64,000 nucleotides of DNA from Haliotis rufescens (lineage: Eukaryota). A model generated the notes under the pieces. It had not been told where the DNA came from and did not search any database. It was given only the letters and a program-made list of their open reading frames with translations. The stretch lies in assembly GCF_023055435.1 (NCBI RefSeq), contig NW_025963779.1, positions 38,440,001 through 38,504,000 of the forward strand. The letters run 5' to 3'. Shown piece after piece: positions 1 to 64,000 of this stretch (positions within the stretch are counted from its first letter, which is position 1; every line of letters starts with the position of its first letter). The translations under genes and the position numbers were made by a program.

Positions 1-620
1 TGTTTACTGTCCAGGGATACAGAAATAGATTCGTTCACTGTCCAGGGTTACAATACTAGATTCGTTTACTGTCCAGGGATACAATACTAGATTCGTTTCC
101 TGTCCAGGGATACAGAAATAGATTCATTTACTGTCCAGGGATACAATACTAGATTCTTTTACTGTCGAGGGATACAATACTAGATTCGTTTCCTGTCCAG
201 GGATACAATACTAGATTCGTTTCCTGTCCAGGGATACAATGCTAGATTTGTTTACTGTCAGGGATACAATGCTAGATTTGTTTACTGTCAGGGATACAAT
301 GCTAGATTTGTTTACTGTCCAGGGATACAGAAATAGATTCGTTCACTGTCCAGAGTTACAATACTAGATTCGTTTACTGTCCAGGGATACAATACTAGAT
401 TCATTTACTGTCCAGGGATACAATGCTAAATTCGTTTACTGTCCAGGGATACAATGCTAGATTTTTTTACTGTCCAGGGATACAATGCTAGATTTTTTTA
501 CTGTCCAGGGATAAAATGCTAGATTCGTTTACTGTCCAGGGATACAATGCTAGATTCGTTTAGTGTCCAGGGATACAATGCTAGATTTGTTTACTGTCCA
601 GGGATACAATGCTAGATTTT
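1..620. repeat. 31-bp minisatellite (tttactgtccagggatacaatactagattcg), runs off the window start
   Basis: About 20 tandem copies read directly. Confidence 0.95.
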
Positions 621-1194
621 ACGATAATGAAGAGAGGTTACTATTGTCCAGAATACTATTGGCACAGAAGCAGTTAGACGTATGTCATGCTGTTTCAGTG
701 CTATGTTGAAAGAAGACCAACACTATTTCACAGGTTGAAACCATTGCTCCAACAGGGCTTGATTTAGCTTTATGCAACCTTTTGTTGAAAAGAGATCTTA
801 TTTATTTAGACTACTTCACGCATCTGTTTCGAATTTGATAAATTTGTGGGACCAGGGTGCAACCTGGTTTTGTCCAGTGCAACTAAGTTTTCTTGTTAAC
901 ATGCACCTGGTGCAAGTTGAATCAAGTACCTTTATTGTGCCTAGCTCCAATCTCTAGTTTGCCAGGTGCCAATACTTTTACAGGCTGCTGTGGAATAGCT
1001 GGAATATTGCCAACAGTGCCATAAAACAACATTCAATCCCTCATTTTGGAGTGAAATCAGACCATGTGAAGTCACTAAAATGTTGTATTGGTACATGCGA
1101 GACATAATTCCACCTGTTCATAATATGCCTTTATGTGACAAAAAGTCTCACATCCAGGATGAAACGACAATGACACAAAACTTGTTCATTTTTA

Positions 1195-1422
1195 CAGTGA
1201 GTGAGTTTCATTTTATGCTGAATTGAACAGCATTTCAGTCATGTCAGTATAATATGGGAGGAAAGCACCAACTGAAGCTGGTCTTACACATTTACCACTT
1301 TGGTTACCTAGAGCACATACATGGTGCTGACAAACCAAGAAACATAATCATGGGGAACCACGATTAGAATCCACGATTAAATGTTTCTGGCAAGCTTGAG
1401 ACATCTTAGATGACTGGGCCAC
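1195..1422 (-). mobile_element. Old SINE-like repeat, related to 3170-3420 and 49775-50030
   Basis: Shared blocks gagtgagt, gggaggaaag, ctgacaaacc/t.agaa.cataa and gtttctggca. Confidence 0.5.
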
Positions 1423-2096
1423 ACATGATCCATCATTTTTAGAGACCACTGATGCTTCATTCAGCATTTTGATAACAGAAAGCAAATCTACTTATTGACA
1501 ATATTTTGGATTATGGAAATATTTTGCCAGTCTCGATCCATAAAACAAAGCAAAGCACTGAACATACTGAGTTGATGCATTGAATACAGTGAGTTGTGCA
1601 CTGATTCCAGCTTCAGCGCTATCGATCAAGAAACATATATCATCATTCAGACATCCCAAACTTCAACAATTTTCCTGGAAGTGGTATTAGCATCAGGTCA
1701 GACTGACCCCAGCCATTGATTTCCTGTGAAATACGACTGTCCATGCACCACTACATGGAGTGACATTGGAAGTGAAATCTCACTGGCTCAATTTCCATTA
1801 ATCATCCCGTATTCACCATGCATCTAGTGCTGCTAGTCTACTCCAAAGCCTTCCTTATGACCCCAAGATGTGATTACCTATCAGTTATGTTGTTTTTATA
1901 GCCCATCATCTCACAGACAAATATATATTGACTGGAGTATTCAGGATTTTTGTTGAACTCAGATGTATAACTCCCCTTCATCAAGGAAAGGGACTGATCC
2001 TGACTATTATATACAGGTATAAAAATATACTCATTACTCAGTTGAAAAGATGTGTCATTAATGTCTTTCAGCTCATGCAGAAGTGAGTGTGTTTAA

Positions 2097-3132
2097 AGCC
2101 CCATCTGCGGTAGTAACTACCGCACTCTAGTGGGCGGAGCTTATACAATTGATCTGACAGGTCAATATGATGTCATGATAACACATACATTTCATTGGTT
2201 AATGCGTAAACGGGTGACGTCATGTAAACACCCACCCACATGGGCTGTTTGACAACAAGGACGTAAGTTTTAATGGTAATATAAATATCTACCAAACGAT
2301 TCCAAGACTTTTCAACAAACGCGTACATCTTTGGTTTCAAAACCTACCTGCCATGTCGTCTTCACATCTTCATAAAATGATACCGTGGAATGTCCACGAT
2401 TTATCCAACACACAATTTATAGTTCTAGATCTCTGGACTAGAACGAAATACGTTTGTCGTGATGCATATGAGCAATGTAAATGAACAAGAAACATAATAT
2501 GTGTTGGGGCACCAATCGTTATCCTGTGGTGTACAGTATATCTGCAGTTTATAAATAGCATTTCTCACAATATATACGGCAATAGGTGATTTCAACAATG
2601 TTTTTCTTCGTTGTGTTCGTCTTGCCTCATCTGGAATCTGGATGACATCGATCGTGTAAAAAGCCTGATAATGGTCAAAAATATTTTCAAGTGATCAAAG
2701 TAGTTTCTTGTTGTTTTTTCATTGTCCAGTAGCAATGTATTTTGGCAAAGTCTCACTTGTCCAATGAAGCTCCTCATGCCGAAGTAACTCAATCTGTGAA
2801 ATTTGGCGGGTCCCAGTGACCCAGATCCCTGTTGATTGGCACCGTAAATAAGCTCCCCCCACTGTGATTGATGCAGACACCAAACACGATTGATTCGATT
2901 TTTTATGATAAAACTACAGAAAATTTATTGACTTATATCTTGATATGGAGCCATTTGTTGTATCCATGGTTTGTTATTCAAGTTGATACGAAGTGTGATG
3001 GTCAATGGTGTTATCGTTCCCGTATGTCTTTCAAAAAACTTCTCCCGACACTCGGTTGTGTTTACATTGTCAGTCATTGTTCGAAACTGAAACACAGCCA
3101 CCTTGCAGGCTATTTATAGTCCGGCTGGGGCT
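2097..3132. mobile_element. Non-autonomous TTAA DNA transposon (Kolobok-like MITE), internal-deletion derivative of 50109-53332
   Basis: TTAA|AGCCCCA...TGGGGCT|TTAA, with TSDs at 2093-2096 and 3133-3136. Near-identical to both ends of the long copy. Confidence 0.9.
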
Positions 3133-3169
3133 TTAATGTGTGAGAAAAGGCCACAGACATTCAATACTC

Positions 3170-3420
3170 ATATGAGTTGTAGAGTTGTGTTTTACGCCAC
3201 TTTCAATAGTATTCCAGTAATATGGGAGGTTCATGTGGGAGGAAAGATCAAAGTTACATAGATCTTAGACATTTATCAGTTTGGTGAAACTCACTTGCAC
3301 AGACAAACCTGACAAATCTAGAAGCATAATCGGGGCAAATCTGGGATTGGAACCCATGATGATAGGGTTCTGGCACATCTAAGGGATGCAACTCTGCAAA
3401 CAAATTGGTGTGCTGGGTCA
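3170..3420 (-). mobile_element. Old SINE-like repeat
   Basis: Similar to 1195-1422 and 49775-50030. Confidence 0.5.
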
Positions 3421-4834
3421 TCCGTTCCCCTCCACCCCCTCATGTGAAAACCATGCAGTAAGGTATGGTGCTAATAGATCACAAAACATGACAACCACAA
3501 CAGTGGACATATATCCAAGCTTGCCAACTTAAACTTTGAAATTTCCTTGAAAGAATGATGAGGATTTTACCCAAATAATTATAACCTCACTTACATTTTG
3601 CAATATTTGCCAAGACAAAAGTATGTTTTCATATATATATATCCAGTGTTAGAAACAAGTGACTGCTAGTAGGTCTGTGGCAGGTACATCTTGTGTAGGG
3701 CCTGTAGTTTCAAATTTGTATGATCCCTCATGGCCTACAGTAAATTTGTGTTGATTTATTTGTCGCAATAAGTCAGCTGCAGTATTTTGGGCCTGAAGAG
3801 TTTGGTCATGGCCTGCAGCTTCTCAAATATGTGAGTCCAGATGGCAGCTAGACAACAATTTTCATTTCAAACACTACATATCCCCTTTTCACATATTGCA
3901 ATAATGTTTCTGACTCTGCATATAATGAAATAAGATAAGATTATTTAAGACAAGTCAGCAAAAAACACATTACACTCGGAACAGAGTCGATCAAGCTGTA
4001 TGTTCCATAAGATTTCCAGGGCCCTGTTCCACAAAGCGATCGTAACTCCCATACTTTAACAGACATACAACAGAGCGGAATGCTTTATGGAACAGTGTCC
4101 AACAATCTTGGCTTAGTGTTCATGGGCACTGGGTTGAAAGAAAAGAGAGTTCCCTTCATGGAACTCATGCATGTGGCTGTGCTCTAAGACAGAAAGAAGA
4201 GTTCCACATCAGGGGCAAAAAGGAACAGTTACAATATACCAGCTTGGCTTCATGTCAGTTCTTGTATCTGCACCTGACCTGACTCGTCTCAGTCACACAC
4301 ATATTGATGGTGCTGAAGTGCCTAATACCTAACCAGGTATTATATTCATGATCTATTACTGATTCCTTTTGATCTATAGCAAACAATAAATAACATTAAC
4401 AACCAATGAAACTCAAATTGTTCACTTGATGGCAACAGTCACTGGTCAGCCTTGCTGGTCCAGGAGAACCCCACTTGCATTCACTGATCACGAAGCACTT
4501 ATTGTGATTGGCAATAAACTGTGAGACAGACATGTTACAGAAAGAATTTGATACCACTGACACCAATGACAATGTCAGTATTCACAACCACCAAGTTACA
4601 CCTCATTCAAGATACAATCCTGAGTGTAACATATCACCCAGTATCAAAACTCATCAAATTGACCCAAACTTTACAGCAACACACTTCAAAAGTTAATTTT
4701 GATCATGTTGATGGCAAATATTATACAAATAATTACTTTTGATGAGATCAATAGCTGAAAAGAAGGACCTGAGGATCTGACCCCTAGAGGTGGTCTGTCG
4801 GGTGAACAGCAACGGGGTGTATCTAAGCAAAGAG

Positions 4835-5160
4835 GTGAGGTGACATGGGGTTTTATGTCAGTTCAAGATTATTGCACTTATATTGTGACATGAATTAATG
4901 TGCGTGTGTTGCTACTTCTACTGGTCCAGACTTTTTGTTGGTTTTATAGTGCTCGTGCGTGTGTTGCTACTTCTACTGGTCCAGACTTTTTGTTGGTTTT
5001 ATAGTGCTCGTCAACCAGTCCTTGTGTTAACACCTTAGTACTGAGCGCGTGACAAGGTTACAATAAGTACCTTCCTTTAACATATTTTTATCATGCCTTG
5101 GCTTGGGGATGGAACAGCTGACCTTCTGCTCTCCGGGCAGACGCTCTACCTACCAGACCA
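4835..5160 (-). mobile_element. Degenerate tRNA-headed SINE with Meta-like central domain and an internal ~55-bp tandem duplication
   Basis: Shares ttttatagtgct, accagtc, aagtacc and a gaac..gaccttc head with 45838-46163. 4901-4955 is duplicated at 4956-5010. Confidence 0.6.
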
Positions 5161-5190
5161 TGCAGGCAGTCTTCGAAGTAATGAACTTAC

Positions 5191-5253
5191 CTGGAACTTG
5201 GACAGATCTGGAATGGTCAGGCTTGGACATGTGAGCTGGCTCTCTAAGGATTT
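5191..5253 (-). CDS. UBA6: UBA6-like exon F (63 bp)
   Basis: gttttccag|AAA...CAG|gtaagt. Encodes KSLESQLTCPSLTIPDLSKFQ, phase 0/0. Confidence 0.9.
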
Positions 5254-5522
5254 CTGGAAAACAGACAGATGTTTTTGACTGGATACAAATAACAACTTAG
5301 CCCCAACCCGGAGCAAATATTACACAGGTAACACCTCTTGGGTATTCCGTCTCATTTAGCCCACTAAGGAGGACTGTGGAGACATGCTGGTGACTTGGCT
5401 GGTTGCACGTCCTGGTACACTTATGGCTTGGATCACAGCTCTTGTTTCAGTCATTGGTTTGTCTGGGTCAGATTTGATTATACAGGCTGCCATGACATTG
5501 ATGTAATAGTGGTATCTGTGGT

Positions 5523-6432
5523 TTAACCCCCTGGATGCCAGAGGGACATATATGTCCCTCCTCTTCAACCCTTACGTTGAAGTCGAATAAAATTTAACAT
5601 ACATCACGCACACAGATACACTTCACAGTTTTGACACTTTCACATGTTTTGTGGTATCATCCACTGGCATTTTAGGAAAAGCAAAATTACTGAAAATGAC
5701 CTCTAAAAATTAGGTACATCGTAAATGTTGCATTTTTTAAACACATTCCTAAATCACCACTCACAGCGTTATTAACAGCATGTTTTGAAATCTAAATTTC
5801 GGATCTTTACTCAGAGAAATGAATTTCAAAAATAGCATATTAGTGATCACAGGGTATCTGTCACTTATCAAATCAACATTCCAAAACATCAACGATAACC
5901 CTAGAATCGTTTAGAATGTTTTGGAAAATACGCAAACAGGAACGCCGAAGTGAACGCATAGGAAGAGAATCCCTTACCATGCATCTTCTTAAAATGTTGA
6001 GCCATTGTATGCAATGAATAGACGATTGCATAGCTCAAAACAGGAGAAAATGCTGCACTGTGTAAAAACTGAATTTTGCTTTGTTTACATTTCAAACAAG
6101 TGCAGTTTTTTGAGCACATTGTTCGTTTTTACACCAAATTTCTTTGGCTTGATTGAGATACTTTGTATTGGTGACAAAGGCCATTTGTCATTTGATTCTA
6201 AAATGTATGAGGAATTCAAGGATGAATGGAAGTGATGTTACAGGCATCTCAAAACCGGTATACGTGAAACATGATTTTGTAAACACTTTCCAATATGGCA
6301 GAAAGTTGACTTCGGCATTCAAACATTCAAAATGATTCTAGGGATATCGACGACATTTTGGAATGATCATTGGTGATTGATAAAAGACAGATACCCATGA
6401 ACACTAATATGCTATTTTTTAAATTCATTTCT
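5523..6432. mobile_element. Foldback/MITE-like element with a piggyBac-like TTAACCC start
   Basis: ttaacccc start, a perfect 20-bp palindrome at 5541-5560, and degenerate inverted arms at ~5815-5960 and ~6300-6432. Confidence 0.55.
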
Positions 6433-6819
6433 TTATTTTTCATTGATTATAAGTGTCACTCTAATTCATTGGTAGATAGAGGACATTTGTGGTATTCAAT
6501 GTACATACAAATTATTCATATTTAGCATTTTTATATAAGACTGCTGTTTTCCAGGGCAGATTATTGATTGATGCTGTAGACATCTCGCTTGCCCTATAGT
6601 GACTTTGTATTCAAGAACTATTTTGTCGGCCACCAATTATCATCTCCGGGTGTGATCCACTCCACAATTTTGTTGTTAGGTTAATGTACACTTAAATAGC
6701 CTTATGCAACCACAGACTTGTAAATATAAGTAATCAGAACACTTGCTTGGAGCATATGTCACTGGATCAATACACAGTATGAGGGAGGATTAGAGTGCAA
6801 CCTTGCTGCCACCTCTACA

Positions 6820-9175
6820 GGAGCACACAACAGACAAGGACTGGACACAGTGTAGCACACCACAGACTGGGGCAGGACAGAGTGTAGCACACCACAGACT
6901 GGGGCAGGACACAGTGTAGCACACCACACACAGGGGCAGGACACATTGTAGCACACCACAGACAGGGGCAGGACACAGTGTAGCTCACAACAGACACGGA
7001 CTGGACACAGTGTAGCACACCACAGACAGGGGCTGGACACAGTGTAGCACACAACAGACAAAGACTGGACACAGTGTAGCACACAACAGACTGGGGCAGG
7101 ACACAACACGGACAGGGGTAGGGAACACCACACACAGGGGCAGAACACAGTGTAGCACACCACAGACTGGCAGGACACAGTGTAGCACACCACAGACTGG
7201 GGCAGGACACAACACGGACAGGGGTAGGGAACACCACACACAGGGGCAGAACACAGTGTAGCACACCACAGACTGGCAGGACACAGTGTAGCACACCACA
7301 GACTGGGGCAGGACACAACACGGACAGGGGTAGGGAACACCACACACAGGGGCAGAACACAGTGTAGCACACCACAGACTGGCAGGACACAGTGTAGCAC
7401 ACAACAGACTGGGGCAGGACACAACACGGACAGGGGTAGGGAACACCACACACAGGGGCAGAACACAGTGTAGCACACCACAGACTGGCAGGACACAGTG
7501 TAGCACACCACAGACTGGGGCAGGACACCGTGTAGCACACCATACACAGGGGCAGGACACAGTGTAGCACACCACACACAGGGGCAGGACACAGTGTAGC
7601 ACACCACACACAGGGGCAGGGCACAGTGTAGCACACCACAAACAGGGGCAGGACACAGTGTAGCACACCACACACAGGGGCAGGGCACAGTGTAGCACAC
7701 CACAGACTGGCAGGACACAGTGTAGCACACCTCAGACTGGGGCAGGACACAGTGTAGCACACCATACACAGGGGCAGGACACAGTGTAGCACACCATAGA
7801 CAGGGGCTGGACACTGTGTAGCACACAACAGACAAGGACCGGACACAGTGTAGCACACCACAGACAGGGGCTGGACACAGTGTAGCACACCACAGACAGG
7901 GGCAGGACACAACACGGACAGGGGCAGGGAACACCACACACAGGGGCAGAACACAGTGTAGCACACCACAGACTGGCAGGACACAGTGTAGCACACAACA
8001 GACTGGGGCAGGACACAGTGTAGCACACCACAGACCGGGGCAGGACACAGTGTAGCACACTAGAGACAGGGGCTGGACACACCACAGACGGGCAGGACAC
8101 AGTGTAGCACACCACAGACAGGGGCAGGACACATTGTAGCACACCACAGACAGGGGCAGGAGACAGTGTAGCACACCACTGACAGGGGCAGGACACAGTG
8201 TAGCACAGCACAGACAGGGGCAGGACACTTTGTAGCACACCACAGACTGGGGCAGGAGACAGTGTAGCACACCACAGACAGGGGCAGCACACATTGTAGC
8301 ACACTAGAGACAGGGGCTGGACACACAACAGACAGGGGCTGGACATATTGTAGCTCACCACAGACAGGGGCAGGATACAGTGTAGCACACCACAGACAGG
8401 GGCAGGGCACACCACAGACAGGGACTGGATACACCACAGACAGGGGCAGGACACACCACAGACAGGGGCAGGGCACACCACAGACAGGGACTGGATACAC
8501 CACAGACAGGGCAGGACACAGTGTAGCACACCACAGACAGGGGCTGGACACAGTGTAGCACACCACAGACAGGGGCAGGAAATATTGTAGCACACTAGAG
8601 ACAGGGGCTGGACACAGTGTAGCATACCACAGACAGGGGCAGGAGACAGTGTAGCACACCTGAGTCATGGGCTGGACACACCACAGACAGGGGCAGGGCA
8701 CACCACAGACAGGGGCAGGGCACACCACAGACAGGGGCTGGACATACCACAGACAGGGGCTGGACACACCACAGACAGGGGCTGGACACACCACAGACAG
8801 GGGCAGGGCACACCACAGACAGGGACAGGGCACACCACACACAGGGGCAGGGCACAGTGTAGCACACCACAGACGGGCGGGCGACAGTGTAGCACACCAC
8901 AGACAGGGGCAGGACACATTGTAGCACACCACAGACAGGGGCAGGAGACAGTGTAGCACACCACTGACAGGGGCTGGACACATTGTAGCTCACCACAGAC
9001 AGGGGCAGGACACAGTGTAGCACACCACAGACAGGGGCAGGACACAGTGTAGCACACCACAGACAGGGGCAGGACACAGTGTAGCACACCACAGACAGGG
9101 GCAGGACACATTGTAGCACACCACAGACAGGGGCAGGAGGCAGTTTAGCACACCACAGACAGGGGCAGTGACACA
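6820..9175. repeat. 32-bp minisatellite (ggacacagtgtagcacaccacagacaggggca) with ~22-bp short variants
   Basis: Direct tandem repetition. Explains all Cys/Val-rich ORFs at 6759-9176. Confidence 0.95.
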
Positions 9176-11006
9176 AGTTTTGAAAACAATCTCTTTAAAA
9201 GGAAAGCTATGTGGATAAATATATCATACAAGATTGGAGACCATCATGCATGTTTAGTCATCCATAGTCTGGGTCACATCACAGTGCTGATAAGGATACA
9301 AGAAAACAAATCTGTAAGAAAACTTTATAACATTTCTGAAATTACAGAATTGTCAGTAAGTATTCTGCTGTTTGTTTATTATCAAGTATGGTCTGATGAG
9401 CTCGAGCTAACCATCCTTGTTGATCTGGACCTGCATTAACAGGTAACTGCGTCCATGTCAATGTGACCCTTGTGAACAAACACTCCTGAGTATGTGAAGG
9501 ACACTACAGAGATGTACGTATCAAACTAATGACATCCTTGAAGCAGCACGTCTATGTCAAAGTGGGACAACAATGCCAGCTACCATTCACACGTTCCTGT
9601 CCCATTATCCGTGTTGGAGGCCATCGGCAACTGCCACTGTACATGATGTAACAGCTACACTTAGAGCAAAAGGTGACAGCTGGCTGTCAAATATTCAGGC
9701 AATGGCATAAAAATAGTGTTAGTCACTTCAGCAAAATATGACTAACTCACTATTATTGACGTCGTGGAATGTCCAGATAAATTCTGTAACATTTCAACCG
9801 GTTGTAAAAAGACTTGCATTGTAAGAAATTGATGTCTACTTCAACTTAAAGCTTCCTGCACAACACTGTCGAAAGAGTTTCAAAACATAGGCAACCAGAA
9901 ATTAGTTTGTTGAAAATTATTTTGTCAGAAAGAAATAAAACAAGTAAACCAGACTGGTTTGATGTGTTGTCAAATACCATTGTCATAACTCTGTGTCTAA
10001 CAGTTAGGGATGAAGTGATTCATTTCTTCATTACTGGAGTAAAATTTATGACATGGATATTTCCACGCAACATGCAATTTTTTTCAATAGTCAGTGCCTC
10101 AGAAATAAGACTTGAGAATGCTTTCTGACAAACGGTTGATAATTGTGCCTTGTCACAGCTTGGTCTGGGTCAAAAATCTCTTTGGACATCCTTAAAGAGA
10201 TTTACTGTTGGCCAAATACAATTAATAACATACTTCAAAAGCCCCTTATTGCTAACAATTCAATTATTGTACAAACTTAATTATTTGAACCCATTAATTG
10301 CTGAGTGGTAGGCTTCTTGTCAGCACCTTCTCAGCCATATATATTAACCCTCTCATGAGTATGTCCTCTTTGAACAACTAAATGGTGGTCAAAATGGCAA
10401 AATCCAGTTAGTGTGGGTGGCTATTTCTTACATACCCGTGGGTGAGAAACCCATCAGAGATAACTGGTATCAAACATGTGTTTAATCGAATTCCAGGTGG
10501 GTGATTGTCTACTCCATGGAGATGACCTGAGGTCAAATTATGACAGACTACTTTCTTGATTGTAATTTATTGATAAGTTACTCATGCTTAGGTCAAATTC
10601 ACCTACATCTGTGTTGAATCTTATGTTGGGTCTTGTCTTGTTTGCATAATCATCATTGCCTTGATAATCTACAGATATGGCAGAAACTTTTATTGTGGAG
10701 GGTCACACAATGTATGGTTAGTAAGCAGAAGGCCGGATGATGTCACAAATGATCTTTGTGTTATGCATTAATGCGCCACGGTGATCATGAGAATAGACAA
10801 AATAAGCTTGGATTCGATTTTAAAATGGTGAGATTTTAGGGTGTGTAAGAAACAGATAACTGCCCTTGTGCCTGTCATATACCATTTATCTTACAACTTG
10901 TTATTTCAAAGCATATCTAACTTGCTTTCGCTCATTAAATACCTTTTGAAACAACTCATAAGATAATGGTATCTGATGTATGGGCAGCTAGACTCCTCTC
11001 ACAACA

Positions 11007-11258
11007 GGTCACAATAGGTCTTCAGCAACCCATGCTTGCCGTAAAAGGCGACTATTCTTGTCGTGAGAGGCAACTAACGGGATCTGGTGGCCAGTCTCGC
11101 TGACTTGCTTGATGCATGTCATCGTATCACCATTGTGTGGATCAATGCTCATGATGTTAATCACTGGATGTCTTGTCTAGACTCAATTATTTACAGACCG
11201 CCGTCATAAAGCTGGAATATTGCTGAGTGCGGCGTTAAACAACAAACCAACCAACCAA
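11007..11258 (+). mobile_element. SINE-like retroposon, family 1 (slightly 5'-truncated)
   Basis: Perfect 12-bp TSD cctctcacaaca (10995-11006 and 11259-11270), (ccaa)n tail, homologous copies elsewhere in the window. Confidence 0.9.
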
Positions 11259-11839
11259 CCTCTCACAACATGACCCAACCATTCACTGAGTCTTGGCCTT
11301 CATCAGAATTTGTTTTGGGATCCATAAAAACTTTCAGTGGTTGAATTTGTTTTGGGCAGGCCTTACTCTGTTCATTGGGCTCAACTGTAGATCTCTCGGT
11401 CACTGAGTCACTGAGGAAACGTGCTTAGTTTTTGAAAGTTTTCTGAGGTAAATCAGTTAAGGGCTTTCCAATACTGAGCTGGGTTTAAGGCCACTTAAAC
11501 AATATTTCAGTTCTGTCATGGTGTGTCAGCTTATCATGGAGGAAAGTTGTCAGTTTGTAAGTACAGGTGTGGTGGTGTCACACTAAGAATATAAATAAGG
11601 GCAAAAGGATTCAAAGCAATGATCACAGGGATGCTGGCATGCCCAATGGGTGCAACTCTTGGAGGACTGGGCCACCCAAGCCCTGAGTTAATAGATGTCT
11701 GTGCACGTTTAACCTATTTGGGGCCTTGTAGTACTTAAAGTGAGTTGTCAGTGGTTGGTGGCTCCAGAATGGCCATGCAGTGGCATTAGATGTCAGGTTT
11801 AGTGACACTGTGTAACGTGGTTCATAACAAACAACTTAC

Positions 11840-11949
11840 AAAGTGGACTTTCTTTGGCAGTTTCACAGGAACGATGATCCCTCCGCTCTCGTACGGCTTG
11901 TGTTCCTCCCCTGCCGTGTCACAGATGCTGAATGTGTATGGGGTTAATA
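11840..11949 (-). CDS. UBA6: UBA6-like exon E (110 bp)
   Basis: gtgttccag|TA...TTT|gtaagt. Encodes (V)LTPYTFSICDTAGEEHKPYESGGIIVPVKLPKKVHF, phase 1/0, matching exon D. Confidence 0.94.
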
Positions 11950-12083
11950 CTGGAACACAAAAGTGAATAATGTCATCTGGCACACTAACAATGCTGCCAA
12001 TATTGCTGCAGTGGTCAAATATTAACCAGTTTGGGAATTTAAAGATAATGAAATTTGAAATAAGATGTTTTGATTAAAACAAT

Positions 12084-12750
12084 CATTATAGCTAAAATGG
12101 ATAGATTTTGGTTTGTTGTTTAACGCCGCACTCAGCAATATTCAAGCTATATGACGGCGGTCTGTAATTAATCAAGTGACCAGACAAATCCAGTGATTTA
12201 TATCATGAGCATCGATTCGCGGAATTGGGATCAATGACATGCATCAACCAAGTCAGCGAGCCTGACCACCCGATCCTGTTAGTCGCCTTTTACGACAAGC
12301 ATAGTCACCTATTACGGCAAGCATGGGTTGCTGAAGACCTATTCTACCCCGGAATCTTCACGGGTCTAAAATGGAAAGAATTATCATTAAACCGCCCGCA
12401 TGTTATCAGAAATGAGCGGGCCACTGTAACTTGATAATGCCTTCATATTGCTTGACGATGGGCCATTATCACTCCCGTTGGTAGGTGACGTCATATTGAT
12501 GTTCAATAGTGACGTCATCTGGTTTGATCTATGACGTTTCCATATTCGTAAAAGTGGGTCAGTGACATTCGTTGTGTGTTGATTGCAGTAAATGTTTCAA
12601 AACCGATATTGTTATTTATTTTTATTTGATAACAAATTCTATCCATTTTAGCTATAATAACGGTAACCCTATTTTTCAGGGCATTATCATTTGCAGAAGC
12701 CCTCAGATTATTATTATAATGCCCTGAATAATAGTGTTACCCTTATATAA
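12084..12750. mobile_element. Non-autonomous DNA element with inverted repeats and a long 3' hairpin (host of the SINE above)
   Basis: attatagctaaaatggataga ... tctatccattttagctataat inverted pair. Hairpin at 12662-12741. Confidence 0.6.
12109..12367 (-). mobile_element. SINE-like retroposon family 1, nested in another element
   Basis: Reverse copy of 11007-11258. Imperfect ~16-bp TSD taaaatggatagattt / taaaatggaaagaatt. Confidence 0.88.
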
Positions 12751-12823
12751 TAGTGGCAATCTAGAGTCAGTGATTAAGAAAGGGTTTTAATGCTGTTTTT
12801 GACAGTATTTCAAGGTGGCCATA

Positions 12824-14049
12824 CAGTGATCCCTCGCTACGACGCTACCTTCGGGGTCCAAATAATTGGTGAGCATTATAGGTGATCAGCGGTTTAACCG
12901 AGGTAAAGTCGTAGGAGGTAGATGACCAACAAATCAGTACACATGCTCTGCCTTCCTAGAACGATCTAGGTTGCAAGTTTAAGAGTTTAAAAAAAGAAAG
13001 ATGAGAATAGAAGTTGTTTGTGATTTAAAGTGTCAAAAAAGACTTATCGAGTATTTATATGCACTTTCAAAAAAACAATTTGTATCCCTTTAGCGAATTC
13101 AGGTGAATAAACATGTATAACAGACTTGGTCAATAAAAGTATGAAATTTGATATAAAACATCATGAGACATGATGATTTACCATTTAAAATTATTTCTTT
13201 CTCTCCAAGGCATTGTTTTATATGCAGAGCTAAAGATTACCGTGTGTATTTTTTGTAAACTAAGCCAGAAATAGCAATCAGCTGTGTACACGTTTCCTCC
13301 CAATCGACTGGAGATTCAGTTAAAAAGTACCCAATGATACAATTTCAAAGAATTTTGATGCAATGGTCGGAAGAAATTGTATCTGAATTTATTATTTTAT
13401 CCGGAATAATATATTCCAATATCGTGTTATTTTAGATGTAGCTTCCACTGTATATACTTAAAATTATAAAAACCATAAGCGTAGCACTTTGGTACAGATG
13501 GTATGCAGGGTATTATTTTACGTATGGAACAATTTGACCAGTCACCGTAGAGACTTCCAGCCCTACATGTTTTTCAATTGCGAAAACATTATGTTGACAT
13601 TTAATAGTCAAACTGCCTCAAATATGACTTTTAGCGAGTTATGGTACAGCATTTATGATATGTGTATCCGTTCGTTTCAAGGCGTCAATAGAAGTAATCT
13701 GACCATGGTTGCTGTAAATAACGGTGAGTTGTGCGATCTACCAATCACTTCGCATATGATTTCGCCGAAATTATTGTAAACATTATTCTAATTTTTGAAT
13801 GAAATTTTGTATATAATTAATAAAATATATTGCAAACATTAGTCCAGATAAACAATGAACAATTTTTTTTTAACCAGATATTATAATAATAGGATTAAAT
13901 TGCATACTTCAGTTCGGATTTGTTGACTGGTATTTCCGGGGGTTACGTGATCGCGGTGATCAATGTTTATTAAAAATGTTAGTAAATTTTGGGAGCCATG
14001 CTTTACTGCGCACTAAAACCAAGTTAGTGCTATATTGAAGAGCGCACTG
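12824..14049. mobile_element. pogo/Tigger-like MITE carrying a shared ~750-bp core
   Basis: TA|CAGTG...CACTG|TA with imperfect TIRs. The core at 13208-13955 recurs at 38447 and 59538. Confidence 0.65.
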
Positions 14050-14158
14050 TATTTATATGTTGGAGTACAACAAAAAGTCATTTCAACTTCAAGAAATCAA
14101 CAAGAAAAGTCCCAATTCAACTTTCATTGTTTTATTTCAGTTTGAGGGTGAAGTTTAC

Positions 14159-14282
14159 CTTTGATCTGGCAAAGCTGACCATTGAGTGAGGTCATCCCTC
14201 TGACCTCCTTGAAAGTCACTGTGGCATCAGACTCAAGGCCATGCATCTGGTTGTCTAGGCATGTCACAACCCCTGGGGTAGC
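14159..14282 (-). CDS. UBA6: UBA6-like exon D (124 bp), first catalytic cysteine half-domain region
   Basis: ttttgttgtag|GCT...AAAG|gtaaac. Encodes [41 protein letters not shown], phase 0/1. Not in the ORF track. Confidence 0.95.
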
Positions 14283-17200
14283 CTACAACAAAAACACAAG
14301 TTACAACCCCTGGAGTAGCCTAAAACAGACACACGTCGCAACCCCTGGGGACAGCCTGCAAGATACACATCACAACCCCTGGGGACAGCCTGCAAGATAC
14401 ACATCACAACCCCTGGGGACAGCCTGCAAGATACACATCACAACCCCTGGGGACAGCCTGCAAGATACACATCACAACCCCTGGGGACAGCCTGCAAGAT
14501 ACACATCACAACTCCTGGGGACAGCCTGCAAGATACTCATCACAACCACTGGGGACAGCCTGCAAGATACACATCACAACCCCTGGGGACAGCCTGCAAC
14601 ATACACAATACAACCCCTGGGGACAGCCTGCAACATACACATCACTACCACTGGGGACAGCCTGCAACATACACATCACTACCCCTGGCAACAGCCTGCA
14701 ACATACACATCACAACTCCTGGGGACAGCCTGCAAGATACACATCACAACCCCTGGGGACAGCCTGCAACATACACATCACAACCCCTGGGGACAGCCTG
14801 CAACATACACATCACAACCCCTGGCAACAGCCTGCAACATACACATCACAACTCCTGGGGACAGCCTGCAACATACACATCACAACCCCTGGGGACAGCC
14901 TGCAAGATACACATCACAACCACTGGGGACAGCCTGCAACATACACATCACAACCACTGGGGACAGCCTGCAACATACACATCACAACCCCTGGGGACAG
15001 CCTGCAAGATACACATCACAACCACTGGGGACAGCCTGCAACATACACATCACAACCACTGGGGACAGCCTGCAACATACACATCACAACCACTGGGGAC
15101 AGCCTGCAAGATACACATCACAACCACTGGGGACAGCCTGCAAGATACACATCACAACCACTGGGGACAGCCTGCAAGATACACATCACAACCACTGGGG
15201 ACAGCCTGCAAGATACACATCACAACCACTGGGGACAGCCTGCAACATACACATCACAACCACTGGGGACAGCCTGCAAGATACACATCACAACCACTGG
15301 GGACAGCCTGCAAGATACACATCACAACCCCTGGGGACAGCCTGCAACATACACATCACAACCACTGGGGACAGCCTGCAACATACACATCACAACCACT
15401 GGGGACAGCCTGCAAGATACACATCACAACCACTGGGGACAGCCTGCAAGATACACATCACAACCACTGGGGACAGCCTGCAACATACACATCACAACCA
15501 CTGGGGACAGCCTGCAAGATACTCATCACAACCACTGGGGACAGCCTGCAACATACACATCACAACCACTGGGGACAGCCTGCAAGATACACATCACAAC
15601 CACTGGGGACAGCCTGCAAGATACACATCACAACCCCTGGGGACAGCCTGCAACATACACATCACAACCACTGGGGACAGCCTGCAAGATACACATCACA
15701 ACCCCTGGGGACAGCCTGCAAGATACACATCACAACCACTGGGGACAGCCTGCAACATACACATCACAACCACTGGGGACAGCCTGCAAGATACACATCA
15801 CAACCACTGGGGACAGCCTGCAAGATACACATCACAACCACTGGGGACAGCCTGCAACATACACATCACAACCACTGGGGACAGCCTGCAACATACACAT
15901 CACAACCACTGGGGACAGCCTGCAAGATACACATCACAACCCCTGGGGACAGCCTGCAACATACACATCACAACCACTGGGGACAGCCTGCAACATACAC
16001 ATCACAACCACTGGGGACAGCCTGCAAGATACACATCACAACCACTGGGGACAGCCTGCAAGATACACATCACAACCCCTGGGGACAGCCTGCAACATAC
16101 ACATCACAACCACTGGGGACAGCCTGCAAGATACACATCACAACCACTGGGGACAGCCTGCAACATACACATCACAACCACTGGGGACAGCCTGCAAGAT
16201 ACACATCACAACCACTGGGGACAGCCTGCAAGATACACATCACAACCCCTGGGGACAGCCTGCAACATACACATCACAACCACTGGGGACAGCCTGCAAG
16301 ATACACATCACAACCCCTGGGGACAGCCTGCAAGATACACATCACAACCACTGGGGACAGCCTGCAACATACACATCACAACCACTGGGGACAGCCTGCA
16401 AGATACACATCACAACCACTGGGGACAGCCTGCAAGATACACATCACAACCACTGGGGACAGCCTGCAACATACACATCACAACCACTGGGGACAGCCTG
16501 CAACATACACATCACAACCACTGGGGACAGCCTGCAAGATACACATCACAACCCCTGGGGACAGCCTGCAACATACACATCACAACCACTGGGGACAGCC
16601 TGCAACATACACATCACAACCACTGGGGACAGCCTGCAAGATACACATCACAACCACTGGGGACAGCCTGCAAGATACACATCACAACCCCTGGGGACAG
16701 CCTGCAACATACACATCACAACCACTGGGGACAGCCTGCAAGATACACATCACAACCACTGGGGACAGCCTGCAACATACACATCACAACCACTGGGGAC
16801 AGCCTGCAACATACACATCACAACCACTGGGGACAGCCTGCAAGATACACATCACAACCCCTGGGGACAGCCTGCAACATACACATCACAACCACTGGGG
16901 ACAGCCTGCAACATACACATCACAACCACTGGGGACAGCCTGCAACATACACATCACAACCACTGGGGACAGCCTGCAACATACACATCACAACCACTGG
17001 GGACAGCCTGCAACATACACATCACAACCACTGGGGACAGCCTGCAACATACACATCACAACCACTGGGGACAGCCTGCAAGATACACATCACAACCACT
17101 GGGGACAGCCTGCAACATACACATCACAACCACTGGGGACAGCCTGCAAGATACACATCACAACCACTGGGGACAGCCTGCAAGATACACATCACAACCC

Positions 17201-19530
17201 CTGGGGACAGCCTGCAACATACACATCACAACCACTGGGGACAGCCTGCAACATACACATCACAACCACTGGGGACAGCCTGCAACATACACATCACAAC
17301 CACTGGGGACAGCCTGCAACATACACATCACAACCACTGGGGACAGCCTGCAAGATACACATCACAACCACTGGGGACAGCCTGCAAGATACACATCACA
17401 ACCCCTGGGGACAGCCTGCAAGATACACATCACAACCACTGGGGACAGCCTGCAACATACACATCACTACCCCTGGGGACAGCCTGCAACATACACATCA
17501 CAACCACTGGGGACAGCCTGCAACATACACATCACAACTACTGGGGACAGCCTGCAACATACACATCACAACCACTGGGGACAGCCTGCAAGATACACAT
17601 CACAACCCCTGGGGACAGCCTGCAACATACACATCACAACCACTGGGGACAGCCTGCAACATACACATCACAACCACTGGGGACAGCCTGCAACATACAC
17701 ATCACAACCCCTGGGGACAGCCTGCAACATACACATCACTACCCCTGGGGACAGCCTGCAAGATACACATCACTACCCCTGGGGACAGCCTGCAACATAC
17801 ACATCACAACCACTGGGGACAGCCTGCAACATACACATCACAACCACTGGGGACAGCCTGCAACATACACATCACAACCACTGGGGACAGCCTGCAAGAT
17901 ACACATCACAACCCCTGGGGACAGCCTGCAACATACACATCACTACCCCTGGGGACAGCCTGCAAGATACACATCACAACCACTGGGGACAGCCTGCAAG
18001 ATACACATCACAACCACTGGGGACAGCCTGCAAGATACACATCACAACCACTGGGGACAGCCTGCAAGATACACATCACAACCACTGGGGACAGCCTGCA
18101 AGATACACATCACAACCCCTGGGGACAGCCTGCAATATACACATCACTACCCCTGGGGACAGCCTGCAAGATACACATCACAACCCCTGGGGACAGCCTG
18201 CAAGATACACATCACTACCCCTGGGGACAGCCTGCAAGATACACATCACAACCCCTGGGGACAGCCTGCAACATACACATCACTACCCCTGGGGACAGCC
18301 TGCAAGATACACATCACTACCCCTGGGGACAGCCTGCAACATACACATCACTACCCCTGGGGACAGCCTGCAAGATACACATCACAACTCCTGGGGACAG
18401 CCTGCAACATGCACATCACTACCCCTGGGGACAGCCTGCAAGATACACATCACAACCCCTGGGGACAGCCTGCAAGATACACATCACAACTCCTGGGGAC
18501 AGCCTGCAACATGCACATCACTACCACTGAGGACAGCCTGCAACATGCACATCACTACCCCTGGGGACAGCCTGCAAGATACACATCACAACCCCTGGGG
18601 ACAGCCTGCAAGATACACATCACAACTCCTGGGGACAGCCTGCAAGATACACATCACAACTCCTGGGGACAGCCTGCAACATACACATCACTACCCCTGG
18701 GGACAGCCTGCAACATGCACATCACAACCCCTGGGGACAGCCTGCAAGATACACATCACAACCCCTGGGGACAGCCTGCAACATACACATCACAACCACT
18801 GGGGACAGCCTGCAAGATACTCATCACAACCACTGGGGACAGCCTGAAAGATACACATCACAACTCCTGGGGACAGCCTGCAAGATACACATCACAACCA
18901 CTGGGGACAGCCTGCAACATACACATCACAACTCCTGGGGACAGCCTGCAAGATACTCATCACAACCCCTGGGGACAGCCTGCAAGATACTCATCACAAC
19001 CACTGGGGACAGCCTGCAAGATACACATCACAACCCCTGGGGACAGGCTGCAAGATACACATCACAACCCCTGGGGACAGCCTGCAAGATACACATCACA
19101 ACCACTGGGGACAGCCTGCAAGATACTCATCACAACCACTGGGGACAGCCTGCAAGATACACATCACAACTCCTGGGGACAGCCTGCAAGATACACATCA
19201 CAACCCCTGGGGACAGCCTGCAAGATACACATCACAACCACTGGGGACAGCCTGCAAGATACACATCACTACCCCTGGGGACAGCCTGCAAGATACACAT
19301 CACAACCACTGGGGACAGCCTGCAAGATACACATCACAACTCCTGGGGACAGCCTGCAAGATACACATCACAACCACTGGGGACAGCCTGCAAGATACAC
19401 ATCACTACCCCTGGGGACAGCCTGCAAGATACACATTACAATCCCTGGGCGTAGCCTACAACAGAAACATAAGTTACAACCCCTGGGGACAGCCTGCAAC
19501 ATACACATCACAACCCCTGGGGTAGCCTGA
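14283..19530. repeat. 34-bp minisatellite (cacaacccctggggacagcctgcaagatacacat), ~150 copies, derived from the exon D splice acceptor
   Basis: Minus-strand unit atgtgtatcttgcag|gctgtccccaggggttgtg versus the real junction ttttgttgtag|gctaccccaggggttgtg. Confidence 0.97.
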
Positions 19531-20409
19531 AATAGAAACACAAGTTACAACACATTTCATACTGTGACAAATTTCTAGAATTTATGTGTTTCATGACTAG
19601 GGTCCTCAAGTTATGCAACAGTATTTCATTCTGGTGATCCCCCTAAATCCTGATGTATAACAACAAGGACCCTTAGCTTTCATGATTAATTACAAAAACT
19701 GATTATTGTTCTGCTCAACAACATAAAATAACAAGAACGTTGACTTGCGTTGTGACCTCAAGACACTGGCACAAGTAGAGCTGTCCATATAATCACAAGT
19801 GGGTTTCAATGCCTTGTCACAGAAATCATTAGATTGGCATTATGTTCAATGTAAAAACATAGGGTTGCCTTCTGCAAGTAGGCCACAGGTCCATGTTCTA
19901 CACTGTTTAACCCCTCATTAATACGGTAAGTGTTACGTTGTCTCAAACTGCACTGCATTACGTAGCTTTGGTTTCTTACTTGTTTTATTTCATCCAGTAC
20001 TTGAGTTTAAAAACATTCCACCGGGCAGTTGACGGAATTTCATAATCAAATCTCCTCAGCATAAATGATTATTGTACACAATTCAGGTGCATCTATTATG
20101 ACTAAAGACCTCATCTGCACTCATACCTTGTATGGACAGCTACTTAACTAGTTATGAAATTAGAGTTTTGTTTAAATAGTCACTTAAATAAGACAGACAA
20201 GACAGTAATTCACTACTCGACTGGGCAATTGTGAAGCTCATAATGGTCTGCCTAAAGCCTTAACCCCAGACATCAATCTGCAGCCACATGTTGTTCTATC
20301 ACCACCAGACAGAACAGCCTCAGGCACCACCATTTGCATAAAAGTCTATATCAAATTAAAGAATGAATGAGAAGAGTCTCTTCCATTTCCTTCTGCACTA
20401 CAAACATCA

Positions 20410-23400
20410 TCTTAACCTGTCTCCTGAAGATCCTACTGTGTCAATTCAACCTGTCTCCTGAAAATCCCACAAGGTCAACTCATGTGTCTCCCAAGATCCC
20501 ACTGGGTCAACTCAACCTGTCTCCTGAAGATCCTACTGTGTCAACTCAACCTGTCTCCTGAAGATAACACTAGGTCAACTCATGTGTCTCCTGTAGATCC
20601 TACCAGGTCAACTAAACATGATTCATGAAGATCCCACTGGGTCAACTCAACCTGTCTCCTGTAGATCCCACTGGGTCAACTCAACCTGTCTCCTGAAGAT
20701 CCCACTAGGTCAACTCATGTGTCTCCTGTAGATCCTACTGGGTCAACAAAACGTGATTCATGAAGATCCCACTGGGTCAACTCAACCTGTATCCTGAAGA
20801 TCCCACTGGGTCAACTCAACCTGTCTCCTGTAGATCCTACTGGGTCAACTCCACCTGTCTCCTGAAGATCCTACTGTGTCAACTCAACCTGTCTCCCGAA
20901 GATCCCGCTAGGTCGACTCATGTGTCTCCTGTAGATCCTACTGGGTCAACTCAACCTGTCTCCTGAAGATAACACTAGGTCAACTCATGTGTCTCCCGAG
21001 ATCCCACTGGGTCAACTCTACTTGTCTCCTGAAGATCCCACTAGGTCAACTCAACGTGATTCATAAAGATCCCACTGGGTCAACTCAACCTGTATCCTAT
21101 AGATCCTACTGGGTCAACTTAACCTGTCTCCTTAAGATAACACTAGGTAAACTCATGTGTCTCCTGTAGATCCTACCGGGTCAACCAAACAAGATTCATG
21201 AAGATCCCACTGGGTCAACTCAACCTGTCTCCTGAAGATCCTACTGGGTCAACTCAACGTGATTCATGAAGATCCCACTGGGTCAACTCAACCTGTCTCC
21301 TGAAGATCCCACTGGGTCAACTCAACCTGTCTCCTGAAGATCCCATAGGGTCAACTCTACCTGTATCCTGAAGATCCTACTGGGTCAACTCAACCTGTCT
21401 CCTGAAGATCCCACGGGGTCAACTCAACCTGTATCCTGTAGATCCTACTGGGTCAACTCAACCTGTCTCATGAAGATCCCGCTAGGTCGACTCATGTGTC
21501 TCCTGTAGATCCCACTGGGTCAACTCAACCTGTCTCCTGAAGATAACACTAGGTCAACTCATGTGTCTCCCGAGATCCCAGTGGGTCAACTCTACTCGTC
21601 TCCTGAAGATCCCACTTGGTCAACTCAACGTGATTCATAAAGATCCCACTGGGTCAACTCAACCTGTATCCCAAAGATCCTACTGGGTCAACTCAACCTG
21701 TCTCCTGTAGATCCTACTGGGTCAACTCAACGTGATTCATGAAGATCCCACTGGGTCAACTCAACCTGTCTCCTGAAGATCCCACTGGGTCAACTCAACG
21801 TGATTTATGAAGATCCCACTGGGTCAACTCAACCTGTATCCTGTAGATCCTACTGGGTCAACTCAACCTGTCTCCCGAAGATCCCACTAGGTCGACTCAT
21901 GTGTCTCCTGTAGATCCTACTGGGTCAACTCAACCTGTCTCCTGAAGATAACACTAGGTCAACTCATGTGTCTCCCGAGATCCCACTGGGTCAACTCTAC
22001 TTGTCTCCTGAAGATCCCACTGGGTCAACTCAACGTGATTCATAAAGATCCCACTGGGTCAACTCAACCTGTATCCCAAAGATCCCACTGGGTCAGCTCA
22101 ACCTGTCTCCTGTAGATCCTACTGGGTCAACTCAACGTGATTCATGAAGATCCCACTGGGTCAACTGAACCTGTCCCCTGAAGATCCCGCTGGGTCAACT
22201 CAACCTGTCTCCTGTAGATCCTACTGGGTCAACTCAACGTGATTCATGAAGATCCCACTGGGTCAACTCAACCTGTCCCCTGAAGATCCCGCTGGGTCAA
22301 CTCAACGTGATTCATGAAGATCCCACTTGGTCAACTCAACCTGTCTCCTGAAGATCCCGCTGGGTCAACTCAACCTGTCTCCTGAAGATCCCACTGGGTC
22401 AACTCATGTGTCTCCTGTAGATCCTACTGGGTCAACAAAACGTGATTCATGAAGATCCCACTGGGTCAACTCAACCTGTATCCTGAAGATCCCACTGGGT
22501 CAACTCAACCTGTCTCCTGTAGATCCCACTGGGTCAACTCCACCTGTCTCCTGAAGATCCTACTGGGTCAACTCAACGTGATTCATGAAGATCCCACTGG
22601 GTCAACTCTACCTGTATCCTGAAGATCCTACTGGGTCAACTCAACCTGTATCCTGTAGATCCTACTGGGTCAACTCAACCTGTCTCCTGAAGATAACACT
22701 AGGTCAACTCATGTGTCTCCCGAGATCCCACTGGGTCAACTCTACTTGTCTCCTGAAGATCCCACTGGGTCAACTCAACATGATTCATAAAGATCCCACT
22801 GGGTCAACTCAACCTGTATCCCAAAGATCCCACTGGGTCAACTCAACCTGTCTCCTGTAGATCCTACTGGGTCAACTCAAAGTGATTCATGAAGATCCCA
22901 CTGGGTCAACTCAACCTGTCCCCTGAAGATCCAGCTGGGTCAACTCAACCTGTCTCCTGAGGATCCCACTGGGTCAACTCAACCTGTCTCCTGAAGATCC
23001 TACTGGGTCAACTCAACGTGATTCATGAAGATCCCACTGGGTCAACTCAACATGATTCATGAAGATCCCACTGGGTCAACTCAACCTGTATCCTGAAGAT
23101 CCCACTGGGTCAACTCAACCTGTATCCTGAAGATCCCACTGGGTCAACTCAACCTGTCTCCTGAAGATCCCACTGGGTCAACTCAACGTGATTCATGAAG
23201 ATCCCACTGGGTCAACTCAACCTGTCTCCTGAAGATCCCACTGGGTCAACTCAACCTGTCTCCTGAAGATCCTACTGGGTCAACTCAACGTGATTCATGA
23301 AGCTCCCACTGGGTCAACTCAACCTGTTTCCTGGAGATCCCACTGGGTCAACTCAACCTTTCTCCTGAAGATCCCATTGGGTCAACTCAACCTGTCTCCT

Positions 23401-24410
23401 GTAGATCCTACTGGGTCAACTCAACCTGTCTCCTGAAGATAACACTAGGTCAACTCATGTGTCTCCCGAGATCCCACTGGGTCAACTCTACTTGTCTCCT
23501 GAAGATCCCACTTGGTCAACTCAACGTGATTCATAAAGATCCCACTGGGTCAACTCAACCTGTATCCTGAAGATCCCACTGGGTCAACTCAACCTGTCTC
23601 CTGTAGATCCTCCTGGGTCAACTTAACCTGTCTCCTGAAGATAACACTAGGTAAACTCATGTGTCTCCCAAGATTCCCCCTGGGTCAACTCTACCTGTCT
23701 CCTGAAGATCCTACTGGGTCAACTCAACCTGTCTCCTGAAGATAACACTAGGTCAACTCATGTGTCTCCTGTAGATCCTACCGGATCAACTCTACCTGTA
23801 TCCTGAAGATCCCACTGGGTCAACAAAACGTGATTCATGAAGATCCCACTGGGTCAACTCAACTTGTATCCTGAAGATCCCACTGGGTCAACTCAACCTG
23901 TATCCCAAAGATCCCACTGGGTCAACTCAACCTGTCTCCTGAAGATCCTACTGGGTCAACTCAACGTGATTCATGAAGATCCCACTGGGTCAACTCAACC
24001 TGTCTCCTGAAGATCCCACTGGGTCAACTCAACCTGTGACCTGAAGATCCCACTGGGTCAACTCAACCTGTCTCCTGAAGATCCTACTGGGTCAACTCAA
24101 CGTGATTCATGAAGATCCCACTGGGTCAACTCAACCTGTCTCCTGAAGATCCCACTTGGTCAACTCAACCTGTCTCCTGAAGATCCCATTGGGTCAACTC
24201 TACCTGTATCCTGAAGATCCTACTGGGTCAACTCAACCTGTCTCCTGAAGATCCCACTGGGTCAACTCAACCTGTCTCCTGAAGATCCCACTGGGTCAAA
24301 TCAACCTGTCTCCTGAAGATCCTACTGGGTCAACTCTACCTGTCTCCTGAAGATCCCACTAGGTCAACTCAACGTGATTTAAGATACCACTGGGTCAACT
24401 GAATGAGTTT
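20410..24410. repeat. 34-bp minisatellite (gatcccactgggtcaactcaacctgtctcctgaa) with several variant unit types
   Basis: About 115 tandem copies. Variants include cgtgattcatgaa and the ataacactagg type. Confidence 0.95.
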
Positions 24411-25709
24411 TCTGAAGTTACAACTAATCAATACCAAAAGGGTGAACTTGACAGTACTTAGTTTCAGTTGGTTTCTTGCAGTTCCCACTTTGTCCACTCA
24501 TCAGCTTGTCCTGCCATCCCTTGCCTAGCAGAAGTTGCGGCATGTCTTATCCTACATTATAAAAGCTTCCGTGATTGATGATTCACATATCAACAAACAC
24601 AGCCTCTGAAAGTTAAAGTACAAGGCTCAGTCATGTAGTACTTGTTTAAATTAAAACAACAACTCGCTGGACTGTCATCCAACTAAGTTGCAGCAAGGTA
24701 ATGAAATCTTGCGTCAGCGTGATCAAAGAACAAAGATCAACACAAGGTCATAATTCAACATTACTTCCAGGAAAGGCATTTTTGATTTCTTGTTGATGGA
24801 AATTTTGCAGAACAGTTCTGCAAGATGACAAAAGTTTGAGAACATGGACAAATGTAAGCACCAAAATTTAAAATGCTGTAAAACACAAATGGCATACCCA
24901 TGATAAGTCACACTACTTTGTACCTAGACACCTTATTTCTTTGGCCTCACTGCTTTATGAGTTCAAAAGAATGATTTTTGTGGCAACCCCAAGACATATA
25001 TAACACACAAGAAACCACAATGGAAAAACAGCACATAAAATAAACTCAAAATATGGGAGCTTAAAATTGGGGTGATTAAATATTGCTGATGTGTGCATAA
25101 AACATCCCAATTTGCTATTATGACTATATAATTCAGTTGGGTTTTGTCAGGTTTAATATGATTAAATAATGCATGCCTCCACTGGTGCTTTATTGATTTC
25201 AACAACATTGGCAGCAGTTTCAATACAAGAAATGAATGGGTTGGGCAGTGCGTAAGTACATATATTTAGATTTTCTATCATTTACTGTTCACATCATCAG
25301 GGACTGTGAGTTAACAGCTTTCAATAGTTCAGTCTTGCAATGACGAAAAAAATCATCTGAAAAACACAAATGCTATAAATAAATTGCACTCAACTCTAAA
25401 TAATGGAAAATGTGGTATGCCGTTTGATGAGAAATCTATCACAGAGTGATGTGTTTTTTTTAAATACAACATGTATCTTAGTTTACATCTTCAAGCTTTC
25501 ACTGGTAATGAAGTCATGTCTGTATGCTACACTGTTTCATGGGTCATGTGTGGCAGAGTGAGTGAGGGCTGAGTGGATTGTATGACCAGAATCATGGAGA
25601 CCTGGAGCAGGCCAACAATCGGCTGTCAGTGTGATCCCAACAGAAAACATATTGGAAAACTGACGTTGCCAGACAATACATGATGATGACCATTGGAGTT
25701 GAATGCTTC

Positions 25710-26795
25710 CCCAGAATCTCCATAGAATCCTGTGTGTAGAAGGGTCTTATGCTGCCTCAGAATCCTGTGTGTAGAAGGGTCTAATGCTGCCCCAGAATAC
25801 TATGTGTAGAAGGATCTAATGCCACCCCAGAATCCTGTGTGTAGAAGGGTCTAATGCTGCCCCAGAATCCTGTGTGTAGAAGGGTCTAATGCCACCCCAG
25901 GATCATGTGTGTAGAAGGGTCTAATGCTGCCCCAGAATCTCCACAGAATCCTGTGTGTAGAATGGTCTAATGCTACTCCAGAATCCTGTGTGTAGAAGGG
26001 TCTAATGCCGCCCCAGAATCCTGTGTGTAGAAGGGTCTAAAGCTGTCCCAGAATCCTGTGTGTAGAAGGGTCAAATGCTGCCCCAGAATCCTGTGTGTAG
26101 AAGGGTCTAATGCTGCCCCAGAATCCTGTGTGTAGAAGGGTCTAATGCTGCCCCAGAATCCTGTGTGTAGAAGGGTCTAATGCCACCCCAGGATCATGTG
26201 TGTAGAAGGGTCTAATGCTGCCCCAGAATCTCCACAGAATCCTGTGTGTAGAATGGTCTAATGCTACTCCAGAATCCTGTGTGTAGAAGGGTCTAAAGCT
26301 GTCCCAGAATCCTGTGTGTAGAAGGGTCAAATGCTGCCCCAGAATCCTGTGTGTAGAAGGATCTAATGCTGCCCCAGAATCCTGTGTGTAGAAGGGTCTA
26401 ATGCTGCCCCAGAATCCTATGGGTAGAAGGGTCTAATGCTGCCCCAGAATCTCCACAGAATCCTGTGTGTAGAAGGGTCTAATGCTGCCCCAGAATCCTG
26501 TGTGTAGAAGGGTCTAATGCCGCCCCAGAATCATGTGTGTAGAACGGTCTAATGCTGCCCCAGAATCTCCACAGAATCCTATGTGTAGAAGGGTCTAATA
26601 ATGCCCCAGAATCTTCACAGAATCCTGTGTGTAGAAGGGTATAATGCTACCCCAGAATCTCCACAGAATCCTGTGTGTAGAAGGGTCTAATGCTGCCCCA
26701 GAATCTCCACAGAATCCTGTGTGTAGAAGGGTCTAATGCTGCCCCAGAATCCTGTGTGTAGAAGGGTCTAATGCTGCCCCAGAATCTCCACAGAT
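25710..26795. repeat. 35-bp minisatellite (cagaatcctgtgtgtagaagggtctaatgctgccc) with 46-bp variants
   Basis: Direct tandem repetition. Confidence 0.95.
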
Positions 26796-28310
26796 TCATT
26801 AGCGTATGAGGCAGATCGTGTGGGTCTAATGTTGGGTAAAAATCCCCATGGAATCACAATTTGGAAGGATCAACTGCTGGCACACTCTCAAAGATTGACA
26901 GATGCATATGGAATTGCAAAACAACAAATGATATAGTAAACTAACGAGAGTAACATATAATCACCAAGGAAGTCAATGATGTTTTTAACAAGACAACAAA
27001 ATAAACACAATGCCTTTAAATTGACACAAGTTACACCCCGCAAAAAAGAAAGATAATTGTCAGACACAGACACAGACACAGACATAATAAAGTGTATACC
27101 AAGACACACCACTGTAGTTTACAAGTTTGGATAAAACTACAGGTATTAACTATGAATACACTTGACACCACCTTTCTCAGAGGTTAAACATCTTTATTTA
27201 TGTGTGATTCAAATTTACCCTGGGACATACATCAAACATAATATCACTGCATCAAAGCCCCCACCTGGGAAATCAAAGAAATTGACAAGTTTGACAGGTG
27301 AGTCATCAATGTAATTGATCCATGTCATTTGCTGGAGCTGCAGACAGGCACACACTGGGTGGTGAAGTATTGTCTGGCGTGATCTCCACAAACAACACCA
27401 GTCCTGATGAGCGGGCCTTGCTTATTTCAGGTGAAATACATCATCCCGCAAGTGATATTGACAACCGAGAAGTCAATCCCCCAAACATGATGTCTGACAT
27501 AACAGACAGGTTGCTAATCCAATTATTTACTTTACTTTCTAAATATGAAAACAGGAAAATCCTGACAAATCCGTTCTCAACATCACTTTCAATATATCAA
27601 ATTGAGAAGATTTTCATGAGGATCAATATTTCTAGGAAAACATTATTGAATGATCTTACATTCTTTGTTGTAACTGAGGTTGTCAAACCGTGACACAGCT
27701 TAGACTAAAGCACTGATGGGCTGAAGCTCATGACTCTCACCACAAGCACCGTGGTCACTCACAGACTGGTCTATTTGTTCAACACATTGCCTTTATCATG
27801 CAGCATGTAGCACACCGCCATGTGATGACATGAGCTGGCATGTGCACAACACCTGTGATGACTCTGAAGAGTAACAATGAGACAATGTGCTCTCAGAGGC
27901 AATCAGCCATATTAATGTACAGAATTACTGTTGTCATAGTGTTGTTCTTTTCTGGGAGTGAGGGTTTCAGGAGCTTTGCAACAGTACCACCTCAAAGAAC
28001 ACTAAGAACAGGCTTCACAAATGAAAATCTATTTGAGCAACTGAGCTATCGTCTGTGTGACAAGCCAACACATTTACCACATAAATACTGAGCAATTTAG
28101 GCAGTTGGATGTGGCATCTATTTCATAGAGTCTAGACCAGGCAAAACAGTGATAGAAAGCATGAGCAATGTTCCTCACCATTGCAGTACGATGACACACA
28201 ACCAGCCAGGTCACTGAGCTGCCCAACTGGTTCCAATTTGAGTGGTCTCTTACTGCAAACCTATTCTGACCCAGAATTCCCACAGGGTATAGAAGGTAAA
28301 TAATTGAGCA

Positions 28311-28507
28311 TGAGTGAGTGAGTGAGTGAGTGAGTGAGTGAGTGAGTGAGTGAGTATGGTTTTATGCAGCTTTTAGCAATATTCCAGCAATATCACGGCG
28401 GGGGACACCAGAAATGGGCTTCACACATTGTACCCATGTCGGGAATAGAACCCGGGTCTTCGGTGTGACAAGCGAATGCTTTAACCACTAGGCTACCCGA
28501 CCGCCCC
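28311..28507 (-). mobile_element. tRNA-derived SINE with (tcac)n tail
   Basis: Minus strand has an A-box (tagcctagtggtt), a B-box-like gggttctattccc and the tail gctggaatattgct..aaaac(tcac)n. Imperfect TSD taattgagcatga / tcatagagcatga. Confidence 0.88.
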
Positions 28508-28609
28508 TCATAGAGCATGACAAAAGACAATTAAATTCAGGAGTGAGCATTCAGCAGATACCTCTTGCAGGCATTAAATCTTTACCTGAGCTAGTAAAAC
28601 TTTTAAGTT

Positions 28610-28840
28610 TAGTTTGTTTGTTGATGTTTATTGATGCACCCAGCAGTATTTTAGCTTTATGACGGCGGTCTGTAAATAATCAAGTCTGGACCAGACAATC
28701 GTGTGATCGACATCATGAACATCGATCTACGCAATTGGGATATGATGACATGCATCAACCAAGTCTGTGATCCTGACCCACTGATCCCATTATTTGCCTC
28801 TTATGACAAGCATCACAGGTGTTGAGTTCAGTTCTAGCCC
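28610..28840 (-). mobile_element. SINE-like retroposon family 1
   Basis: ggcggtctgtaaataatcaagtctggaccagacaatc...catcaaccaagtc homology. Confidence 0.8.
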
Positions 28841-29834
28841 TGTCTTGTGACAACACTTCAGACAAACCAGTGGTTGAAAGCATGAGAAACAATACAGTGG
28901 TTGAGAGCATGAGAAACAATACACACTGTCAAGGTACAATGAAACATCCAGGGGCACACAACCAACCAATGCCAATTGTAATTTGTCTTTTGTCTTTAGT
29001 GACAAGTATAGGGTACTGGATACCTATATATTCTGATAAAGGAGATGGTAGAAACACAAACTATTGTCATCAGGCACCTGGTCCAGACTGTGCCGCCAGC
29101 CAGCCAGCCAGTCAAAGAAGACTTGTTGTCATCTATCCTCCTCATAACTGCTCATATTCAAGACATGTTGGTAAGCTACCCCGCATCTTGGTGACACAAA
29201 CATCAAAGCTGTATAACATGAGGAAAGTAAGCCATTTCAATCTCATTTCTGATTACATCCTAATACAGATGGGTCATGGACAACTCAGTTAAAAACTGTA
29301 ACCATTCATTAGTTTGTTGGCATTAAGTTTATTTTTAAACAAATGTTGCCAACTCATCACCAATCACAAGGAGATAAGAAACATGTGATGACAGTAAGGA
29401 ATGGGTTGCCCCTGCCTCGGACATGTTTCTGTGAGTGGCATCACTGGTGTTCATATGCTGCTCTAGATTGATCTACAGGATGTAAAACAAAGAATGGCCA
29501 CCATACAAATAATGGCCCATTTAACAGTAATGCTTTGTAAATAAAGAAACCTAGTAACCAGGGAAAAGTAGAAAGATGCAGTCATGTCTATATTTGGGAT
29601 GTGACACATTAATATAGCAAGGGCGTTGTCTATCAACACAGATCTGAAGGGGAAATATTTTGCAAGATCGATGGATCATAGTTTGCAGAAACTTTTCCTC
29701 AGTCATGATGGCAGTGCTACAGAGAGTATGCAGAGTACACTCTTTAACTGTTTAAGTGATCAATATCAGTACCAAGTACACTGTAAAACATCCTCCTGGC
29801 TGGTAGAATCCCCTACAACCTGTTCTTCACCTTC

Positions 29835-30816
29835 AGACAGGGTCAAGGGTCGTGGGTCCAGACTAGTCTATCAACTATGCTCTGCACCTACAGACAGGGT
29901 CCAGTGTCCAGGGTCCACACTAGTCTATCAACTATGCTCTGCACCTACAGACAGGGTCCAGGGTCCAGGGTCCACACTAGTCTATCAACTATGCTCTGCA
30001 CCTACAGACAGGGTCCAGGGTCCGGGGTCTACACTAGTCTATCAACTATGTTCTGCACCTACAGACAGGGTCTAGGGTCCAGACTAGTCTATCAACTATG
30101 TTCTGCACCTACAGACAGGGTCGTGGGTCTACACTAGTCTATCAACTATGTTCTGCACCTACAGACAGGGTCGAAGCCTACACTAGTCTATCAACTATGC
30201 TCTGCACCTACAGACAGGGTCCAGGGTTCAGGCTAGGCTATCGACTATGTTTTGCACCTACAGACAGGGTCCAGGGTCTACACAAGTCTATCAACTATGT
30301 TCTGCACCTACAGACAGGGTCCAGGGTCTACACTAGTCTATCAACTATGTTCTGCACCTACAGACAGGGTCCAGGGTCTACACTAGTCTACCAACTATGT
30401 TCTGCACCTACAGACAGGGTCCAGGGTCTACACTAGTCTATCAACTATGTTCTGCACCTACAGACAGGGTCCAGGGTCTACACTAGTCTATTAACTATGT
30501 CCTGCACCTACAGACAGGGTCTAGGGTCCAGACTAGTCTATCAACTATGTTCTGCACCTACAGACAGGGTCGCGGGTCTACACTAGTCTATCAACTATGT
30601 TCTGCACCTACAGACAGGGTCCAGGGTCTACACAAGTCTATCAACTATGTTCTGCACCTACAGACAGGGTCCAGGGTCTACACTAGTCTATCAACTATGT
30701 TCTGCACCTACAGACAGGGTCCAGGGTCTACACTAGTCTATCAACTATGTTCTGCACCTACAGACAGGGTCCAGGGTCTACACTAGTCTATCAACTATGT
30801 TCTGCACCTACAGACA
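29835..30816. repeat. 50-bp minisatellite (cactagtctatcaactatgttctgcacctacagacagggtccagggtcta), first units 57 bp
   Basis: Direct tandem repetition. Confidence 0.95.
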
Positions 30817-30819
30817 ATT

Positions 30820-30990
30820 CATTTGTTTGTCTAATACTGTACTCAACAGTATTCCAGTTATATGACAGCAGATCATAAGTTAGTCTGGACAAGACGAGCC
30901 AGAGGTTAATAGTATGAGCTTCACCCTACACTGTTGAGTTAGCATGACACTCAATCAACCACATCACCAAGCCTGGTCCCTCCATCTACG
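30820..30990 (-). mobile_element. Highly degenerate SINE family 1 copy
   Basis: tttgtttg, tattccagttatatg and agtctggacaagac remnants. Confidence 0.5.
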
Positions 30991-31774
30991 TAGCTCTCTT
31001 GTACTGGGGCAGCTATATAACAGTGTCACTTCAACTTGTAAGTTATGCCAGTCTGAAGCAGACATACAGGTGGTGGATAGCATGAGTGATAATCTACCCT
31101 AACAGGACATGATGTAACAGCAACAGTTCTGAGTAATGAAATCATCATAATACAAATTATTTTTCTTGATAATCAATTTTCACTCACTTAAGTAAGGCTA
31201 TTGTGGAGTGAAAGACTATTATGTTTCTCAGTACCCACCATACGCATTATCGTAAGAGTCTCTGATCTGGGTCCAGGCAAACACTGCTGCAGAATAGGAA
31301 GGGGATATATACAACAAGGTACATATTATCTCAGATAGTTTTGGTTTTGCAAGACATGTTGGCCTTCTGCCTCAGCTGTACCGAGTGAAGATAAAAAAAG
31401 TCAACATACCATTTTAAAGTATCTGCTACGAAAATGTCCAGAAAGACTTTTGCATCTTAACAAAATTATTATATTTGTACGAAATGACTAAAACATTTTC
31501 TGTTCTCATTTGAATTCTACATGATTCTCTCGCACAGAAATATATAATGGGGTGTTGTGAAATGTTCTGAATAGCTGTCCCTGAAACAGCACATAATGAG
31601 ACAAGACTGAGACTGAAATTCTCATTTGTCTGCCACTGATGGCAGTGCTCTGCAGGGTGGGATGGAAAGCTCATTACATGCCTCTGGTGCAAAGGAGGTC
31701 AAAACGTCAACTCAATCTTAAAAACAGATTGTGCAAGCTTTGGTGATGCTGCTTTCTTGATTACATATCACACT

Positions 31775-32210
31775 TACAATGTAGCTGTAACCTTGTGATC
31801 ACACAATGTAACTGTAACCTTGTGATCACACAATGTAGCTGTAACCTTGTGATCACACAATGTAGCTGTAACCTTGTGATCACACAATGTAGCTTTAACC
31901 TTGAGATCACACAATGTAGCTGAAACCTTGAGATCGAACAATGTAACTGTAACCTTGTGATCACACAATGTAACCGTAACCTTGAGATCAGACAATGTAA
32001 CTGTAACCTTGTGATCAAACAATGTAGCCGTAACCTTGTGATCACACAATGTAACTGTTACCTCGTGATCACACAATGTAACTGTAACCTTGTGATCACA
32101 CAATGTAGCTGTAACCTTATGATCATACAATGTAGCTGTAACCTTATGATCATACAATGTAGCTGTAACCGTGTGATCACACAATGTAACTGTTACCTCG
32201 TGATCACACA
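31775..32210. repeat. 27-bp minisatellite (acaatgtagctgtaaccttgtgatcac)
   Basis: About 16 copies, giving the 9-aa period seen in the ORFs. Confidence 0.95.
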
Positions 32211-33605
32211 CTGTAACTGTGGCCTCATAATTACATATCAGTGTTTACTATATAACTGTGGCCTCATAAATACATATCAGTGTTTACTATGAAATTGTGG
32301 CCTCATAATTACATATCAGTGTTTACTATGTAACTGTGGCCTCATAATTACATATCAGTGTTTACTATGAAATTGTGGCCTCATAATTACATATCAGTGT
32401 TTACTATGTAACTGTGGCCTCACAATTACATATCAGTGCTTACTATGTAACTGTGGCCTCATAATTACATATCAGTGTTTACTATGAAACTGTGGTCTCA
32501 TAATTACATATCAGTGTTTACTATGAAACTGTGGCCTCATAATTACATATCAGTGTTTACTATGTAACTGTGGCCTCATAATTACATATCAGTGTTTACT
32601 ATGAAATTGTGGCCTCATAATTACATATCAGTGTTTACTATGTAACTGTGGCCTCATAATTACATATCAGTGTTTACTATGTAACTGTGGCCTCATAATT
32701 ACATATCAGTGTTTACTATGAAACTGTGGCCTCATAATTACATATCAGTGTTTACTATGAAACTGTGGCCTCATAATTACATATCAGTGTTTACTATGTA
32801 ACTGTGGCCTCATAATTACATAATAGTGTTTACTATGAAAATGTGGCCTCAAAATTACATATCAGTGTTTACTATGAAACTGTGGCCTCATAATTACATA
32901 TCAGTGTTTACTATGTAACTGTGGCCTCATAATTACATATCAGCGTTTACTATGAAACTGTGGCCTCATAATTACATATCAGTGTTTACTATGAAATTGT
33001 GGTCTCATAATTACATATCAGTGTTTACTATGGAATTGTGGCCTCATAATTACATATCAGTGTTTACTATGTAACTGTGGCCTCATAATTACATATCAGT
33101 GTTTACTATGAAAATGTGGCCGCAAAATTACATATCAGTGTTTACTATGAAATTGTGGCCTCATAATTACATATCAGTGTTTACTATGTAACTGTGGCCT
33201 CATAATTACATATCAGTGTTTACTATGAAATTGTGGCCTCATAATTACATATCAGTGTTTACTATGTAACTGTGGCCTCATAATTACATATCAGTGTTTA
33301 CTATGTAACTGTGGCCTCATAATTACATATCAGTGTTTACTATGAAAATGTGGCCTCATAATTACATATCAGTGTTTACTATGAAACTGTGGCCTCATAA
33401 TTACATATCAGTGTTTACTATGTAACTGTGGCCTCATAATTACATAATAGTGTTTACTATGAAAATGTGGCCTCAAAATTACATATCAGTGTTTACTATG
33501 AAACTGTGGCCTCATAATTACATATCAGTGTTTACTATGTAACTGTGGCCTCATAATTACATATCAGTGTTTACTTTATAACTGTGGCCTCATAATCACA
33601 TATAA
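32211..33605. repeat. 39-bp minisatellite (aactgtggcctcataattacatatcagtgtttactatgt)
   Basis: About 35 copies. Confidence 0.95.
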
Positions 33606-33624
33606 TCTATTACTTTGAATCTCT

Positions 33625-34308
33625 GGCCTAATATTTGACAGCTTGCCATATCTACAACAATGGGGCCTCGTCCTCATATTTGAGGGGTTAACATATCTAC
33701 AACTCTGGGACCTCGTCCTCATATTTGAGAGCTTGCCATACATACAACACTGGGACCTCGTCCTCATATTTGAGAGCTTGCCATACATACAACTCTGGGA
33801 CCTCGTCCTCATATTTGAGAGCTTGCCATACATACAACACTGGGACCTCATCCTCATACTTGAGAGCTTGCCATACATACAACTCTTGGACCTCGTCCTC
33901 ATATTTGAGAGCTTGCCATACATACAACTCTGGGGCCTCGTCCTCATATTTGAGAGCTTGCTATACATACAACTCTGGGACCTCGTCCTCATATTTGAAA
34001 GCTTGCCATACATACAACTCTGGGGCCTCATAATTCTTGTACTTATCTGCAATGACTTGTCCTCATATTTGAGAGCTTGCCATACATACAACACTGGGAC
34101 CTCGTCCTCATATTTGAGAGCTTGCCATACATACAACTCTGGGACCTTGTCCTCATATTTGAGAGCTTGCCATACATACAACTCTGGGACCTCGTCCTCA
34201 TATTTGAGAGGTTTCCATACATACAACTCTGGGACCTCGTCCTCATATTTGAAAGCTTGCCATACATACAACTCTGGGGCCTCATAATTCTTGTACTTAT
34301 CTGCAATG
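33625..34308. repeat. 45-bp minisatellite (atatttgagagcttgccatacatacaactctgggacctcgtcctc)
   Basis: About 14 copies, giving the 15-aa period seen in the ORFs. Confidence 0.95.
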
Positions 34309-37300
34309 TTTGTTATTTCTCTGATTCAATGTTGGTCTTGGTATTGTTAACAAATACACATTTCTTACCAAAGCTAGTGTAGTTTTTACATTTGTCTTCC
34401 CTGCTATTCAACTATATCCTCTAATTTTCAGTCTCCTCAAGCAGTGAAAATGAAGCAAATTGTACATTTTTTCAAAGGAAACCAAATCGAGCAAGTCTGG
34501 CAAGCTGCTTGTGTGTAAGTGTGGCCGTGTGTGTCTCATCAAGTGAAGTAGAAAATGGCACTACAGACTGGTCTTGTTGAGAACAGTACTTCTAGGGAGA
34601 CCTACCAATGGAGTCTATGTCCCTTCATCTAGCCTTCAGTCTGTTATTGATTGCAATGTTGATTTCACGTCTATGTCACCTGCCTAGTCAAGGATGGTTA
34701 ACAGTGTGTGGGAAGAACACTTCCGGGAAGTTAATCAGAACAGCACGCCAACAACGGTGCACCACAGACAATGAGGGGGCTTTATGTGTCACAACTATTG
34801 TTTTGGAAAGGAGATTGTATTATACAAAATAGTGACATACATATTTTGCATCCACATCACGATTAAAGGAGCACAAGGTAGTCAGAGATTTAGTAACTGT
34901 AAACAGAAAGTGGATTATTAACACCTTTATTTCACTTATATATCCATCATTCACTTTGGGGGACAAAATGATGCAGTGTGTTGACAACTGCCAGTGATGA
35001 AACCAGTGAGTAGAAGATAATTGCTGACAAGTTAAGGGCACAATGAAGGTCAAAAATGGATTCAAACTCACAACCAGTACAACAGAAACCAAATGATCAA
35101 ATCTCCATGTCAACAAAAATCAATAAAGTAATGTGAGATTTCAGTTAAATAGGAAATAAGGAAATATCTGATGTTGGCAAATATCTAGGGATGCAGAAAG
35201 CTCATTTGGATCCATAAAGTTTGTAAAGGACACTAAAACTGTAGAAGATCACTGACAGACAAAGCACGAAATATGCTAAAGACATCAATCAGAAAAAGTC
35301 TTTTATCCTGTGTACATGTTTTATATCAGACTGCATATTCCTGACAATTGATCATTTACGAATAAATGACTGTGAGTAAGCGAGTGTGAGAGTAGTTTTT
35401 GCAGCTTTTGGCAATACATCAGCAATATCATGGGAGGAAATGGTCTTCACAGATTGTTCACATCGTAGTGAATGAGTAAATGCTACTAGGATACACAACT
35501 GCCCAGAACATGTTAAGCCTGTTTATGGCAAGAACCATGTAGGACTTCAAACAAGAGAGCCTCGTGCACCTAGCTAGCTAAAACAAAGTCACATGCATTT
35601 CTGAATAAACGTTAAACTTTCTGTTTCAGAAAACATATTTAAGTGTGACTCATGAAGTGTCCTAAGTGATCATCACTTGTAATTCAGGACCAGAATAAGA
35701 CAACAGCATGCTATCCTTGTCACAGGATCAGGCTGAACTGAGGATTGGGTGGTCCCAGTGTGACCTGGCTGATCATGTGTCACCTCACCCAGATGTGGAG
35801 CTCAGGTACAACCTGAGGTTTGCCTGGCTCAGGCTTCATACGCCACCATAATGGAGCTGAAAACCTTTTCTGAATTGGGGGTAAAACAACATTTACTTGT
35901 CATCAAAATGATTTTTGCATGCAAACAGACCCATGCAAGTGTTATTATTACTCCCACCTTGTTGTGACATTGACCAATTTGTGTAGAACATCTTAAGTTA
36001 CAATACCTACTTTCAGGAACAGTTCCAAGACAATACAACTAAAAGGACATAAGTAACTGATATAACCTCCTTTTCACACAGAGAACTCCAGGGGCCAGAA
36101 CTAGGAGACTATACGAAGACTATTTCAGTTACATTGGGGGCAGGGCCCTGTTCCACAACGTGTGTGCTACGTCTGTGGTAAGTCTATGGGAAAGTAGGAG
36201 AGCTATGATCATTAAAGAGAGAATATATGGTTGTCAACTTCTTTATTATGAGGAACACAATGTTCCGGAGTATATGCTTACGCCTTTATCAGGTGAATGA
36301 ATGCCACGAGGCAGAGAGCATATATATGTACAGGTAAGGACAACAAAATGATAAGATAACAAATGGTGGAAAATAACAAAGGGTAGAAACTGTGGCTGCC
36401 CCACATTCAGCGCTAATTACTCTAAAGCTTAGGCTTCCATTGTCTATTGCTAATGGTTATTATTATTTTAAATATACACAGTCAACACTGCAAATAAAAT
36501 AACACCATATTGGAATATATTATTCCTGATAAAATCATTGCACCAAAATTCTGTAAAATTATATTATTGGGTATGTTTTAAGCAAATCACCAGTAGATTT
36601 AGAGAAAACTTATGTACCGCTATACAGAGTTTACAAGAAACTACACGGAATTCGCTGGAGGGATACGATTTAGTTTTTTACTGCACATAATACTAGAAAA
36701 ATCCTTTTTTCCAAAATATTGAATCCCCAAGGGCGGGAAGTGGATTATGCTTGGATGCGTATACTAAGGAAAATACGGTATTTTGTTGACAACAGCATGT
36801 GAGAAATGATGAATCAACACAACATCTGGTGCCCTCATCTCATGTATTATTGAAGACACTGCACAGATGTGTGTGTGTGTGTGACAAAAGATCTGCTTCT
36901 GTGCACAGCAGCCAGAACTCAACCTGGGCATTACTAGGAAAAACTTACATATTATTATCTTAATTTATTAATATTATTGACTTCATGTTTCCCATATCAG
37001 CATAGAGAGATTTTAACAGGATATTTTTATTGACAGATTAAAGTGGGAAGCTAAATACGACGCAGTTGTAGACATTCACATTTTCAGTGATCTCCACAAG
37101 CACAAGTATCGTAGGGTGCTAACAGACCGAGAATCAAGGCTTCAACCCCACAAACATAGGGCCCTGGAAGCCAAGGGACTGAACACTCAACAGTAACTTG
37201 CCATGTCCTTGACCACTATCCAGTGGATCAGCCACTGAGTGAGTGGGTGATCAAGTGAGAGGATATGCGCTGGATGGAGTTTGGGTGGACGGTCTTCTAA

Positions 37301-38446
37301 ACACATGTCTTATCACTGCCATGTTACAATTGGTAGTAAATGACAGTTATTCCTTATCAGCAATGTTACAGCGATTAAAGGATTTACAGCATTTTAGGAC
37401 ATAATTATGTGCTGCAAGAAAATAATGTTTTTAATCTATATATTATCCATTGTATGTATTTCTCATATACCGTATTCGTTGTAATAATTGTCCAGGATGC
37501 TTACAAAATTGCTTGTTTAAACCAAACTCAAGAGAAATTTGTTTTCACAGGGTTAGAAAATCCACTCAACCGCTCGTATTGAGGTGTGGCAGCCTGTGCA
37601 GGGCGAGAAAGAACTGAATAATTGCTCGTCCTACCAGGCAAGTACATATATTTCAATCATATTAATTCCATCTCTAATCGTTTATATCAATAAAAAAATG
37701 CAAGATAATTTCAAACCTAAAATATGTTTTCAACTCTTGCATCTAAGTGATAACAACGAAATACATGTCACTCATATCATGAATAGACGACACACTTGAC
37801 AACTGTCTGTTACAGAAATAAACAGGAAGTGCGTTTGCGCAGCAGGTATTGAAACTAGTTTTTATAGGGAGATTAATTAAAAAATTGTTTTTGTTGTGAA
37901 CGACGTACAGATGCTCAAATGTCAAAGTGATAGTGAGCAGCTGATGATTGATTTTGGGAGGGAAATGGCTGACATACAGAAGTTTTTAAACGGGGATGGT
38001 GGGGTTAACGATAAAAAAACATGATTTAATTAACAAACAGGTTAAAAAAAAAAAAAAAATCGAAAAAAATGTATGACTGTGAAAAAAGAAAGCAAACCAC
38101 AAGACGCCTGTTTGAGTGAGTTTGAATGAGCGGAGATAAATGTAGATGGCAGGGACTCTGAATTATTTTGTACTCCCTGCCGTAAATAACAAGAGGCCCA
38201 TAGGGTCTGTATTGTTCACCTGGATATTTACGCAATCATGACAAAATGTACATTTGCATTGTACATGTATAAAACACTGCAAATATTTCGTAATTTTGAC
38301 TCTGTAGGCATCTAAAATAGGTGGATGGCAAATCTGTCAGCATGAACGTGTATTCCTCTAGACACAAATGTAGCATAAAGATCTGAACCGTTTCCATATT
38401 ATGATCCAGGATCTAAGTTTCCAAAAATTGTATTTATAGTTCTGCT

Positions 38447-39178
38447 AGGCATTGTTTTATATGCAGAACTTAATATTACCATGTATACTTCCTCATAAAC
38501 TAAGCCGGCAATAGCAATCACATGTACACACATTTTCTACCAATGTACCGGTGATTCAGTTAAAAACTACACAATTATAACTTTGAATTTTGACGCAATG
38601 ATCAGAAGAATTGTATTTGAAACTATTATTTTATCAGAAATAATGTATTCCAATATCGTGTTATTTTAGGCACAGCTTTTACCATATTTATTTAAAATGA
38701 TAATAACCATGAGAGTAAATCTTTGGAACAGCTGATCGGTGTGCCAGATATTTTTTACATATAGAACAATTTGACCCGTCACCGGTGAGACTTCCCGCAG
38801 ACTTGCCAAAATGTAATGTTGACATATAATTGTCAAACTACAACAAATATGACTCTTAATGAGAGAAAGTGTGGCATTTATGATACATGTATATGTATCC
38901 ATTCTCTCTCAACTAAAGTCTGTTTCAAGGTGTCAATATCAGTACCCGGTAATCATGGTTGCTGTAAATAACGGTGAGTCACTTCACACAGGATTTCACC
39001 GAAATTAATTTAAACAAAACCGAATGAGTTTTGAATAAATTCAATAAAACATTTAATATTACAAACAGAAGTCCATATACACAATGAACACTATTTATAA
39101 CCAGTGTAATAACAGGATTAAATTGTGGCAGTCTGAACAGATTTGTTGACACGGTATATCCGGTGTTACATGCTCACG
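38447..39178. mobile_element. Interspersed ~750-bp core repeat, copy 2
   Basis: aggcattgttttatatgcaga ... gttgctgtaaataacggtgag ... ccggtgttacatgctcac. Confidence 0.85.
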
Positions 39179-40299
39179 GCAAAATGTCTTTAATTTGCGT
39201 ATGGGGAAAAACATCGAAACTCCTTGTGGTGTGTTTTATGGAAAGATAAGTGCACACTATAGTCAAGAAAACATGATATTTATTATGAAAGTCACTCTTG
39301 ATGTTATTCTGTCCACCAGTCATTGTCAAATATGAAGTGGGCGTGACCAAAACATAAATGTCTGAATGCCTAAAACAGTTTTCTGGACGCCTGGTCCAAA
39401 CAACAATGAAACTAAAATGTTTTCAAACATAGTTACTAGGTAATTCTTTTCCCCTTCTAAGCTGTTTTCTGTATTATACAGGAGAAAATGTGGAATGTGA
39501 AATGTGTAATTGTTTTTTCTTAGTAGGGGGTGCTCATAAAGATTACTTAAAGATTGGTCTGACCAATCAGGATCTTTATCAATATCCGACCAAGTCAAAT
39601 CTGATTAATCCAGGCATCCTTTGCTCATCATTCTGGACTGAACTTGGGGGACTGAGGAGGAATTTATCATGTAATTGATGCTCTTTAATCTGGATTAGCT
39701 AGGCACACATCTCACTCACACATCCTGTAAGCTGCAATTACAATCCATTTTGTCTTTGAACCTGTGTGTTCATATCGTGACTTGACATCACAGGACACAA
39801 CTTCTGCTAAATCTCACAAATCAAGACCACTGTCTGAACCTGACTATGGGGCAGATAGTTTAGTCCAGTATATTCCTTGTAGCTGTACACGTATATATTC
39901 ACTATCATCTGCAGGCATACATCTTCTCTACTGAAAGCTACATTCATATGACAGTACAGACATTGCAAACAAATACCCACTTTCTGAAAATGTGCCTGAA
40001 ATATATATTCCACTAATTGGTTACTACTGCAGACTAAATGTCAGCCGACCGGTAGTTATCAAGCCTTGTTAAACAAAGATGCTAGCTGATAATGCAGAGA
40101 TGATTGATCACATGTATTAATGCCACTCTCACAAAGCAATTACATTGAAGTAACATTTATCGCAATGTGACATTAACAACACACAACTCCTTGTAGCAAG
40201 CATTGTATCATCTACTTCGTGTCCACAGAACCTTTCAAACAATAACATCAGCAGCATGCAAATACATATGACTTCAGATTTCGAGAATTATGGTATATC

Positions 40300-40388
40300 A
40301 AGAATGACAAATGTGTCGTAGGATGGGATTTGAACCTGGCCCCAGTGTGTACTGGAGTAACACACTAACCGCTTGGCTACCCTACCGC
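40300..40388 (-). mobile_element. tRNA-like SINE head fragment
   Basis: Minus strand gggtagccaagcggttag (A-box) ... ggttcaaatccc (B-box). No convincing cloverleaf. Confidence 0.6.
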
Positions 40389-40422
40389 TTACCAGGGTCA
40401 AGGAATGGGAAGGAAGTGTTAC

Positions 40423-40545
40423 CTTGGTGATATTGTTGACAAACACCTCCCTAGGCTCTTCCCCTGTGGCATCAACAACCTCAAATTCATCCCCCAAGTC
40501 AACGAAGACACTGCCAAACACGCCATACACATCAGACGAGATGAA
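40423..40545 (-). CDS. UBA6: UBA6-like exon C (123 bp)
   Basis: tttcag|TTC...AAG|gtaaca. Encodes [41 protein letters not shown] (E1 D.G.EF.V.D.TGEEP motif). Confidence 0.95.
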
Positions 40546-40820
40546 CTGAAATCAAACACTGCTAATGAAACACTTGGAATGTATAATCCTTCTTACAAAT
40601 GTGAATTTCTCATAAATGTTAACCTAAAAGGCAACACTAGGGAAAAAACAAATCTTCCAATAACTACTGTAGCCCAAACTACTGTATCAAAGAAAGACAC
40701 AGTAATCACTAATTAATCATCAAATGATAGGGTTGACCTAGTTTGATCTACCGAGTTTTCTGTTTTCTTCCTTCATAAAGACAAACACGTCCATGGGAAG
40801 TACAAAACTGATGCACTTAC

Positions 40821-40901
40821 ATGAATCTGAGGTGACTGTTCCCGACAGAACTTGTTGACTCTCACTTGAACCGGCAGAGGGCACTCTGTTAGAATGATGC
40901 A
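40821..40901 (-). CDS. UBA6: UBA6-like exon B (81 bp)
   Basis: ttttcag|TGC...CAT|gtaagt. Encodes CIILTECPLPVQVRVNKFCREQSPQIH, phase 0/0, in frame with exon A. Confidence 0.93.
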
Positions 40902-41081
40902 CTGAAAAAGGATGCAAAACTTGATGAAAACACATCGCAAGAGTTGTCCCTCAACTCTCCAACACATACAAGGGGGTCAACGTGAAACCCCCCAAATCTT
41001 CCAGGCTTTCTAATGTCTAATGTTATACTGTCATGGATCGGAAACAGAGCAGTGCAGTCAGGGAAAATAAATGAAGTGAGC

Positions 41082-41346
41082 TTTTTTTTTTGTTTTGTTT
41101 GTTTGTTGTTAACGCCGTACTCAGCTATACTCCAGCTATATGATGGCGGTCTGTAAATAATCAACAATCCAGTGATTGACATAATGAGCATTGATCTACA
41201 CAATTGGGATACGATGACAGGCATCAACCAAGTCAGCGAGCCTGACCATCCCATTCCCTTAGTTGCCTCTGACGACAAGCAAACTCGCCTTTTACGGCAA
41301 GCATGGGTTGCTGAAGATCTATTCTCAACCCAGATCTTCACGGGTC
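41082..41346 (-). mobile_element. SINE-like retroposon family 1
   Basis: Near full-length homolog ending in cttcacgggtc, with a (tttg)n/polyT tail side. Confidence 0.88.
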
Positions 41347-41419
41347 TTCTACATATGAATACAAGTAATGATGCCGGACTTTCTTGGCACTCCACATCTC
41401 TTTTAACAACAGGAAAATA

Positions 41420-41855
41420 GCGTTATCACTATCCCCCGCCATGAGGCACATTAGAAGTTTGTTTGTTCATATAGCAGTGAACATAAACTATAAAAAAGAG
41501 CCCAATACAGCCTTAAAAAGAGATATCAACTTGGGCCATTTTTTGTCATCAGAAAAAATGATTTAATATGAAATTAATACACACAAAAGGCCCTTTCTCT
41601 GAAACAAATAACTCAGTGTTGATAAGTATCTCTTTGATAAGCTTACTTCAGTTGTTTCTCAGAAAACTTGCGCCCATTGCACAAATAACATGGCACCAAG
41701 TTGAAAAATACATGGCAAGGGCCATAACTCTGTAAAAAATTAATTGACAGGACCGATTTTCAAACTCAGTCTTGACAAGTATCTCTTAGATAAGCATGCT
41801 AAGTTTCATTCGTGTAAGTTCAGCAGTTTCAGAGAAAACTTGTCCCGATTTTCAA
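41420..41855. mobile_element. Helentron/HINE-like element fragment with two internal core repeats
   Basis: Contains the aagggccataactctg motif recalled from molluscan HINE-type cores. The block aactcagt.ttga.aagtatctctt.gataagc occurs twice. Confidence 0.5.
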
Positions 41856-41857
41856 AG

Positions 41858-42300
41858 TGATGTCATAATGATCATCACATTTTATGAAGTGATATCATAA
41901 TGACCATCATCACAGTTTATAAAGTGATATCATAATGATCATCTCATTTTATGAAGTGATATCATAATGATCATCATCACATTTCTTGAAGTGATATCAT
42001 AATGATCATCACATTTCTCGAAGTGATTGATATCATAATGATCATCATCTCATTTTACGAAGTGATATCATAATGATCATCACATTTTACGAAGTGATAT
42101 CATAATGATCATCACATTTCTCGAAGTGATATCATAATGATTATCACATTTCTCGAAGTGATATCCTTTTGATCATCACATTTCGTGAAGTGATATCCTA
42201 ATGATCATCATATTTCTCGAAGTGATATAATCATCATCATCATCATAGTCTTATCATTGATATCATAACAACCACTTGCGATTTAATCACTGATATCATT
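41858..42300. repeat. ~32-bp palindrome-rich minisatellite (tgatatcataatgatcatcacatttctcgaag)
   Basis: About 12 copies, decaying into (atc)n. Confidence 0.9.
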
Positions 42301-43739
42301 ATAGCTCAGCATAGTTTACACTGTGATCCAACCAGTCACAAACGCTACTTTACAGTGGTCCTATTAAGCGATAATTAACTGACCTGGTGTGTTTAACAAA
42401 GTGACTCATCAACACAAAATGCTAATTATGACACAGCCACTATCAACAAGGTTAGGGAAGGACAGAAGTATCAGTTATCAAGGACTGTTTCAAGCATCAC
42501 ACAGTATTTGATGGGGTGCTAAATGCTCACCAAATCAGCCCCATTGAAGATGATTGATGTCACTGACTTAAATTTACTTGACAAAGAGATCACATTATCT
42601 AAATTTCAGCAATCAAATGCACTTTGGAAGTTGTCCAGACGATCCAATCTCATACATTTGGGAAAATGGTGTTGTAAAATGTTTACTTTTAAACAACTTT
42701 GATAATCTAATTTTAGTCAAATCTTGCTTCCCTTCAAACTGCTCCTGAGGACATCAAAGAAAACCAAAAGCAGTTTGTAGATATCCAAGAATTCTTAAAC
42801 TAGGAGTCGTTTTATCACGCCATCAAAGGATCTGTTTTGATACAATTAAGAAGTTGCCTGAAGGATAAGAGAAATTATTTTGAAATGAAGCCAGAGCCTC
42901 GTTAATTATTGGTGTTGCATGATCTGTGGGCCTGTTGTCGACATTGATCTGTAACGTACAACCTGTGGTGGGAATTGCACTTCTCAGGGTAATCAACAAA
43001 TGGTGCCTGACTCAAGCATTAATGCTGCCTTCCAGACAGAGGGATGGATGAGAGGCTTCGCTGACCACTGACTCATGACTACCTGATTCTTTGTCCACCA
43101 TCTCGGTTGGGCAGAATACTCACGACTATTTAATGTTGTGCCACGAAACCATGCAGTGATAGGGAAGCTGGGATTACTGAACCAAACAAAACTGGATCAA
43201 GGTCAAATAGTCTGCAAGAAGAAGTCCCTTGGCGCCCTGACAATATTCTTGTCAATTATTAATTGCCATTCATTCTTTCTCAAAATTGTACCATTTTTTA
43301 ATACCACAACTTGTTCATCAACAAAGTGCTTAATCTCTGCAAATTTAATGAATTGTCACAAATAGAATTGTGTGGCCCAAAACACTTAGATCAGAGCTTC
43401 AAAGTGATTATTCTAGTATCAAGCTACATAACAGTAACCACTGGTATTAATGTTTACAATGGGATAAAGTAGGTGCATAATTCATGGGGCAATTATATCA
43501 CAAAAAACTCCAATTAACACTCTCCATTGCCCTACATTGACATCATTAAAGTGCTGACTTGGATGAAAATGACATTTATACACAAATACCAGTTAATAAG
43601 CATTATCTACAAGACTGGAATGTATGCTACACTCTGTGCAAAGGCTGTCTGCACACTACTGTCACTCCTTCACATAACACCAAACATAATCCTCATATAA
43701 ATAATGGCACTGTCGTTCACCTGTATATGTAGTTTATAC

Positions 43740-43846
43740 TCATGATGTCATTCACTGGATGGTCTGGTCCAGACTTGATTATTTACAGACTGACGTCATA
43801 TAGCTGGAATATTGCTAAGTGCAGTGTTAAACAACAAACAAACAAA
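43740..43846 (+). mobile_element. 3' fragment of SINE family 1
   Basis: ggtctggtccagacttgattatttacagac...gctggaatattgct...(aaac)n. Confidence 0.8.
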
Positions 43847-44839
43847 CTAAGTTGTTGTCAGCAGTCATATTGAAATATGTTATGTGTAAGTACTAAACTG
43901 TAATGATTATAACAAAGTATGATGTGAACTGTTTGAATGGCATTCAAGAAGATGGTGTGTTCTATGATGTCATCACAAGAAGAACCATACATGCCACAGC
44001 TCCATCAGTCTGGCACTGTCAGAAAAGATGTTTACAAAGTCAAACATGCATTTAAAGAAAATTTGAGAGCTTTGTCAAAACAAGGTCAAAATGTAAAACT
44101 TAACAAAAAGCAGAACATCTATTTGAGTTCCACAACCAACTAAAGGCAACATTTCATTATACTCTAAACATAAATGGCAGGTCAAAGGCCATAAATAGAT
44201 TCTTCAATAGAGCTGCCATGGAGGTACATCTCTTGAACACAAAGGGGTGTCATTTGTTCAATCACTGTTGGGAACAAGCGTGTGATGTTTCCGTTTAACT
44301 AGTCCAGTGGTGTCTGAGGAGACAAACAGCCCATGACATAAGCTCACTTGACTTTTAGTCAGGTGAGCAAATAACAAATGTTGTGTCATTATGTGATCAT
44401 AGACAGACAGACCTGCCTTAAAAAATGGTAAATTCCTTTCATAGAACTGGAGGAATTCTATTCATAAATCTGAACAGCTTGTCCAAAGACTGACAGATAT
44501 ATTTTCATGTTTACATGTACTGCTAAGCACTGCAAACAAAACACACATCCTACAGAATAGCTGCAAGACAACTGCAGTTCATCATAATAAGCTTTCACAT
44601 CTTTACACTGGAAATATGCCACAAACAACTTTCCGTTCATTCTGTTGGAAGGAAACAACACTGGCTTTCATTATATTTTGCTCTACCTAATGGAAATTTC
44701 TTTCGATGGACCCATTTACATAAAATAAGTGATCCTTATGAATGTTGAGTATTCAGGTGTCTGCAGAGCGACAGAGGGCTAATTGTACAATCAAACATAG
44801 AAAGTTTACAAGAACATAGTACTTGTGCTGGACACTCAC

Positions 44840-44951
44840 CTGGAATAGCTTCAAGTAGGACAAGTCAGAGTGCTCATCCAGACTGTCAGTGAGGGTGTCC
44901 ACGCTTACGTAGGGGTTCAGCTCAGACAGGCGGGAACAGCAGGCCTCAGCT
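44840..44951 (-). CDS. UBA6: E1 ubiquitin-activating enzyme (UBA6-like), internal exon A (112 bp)
   Basis: cacag|A-GCT...CAG|gtgagt. Encodes (R)AEACCSRLSELNPYVSVDTLTDSLDEHSDLSYLKLFQ, with the E1 ELNPYV motif (human UBA6 recalled as RAEAVLKHIAELNPYVHV...DLSFLDKYQ). Confidence 0.93.
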
Positions 44952-45837
44952 CTGTGGGTGAAAAGCAACCTCTACATTCTGTTGTTAGTATCAGTGAGGG
45001 AGGGAGGGAGGGAGGGAGGAAACGAGCATCATAATGCTTCATGAGTTTTTTTTCATTTAAGAAATGTACTGAATATGTCAATAGTATGAATTATGCAGTG
45101 AGAACCAGGGTGTGACCAGAACATTCCGCGGTCTTATGGCCTATGGTGTTCCCCAATCAGAAAACCCTGTTTCCCATTTGCAGCAACTACCATCAAATGA
45201 TGATTTACATAATGATGAATAGTTCAGAGTTCAAAACAAGTACAAGTAACAATATAAGGCATACATAATTTTTCTAAAATTGTACATAATTACATGAAAT
45301 CTCTCATTATGATTGCAATTATTTCATCAACAAACACATTGTTGAATGCCACCTGAAGAAGCCACTGTTGTACCAGGAATGCTTATCAGAAACATGCATC
45401 CGATGTTGACCACAACTAAGTGATGTTCATCTGTCCAGACTCAAGCACATTACAGCAGATACTGATCTACTGGGTGTACACTTGCACAATGTGTCAATCC
45501 AGCACCAATAATTACATTATCTGACAGAAATATAATAACGTTAATAACACAACCCAGGCCAGAGCACAGTAACTAGGTAACAGCGACAATGTGGCCATTA
45601 TAGGATGCAAGAGCTTTTCCAACATTGATTACTAATTAGAGATAATCCAGTGCTCCAATTTGGCCTGAACAAGAGTAAAATAATAGATGTTAGTGGCAAC
45701 CAAAATAGGCTGCAGGTGAGTAATTGTTCTGGCAGGACTGTAGGACTACTCAGGAGTATGAATGGCAATTAAGAATTATCTTCTTGCAGCCATGTGGTGA
45801 TCCCGTCATGCCAGGATGTAAACCAGGTATCCATGTA

Positions 45838-46163
45838 GTGAGTGAGTGAGTGAGTGGTGCGGTGCGATGCGTGTGTGTGTGCATACAGAGTCCATGCTGT
45901 GCATCCATGCTGTGCGAGTGACTGCTTGTACTAGTCCGGCTGATTTTATAGTGCTAGCCCAATGAGATCCCATTCTGCAGCTTAACATGAATACCCCACT
46001 CACACACAGTATACTGACTCCGAGCCGACCAGTCTTTGTTTTATCCCTTAATGAAGCGCAGACAGGGTAACAACAAGTACCATCTTTTAATGTCTTTTGG
46101 TATGACGCATACTAGGATCGAACCCCCGACCTTCCATGCATGGGGAGGACGTCCTACCATTAG
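45838..46163 (-). mobile_element. tRNA-headed SINE with Meta-like central domain
   Basis: B-box ggttcgatcc on the minus strand, central gactggtcggctcggagtcagtata, and a (tcac)n tail. Confidence 0.7.
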
Positions 46164-46904
46164 AAATGGATATTATTTACATCCATTCTTATTTTTTAAT
46201 GAAATGGCAAAATCCTGCTAATAACCTTAATGTTCCTAATCATCTGTGCAGGAACAATGGTTTCCAGAAATTCAGTAAATTCATCAGCAGATTTTGACAC
46301 ATATCGCTTACCAAATTACTTCCTTCTGCCTAAAAGATTCCCTGAATTACATTATAAAAACATGCATATATTAACTATATTTTCTGTCATTCACCAAATG
46401 GTTTTATACATCAGAGGACATGGAATCTAAGTTGAAACATGTAAAACCAGTTCAACTGTTCAAGATCCTTGACTCCAGATCTGAATTTAAATGACTTTGG
46501 CACCATTGCAAACAGAACCACATCCTGAAATCAATAGAAAAACGATAACCCCCCTGTCTGGAAGAATAATTGATGCACCAAGATGGGTGATGTTCCGCAA
46601 CAATCCTCATCTTCAACATCATAAAATCAAGAGGCTTTTCTACACAAGCAAATTGGCACTAGCAAGAGTCAGAGTCAGTTTGTCAAAAAGAAAGTAAAAG
46701 GGTCATTAGAACATCAGGACTTGTATTTCCTTATGTTTATAAGGCTATTCAGACCAGTAAATATTTCAGGCTAATTTGCATCCCTGCAGTTTTCACATAA
46801 CAAGCACAATGTTAATTTGTTACAAACACAATCGCAGCTAGAAAATCAGGCAGATCTGATGGAATAGGCAGAATAGGCCGGGTGAGCAAGGATATCCTTG
46901 ACCA

Positions 46905-48675
46905 GAGGACAGAATATCACTGCCGGGGAAACTGAGAATATTATACACCAGGGAAACTGAAAATATCACACCCAGGGAAACTGAGAATATTATACACCAG
47001 GGAAACTAAAAATATCACTTCCGAGGAAACAGAATATAATACACCAGGGAAACTGAAAATATCACACCCAGGGAAACTGAGAATATCATACACCAGGGAA
47101 ACTAAGAATATCACTGCCGAGGAAACAGAATATTATACACCAGGGAAACTGAAAATATCACACACCAGGCAATCTGAGAATATCACAGTCGGAGAGACTG
47201 AGAATATTTTACACCAGGGAAACTGAGAATATCACTGCTGAGGAAACTGAATATATAATACACCAGGGAACATGAGAATATCACAGCCAGGGAAACTGAG
47301 AATATTATACACCAGAGAAACTGAGAATATTTTACACCAGGGAAACTGAGAATATCCCTGCTGGGGAAACTGAGAATAACATACACCAGGGAAACTGAAA
47401 GAATTATTCACCAGGGAAACTGAGAATATCACTGCCGGGGAGACCGATAATATCCTCGAGTATGAAAACTGATGATATCATAGACTGGGGAGACAGGGAA
47501 TATTATTGCCCAGGAACACTGAGAATATCATTGAGTAGGAAGGCTGAAAATATCATAAACAGTGAGACTGAGAATAACATTGACAGGGGAGACTGAGACA
47601 GTGAGAGAATCATTGACTGCAGAGACTGTAAAGGTTATTGACCAGTTAGACTGGAAATATTATTAAGCAGGGAGACCTAGAATATCATTGGCTGGGGATA
47701 CTGAGAAGGATATTGACCAGGAAGACTGGGAATATCATGTAGTTGGGAGACTGAGGATATTGACCAGGAAGACTGGGAATATTATGTAGTAGGGAGACTG
47801 ACAAGGATATTGACCAGGAAGACTGGGAATATTATGTAGTAGGGAGACTGAGAATGATATTGACCAGGAAGACTGGGAATATTATGTAGTAGGGAGACTG
47901 AGAATGATATTGACCAGGAAGACTGGGAACATTATTTAGTAGGGAGACTGAGAAGGATATTGACCAGGAAGACTGGGAATATTATGTAGTAGGGAGACTA
48001 AGAAGGATATTGACCAGGAAGACTGGGAATATTATGTAGTAGGGAGACTGAGAAAGATATTGACCAGGAAGACTGGGAATATTATGTAGTAGGGAGACTG
48101 AGAATGATATTGACCAGGAAGACTGGGAATATTGTTTAGTAGGGAGACTGAAAAGATCATTGACCAGTGGGGTGGGAATATTATTGAGTAGGGAGACTGA
48201 GAAGGATATTGACCAGGAAGACTGGGAATATTATTGAGTAGGGAGACTGAGAAGATCATTGACCAGTGAGACTGGGAATATTATTGAGTAGGGAGACTGA
48301 GAAGGATATTGACCAGTGAGACTGGGAATATTATTTAGTAGGGAGACTGAGAAGATCATTGACCAGTGAGACTGGGAATATTATTGAGTAGGGAGACTGA
48401 GAAGGATATTGACCAGTGAGACTGGGAATATTATTTAGTAGGGAGACTGAGAAGATCATTGACCAGTGAGACTGGGAATATTATTTAGTAGGGAGACTGA
48501 GAAGATCATTGACCAGTGAGACTGGGAATATTATTGAGTAGGGAGACTGAGAAGGATATTGACCAGTGAGACTGGGAATATTATTGAGTAGGAAGACTGA
48601 AACAAATACTGACTGGGGAGACATTGAGAAGGTCATTGACTGGGCAGACTGAGAAGGTCATTGACTGGGCAGACT
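46905..48675. repeat. ~25-bp minisatellite grading into a ~50-bp dimeric unit
   Basis: ccagggaaactgagaatattataca monomers, then gggagactgagaaggatattgaccag..agactgggaatattat..agta dimers. Confidence 0.92.
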
Positions 48676-49774
48676 GGTTCACTTTCATCAAATTCCCTCT
48701 GTGTCTTCACTGTGGGGGAAATATTCCACAGAATAATATCCAATTGTTGTGGCTGGGATATATGTTTGTCCAAGTATGATCAACAAATAACCTCATATAT
48801 ACAGTTGTGAAATTTTTGGGAACATATACCAAGAACCTGTAATATGTGAAAGCATCCACTGCTTCACACTTGAACCTTCCATTCCTTTAACTGGCAAGTG
48901 ACAAAATTAACAGGAATACTCTTACCCAGCCATTTTCTCAGTGGAAATATATACACACAACAGCTTGACATTTCCTAAATAGTTTGGAGAAAACCAGGCA
49001 ATGATACACTTCCTACATGGAATACAGTGTTGCGCTTGTATAACCATAAGTCTGTATTCATACACTGATGCTTCCTCAACCTCCACCATAAGAGGATAAT
49101 TATGGGCACTGTTAATGGCCTAATCATCTCAGAAACATTAAGCACAATACATTATCCTAAGTGAACTTGTGATAGATTAATTAAGGCCAAAGCCCCTAGA
49201 GTGTCTCTGGATGGAAAAGAGAACACTGTAATAATTCCCCTTGGTCATCCCGAGCATCATACAAGTTGGAACACTTCCAGGAATATCTTCAGTCTGCAGT
49301 GCTGAAGTCATTTTGGACACACTTGGACGAAAGTAATCTATATTTATCATTGAATGGGATTAAGGATTTTAGTTGTCAAACAATTATTTTAGCATGATGG
49401 ATATGCTAACTAGCAGTGTCTGCATCATCAACTTTGAAATGATGCAAGAGCTGTGGCTCAATGTATTGTCAGCTGTTTCAAGAATTAACTCACAGAACTT
49501 GACATTTACAAACTACAGATGTAGAAGAATATTTGTGCAATGCTTCACTAGCCCTGTAGTAATAAGAAATAAGTCAAGGTTGGCTTGTTGATTGATGGGA
49601 TAGTTATACTTGGGTAGGCTTTGGCTGACATTCCAATGACATGTTTCTGATATGGGCCTTTGAAGGGTTTTTTAAGGCTTTATTCCTGGGTAGAACTCAG
49701 GGTGCCGGTATGCCACGCTTCTTGTGGGAGCACACCTCCTGGGGATTGGGTGGACATAATGGCTGGCATGAATA

Positions 49775-50030
49775 AAAGTGAGTGAGTTTGGTTTAATGTT
49801 ATTTTGAATAGTATTTCAGTTATATCCCAGGATGTCAGTGTGATGTGGGAGAAAAACCTGATGCAGGTTTTTACTACTTTGGTGAAACCCACAAACATGG
49901 ATATGGTGCTGACAAACCTAGAAACATAAATAGGGCGAATCTTATATTTGAAAAGACAATCATAGGTTTCTGGCACACCTAAGCGACACAACTCTGAATG
50001 TCCATTGAGGCAACTTAGACGATGGGCCAC
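49775..50030 (-). mobile_element. Old SINE-like repeat
   Basis: Similar to 1195-1422 and 3170-3420. Confidence 0.5.
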
Positions 50031-50379
50031 CATGAAAAACAATCACTTGGGAGAGTGCCACAATGAGAGGGTGCCACAATCAAAGAATTACTCTCAGCAT
50101 TGCCTTAAAGCCCCATCTGCGGTAGTAACTACAGCACTCTAGTGGGCGGAGCTTGTACAAGTGATTTGACAGGTCAATATGACGTCATGATAACACATAC
50201 ATTTCATTGGCTAATGCGTAAACGGGTGACGTCATGTAAACACCCACCCACGTGGGTCGTTTGACAACAAGGACGTAAGTTTTAATGGTAATATAAATAT
50301 CTACCAAACGATTCCAAGACTTTTCAACAAACGCGTACGTCTTTGGTTTCGAAACCTACCTGCCATGTAGTCTTCACAT

Positions 50380-51640
50380 CTTCATAAAATGATACCGTGG
50401 AATGTCCACGATTTATCCAACACACAAATTATAGTTCTAGATCTTTGGACTAGAACGAAATACATTTGTCGTGATGCATATGAGCAGTGTAAATGAAGAA
50501 ACATAATATGTGTTGGGGCAACAATCGCTATCCTGTGGTGTACGGTATATCTGCAGTTTATAAATAGCATTTCTCACAATATATACAGTAATCGGTGATT
50601 TCAACAATGTTTTTCTTTGTTGTGTTCGTCTTGCCTCATCTGGAATCTGGATGACAACGATCGTGTAAAAAACCCTGGTAATGGTCAAAAATATTTTCAA
50701 GTGATCAAAGTAGTTTCTTGTTGTTTTTTCATTGCCCAATAGCAATGTATTTTGGCAAAGTCTCACTTGTCCGATGAAGCTCCTCATGCCGAAGTAACTC
50801 GATCCGTGAAACTTGGTGGGTCCCAGTGACCCAGATCCCTGTTGATTGGCATGCCAAGTGTCATTTGCATAAGGCCATCCATATTTTTTGTATGTGTTTC
50901 TCCCCTCAAGCCTCAACTAATCAGAGACCGGGCGGACGAAATAAAATATATCACTTATCAAAACATGACTTTCAATAATTGTGTAAGTTATTTGATGACA
51001 TTTTAAAAAAAAGGTTCAACACTTGGTACTAGAATCTAGTCTATGAATTAATTTATGATGTAGATCGATTCGCTTTGCTTCGGAAACGAATTTTTAATAA
51101 ACAACGGAACAAAGATAAAGTTGACCTGGTTCTTTTATGACGGTGCAATTGTAGATCTAGTAGTATTTCTTTTATTGGATCGGTGCGCAATTTTCCACAG
51201 CGGCAGCAAAATTGAGACACGAAGACATTACCTTATTTCACGTCGGAATGGAGATAAAAATATTCAAATACGGACAGCCTCACAGACTTCGAAACGATGT
51301 TCAGATAAATATATATTTGTTCACATTAATTCTGTCATGTGCGTGAAAATGGGTTTCAACATTACTTTCATCAAGCTTACATTCAGGTCGCTGGCTACTT
51401 CGGCATTAACACATGTTTTGTCTCGAAGCTCAAAGCAACAATGTTTCTCTCAGATACATTTTTCTCTCCATCCATGACGAACATCTGTCATAATGTCAAT
51501 GCCTAAACATTCCTGGGCAGCTGATTTCAACAATGTAATACACACGGCCTCATTAACGGCATCATCGCAAAGATTCCTTCCAAATACCCACCACGTGATC
51601 AGGGTTACGACCTTGGGATAAATTAATAAATTATTTTGCA
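50380..51640 (-). pseudogene. Frameshifted transposase remnant of the Kolobok-like element
   Basis: Colinear fragments in changing frames: GIDIMTDVRHGW, NDTWHA, HEEL, SLENIFDHYQG..HDRCHPDSR, AIYKLQIYRTPQD..TYYVSSF, and HDKRISF in the short copy. Confidence 0.65.
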
Positions 51641-51958
51641 TTTTTAGAAAAGATTTGTTTTCGTGAATATTATTTTTTTTTAAATATCCTGTACATGGTA
51701 CTTTTGGATTGCACTGGGCATTTCTTTTATTACTTTCTAAAACTTTTTATTTTCGCCTTTCCGACAACGCGATCTCCTAGCAACCACGCCCCATGAGCGC
51801 ATCGAGTTGCTGCTTACAACTGTCAAGAACTTTGCAATTTCGCTTGTCTTCAATATGAGCAACAAAACATTTTCATGTGAAGCCTAATTTGACGAAGAAT
51901 TGTTCGAGATAATCAGGGAGCCTTAGGTAATTTCGATTATGACATTGGTGACTTTATC

Positions 51959-52451
51959 GTGGAGAAAGTTCCAATTCAAGATGACATCATTCCGATTCAC
52001 AACTCGAATCGACAAGATGGCGCCTCTCTTCCCGCCCTTGCAAGTGCAACAGAAACTTTGATAAATTCAGTGCCGATTCTTGGGATTAGTGAATCAGTGT
52101 CACAGCTAGATTTCATTGTGGAACCAGATGAAGCCGAATATGTATGTTCACATTTCTTTTGTCAACCATGCGTGACACGGCACAGGCAATCGCAGTTAGG
52201 GAATGGTGCGGCCACCATGTTGCAGAAATTCGTCGATTCGAACACATTGCTTCTGGACTGAGCTAAATAAACGAAATGTTTGGAGAGATCGTAGATACTT
52301 GGACTTGAAGAAACGGAAATAAACGTTGCAGCAGATGAAGGATCGGTGTGGACAAAACGGGAAAGGGATCCCAGATTATATTTTAAAACTTGTGCGCGAA
52401 GTGTATCCAAATACCCCGAACAAAAAATACATGGGACAAGTGTGGATCTAA
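51959..52451 (+). pseudogene. Second-gene remnant with a Cys-rich start and a P2X7 C-terminal (ballast)-like tail
   Basis: CSHFFCQPCVT..., FWTELNKRNVWRDRRYLDLKK, VWTKRER, IPDYILKLVREVYPNTPNKKYMGQVW*, broken by frameshifts and a stop at 52320. Confidence 0.6.
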
Positions 52452-54884
52452 TGATCAAACTCAGTTTTGTGTATGAAAATTCTGTGAAAGAAAAGGAAAT
52501 TCATAATTAAATTAATTCTTGGAATATGTGTATTGGAGTTTTCGTTTATCGTAAGTACAATATTATCTGGATACGCCTTCAGTAGGTCAAAACATCAAGT
52601 ATATTTCGTTACTTATTTACCAGTTGCTTATGTGCATTGTTATGTTAACGTTGATACACGTGACATATTCATCTATTGTAGTCAAGCTGAGAAATATTGG
52701 CGCAACTTCTGGTGCTTCAAATTAGGCCCCTTCCTAAACACTAGTTGAAAAATCTGTGTAATAATTTAGGTTTTATAAATATAAACTGATTATTGTGTGG
52801 CACAAATCTAATTGTTGAATGCAAATGACCAAAACTAAACAAATATCTGTATTTTTCGGATTGAACTCAAAGAATCGCATCGTCAATTTCGTATTTAAAT
52901 ATCGTTACTGTTACATTAACCGAAACTGATGTTCTGCTGCTGTTCTGCCGTAAAAATATGCAACACAATTCACTTTGACCACAAATGCATTGAATGTGTC
53001 ACATGTACACATGACCATGTGCTTTGCTATTTATAGCGCAACCGTAAATAAGCTCCGCCCACTGTGATTGATGCAGACGCCAAACACGATCGATACGATT
53101 TTTTATGATAAAACTACAGAAAATCTATTGACTTATATCTTGATATGGAGCCATTTGTTGTATCCATGGTTTGTCATTCAAGTTGACACGAAGTTTGACG
53201 GTCAATGGTGATCTGGTTCCCTTATGGTTTTCAAAAAACGTCTCCCGACACTCGGTTGTGTTTACATTGTCAGTCATTGTTCGAAACTGAAACAGCGCCA
53301 CCTTGCGGGCTATTTATAGTCAGGGTGGGGCTTTAAGTATATAACTATTCTGATAACATTGACTTTTACTCACACTATCGACCACTGTTACTTTCTGGCC
53401 CACACTTGATTGCTTTAACTATTGCCATGACAACTGTTATGCTGTTGCCTACAGCACAAACTGGTATTCACTCAGGACCCCTGAACACAGGGCTGGATGG
53501 AAACGGTAGGGGAGAAAGTGTTCCCCAGACAACTGGGTGTATGCCTCCACAGAGACCTCTAACCTAATGGGTCGTCCTCCATATGTTCTTCCTATTCCAT
53601 TGTTAACAGTGTGGACATGAAGCAGCTGATGAGTCAAACAGAACCAAGGCTACATCACTGTTTTTATGCCACCCTGATGACAAATTCTCCAACTACAAGT
53701 GCAGGGTTTTGCTAGCTCGCCCCGGAGAGGTGCTGCTGCCAATTACCACATGCTCACATTGGTATTGATGAGTTTAGGAAAACCATTCTGAAGCTCACCT
53801 GCAGCATGCTACACCATATTATCGCAGTAGGTAATAAATAATGGATCATAATGGCACACGCTTACTAACCTATTAAACATGTCATACGCCAAATGTTTCT
53901 TGTTCTTTGTTTAACTTTATAACACATCAATTAGGATTGATCGATGCTGATTTTCTTTACCGAGTTCCGTAAACAAAGTACTTGTCATTAGCAACTCAAG
54001 GACAGGCAACTCAATATTATCGTTGTATGGCTATTGGCTGTGTGGCTATTGGCTCATGTTTTCTGCACGATATGTATTGCCAAACAATCCTTTAAAAATA
54101 TTGTAGTTACTGTAACTTTGAATTTTGCAATCTATAATTGAAAATATAATTACCTAAATATGCCTACAGACAATGACTGTAAAAGAAGTACTATCCTAAA
54201 AATATTAGCTTCGGCTGTGATGCGGCTATCAACCACGGCTATTTCAATCAGAGGGGGTTTATTGTGATTTGAAACCTCTGATTGACCAATCAAACTTGAG
54301 TATTTTCCAAATTCATGGCAGAATTCTTATTAATGGGGTTGTTTACAAACTTCTTCAAGCCCAAGTGCTGCTGCTCCACAATTTGAGCTGGAGCTGAACA
54401 AAACAATCATGTTGTTGCAGGTCTGTTGAGACATCCACTGCAATATGCATAGCATGCAGGTCAGAGACCATGCATTGTGGGCAACAATCAGCACCACACA
54501 TTGTGTCAACACTGTGCCAACCACTGCTGGGAGATAGTCTCACCACATTGTCAGAAATCAATGTCTGGTGCTCCGATTTGGAGCAGGCAACTGTGCATCC
54601 ATACGTATGGCAGTATAGATACTTTGTATGACAGACAATGGGTATGACAGCATATCACAGGACAGACAATGGGAATGACAGCATATCATAGGACAGACAA
54701 TGGGAATGACCACATATCACAGTTAAGACACTACACTAAATATGGATTGACATCTCAGTAGATATGGATGCTCACCACTGTAGGTGTTTATCAGACACAC
54801 TGAAGAGAAAATGAACTTTTAGTTGCTCAAGGTTATACAGTGGGTGGCTGGGTAGCCTCATAATGATGGAATGTGTCGATTGAT

Positions 54885-55620
54885 ATTTTTGTTCAACATG
54901 ATCCCCTTCGAAGTCCTCATAGAACAATCCTGGAGTGCCCGCACCACATTGGTGTAGACAGCTTCCTCCTGGTGGTGTAAAAAGTCCTCCACAGCAAATA
55001 GCGTCCTCATCATTGGCATAACTCTTGCCAGACGGTTACAAATCTAGTGATTACATACTTGTGCACAGGTGCATTGTCCTGGTGGAACAACACTCCCTTA
55101 GTGTGTTTTCCACAATCATTAGCCTTTGATTCTCAGATGCAGTTGCCTGAGTAGATCAGCTAGATTTTTGCCATTAATGGTCTCATCTTTCAGGAGGTAG
55201 TCCACCAGTAGGATTCCTTTGGAATCCCAGAAAACTGAAGCCATCCCCTTGCCAGTTGATGGAAGAGACTGCCCTGTCCGTCAGAGGAGATGGTGGATAT
55301 TTCCACGGCTTTGACGGTTGTTTAGGTCCAGGCTGATAGTGGTGAACCCAAGACTCAATGGTTACCAATCACTCAACAAATCAACTGGGCCAGCTTGAAA
55401 ACAACGTAAGTTCTCACTAGAGATGATGAACTTGGAACAATTCTGATCAGAAGTCAGAAGCTAGGGAACCCAGCATGCTGAAAACCCAGTTCATTCCTCA
55501 GAATGTTGTCAATGATGTCAATGATGCCTACAGAAAGCTGCTACCTGGTCATGTATTTCGTGTCAAATGTCGCCTGTAAGCATGGAAATTATTGTACATA
55601 ATACATGTGTTAAGGGATTA
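54885..55620 (-). pseudogene. mariner (DD34D-type) transposase remnant
   Basis: VTIESWVHHYQP..KQPSKPWK, GKGMASVFWDSKGILLVDYL and GVLFHQDNAPVH motifs with stops and frameshifts. Confidence 0.85.
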
Positions 55621-56359
55621 TACATCCATAGTAGGTAGGCTCAGAACTTCTCAGCCACAAATCATCACGCACTTGAGGTTGTTTCAACGAGGATGTTTCA
55701 ATGCCTAGCATTAGCATCAAACAAGCATCTTACAGAGATGCATAAAAACCTTTATATATGCTGCACATATACTGACAATGACTGAAAATATGAACACAAT
55801 AGCATTGAATACGTTCATCTAATATCAGAACAGATGCTCTGAACGGATCACTGATTTCTTTCATTTGAAACCTTGCAGTATACTGTGTAATATTGGCTTT
55901 GTCTTAATCATGGTCATACCAAACTTCAGCCACAAAATAAAATGATTTTATTTCATAAGGCCTATTCAAGGCAATGATCTCACTTCAAGGCTTTAAAGTA
56001 AGACCCAAGTGCACTATCAAACAGATTTATTAGGGCATTCTTGCCATATTTCATTGTGCATCCAAATGCACCATAAAATATTCATGTCCACATACCAATG
56101 TTACCTGTAGTGGGGTGGGAGGGGTAAGCATTAAAACTGAATTTGGAACTTACCATGCATGTTAAACAATTGAAGAAGCTATATAATACTGTTTTCTGTC
56201 CAAACCTACATGTGACATCGAACATAACAAAATATACCACTTCTTCCACTTTTACTGTTATCTGAACTGTTTTTCAATAATTTTGTCTGATATTCCCCTA
56301 TTCCACCTGGTATAACTTCTTTGAGTGGCATTTAGAAGTTGGAATGGTAACTAAGACAA

Positions 56360-56560
56360 AATTGTTATGGATGAGCAACTCCTTTATTACAATTGGGCGA
56401 CGTTTCGGTGTAGATTCTAACAACGTTATCAAGCAAATGATACTATACTCAGAACGGACAAGACATGCAAGATCCAGACTAATGGCTGAAGTAACTAACC
56501 AGACCTGCAAATAATGGACGAAGATCATGTCTAACCCTGCCAGCTCTAGCTCTGTTTCCA
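56360..56560 (-). mobile_element. Probable Penelope-like pseudo-LTR fragment
   Basis: Minus strand cttgataac-stem-cgaaacgtcg followed by aataaa. Confidence 0.45.
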
Positions 56561-57064
56561 TCAAATCTCATTACAGTCAGATCTTAGTTCACGCTACTGC
56601 TAAACAAAGATCTGAGGACATCCTATTTCAGGTCAGATCAGAACGACTGAAAAGATGTCAATGTTAGCCAATCAGAAAGTAGCTGCTCTTGGCTTACAGG
56701 ACTTGTTTCAAAACGGCAACTTCCATTCCAGACCAGATAAGGTAGAACTGAGATCTGATTATTATGAAATTGTGTTACCACTATGACTGGAACTGGTACA
56801 AGAGTGTAGCCACATATATCCATTGTGACTGGAGCTGTGTAGCTCCCAAGACAGCTACTCTTATCGTGCTGTTGTGTCCACCTTCCTGTAAGTGCTTGCC
56901 ATCTGTTACCATGGTGGTGGAGCTGTGTATCTTGCTGCTGTACACAAGTGCTGCTGTTGTTGTGCTGTTGTGTTCGCCTCCTGGCAAGAGTGTCCACCTG
57001 TGACCACAGCTGTGTATGTAGAGGTATGGTGAGAGGGGCTTCTATGTATGTAGGGATGAGTACA

Positions 57065-58725
57065 GACACATGAGGGCGGATATAGTTATATAGTGTGATG
57101 AATGTAGGGGAATGGTGGGCTGGGGTGGGAGGGGTAAGCATGATCACGGACACATGAGGGCGGATATAGTTATATAGTGTGATGAATGTAGGGGAATGGT
57201 GGGCTGGGGTGTGAGAGGTAAGCATGATCACGGACACATGAGGACGGATATACTTATATAGTGTGATGAATGTAGGGGAATGGTGGGCTGGGGTGGGAGG
57301 GGTAAGCATGATCACGGACACATGAGGGCGGATATAGTTATATAGTGTGATGAATGTAGGGGAATGGTGGGCTGGGGTGTGAGAGGTAAGCATGATCACG
57401 CACACATGAGGACGGATATACTTATATAGTGTGATGAATGTAGGGGAATGGTGGGCTGGGGTGGGAGGGGTAAGCATGATCACTGACACATGAGGGTTGA
57501 TATAGTTATATAGTGTGACACATGAGGGCGGATATAGTTATATAGTGTGATGAATGTAGGGGAATGGTGGGCTGGGGTGGGAGGGGTAAGCATGATCACG
57601 GACACATGAGGGCGGATATAGTTATATAGTGTGATGAATGTAGGGGAATGGTGGGCTGGGGTGTGAGAGGTAAGCATGATCACGGACACATGAGGACGGA
57701 TATACTTATATAGTGTGATGAATGTAGGGGAATGGTTGGCTGGGGTGGGAGGGGTAAGCATGATCACGGACACATGAGGACGGATATACTTATATAGTGT
57801 GATGAATGTAGGGGAATGGTTGGCTGGGGTGGGAGGGGTAAGCATGATCACGGACACATGAGGCCGATATAGTTATATAGTGTGATGAATGTAGGAGAAT
57901 GGTGGGCTGGGGTGTGAGGGGTAAGCATGATCACTAACACATGAGGGCGGATATACTTATATAGTGTGATGAATGTAGGGGAATGGTGGGCTTGGTTGGG
58001 AAGGGTAAGCATGATCACGGACACATGAGGGCGGATATAGTAATATAGTGTGATGAATGTAGGGGAATGGTGGGCTGGGGTGTGAGGGGTAAGGATGATC
58101 ACTGACACATGAGGGCGGATATACTTATATAGTGTGATGAATGTAGGGGAATGGTGGGCTTGGTTGGGAAGGGTAAGCATGATCACGCACACATGAGGGC
58201 GGATATACTTATATAGTGTGATGAATGTAGGGGAATGGTGGGCTGGGGTGGGAGGGGTAAGCATGATCACAGACACATGAGGGCGGATATAGTTATATAG
58301 TGTGATGAATGTAGGAGAATGGTGGGCTGGGGTGTGAGGGGTAAGCATGATCACGAACACATGAGGGCGGATATACTTATATAGTGTGATGAATGTAGGG
58401 GAATGGTGGGCTTGGTTGGGAAGGGTAAGCATGATCACGCACACATGAGGGCGGATATAGTAATATAGTGTGATGAATGTAGGGGAATGGTGGGCTGGGG
58501 TGTGAGGGGTAAGCATGATCACTGACACATGAGGGCGGATATAGTAATATAGTGTGATGAATGTAGGGGAATGGTGGGCTGGGGTGTGAGGGGTAAGCAT
58601 GATCACTGACACATGAGGGCGGATATAGTAATATAGTGTGATGAATGTAGGGGAATGGTGGGCTGGGTGGGAGGGGTAAGCATGATCACGGACACATGAA
58701 GGCGGATATAGTAATATAAGGTGAT
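57065..58725. repeat. 84-bp G-rich minisatellite, ~20 copies
   Basis: Period 84 (57071 to 57155), giving the 28-aa period seen in the ORFs. Confidence 0.95.
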
Positions 58726-58869
58726 GGAAAAATGCTTGCTTGTAGCATGAGCAATGTTGACACACAATCAGTGACAGGTCACATCTTGTGATCATAAAAT
58801 TCTCCTCTTAATCAGCACTTACAGCAAGCTGGTGTTTTGGGGACCATGTTGGTCATAAGATAAATAAAT

Positions 58870-59285
58870 TTATTACGTGCGAGAGCAAACATATCGGGCA
58901 TAGAAATCATGTGCCCTAGGGTCATATCACGTCACGAGACAACAGTGTATTGTTTCCGTCATCTGGAAAGCATTGTTGACGTCATTCAAATCTTATTGTG
59001 AAATGAGGTCGGAATGACGTCACACTAGAAACAACGTCATAGCTGAAGAATATTGACGTCATTTGACAAATTGTGGTTCCACTGCTGTTGCAACTTGCTG
59101 TTCTTATAGGTAGATACTAAAAATTTTCTCTGTATGTAGACATCTTCGTCGGTAATAAATAGAACATTATAACATGACATTGTTCATGTCATACCATGTT
59201 TACCACACTCGTGCCAAAAACCAGGATTTAGACACTCTTGTCGTAAACATAATATGACATGAACACTCATATAATATCCTCTATA
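58870..59285. mobile_element. Non-autonomous element with tgacgtca motifs and a long 3' hairpin
   Basis: Stem catgtcataccatgtttac / gtaaacataatatgacatg (~59185-59261). Confidence 0.5.
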
Positions 59286-59537
59286 TACTTCCCTGTAAAA
59301 TCAAGTTGACTATAGTTGCAATTTCTGCTGTATGAAAGCAAAGTTAAGAAGTCCTTACATTTGCAATAAAAACGTGTTTGTCTTCCACAGAAAAAAATTA
59401 CATCATTTACCTTCAGTGAATTCAGGGAAACGAACAGATCATAACAATTAAACTTGGTCAATACAAATTTAAAAGTTTGAGACAAAAAAACACTAGACAT
59501 GATCATCTACCGATTAAATTGTATTTCCTGTTCTGAT

Positions 59538-60277
59538 AGGCATTGTTTTATATGCAGAGATTAAGATTACCAAGTATATTTTTTTCTTGTAGACTAAGCT
59601 GGAAGTAGCAATCAGCTGTACACTCTGAATCTACCGGTGATTTGGTTAATAATTACCCAATAATATAACTTTAAAGACTTTTGATTCAATAATCGAAAGA
59701 ACTGAATCTGAAACAATTATTTTATTCGGAATAACTTATTCCAATATCATAGTATTTTAGTAGTATTTTACTTTATATATTTGAAATAAATAACCATAAG
59801 CGTTAGCACTTTGGTACACCTGATCGCTATTGCCGGATATTTTTTTCGCATGGAACAATTTGACCAATCACCGCCGATGCTTCCGCGCTCGCGATAGTGA
59901 AAACTCTATGTTGACAAATAATAGTCAACTACAACAAATATGACTTTCAGCGAGTCAAAGTATGACATTTATGATATATATATATCCATTCTCTATCCAC
60001 TAAAGTTTGTTTCAAGGTGTCAATAGCGGAAATATGACTGTGGTTGCTGTAAATAACGGTGAGTTGTGCGATCTTCTGATCATTTCACATGTGATTTTGC
60101 CGAAATGAAAATAATCAATATTGAATGAAATGTTGAATAAAATTAATAAAATAGATTACAAACGTAAGTCCAGATATATAATGAACTGTTTTTTATAACC
60201 AGTGTAATTACATGATTAGTTTGTGTACTTCATTACTGATTTGTTGACTTGGTATTTCCGGTGTTACATGCTCACAG
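59538..60277. mobile_element. Interspersed ~750-bp core repeat, copy 3
   Basis: Colinear with 13208-13955 and 38447-39178. Confidence 0.85.
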
Positions 60278-61292
60278 TTATGTCTGTGTTGGGGGGAAAA
60301 ACATCCAAACTCTTCAACCCTGTGTATAAGACAACCCCCCTTGAAAGCCCCCTAATTTGAGGTACAATAAACTCGCCTTATACACAGCGACATACGGCAT
60401 GTTAATTCAATTTACATTGTCTTAAGAACATTGCATGATTTCAAACTGTACATGAATCAGAGGAGGACATCAACTGATTACATTCATAACGAGATGGGTG
60501 AACATAAAATCTTTGACAAATAATTTTTTCCCAAACGACATTATGAGCATTACAAATCATAACTCATCTTCTATACTTTTTACAATTACATAATCCACAC
60601 ACCTGCAGTTCTCTTGGTTGCCGAATATATCTTCTTGTTTCTATTTTTAATTGGTGTGAACTACATCTGAAACGAGCCAGGGCCACTCTAAATTTTGAAA
60701 CAGTTATATCATAACCTTAAGACTCAACTCCGTGCAAAAGAAAGTATATCAAGGGCATAACTATAGGTTCTGGTGTCCCCAAGGAGTACATCATGTATTA
60801 TTAGTGTTAAAATAATTATGTGTGCCATTATCAGCTTGACCACATCGTCTCAGACCACTGGCTGTAGTCACTGACTGCACACTTTGTCATGAATATAGTT
60901 CATGCTGATCGACATGACAGAGCACCTCTGCAACCTGTTTTTTGTTTTAACATATGTCACAAGATCAGAAAATAACATTATAAAGGTAACCATACATTTG
61001 AAAATTTCGCCATTATGAATCAAAACAATCTGAAATGTAAAATATATGCAAACTAACCCTTTCTGGAAAACTCAAGACACTGAAATGGTCTCATGTTAGA
61101 TTAAAACTATGGCAATGTCCATCAGCTGCCCCATATTCCATGCTTCATTATCACTGAGCTGATGTCCACTGATAGAAAAGTGGGGACACATGTTGCAATA
61201 TCATTAAACATAATATACGTGAAACCTGATGCCAATGTAGATTAGAAACTCAGCCTGAGGCGACAATAAATTTATTTTTATTCATTTTCATG

Positions 61293-64000
61293 AATACTGG
61301 TGACCTAGTCAGCTCTTACAGTTACAGCAAGCATGGGATACTGGTGACCTTGTTAGCTCTTACAGCAAGCATGGGATACTGGTGACCTTGTCAGCTCTTA
61401 CAGTTACAGCAAGCATGGGATACTGGTAACCTAGTAAGCTCTTACAGCAAGCATGGGATACTGGTGACCTTGTCAGCTCTTACAACAAGTAAGGGATACT
61501 GGTGACCTAGTCAGCTCTTACAGCAAGCATGGGATACTGGTGACCTAGTCAGCTCTTACAACAAGCATGGAATACTGGTGACCTAGACAGCTCTTACAGC
61601 AAGCAAGGGATACAGGGGACCTAGTCAGCTCTTACAGCAAGCATGGGATACTGGTGACCTTGTCAGCTCTTACAGTTACAGCAAGCATGGGATACTGGTG
61701 ACCTAGTCAGCTCTTACAGCAAGCATGGGATACTGGTGACCTAGTCAGCTCTTACAGCAAGCATGGGATACTGGTGACCTTGTCAGCTCTTACAGCAAGC
61801 ATGGGATACTGGTGACCTTGTCAGCTCTTACAACAAGCAAGGGATACTGGTGACCTAGTCAGCTCTTACAACAAGCATGGGATACTGGTGACCTTGTCAG
61901 CTCTTACAACAAGTAAGGGATACTGGTGACCTAGTCAGCTCTTACAGCAAGCAAGGGATACAGAGGACCTAGTCAGCTCTTACAGCAAGCATGGGATACT
62001 GGTGACCTTGTCAGCTCTTACAGTTACAGCAAGCATGGGATACTGGTGACCTTGTCAGCTCTTACAGCAAGCATGGGATACAGGTGACCTTGTCAGCTCT
62101 TACAACAAGTAAGGGACTGGTGACCTTGTCAGCTCTTACAGCAAGCATGGGATACTGGTGACCTAGTCAGCTCTTACAGCAAGCATTGGATACTGGTGAC
62201 CTTGTCAGCTTTTACAGCAAGCATGGGATACTGGTGAACATGTCAGCTCTTACAACAAGCAAGGGATACTGGTCACCTAGTCAGCTCTTACAACAAGCAT
62301 GGGATACTGGTGACCTTGTCAGCTCTTACAACAAGTAAGGGATACTGGTGACCTAGTCAGCTCTTACAGCAAGCAAGGGATACAGGGGACCTAGTCAGCT
62401 CTTACAGCAAGCATGGGATACTGGTGACCTTGTCAGCTCTTACAGTTACAGCAAGCATGGGATACTGGTGACCTTGTCAGCTCTTACAACAAGTAAGGGA
62501 TACTGGTGACCTAGTCAGCTCTTACAACAAGCATGGGATACTGGTGACCTAGTCAGCTCTTACAGCAAGCATGGGATACTGGTGACCTTGTCAGCTCTTA
62601 CAGCAAGCATGGGATACTGGTGACCTTGTCAGCTCTTACAACAAGCATGGGATACTGGTGACCTGGTCAGCTCTTACAACAAGCATGGGATACTGGTGAC
62701 CTAGTCAGCTCTTACAGCAAGCATGGGATACTGGTGACCTTGTCAGCTCTTACAGCAAGCAAGGGATACAGTGGACCTAGTCAGCTCTTACAGCAAGCAT
62801 GGGATACTGGTGACCTTGTCAGCTCTTACAACAAGCATGGGATACTGGTGACCTTGTCAGCTCTTACAGCAAGCATGGGATACTGGTGACCTTGTCAGCT
62901 CTTACAACAAGCATGGGATACTGGTGACCTAGTCTGCTCTTACAGCAAGTAAGGGATACTGGTGACCTAGTTAGCTCTTACAACAAGCATGGGATACTGG
63001 TGACCTTGTCAGCTCTTACAACAAGCATGGGATACTGGTGACCTAGTCAGCTCTTACAACAAGCATGGGATACTGGTGACCTTGTCAGCTCTTACAACAA
63101 GCATGGGATACTGGTGACCTTGTCAGCTCTTACAACAAACATGGGATACAGGGGACCTAGTCAGCTCTTACAACAAGCATGGAATACTGGTGACCTTGTC
63201 AGCTCTTACAGCAAGCATGGGGTACTGGTGACCTTGTCAGCTCTTACAGTTACAGCAAGCATGGGATACTGGTGACCTTGTCAGCTCTTACAACAAGCAT
63301 GGGATACTGGTGACCTAGTCAGCTCTTACAACAAGTAAGGGATACTGGTGACCTAGTCAGCTCTTACAACAAGCATGGGATACTGGTGACCTAGTCAGCT
63401 CTTACAGCAAGCATGGGATACTGGTGACCTTGTCAGCTCTTACAACAAGCATGGGATACTGGTGACCTTGTCAGCTCTTACAGCAAGCATGGGATACTGG
63501 TGACCTTGTCAGCTCTTACAACAAGCATGGGATACTGGTGACCTAGTCCGCTCTTACAGAAAGTAAGGGATACTGGTGACCTAGTTAGCTCTTACAACAA
63601 GCATGGGATACTGGTGACCTTGTCAGCTCTTACAACAAGCATGGGATACTGGTGACCTAGTCAGCTCTTACAACAAGCATGGGATACTGGTGACCTTGTC
63701 AGCTCTTACAACAAGCATGGGATACTGGTGACCTAGTCAGCTCTTACAACAAACATGGGATACAGGGGACCTAGTCAGCTCTTACAACAAGCATGGAATA
63801 CTGGTGACCTAGTCAGCTCTTACAGCAAGCATGGGGTACTGGTGACCTTGTCAGCTCTTACAGTTACAGCAAGCATGGGATACTGGTGACCTTGTCAGCT
63901 CTTACAGCAAGCATGGGATACTGGTGACCTTGTCAGCTCTTACAACAAGTAAGGGATACTGGTGACCTAGTCAGCTCTTACAACAAGCATGGGATACTGG
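61293..64000. repeat. 38-bp minisatellite (gcaagcatgggatactggtgacctagtcagctcttaca) with 44-bp variants, SINE-derived, runs off the window end
   Basis: About 70 copies. 31/38 identity to SINE family 1 at 12302-12339. Confidence 0.95.

What the first reader, a model, noticed from the sequence alone, without database searches (positions are those of the whole stretch)
14265..19550. A 5.2-kb minisatellite made of ~150 copies of a 3' splice site plus exon start, abutting the exon it copies
Seen: on the transcribed (minus) strand each 34-nt unit reads atgtgtatcttgcag|gctgtccccaggggttgtg. The true exon D junction is taacttgtgtttttgttgtag|gctaccccaggggttgtgaca. The units at both array ends are transitional and closer to the real junction than the homogenised middle. 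Inference: the intron/exon boundary itself was tandemly amplified. The pre-mRNA of a conserved E1 gene therefore presents ~150 CAG|G pseudo-acceptors before the acceptor that gives the normal 124-bp exon. Use of the most upstream one runs into a TGA within about five units. The array could be an inert decoy field, a copy-number-dependent modulator of splicing or NMD, or a stepwise/recursive splicing ladder.
Basis: partly seen in the sequence, partly recalled or inferred. Interest (0 to 1): 0.85.

Follow-up and report, generated by a model that had tools for sequence, protein, structure and literature searches.

The report
Splice-acceptor "mirage" minisatellite in abalone UBA6
A 5.2-kb run of about 154 tandem copies of one exon's splice acceptor sits in an intron of the red abalone UBA6 gene; it is real, belongs to a rare class called "mirage" minisatellites known from amphioxus, and does not visibly disturb splicing.

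Summary
Window 14283-19550 (minus strand) holds a 34-bp minisatellite (TRF: 152.9 copies, 95% match). Each unit is the last ~15 nt of the intron plus the first ~19 nt of exon D of UBA6 in Haliotis rufescens. Both array ends keep 37-nt ancestral-type units. The unit occurs nowhere else in the 1.33-Gb genome.

Transcript contigs from three RNA data sets, and the RefSeq protein, use only the authentic acceptor at 14282. No RNA contig covers the part of the array that was laid. All 154 pseudo-acceptors would give a stop within 33-156 nt. By a PWM trained on this gene's acceptors they are not weaker than the true site. The array has no usable donor, so recursive splicing is unlikely.

This is the kind described in amphioxus as "mirages", and it mirrors the human F7 IVS7 VNTR. 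I found no mollusc report in the held literature.

It is recurrent. UBA6 has four more junction-derived arrays and three junction-adjacent ones. The UBA1-like paralogue has a 23-bp x 90 acceptor array. Two leads from this scan's first readers elsewhere on the chromosome checked out; those readers noted many such arrays in other windows of this genome. The excess at junctions depends on the null model (P from 7e-6 to 0.05).

Best reading: a neutral, intron-inflating by-product of frequent minisatellite birth.

The parts
14283..19550 (-). Whole array: 154 tandem pseudo-acceptor units. The core is 34 bp x 152.9 at 14327-19529.
   Evidence: TRF; unit parsing; confined to this locus in the genome.
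19514..19550 (-). Most upstream unit, 37 nt, of ancestral type. It has a TAAC branch-point-like motif, a pyrimidine tract, CAG, and the first 13 exon-like bases. The pseudo-exon start at 19526 encodes ATPGVV.
   Evidence: Read directly; PWM 10.6 bits; exact match to protein residues 193-198.
14283..14355 (-). Two transitional units (36 and 37 nt) next to the true acceptor. The 37-nt one is the authentic intron end. The acceptor just upstream of it (exon-like start at 14319; its upstream tract is the 36-nt unit) is the weakest in the array.
   Evidence: PWM 5.2 bits against 10.1 on average.
14159..14282 (-). Exon D of UBA6 (124 bp, residues 193-233, FCCH domain). The authentic acceptor AG is at 14284-14283.
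   Evidence: RNA contigs end their match at 14284.
40423..40545 (-). Exon C (residues 152-192). Its donor at 40423|40422 is the partner of the exon D acceptor across a 26,140-bp intron.
11840..11949 (-). Exon E, joined directly to exon D in RNA contigs.
   Evidence: table 8 (X1 record 1, X2 record 24).
15524..16809 (-). An 18-unit (612-bp) block duplicated in tandem inside the array. 674 nt are identical at lag 612.
   Evidence: hits 612 bp apart at 100% identity.

Best explanation
This is a 'mirage' minisatellite: a tandem amplification of the intron/exon-D boundary of the red abalone UBA6 gene. A 37-nt segment was first duplicated by slippage. It ran from a GTTGTAAC motif 26 nt inside the intron to a near-identical GTTGTGAC motif 13-20 nt inside the exon (inferred from the sequence). 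One variant, shortened to 34 nt, then spread by unequal exchange and conversion to about 150 copies. The two edge units escaped homogenisation and stayed ancestral. A recent 18-unit block duplication shows that the array still turns over (shown). Every copy carries a competent-looking 3' splice site, but the spliceosome uses only the exon-proximal one, so the rest of the array is removed as part of the 26-kb intron (shown at the level of assembled transcripts). The likely reason (inferred) is exon definition. Only the last copy is followed by the exon body and lies 124 nt upstream of a good donor, and the array itself has no usable donor. Any stray use of a pseudo-acceptor gives a stop within 33-156 nt and would be cleared by nonsense-mediated decay (inferred). 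The net effect is intron inflation, not regulation. The array is one of many such junction-derived arrays in this genome.
For: The array and its unit are. The unit is confined to this locus. The gene is UBA6 of H. rufescens. RNA contigs of three runs join exon D (14284..14159) directly to exon E and stop matching the genome exactly at the acceptor. Contig depth over the laid part of the array (14322-14700) is zero in those RNA runs, while a DNA-like run covers most of that stretch. The RefSeq protein reads ...NNITK|ATPGVV.... All pseudo-acceptors lead to an in-frame stop. There is no donor in the array. A 612-bp block is duplicated. Recurrence: four further mirages and three junction-adjacent arrays in the same gene, a 23-bp x 90 acceptor mirage in the UBA1-like paralogue, and two more loci on the same chromosome. 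Precedent: amphioxus mirages leave splicing intact and their boundary units escape homogenisation (PMC3087553, PMC3902484). In human F7 IVS7, identical pseudo-donors stay silent and the exon-proximal site is used (PMC1557585).
Against: By a PWM trained on the 32 other acceptors of this gene, the pseudo-acceptors score higher (mean 10.1 bits) than the true site (7.8). Local motif strength therefore does not explain the choice, and low-level use is plausible. The RNA evidence is from assembled contigs, which drop rare isoforms and NMD targets. No raw junction counts were available. The organism labels of the runs are coded, so only one RNA run (0 mismatches) is probably the same species. Array length and its polymorphism were not verified with long reads.
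Confidence: 0.75

Rival explanations
1. The array is a copy-number-dependent modulator. Its 154 competent acceptors bind U2AF/U2, slow or divert removal of the 26-kb intron, and send a fraction of transcripts to NMD, so array length tunes UBA6 output.
For: Pseudo-acceptors score as high as or higher than real acceptors. Every one leads to an early stop. Intronic VNTR length affects splicing in other genes, for example ABCA7 (PMC5954066, title and abstract only).
Against: No contig joins exon C to the array in three RNA sets, and no array sequence appears in the RNA contigs. The same kind of array occurs at many unrelated junctions, which points to a mutational by-product rather than a tuned device. 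Amphioxus mirages and the F7 pseudo-sites are silent (PMC3087553, PMC1557585).
Confidence: 0.13
2. The array is a recursive or stepwise splicing ladder. The long intron is removed in pieces, using array acceptors as ratchet points.
For: The intron is long (26 kb) and carries many strong 3' splice sites.
Against: Recursive sites need a 5' splice site regenerated right after the AG. Here the junction would read AG|GCTGTC. Donor PWM scores in the array are 1.1 bits or less for consensus units, with a single best of 4.9, against 7.9 +/- 3.4 for real donors. All pseudo-sites cluster in the last 5.2 kb of the intron, so they would not subdivide it usefully.
Confidence: 0.03
3. The array is an assembly artefact: its size or existence comes from mis-assembly of a short repeat.
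For: Array length was not checked. Contig depth over the array in the DNA-like run X15 is only 2-3 times that of the flanks, although contig depth is not a copy number.
Against: An independent DNA-like run has a contig that crosses exon D into the array. The array has 42 distinct unit contexts, ordered variants, diverged edges and one clean 18-unit duplication, as real minisatellites do. Many similar arrays exist in the same assembly.
Confidence: 0.04
4. The unit is a dispersed satellite that only by chance resembles the exon junction.
For: A 33-bp array on another contig shares the motif tgtatgttgcagg.
Against: Strong whole-genome matches all lie in this array. The other array is 73-75% alike over the splice-like part alone. 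The terminal units grade into the unique flanks on both sides.
Confidence: 0.01

Closest known systems
Amphioxus 'mirage' minisatellites (Adh3: Canestro et al. 2002, Nucleic Acids Res 30:2871, as cited in PMC3087553; globins BflGb6/9: PMC3087553; TnC and PGBD5: PMC3902484)
   Same: They are tandem duplications spanning an intron/exon boundary, at either the 5' or the 3' side. Units carry AG/GT signals. The authentic junction is the terminal unit. Regular splicing is not disturbed. Boundary units are excluded from homogenisation. There is concerted evolution inside the array.
   Different: Those arrays are in cephalochordates and this one is in a gastropod mollusc. The amphioxus counts given in the papers read here are small (3-6 units in globin BflGb6, a triplication in PGBD5), against 154 copies and 5.2 kb here. 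Several such arrays sit in one gene here. Length instability, shown for Adh3, was not tested here.
Human F7 intron 7 37-bp VNTR (PMC1557585)
   Same: The first repeat element spans the exon boundary, so the authentic splice site is followed by identical pseudo-sites. These are functional in principle but stay silent. The exon-proximal copy is the one used.
   Different: That case is at a 5' splice site and this one is at a 3' splice site. F7 has only several pseudo-sites. The selection rule was shown by mutagenesis there and is only inferred here. At a 3' site the copy used is the last transcribed, not the first.
Recursive splice sites (ratchet points) in long introns of Drosophila and vertebrates (from general knowledge)
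   Same: They are strong intronic 3' splice-site motifs in a very long intron.
   Different: There is no juxtaposed 5' splice site (AG|GC..., donor score 1.1 bits or less), the sites are clustered at the intron's 3' end, and there is no RNA evidence.
Intronic VNTRs and repeat expansions that alter splicing (ABCA7 VNTR, PMC5954066; CAG expansions that create acceptors, PMC10614865)
   Same: They are tandem repeats in or near introns that can present splice signals.
   Different: In those cases aberrant or length-dependent splicing is observed. Here only the normal junction is seen, and the unit is a copy of the gene's own junction.

Membership tests
Mirage minisatellite (tandem duplication of an intron/exon boundary) | Head-to-tail tandem array | tested here: met
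   TRF: period 34, 152.9 copies, 95% match, 0% indels.
Mirage minisatellite (tandem duplication of an intron/exon boundary) | The unit contains both the intronic splice signal and adjacent exon bases | tested here: met
   The unit holds ~15 nt of intron 3' end including CAG, plus ~19 nt like the exon D start. The first unit encodes ATPGVV, identical to the exon.
Mirage minisatellite (tandem duplication of an intron/exon boundary) | The array is contiguous with the authentic junction, which is its terminal unit | tested here: met
   The last 37-nt unit ends at 14283 and exon D starts at 14282.
Mirage minisatellite (tandem duplication of an intron/exon boundary) | Regular splicing of the mRNA is kept | tested here: met
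   RNA contigs in three runs and the RefSeq protein use the authentic acceptor. Rare isoforms cannot be excluded from contigs.
Mirage minisatellite (tandem duplication of an intron/exon boundary) | Length instability or polymorphism between alleles | not tested
The internal 612-bp duplication shows turnover only indirectly.
Recursive splice site | A 3' splice site immediately followed by a 5' splice site (AG|GTRAGT) | tested here: not met
   Units read CAG|GCTGTC. Donor PWM is 1.1 bits or less in consensus units.
Recursive splice site | Splicing intermediates or lariats at the site | not testable with these tools
   Only assembled contigs of older runs, or miRNA-seq raw reads, were on offer.
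Regulated unproductive splicing (poison acceptor coupled to NMD) | The alternative site gives a premature stop | tested here: met
   All 154 sites give a stop within 33-156 nt.
Regulated unproductive splicing (poison acceptor coupled to NMD) | The unproductive isoform is detectable | tested here: inconclusive
   No such contig appears in three RNA sets, but contigs drop rare and degraded isoforms.

The most novel reading that the evidence does not exclude
Splice junctions are preferred birthplaces of minisatellites in the abalone genome. A junction-linked mutational process would repeatedly amplify a gene's own splice sites into arrays of tens to hundreds of fully competent decoys. Candidates are slippage in the TG-rich acceptor tracts and G-rich donor motifs, or breaks coupled to transcription and splicing. 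This would make mirage arrays a main route of intron growth in this lineage. It would also provide hundreds of natural experiments in which the spliceosome must pick one site among up to 150 equal or better copies.
Probability: 0.3. Interest if true: 0.8.

Novelty: new member of a known kind. Interest (0 to 1): 0.55.

Why it matters
The single array is a clean and extreme example of a little-known class. Its 154 acceptors score as well as or better than the real one, yet the real one is used. That makes it a natural test of how 3' splice sites are chosen, the counterpart of the F7 model for 5' sites. It argues that context (exon definition), not motif strength, decides.

The wider point concerns genome evolution. 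In this abalone a third of a 134-kb stretch around an essential housekeeping gene is minisatellite. Several introns are 90% or more array, and many arrays are copies of the gene's own splice junctions. If a genome-wide census confirms this, mirage arrays would be a general mode of intron expansion outside cephalochordates. They would also be a source of annotation errors, cryptic-splice variation and length polymorphism in an aquaculture and conservation species.

Tried and rejected
- **Dispersed satellite.** Rejected. The whole-genome search finds the unit only here.
- **Array on contig C246.** The 33-bp x 220 array shares only the acceptor-like motif, and no exon is visible at its ends. It is not related.
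- **Neighbouring array 20407-24400.** It has the same 34-bp period and looks like cag|gttgagt. Its flanks show no exon. Its similarity to the main unit is one 8-mer (P=0.04 by shuffling). Its splice-like motifs score no better than on the antisense strand. It was not counted as junction-derived.
- **Weak-decoy idea.** Rejected. The PWM puts the pseudo-sites above the true site.
- **Branch-point argument (TAAC at -19 in the true site against TGAT at -15 in the units).** Not supported as an explanation. Only 4 of 33 real acceptors in this gene have TAAC and 12 have TGAT.
- **Strong claim of junction enrichment.** Toned down. Under uniform seeding P is 7e-6. With the index array left out and a strict overlap rule P is 0.026. 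Conditioning on each array's own collapsed intron gives P = 0.048.
- **The original Adh3 mirage paper (PMC117041).** It is not held, so it is cited through PMC3087553.
- **Runs on offer.** The look-up of sequencing runs gave no run on record as RNA with raw reads other than miRNA-seq, so junction counts and NMD-sensitive isoforms could not be measured.
- **Spliced gene model.** Exons were searched by reference, and exon mapping used the public protein P0390 locally.
Full report
**What is there**

Tandem Repeats Finder reports one array at window 14327-19529, with period 34, 152.9 copies, 95% matches and no indels. On the minus strand each unit ends in ...tatcttgcag and continues gctgtccccag(g/t)ggttgtg. 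Parsing on AG|GCT gives 155 sites: 154 pseudo-acceptors from 19526 downstream and the true one at 14282. Three unit types make up 106 of the 154 units.

The two ends differ from the middle:
- The most upstream unit (19550-19514) and the last one (14319-14283) are 37 nt long and nearly identical to each other.
- Both carry ttgtaac, a T-rich tract, an AG, and gctaccccagggg.
- The upstream flank and the exon continue seamlessly from them.
- Alignment scores to this 37-mer are 21, 29 and 17 at the 5' edge and 18 and 35 at the 3' edge. They are 13-15 in the middle.

The intronic GTTGTAAC and the exonic GTTGTGAC are a 7-of-8 direct repeat 37 nt apart. Slippage between them gives exactly the ancestral unit. 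This origin is inferred from the sequence.

**The gene**

Exon D (14282..14159, 124 bp) translates to [17 protein letters not shown]... and aligns to residues 188-227 of human UBA6 structures. A single-exon NAE1-like ORF elsewhere in the genome is 99% identical to a Haliotis cracherodii protein. The UBA6 protein annotated for Haliotis rufescens sits on a contig of 94,228,061 bases, the length of this window's contig. It matches exon D exactly and reads ...NNITK|ATPGVV... across the junction. The genome is therefore red abalone.

I fetched the rest of the gene and mapped that public protein onto it locally. The results were:
- 34 coding exons and 33 GT-AG introns over 119 kb.
- Exon C is 40545..40423, so the intron holding the array is 26,140 bp, of which 13,826 bp is tandem repeat.
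- Twenty-five arrays make up 36% of the 134 kb examined.

**Is the unit a dispersed satellite?**

It is not. A whole-genome search with six units returns this array alone. The only other result is three weak hits (73-75%) to a 33-bp x 220 array on another contig, which shares only the acceptor-like motif.

**Splicing**

No run on record as RNA with raw reads was offered, apart from miRNA-seq. I laid the contigs of three probable RNA runs and one DNA-like run on 11800-14700.
- In all three RNA runs a contig covers exon D from 14284 to 14159. In two of them (X1, X2) the same contig carries on directly into exon E at 11949..11840. The contigs are 1238, 4539 and 831 nt long.
- All three contigs run on for about 600 nt upstream of exon D without matching the intron.
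- The two extra bases at 14284-14283 are the AG shared by the end of exon C and the end of the intron.
- Contig depth over 14322-14700 is zero in the three RNA runs.
- The DNA-like run covers 14322-14612 and has a 390-nt contig running from 13979 to 14368.

The dominant mRNA therefore uses the authentic acceptor, as the RefSeq model does. Contigs cannot show rare or degraded isoforms, so low-level use is not excluded.

**What the pseudo-sites could do**

- *Reading frame.* From every pseudo-acceptor the frame set by exon C meets a stop after 33-156 nt, most often 51. The most upstream one does so after 156 nt.
- *Acceptor strength.* A PWM built from the other 32 acceptors of this gene (-20 to +3) gives 7.8 bits for the true site. 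The pseudo-sites average 10.1 bits (range 5.2-10.8). Real acceptors score 7.3 +/- 3.4 by leave-one-out. Only 0.4% of background AGs reach the pseudo-site score. The decoys are therefore not weakened copies. The weakest is the one next to the true site.
- *Branch point.* A branch-point difference (TAAC against TGAT) does not separate real from pseudo sites in this gene.
- *Donor-like sites.* They are poor in the array: 1.1 bits or less in consensus units and 4.9 at best, against 7.9 +/- 3.4 for real donors. No pseudo-exon can be defined inside the array. Splicing to a unit would not regenerate a 5' splice site, so a recursive ladder is unlikely.

The choice of the last copy is best explained by exon definition. 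Only that copy is followed by the exon body and by a good donor 124 nt away. This is inference, by analogy with F7.

**Array dynamics**

Units are 95% alike at any lag. One 18-unit block is duplicated exactly, with 674 identical bases at lag 612 (15524-16197 against 16136-16809). Diverged edges and a homogenised centre are the pattern of unequal exchange described for amphioxus mirages (PMC3087553).

**What is known**

[quoted passage not shown] They were then found in amphioxus globin, TnC and PGBD5 genes. They occur at both 5' and 3' boundaries, their units carry AG/GT signals, and mRNA splicing is normal (PMC3087553, PMC3902484).

The human F7 gene has a 37-bp VNTR whose first element spans the exon 7 donor. 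Its pseudo-donors are functional but silent, and the exon-proximal site is chosen (PMC1557585).

I found no report of mirages in molluscs. The only abalone hit was a plain 27-bp intronic minisatellite in TSSK1-like.

**Recurrence**

This scan's first readers had noted splice-junction minisatellites in many other windows of this genome. I checked two that could be located:
- C1:22506935-22507883 is a 59-bp x 15.8 array of an acceptor plus the first ~36 nt of a CARD-like exon.
- C1:84455454-84456703 is a 46-bp x 27 array of the acceptor of a chitin-binding exon.

In UBA6 itself, the protein's exon ends hit repeatedly in tandem. Reading the sequence shows four further junction-derived arrays:
- Donor mirages of 64 bp x 10.6, 88 bp x 5.1 and 63 bp x 27.
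- An acceptor-side array with a TRF period of 53 bp x 3.7.

Three more arrays start or end within 50 nt of a junction and almost fill their introns: 42 bp x 120, 51 bp x 33 and 29 bp x 232.

As a control not chosen for repeats I examined the UBA1-like paralogue. It has a 23-bp x 90 array of ...ttgcag|gtgtgac units that ends 2 nt before the exon encoding residues 24-79. Another of its introns is about 90% array.

**Is there an excess at junctions?**

| Test | Observed | Expected | P |
|---|---|---|---|
| Arrays within 50 nt of a junction, uniform seeding over today's non-array intron sequence | 8 of 24 | 1.09 | 7e-6 |
| Unit must span the junction, index array left out | 4 | 1.10 | 0.026 |
| Conditioned on each array's own collapsed intron | 7 | 4.5 | 0.048 |

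Arrays away from junctions carry no splice-like motifs beyond the antisense control. A high birth rate of minisatellites, short ancestral introns and tolerance of junction copies may therefore be enough. A junction-linked mutational bias remains possible but is not shown.

**Verdict**

The thing is a new and extreme member, in a new phylum, of a known kind. The best-supported function is none: it is an intronic passenger that the splicing machinery ignores. The open points are its low-level use, its length polymorphism, and whether junctions are hot spots genome-wide.

**Limits**

Noticed in passing
L020:2086-2766 (C1:38422086-38422766), outside the window: Donor mirage in the same UBA6 gene: 64 bp x 10.6. 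The unit is the last ~17 nt of the exon for residues 463-488 plus the donor CAGG|GTAGGT and 40 nt of intron.
   Followed up: partly
L019:5824-7544 and L019:7923-8369 (C1:38415824-38418369): Two more donor mirages in UBA6. One is 63 bp x 27 (last 24 nt of an exon plus AAG|GTATCT). On a by-eye translation, use of its second donor copy appeared to add about 21 codons with no stop; this was not checked by script. The other is 88 bp x 5.1 (last 43 nt of an exon plus CAG|GTGAGT).
   Followed up: partly
L020:1797-1992; L019:9161-L020:845; L020:9573-L021:4604; L018:919-7583: Further UBA6 arrays at junctions. One is an acceptor-side array before the exon for residues 489-504. Three others (51 bp x 33, 42 bp x 120, 29 bp x 232) start or end within 5-47 nt of a junction. 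In those three introns little more than 130-730 nt is not array.
   Followed up: partly
L027:2235-4259 (C68:23347235-23349259): The UBA1-like paralogue has a 23-bp x 90 acceptor mirage (gattgtgttgcag|gtgtgac) that ends 2 nt before the exon encoding YVLGHEAMRRM... Its units read CAG|GTGTGA, a juxtaposed acceptor and donor-like motif. The intron after the exon for residues 280-317 is about 90% two arrays (26 and 28 bp).
   Followed up: partly
L016:4935-5883 and L015:4454-5703: Two first-reader leads were verified. One is a 59-bp x 15.8 array of an acceptor plus the first ~36 nt of a CARD-like exon. The other is a 46-bp x 27 array of the acceptor of a chitin-binding (peritrophin-like) exon.
   Followed up: yes
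window 2-618, 6822-9175, 20407-24400, 25702-26786, 29846-30816, 31776-34283, 41848-42268, 46911-48676, 57065-58726, 61322-64000: Ten further minisatellite tracts that do not touch exons. Together with the main array they make up about 36% of the window. Their consensus units carry no splice-like motifs beyond the antisense control.
   Followed up: partly
L012:567-7831 (C246:4108566-4115830): A 33-bp x 220 array whose unit contains atgtatgttgcag|g. No exon is visible at either end. Its origin is unknown.
   Followed up: partly
L014:718-2325 (C79:9661217-9662824): The NAE1-like gene (NEDD8-activating E1 regulatory subunit) is a single uninterrupted 535-aa ORF, 99% identical to the H. cracherodii protein. 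It may be an intronless gene or a retrogene.
   Followed up: no
window 14322-14612, run X15: In the DNA-like run the contig word depth over the array is only 65-115, against 32-56 in the unique flanks. Contig depth is not a copy number, so the array length in that sample is unknown.
   Followed up: no
window 12091-12381: A dispersed repeat in the exon D-E intron draws very high contig depth in all four runs (3x10^5 to 10^7). It is probably a high-copy transposable element or SINE.
   Followed up: no
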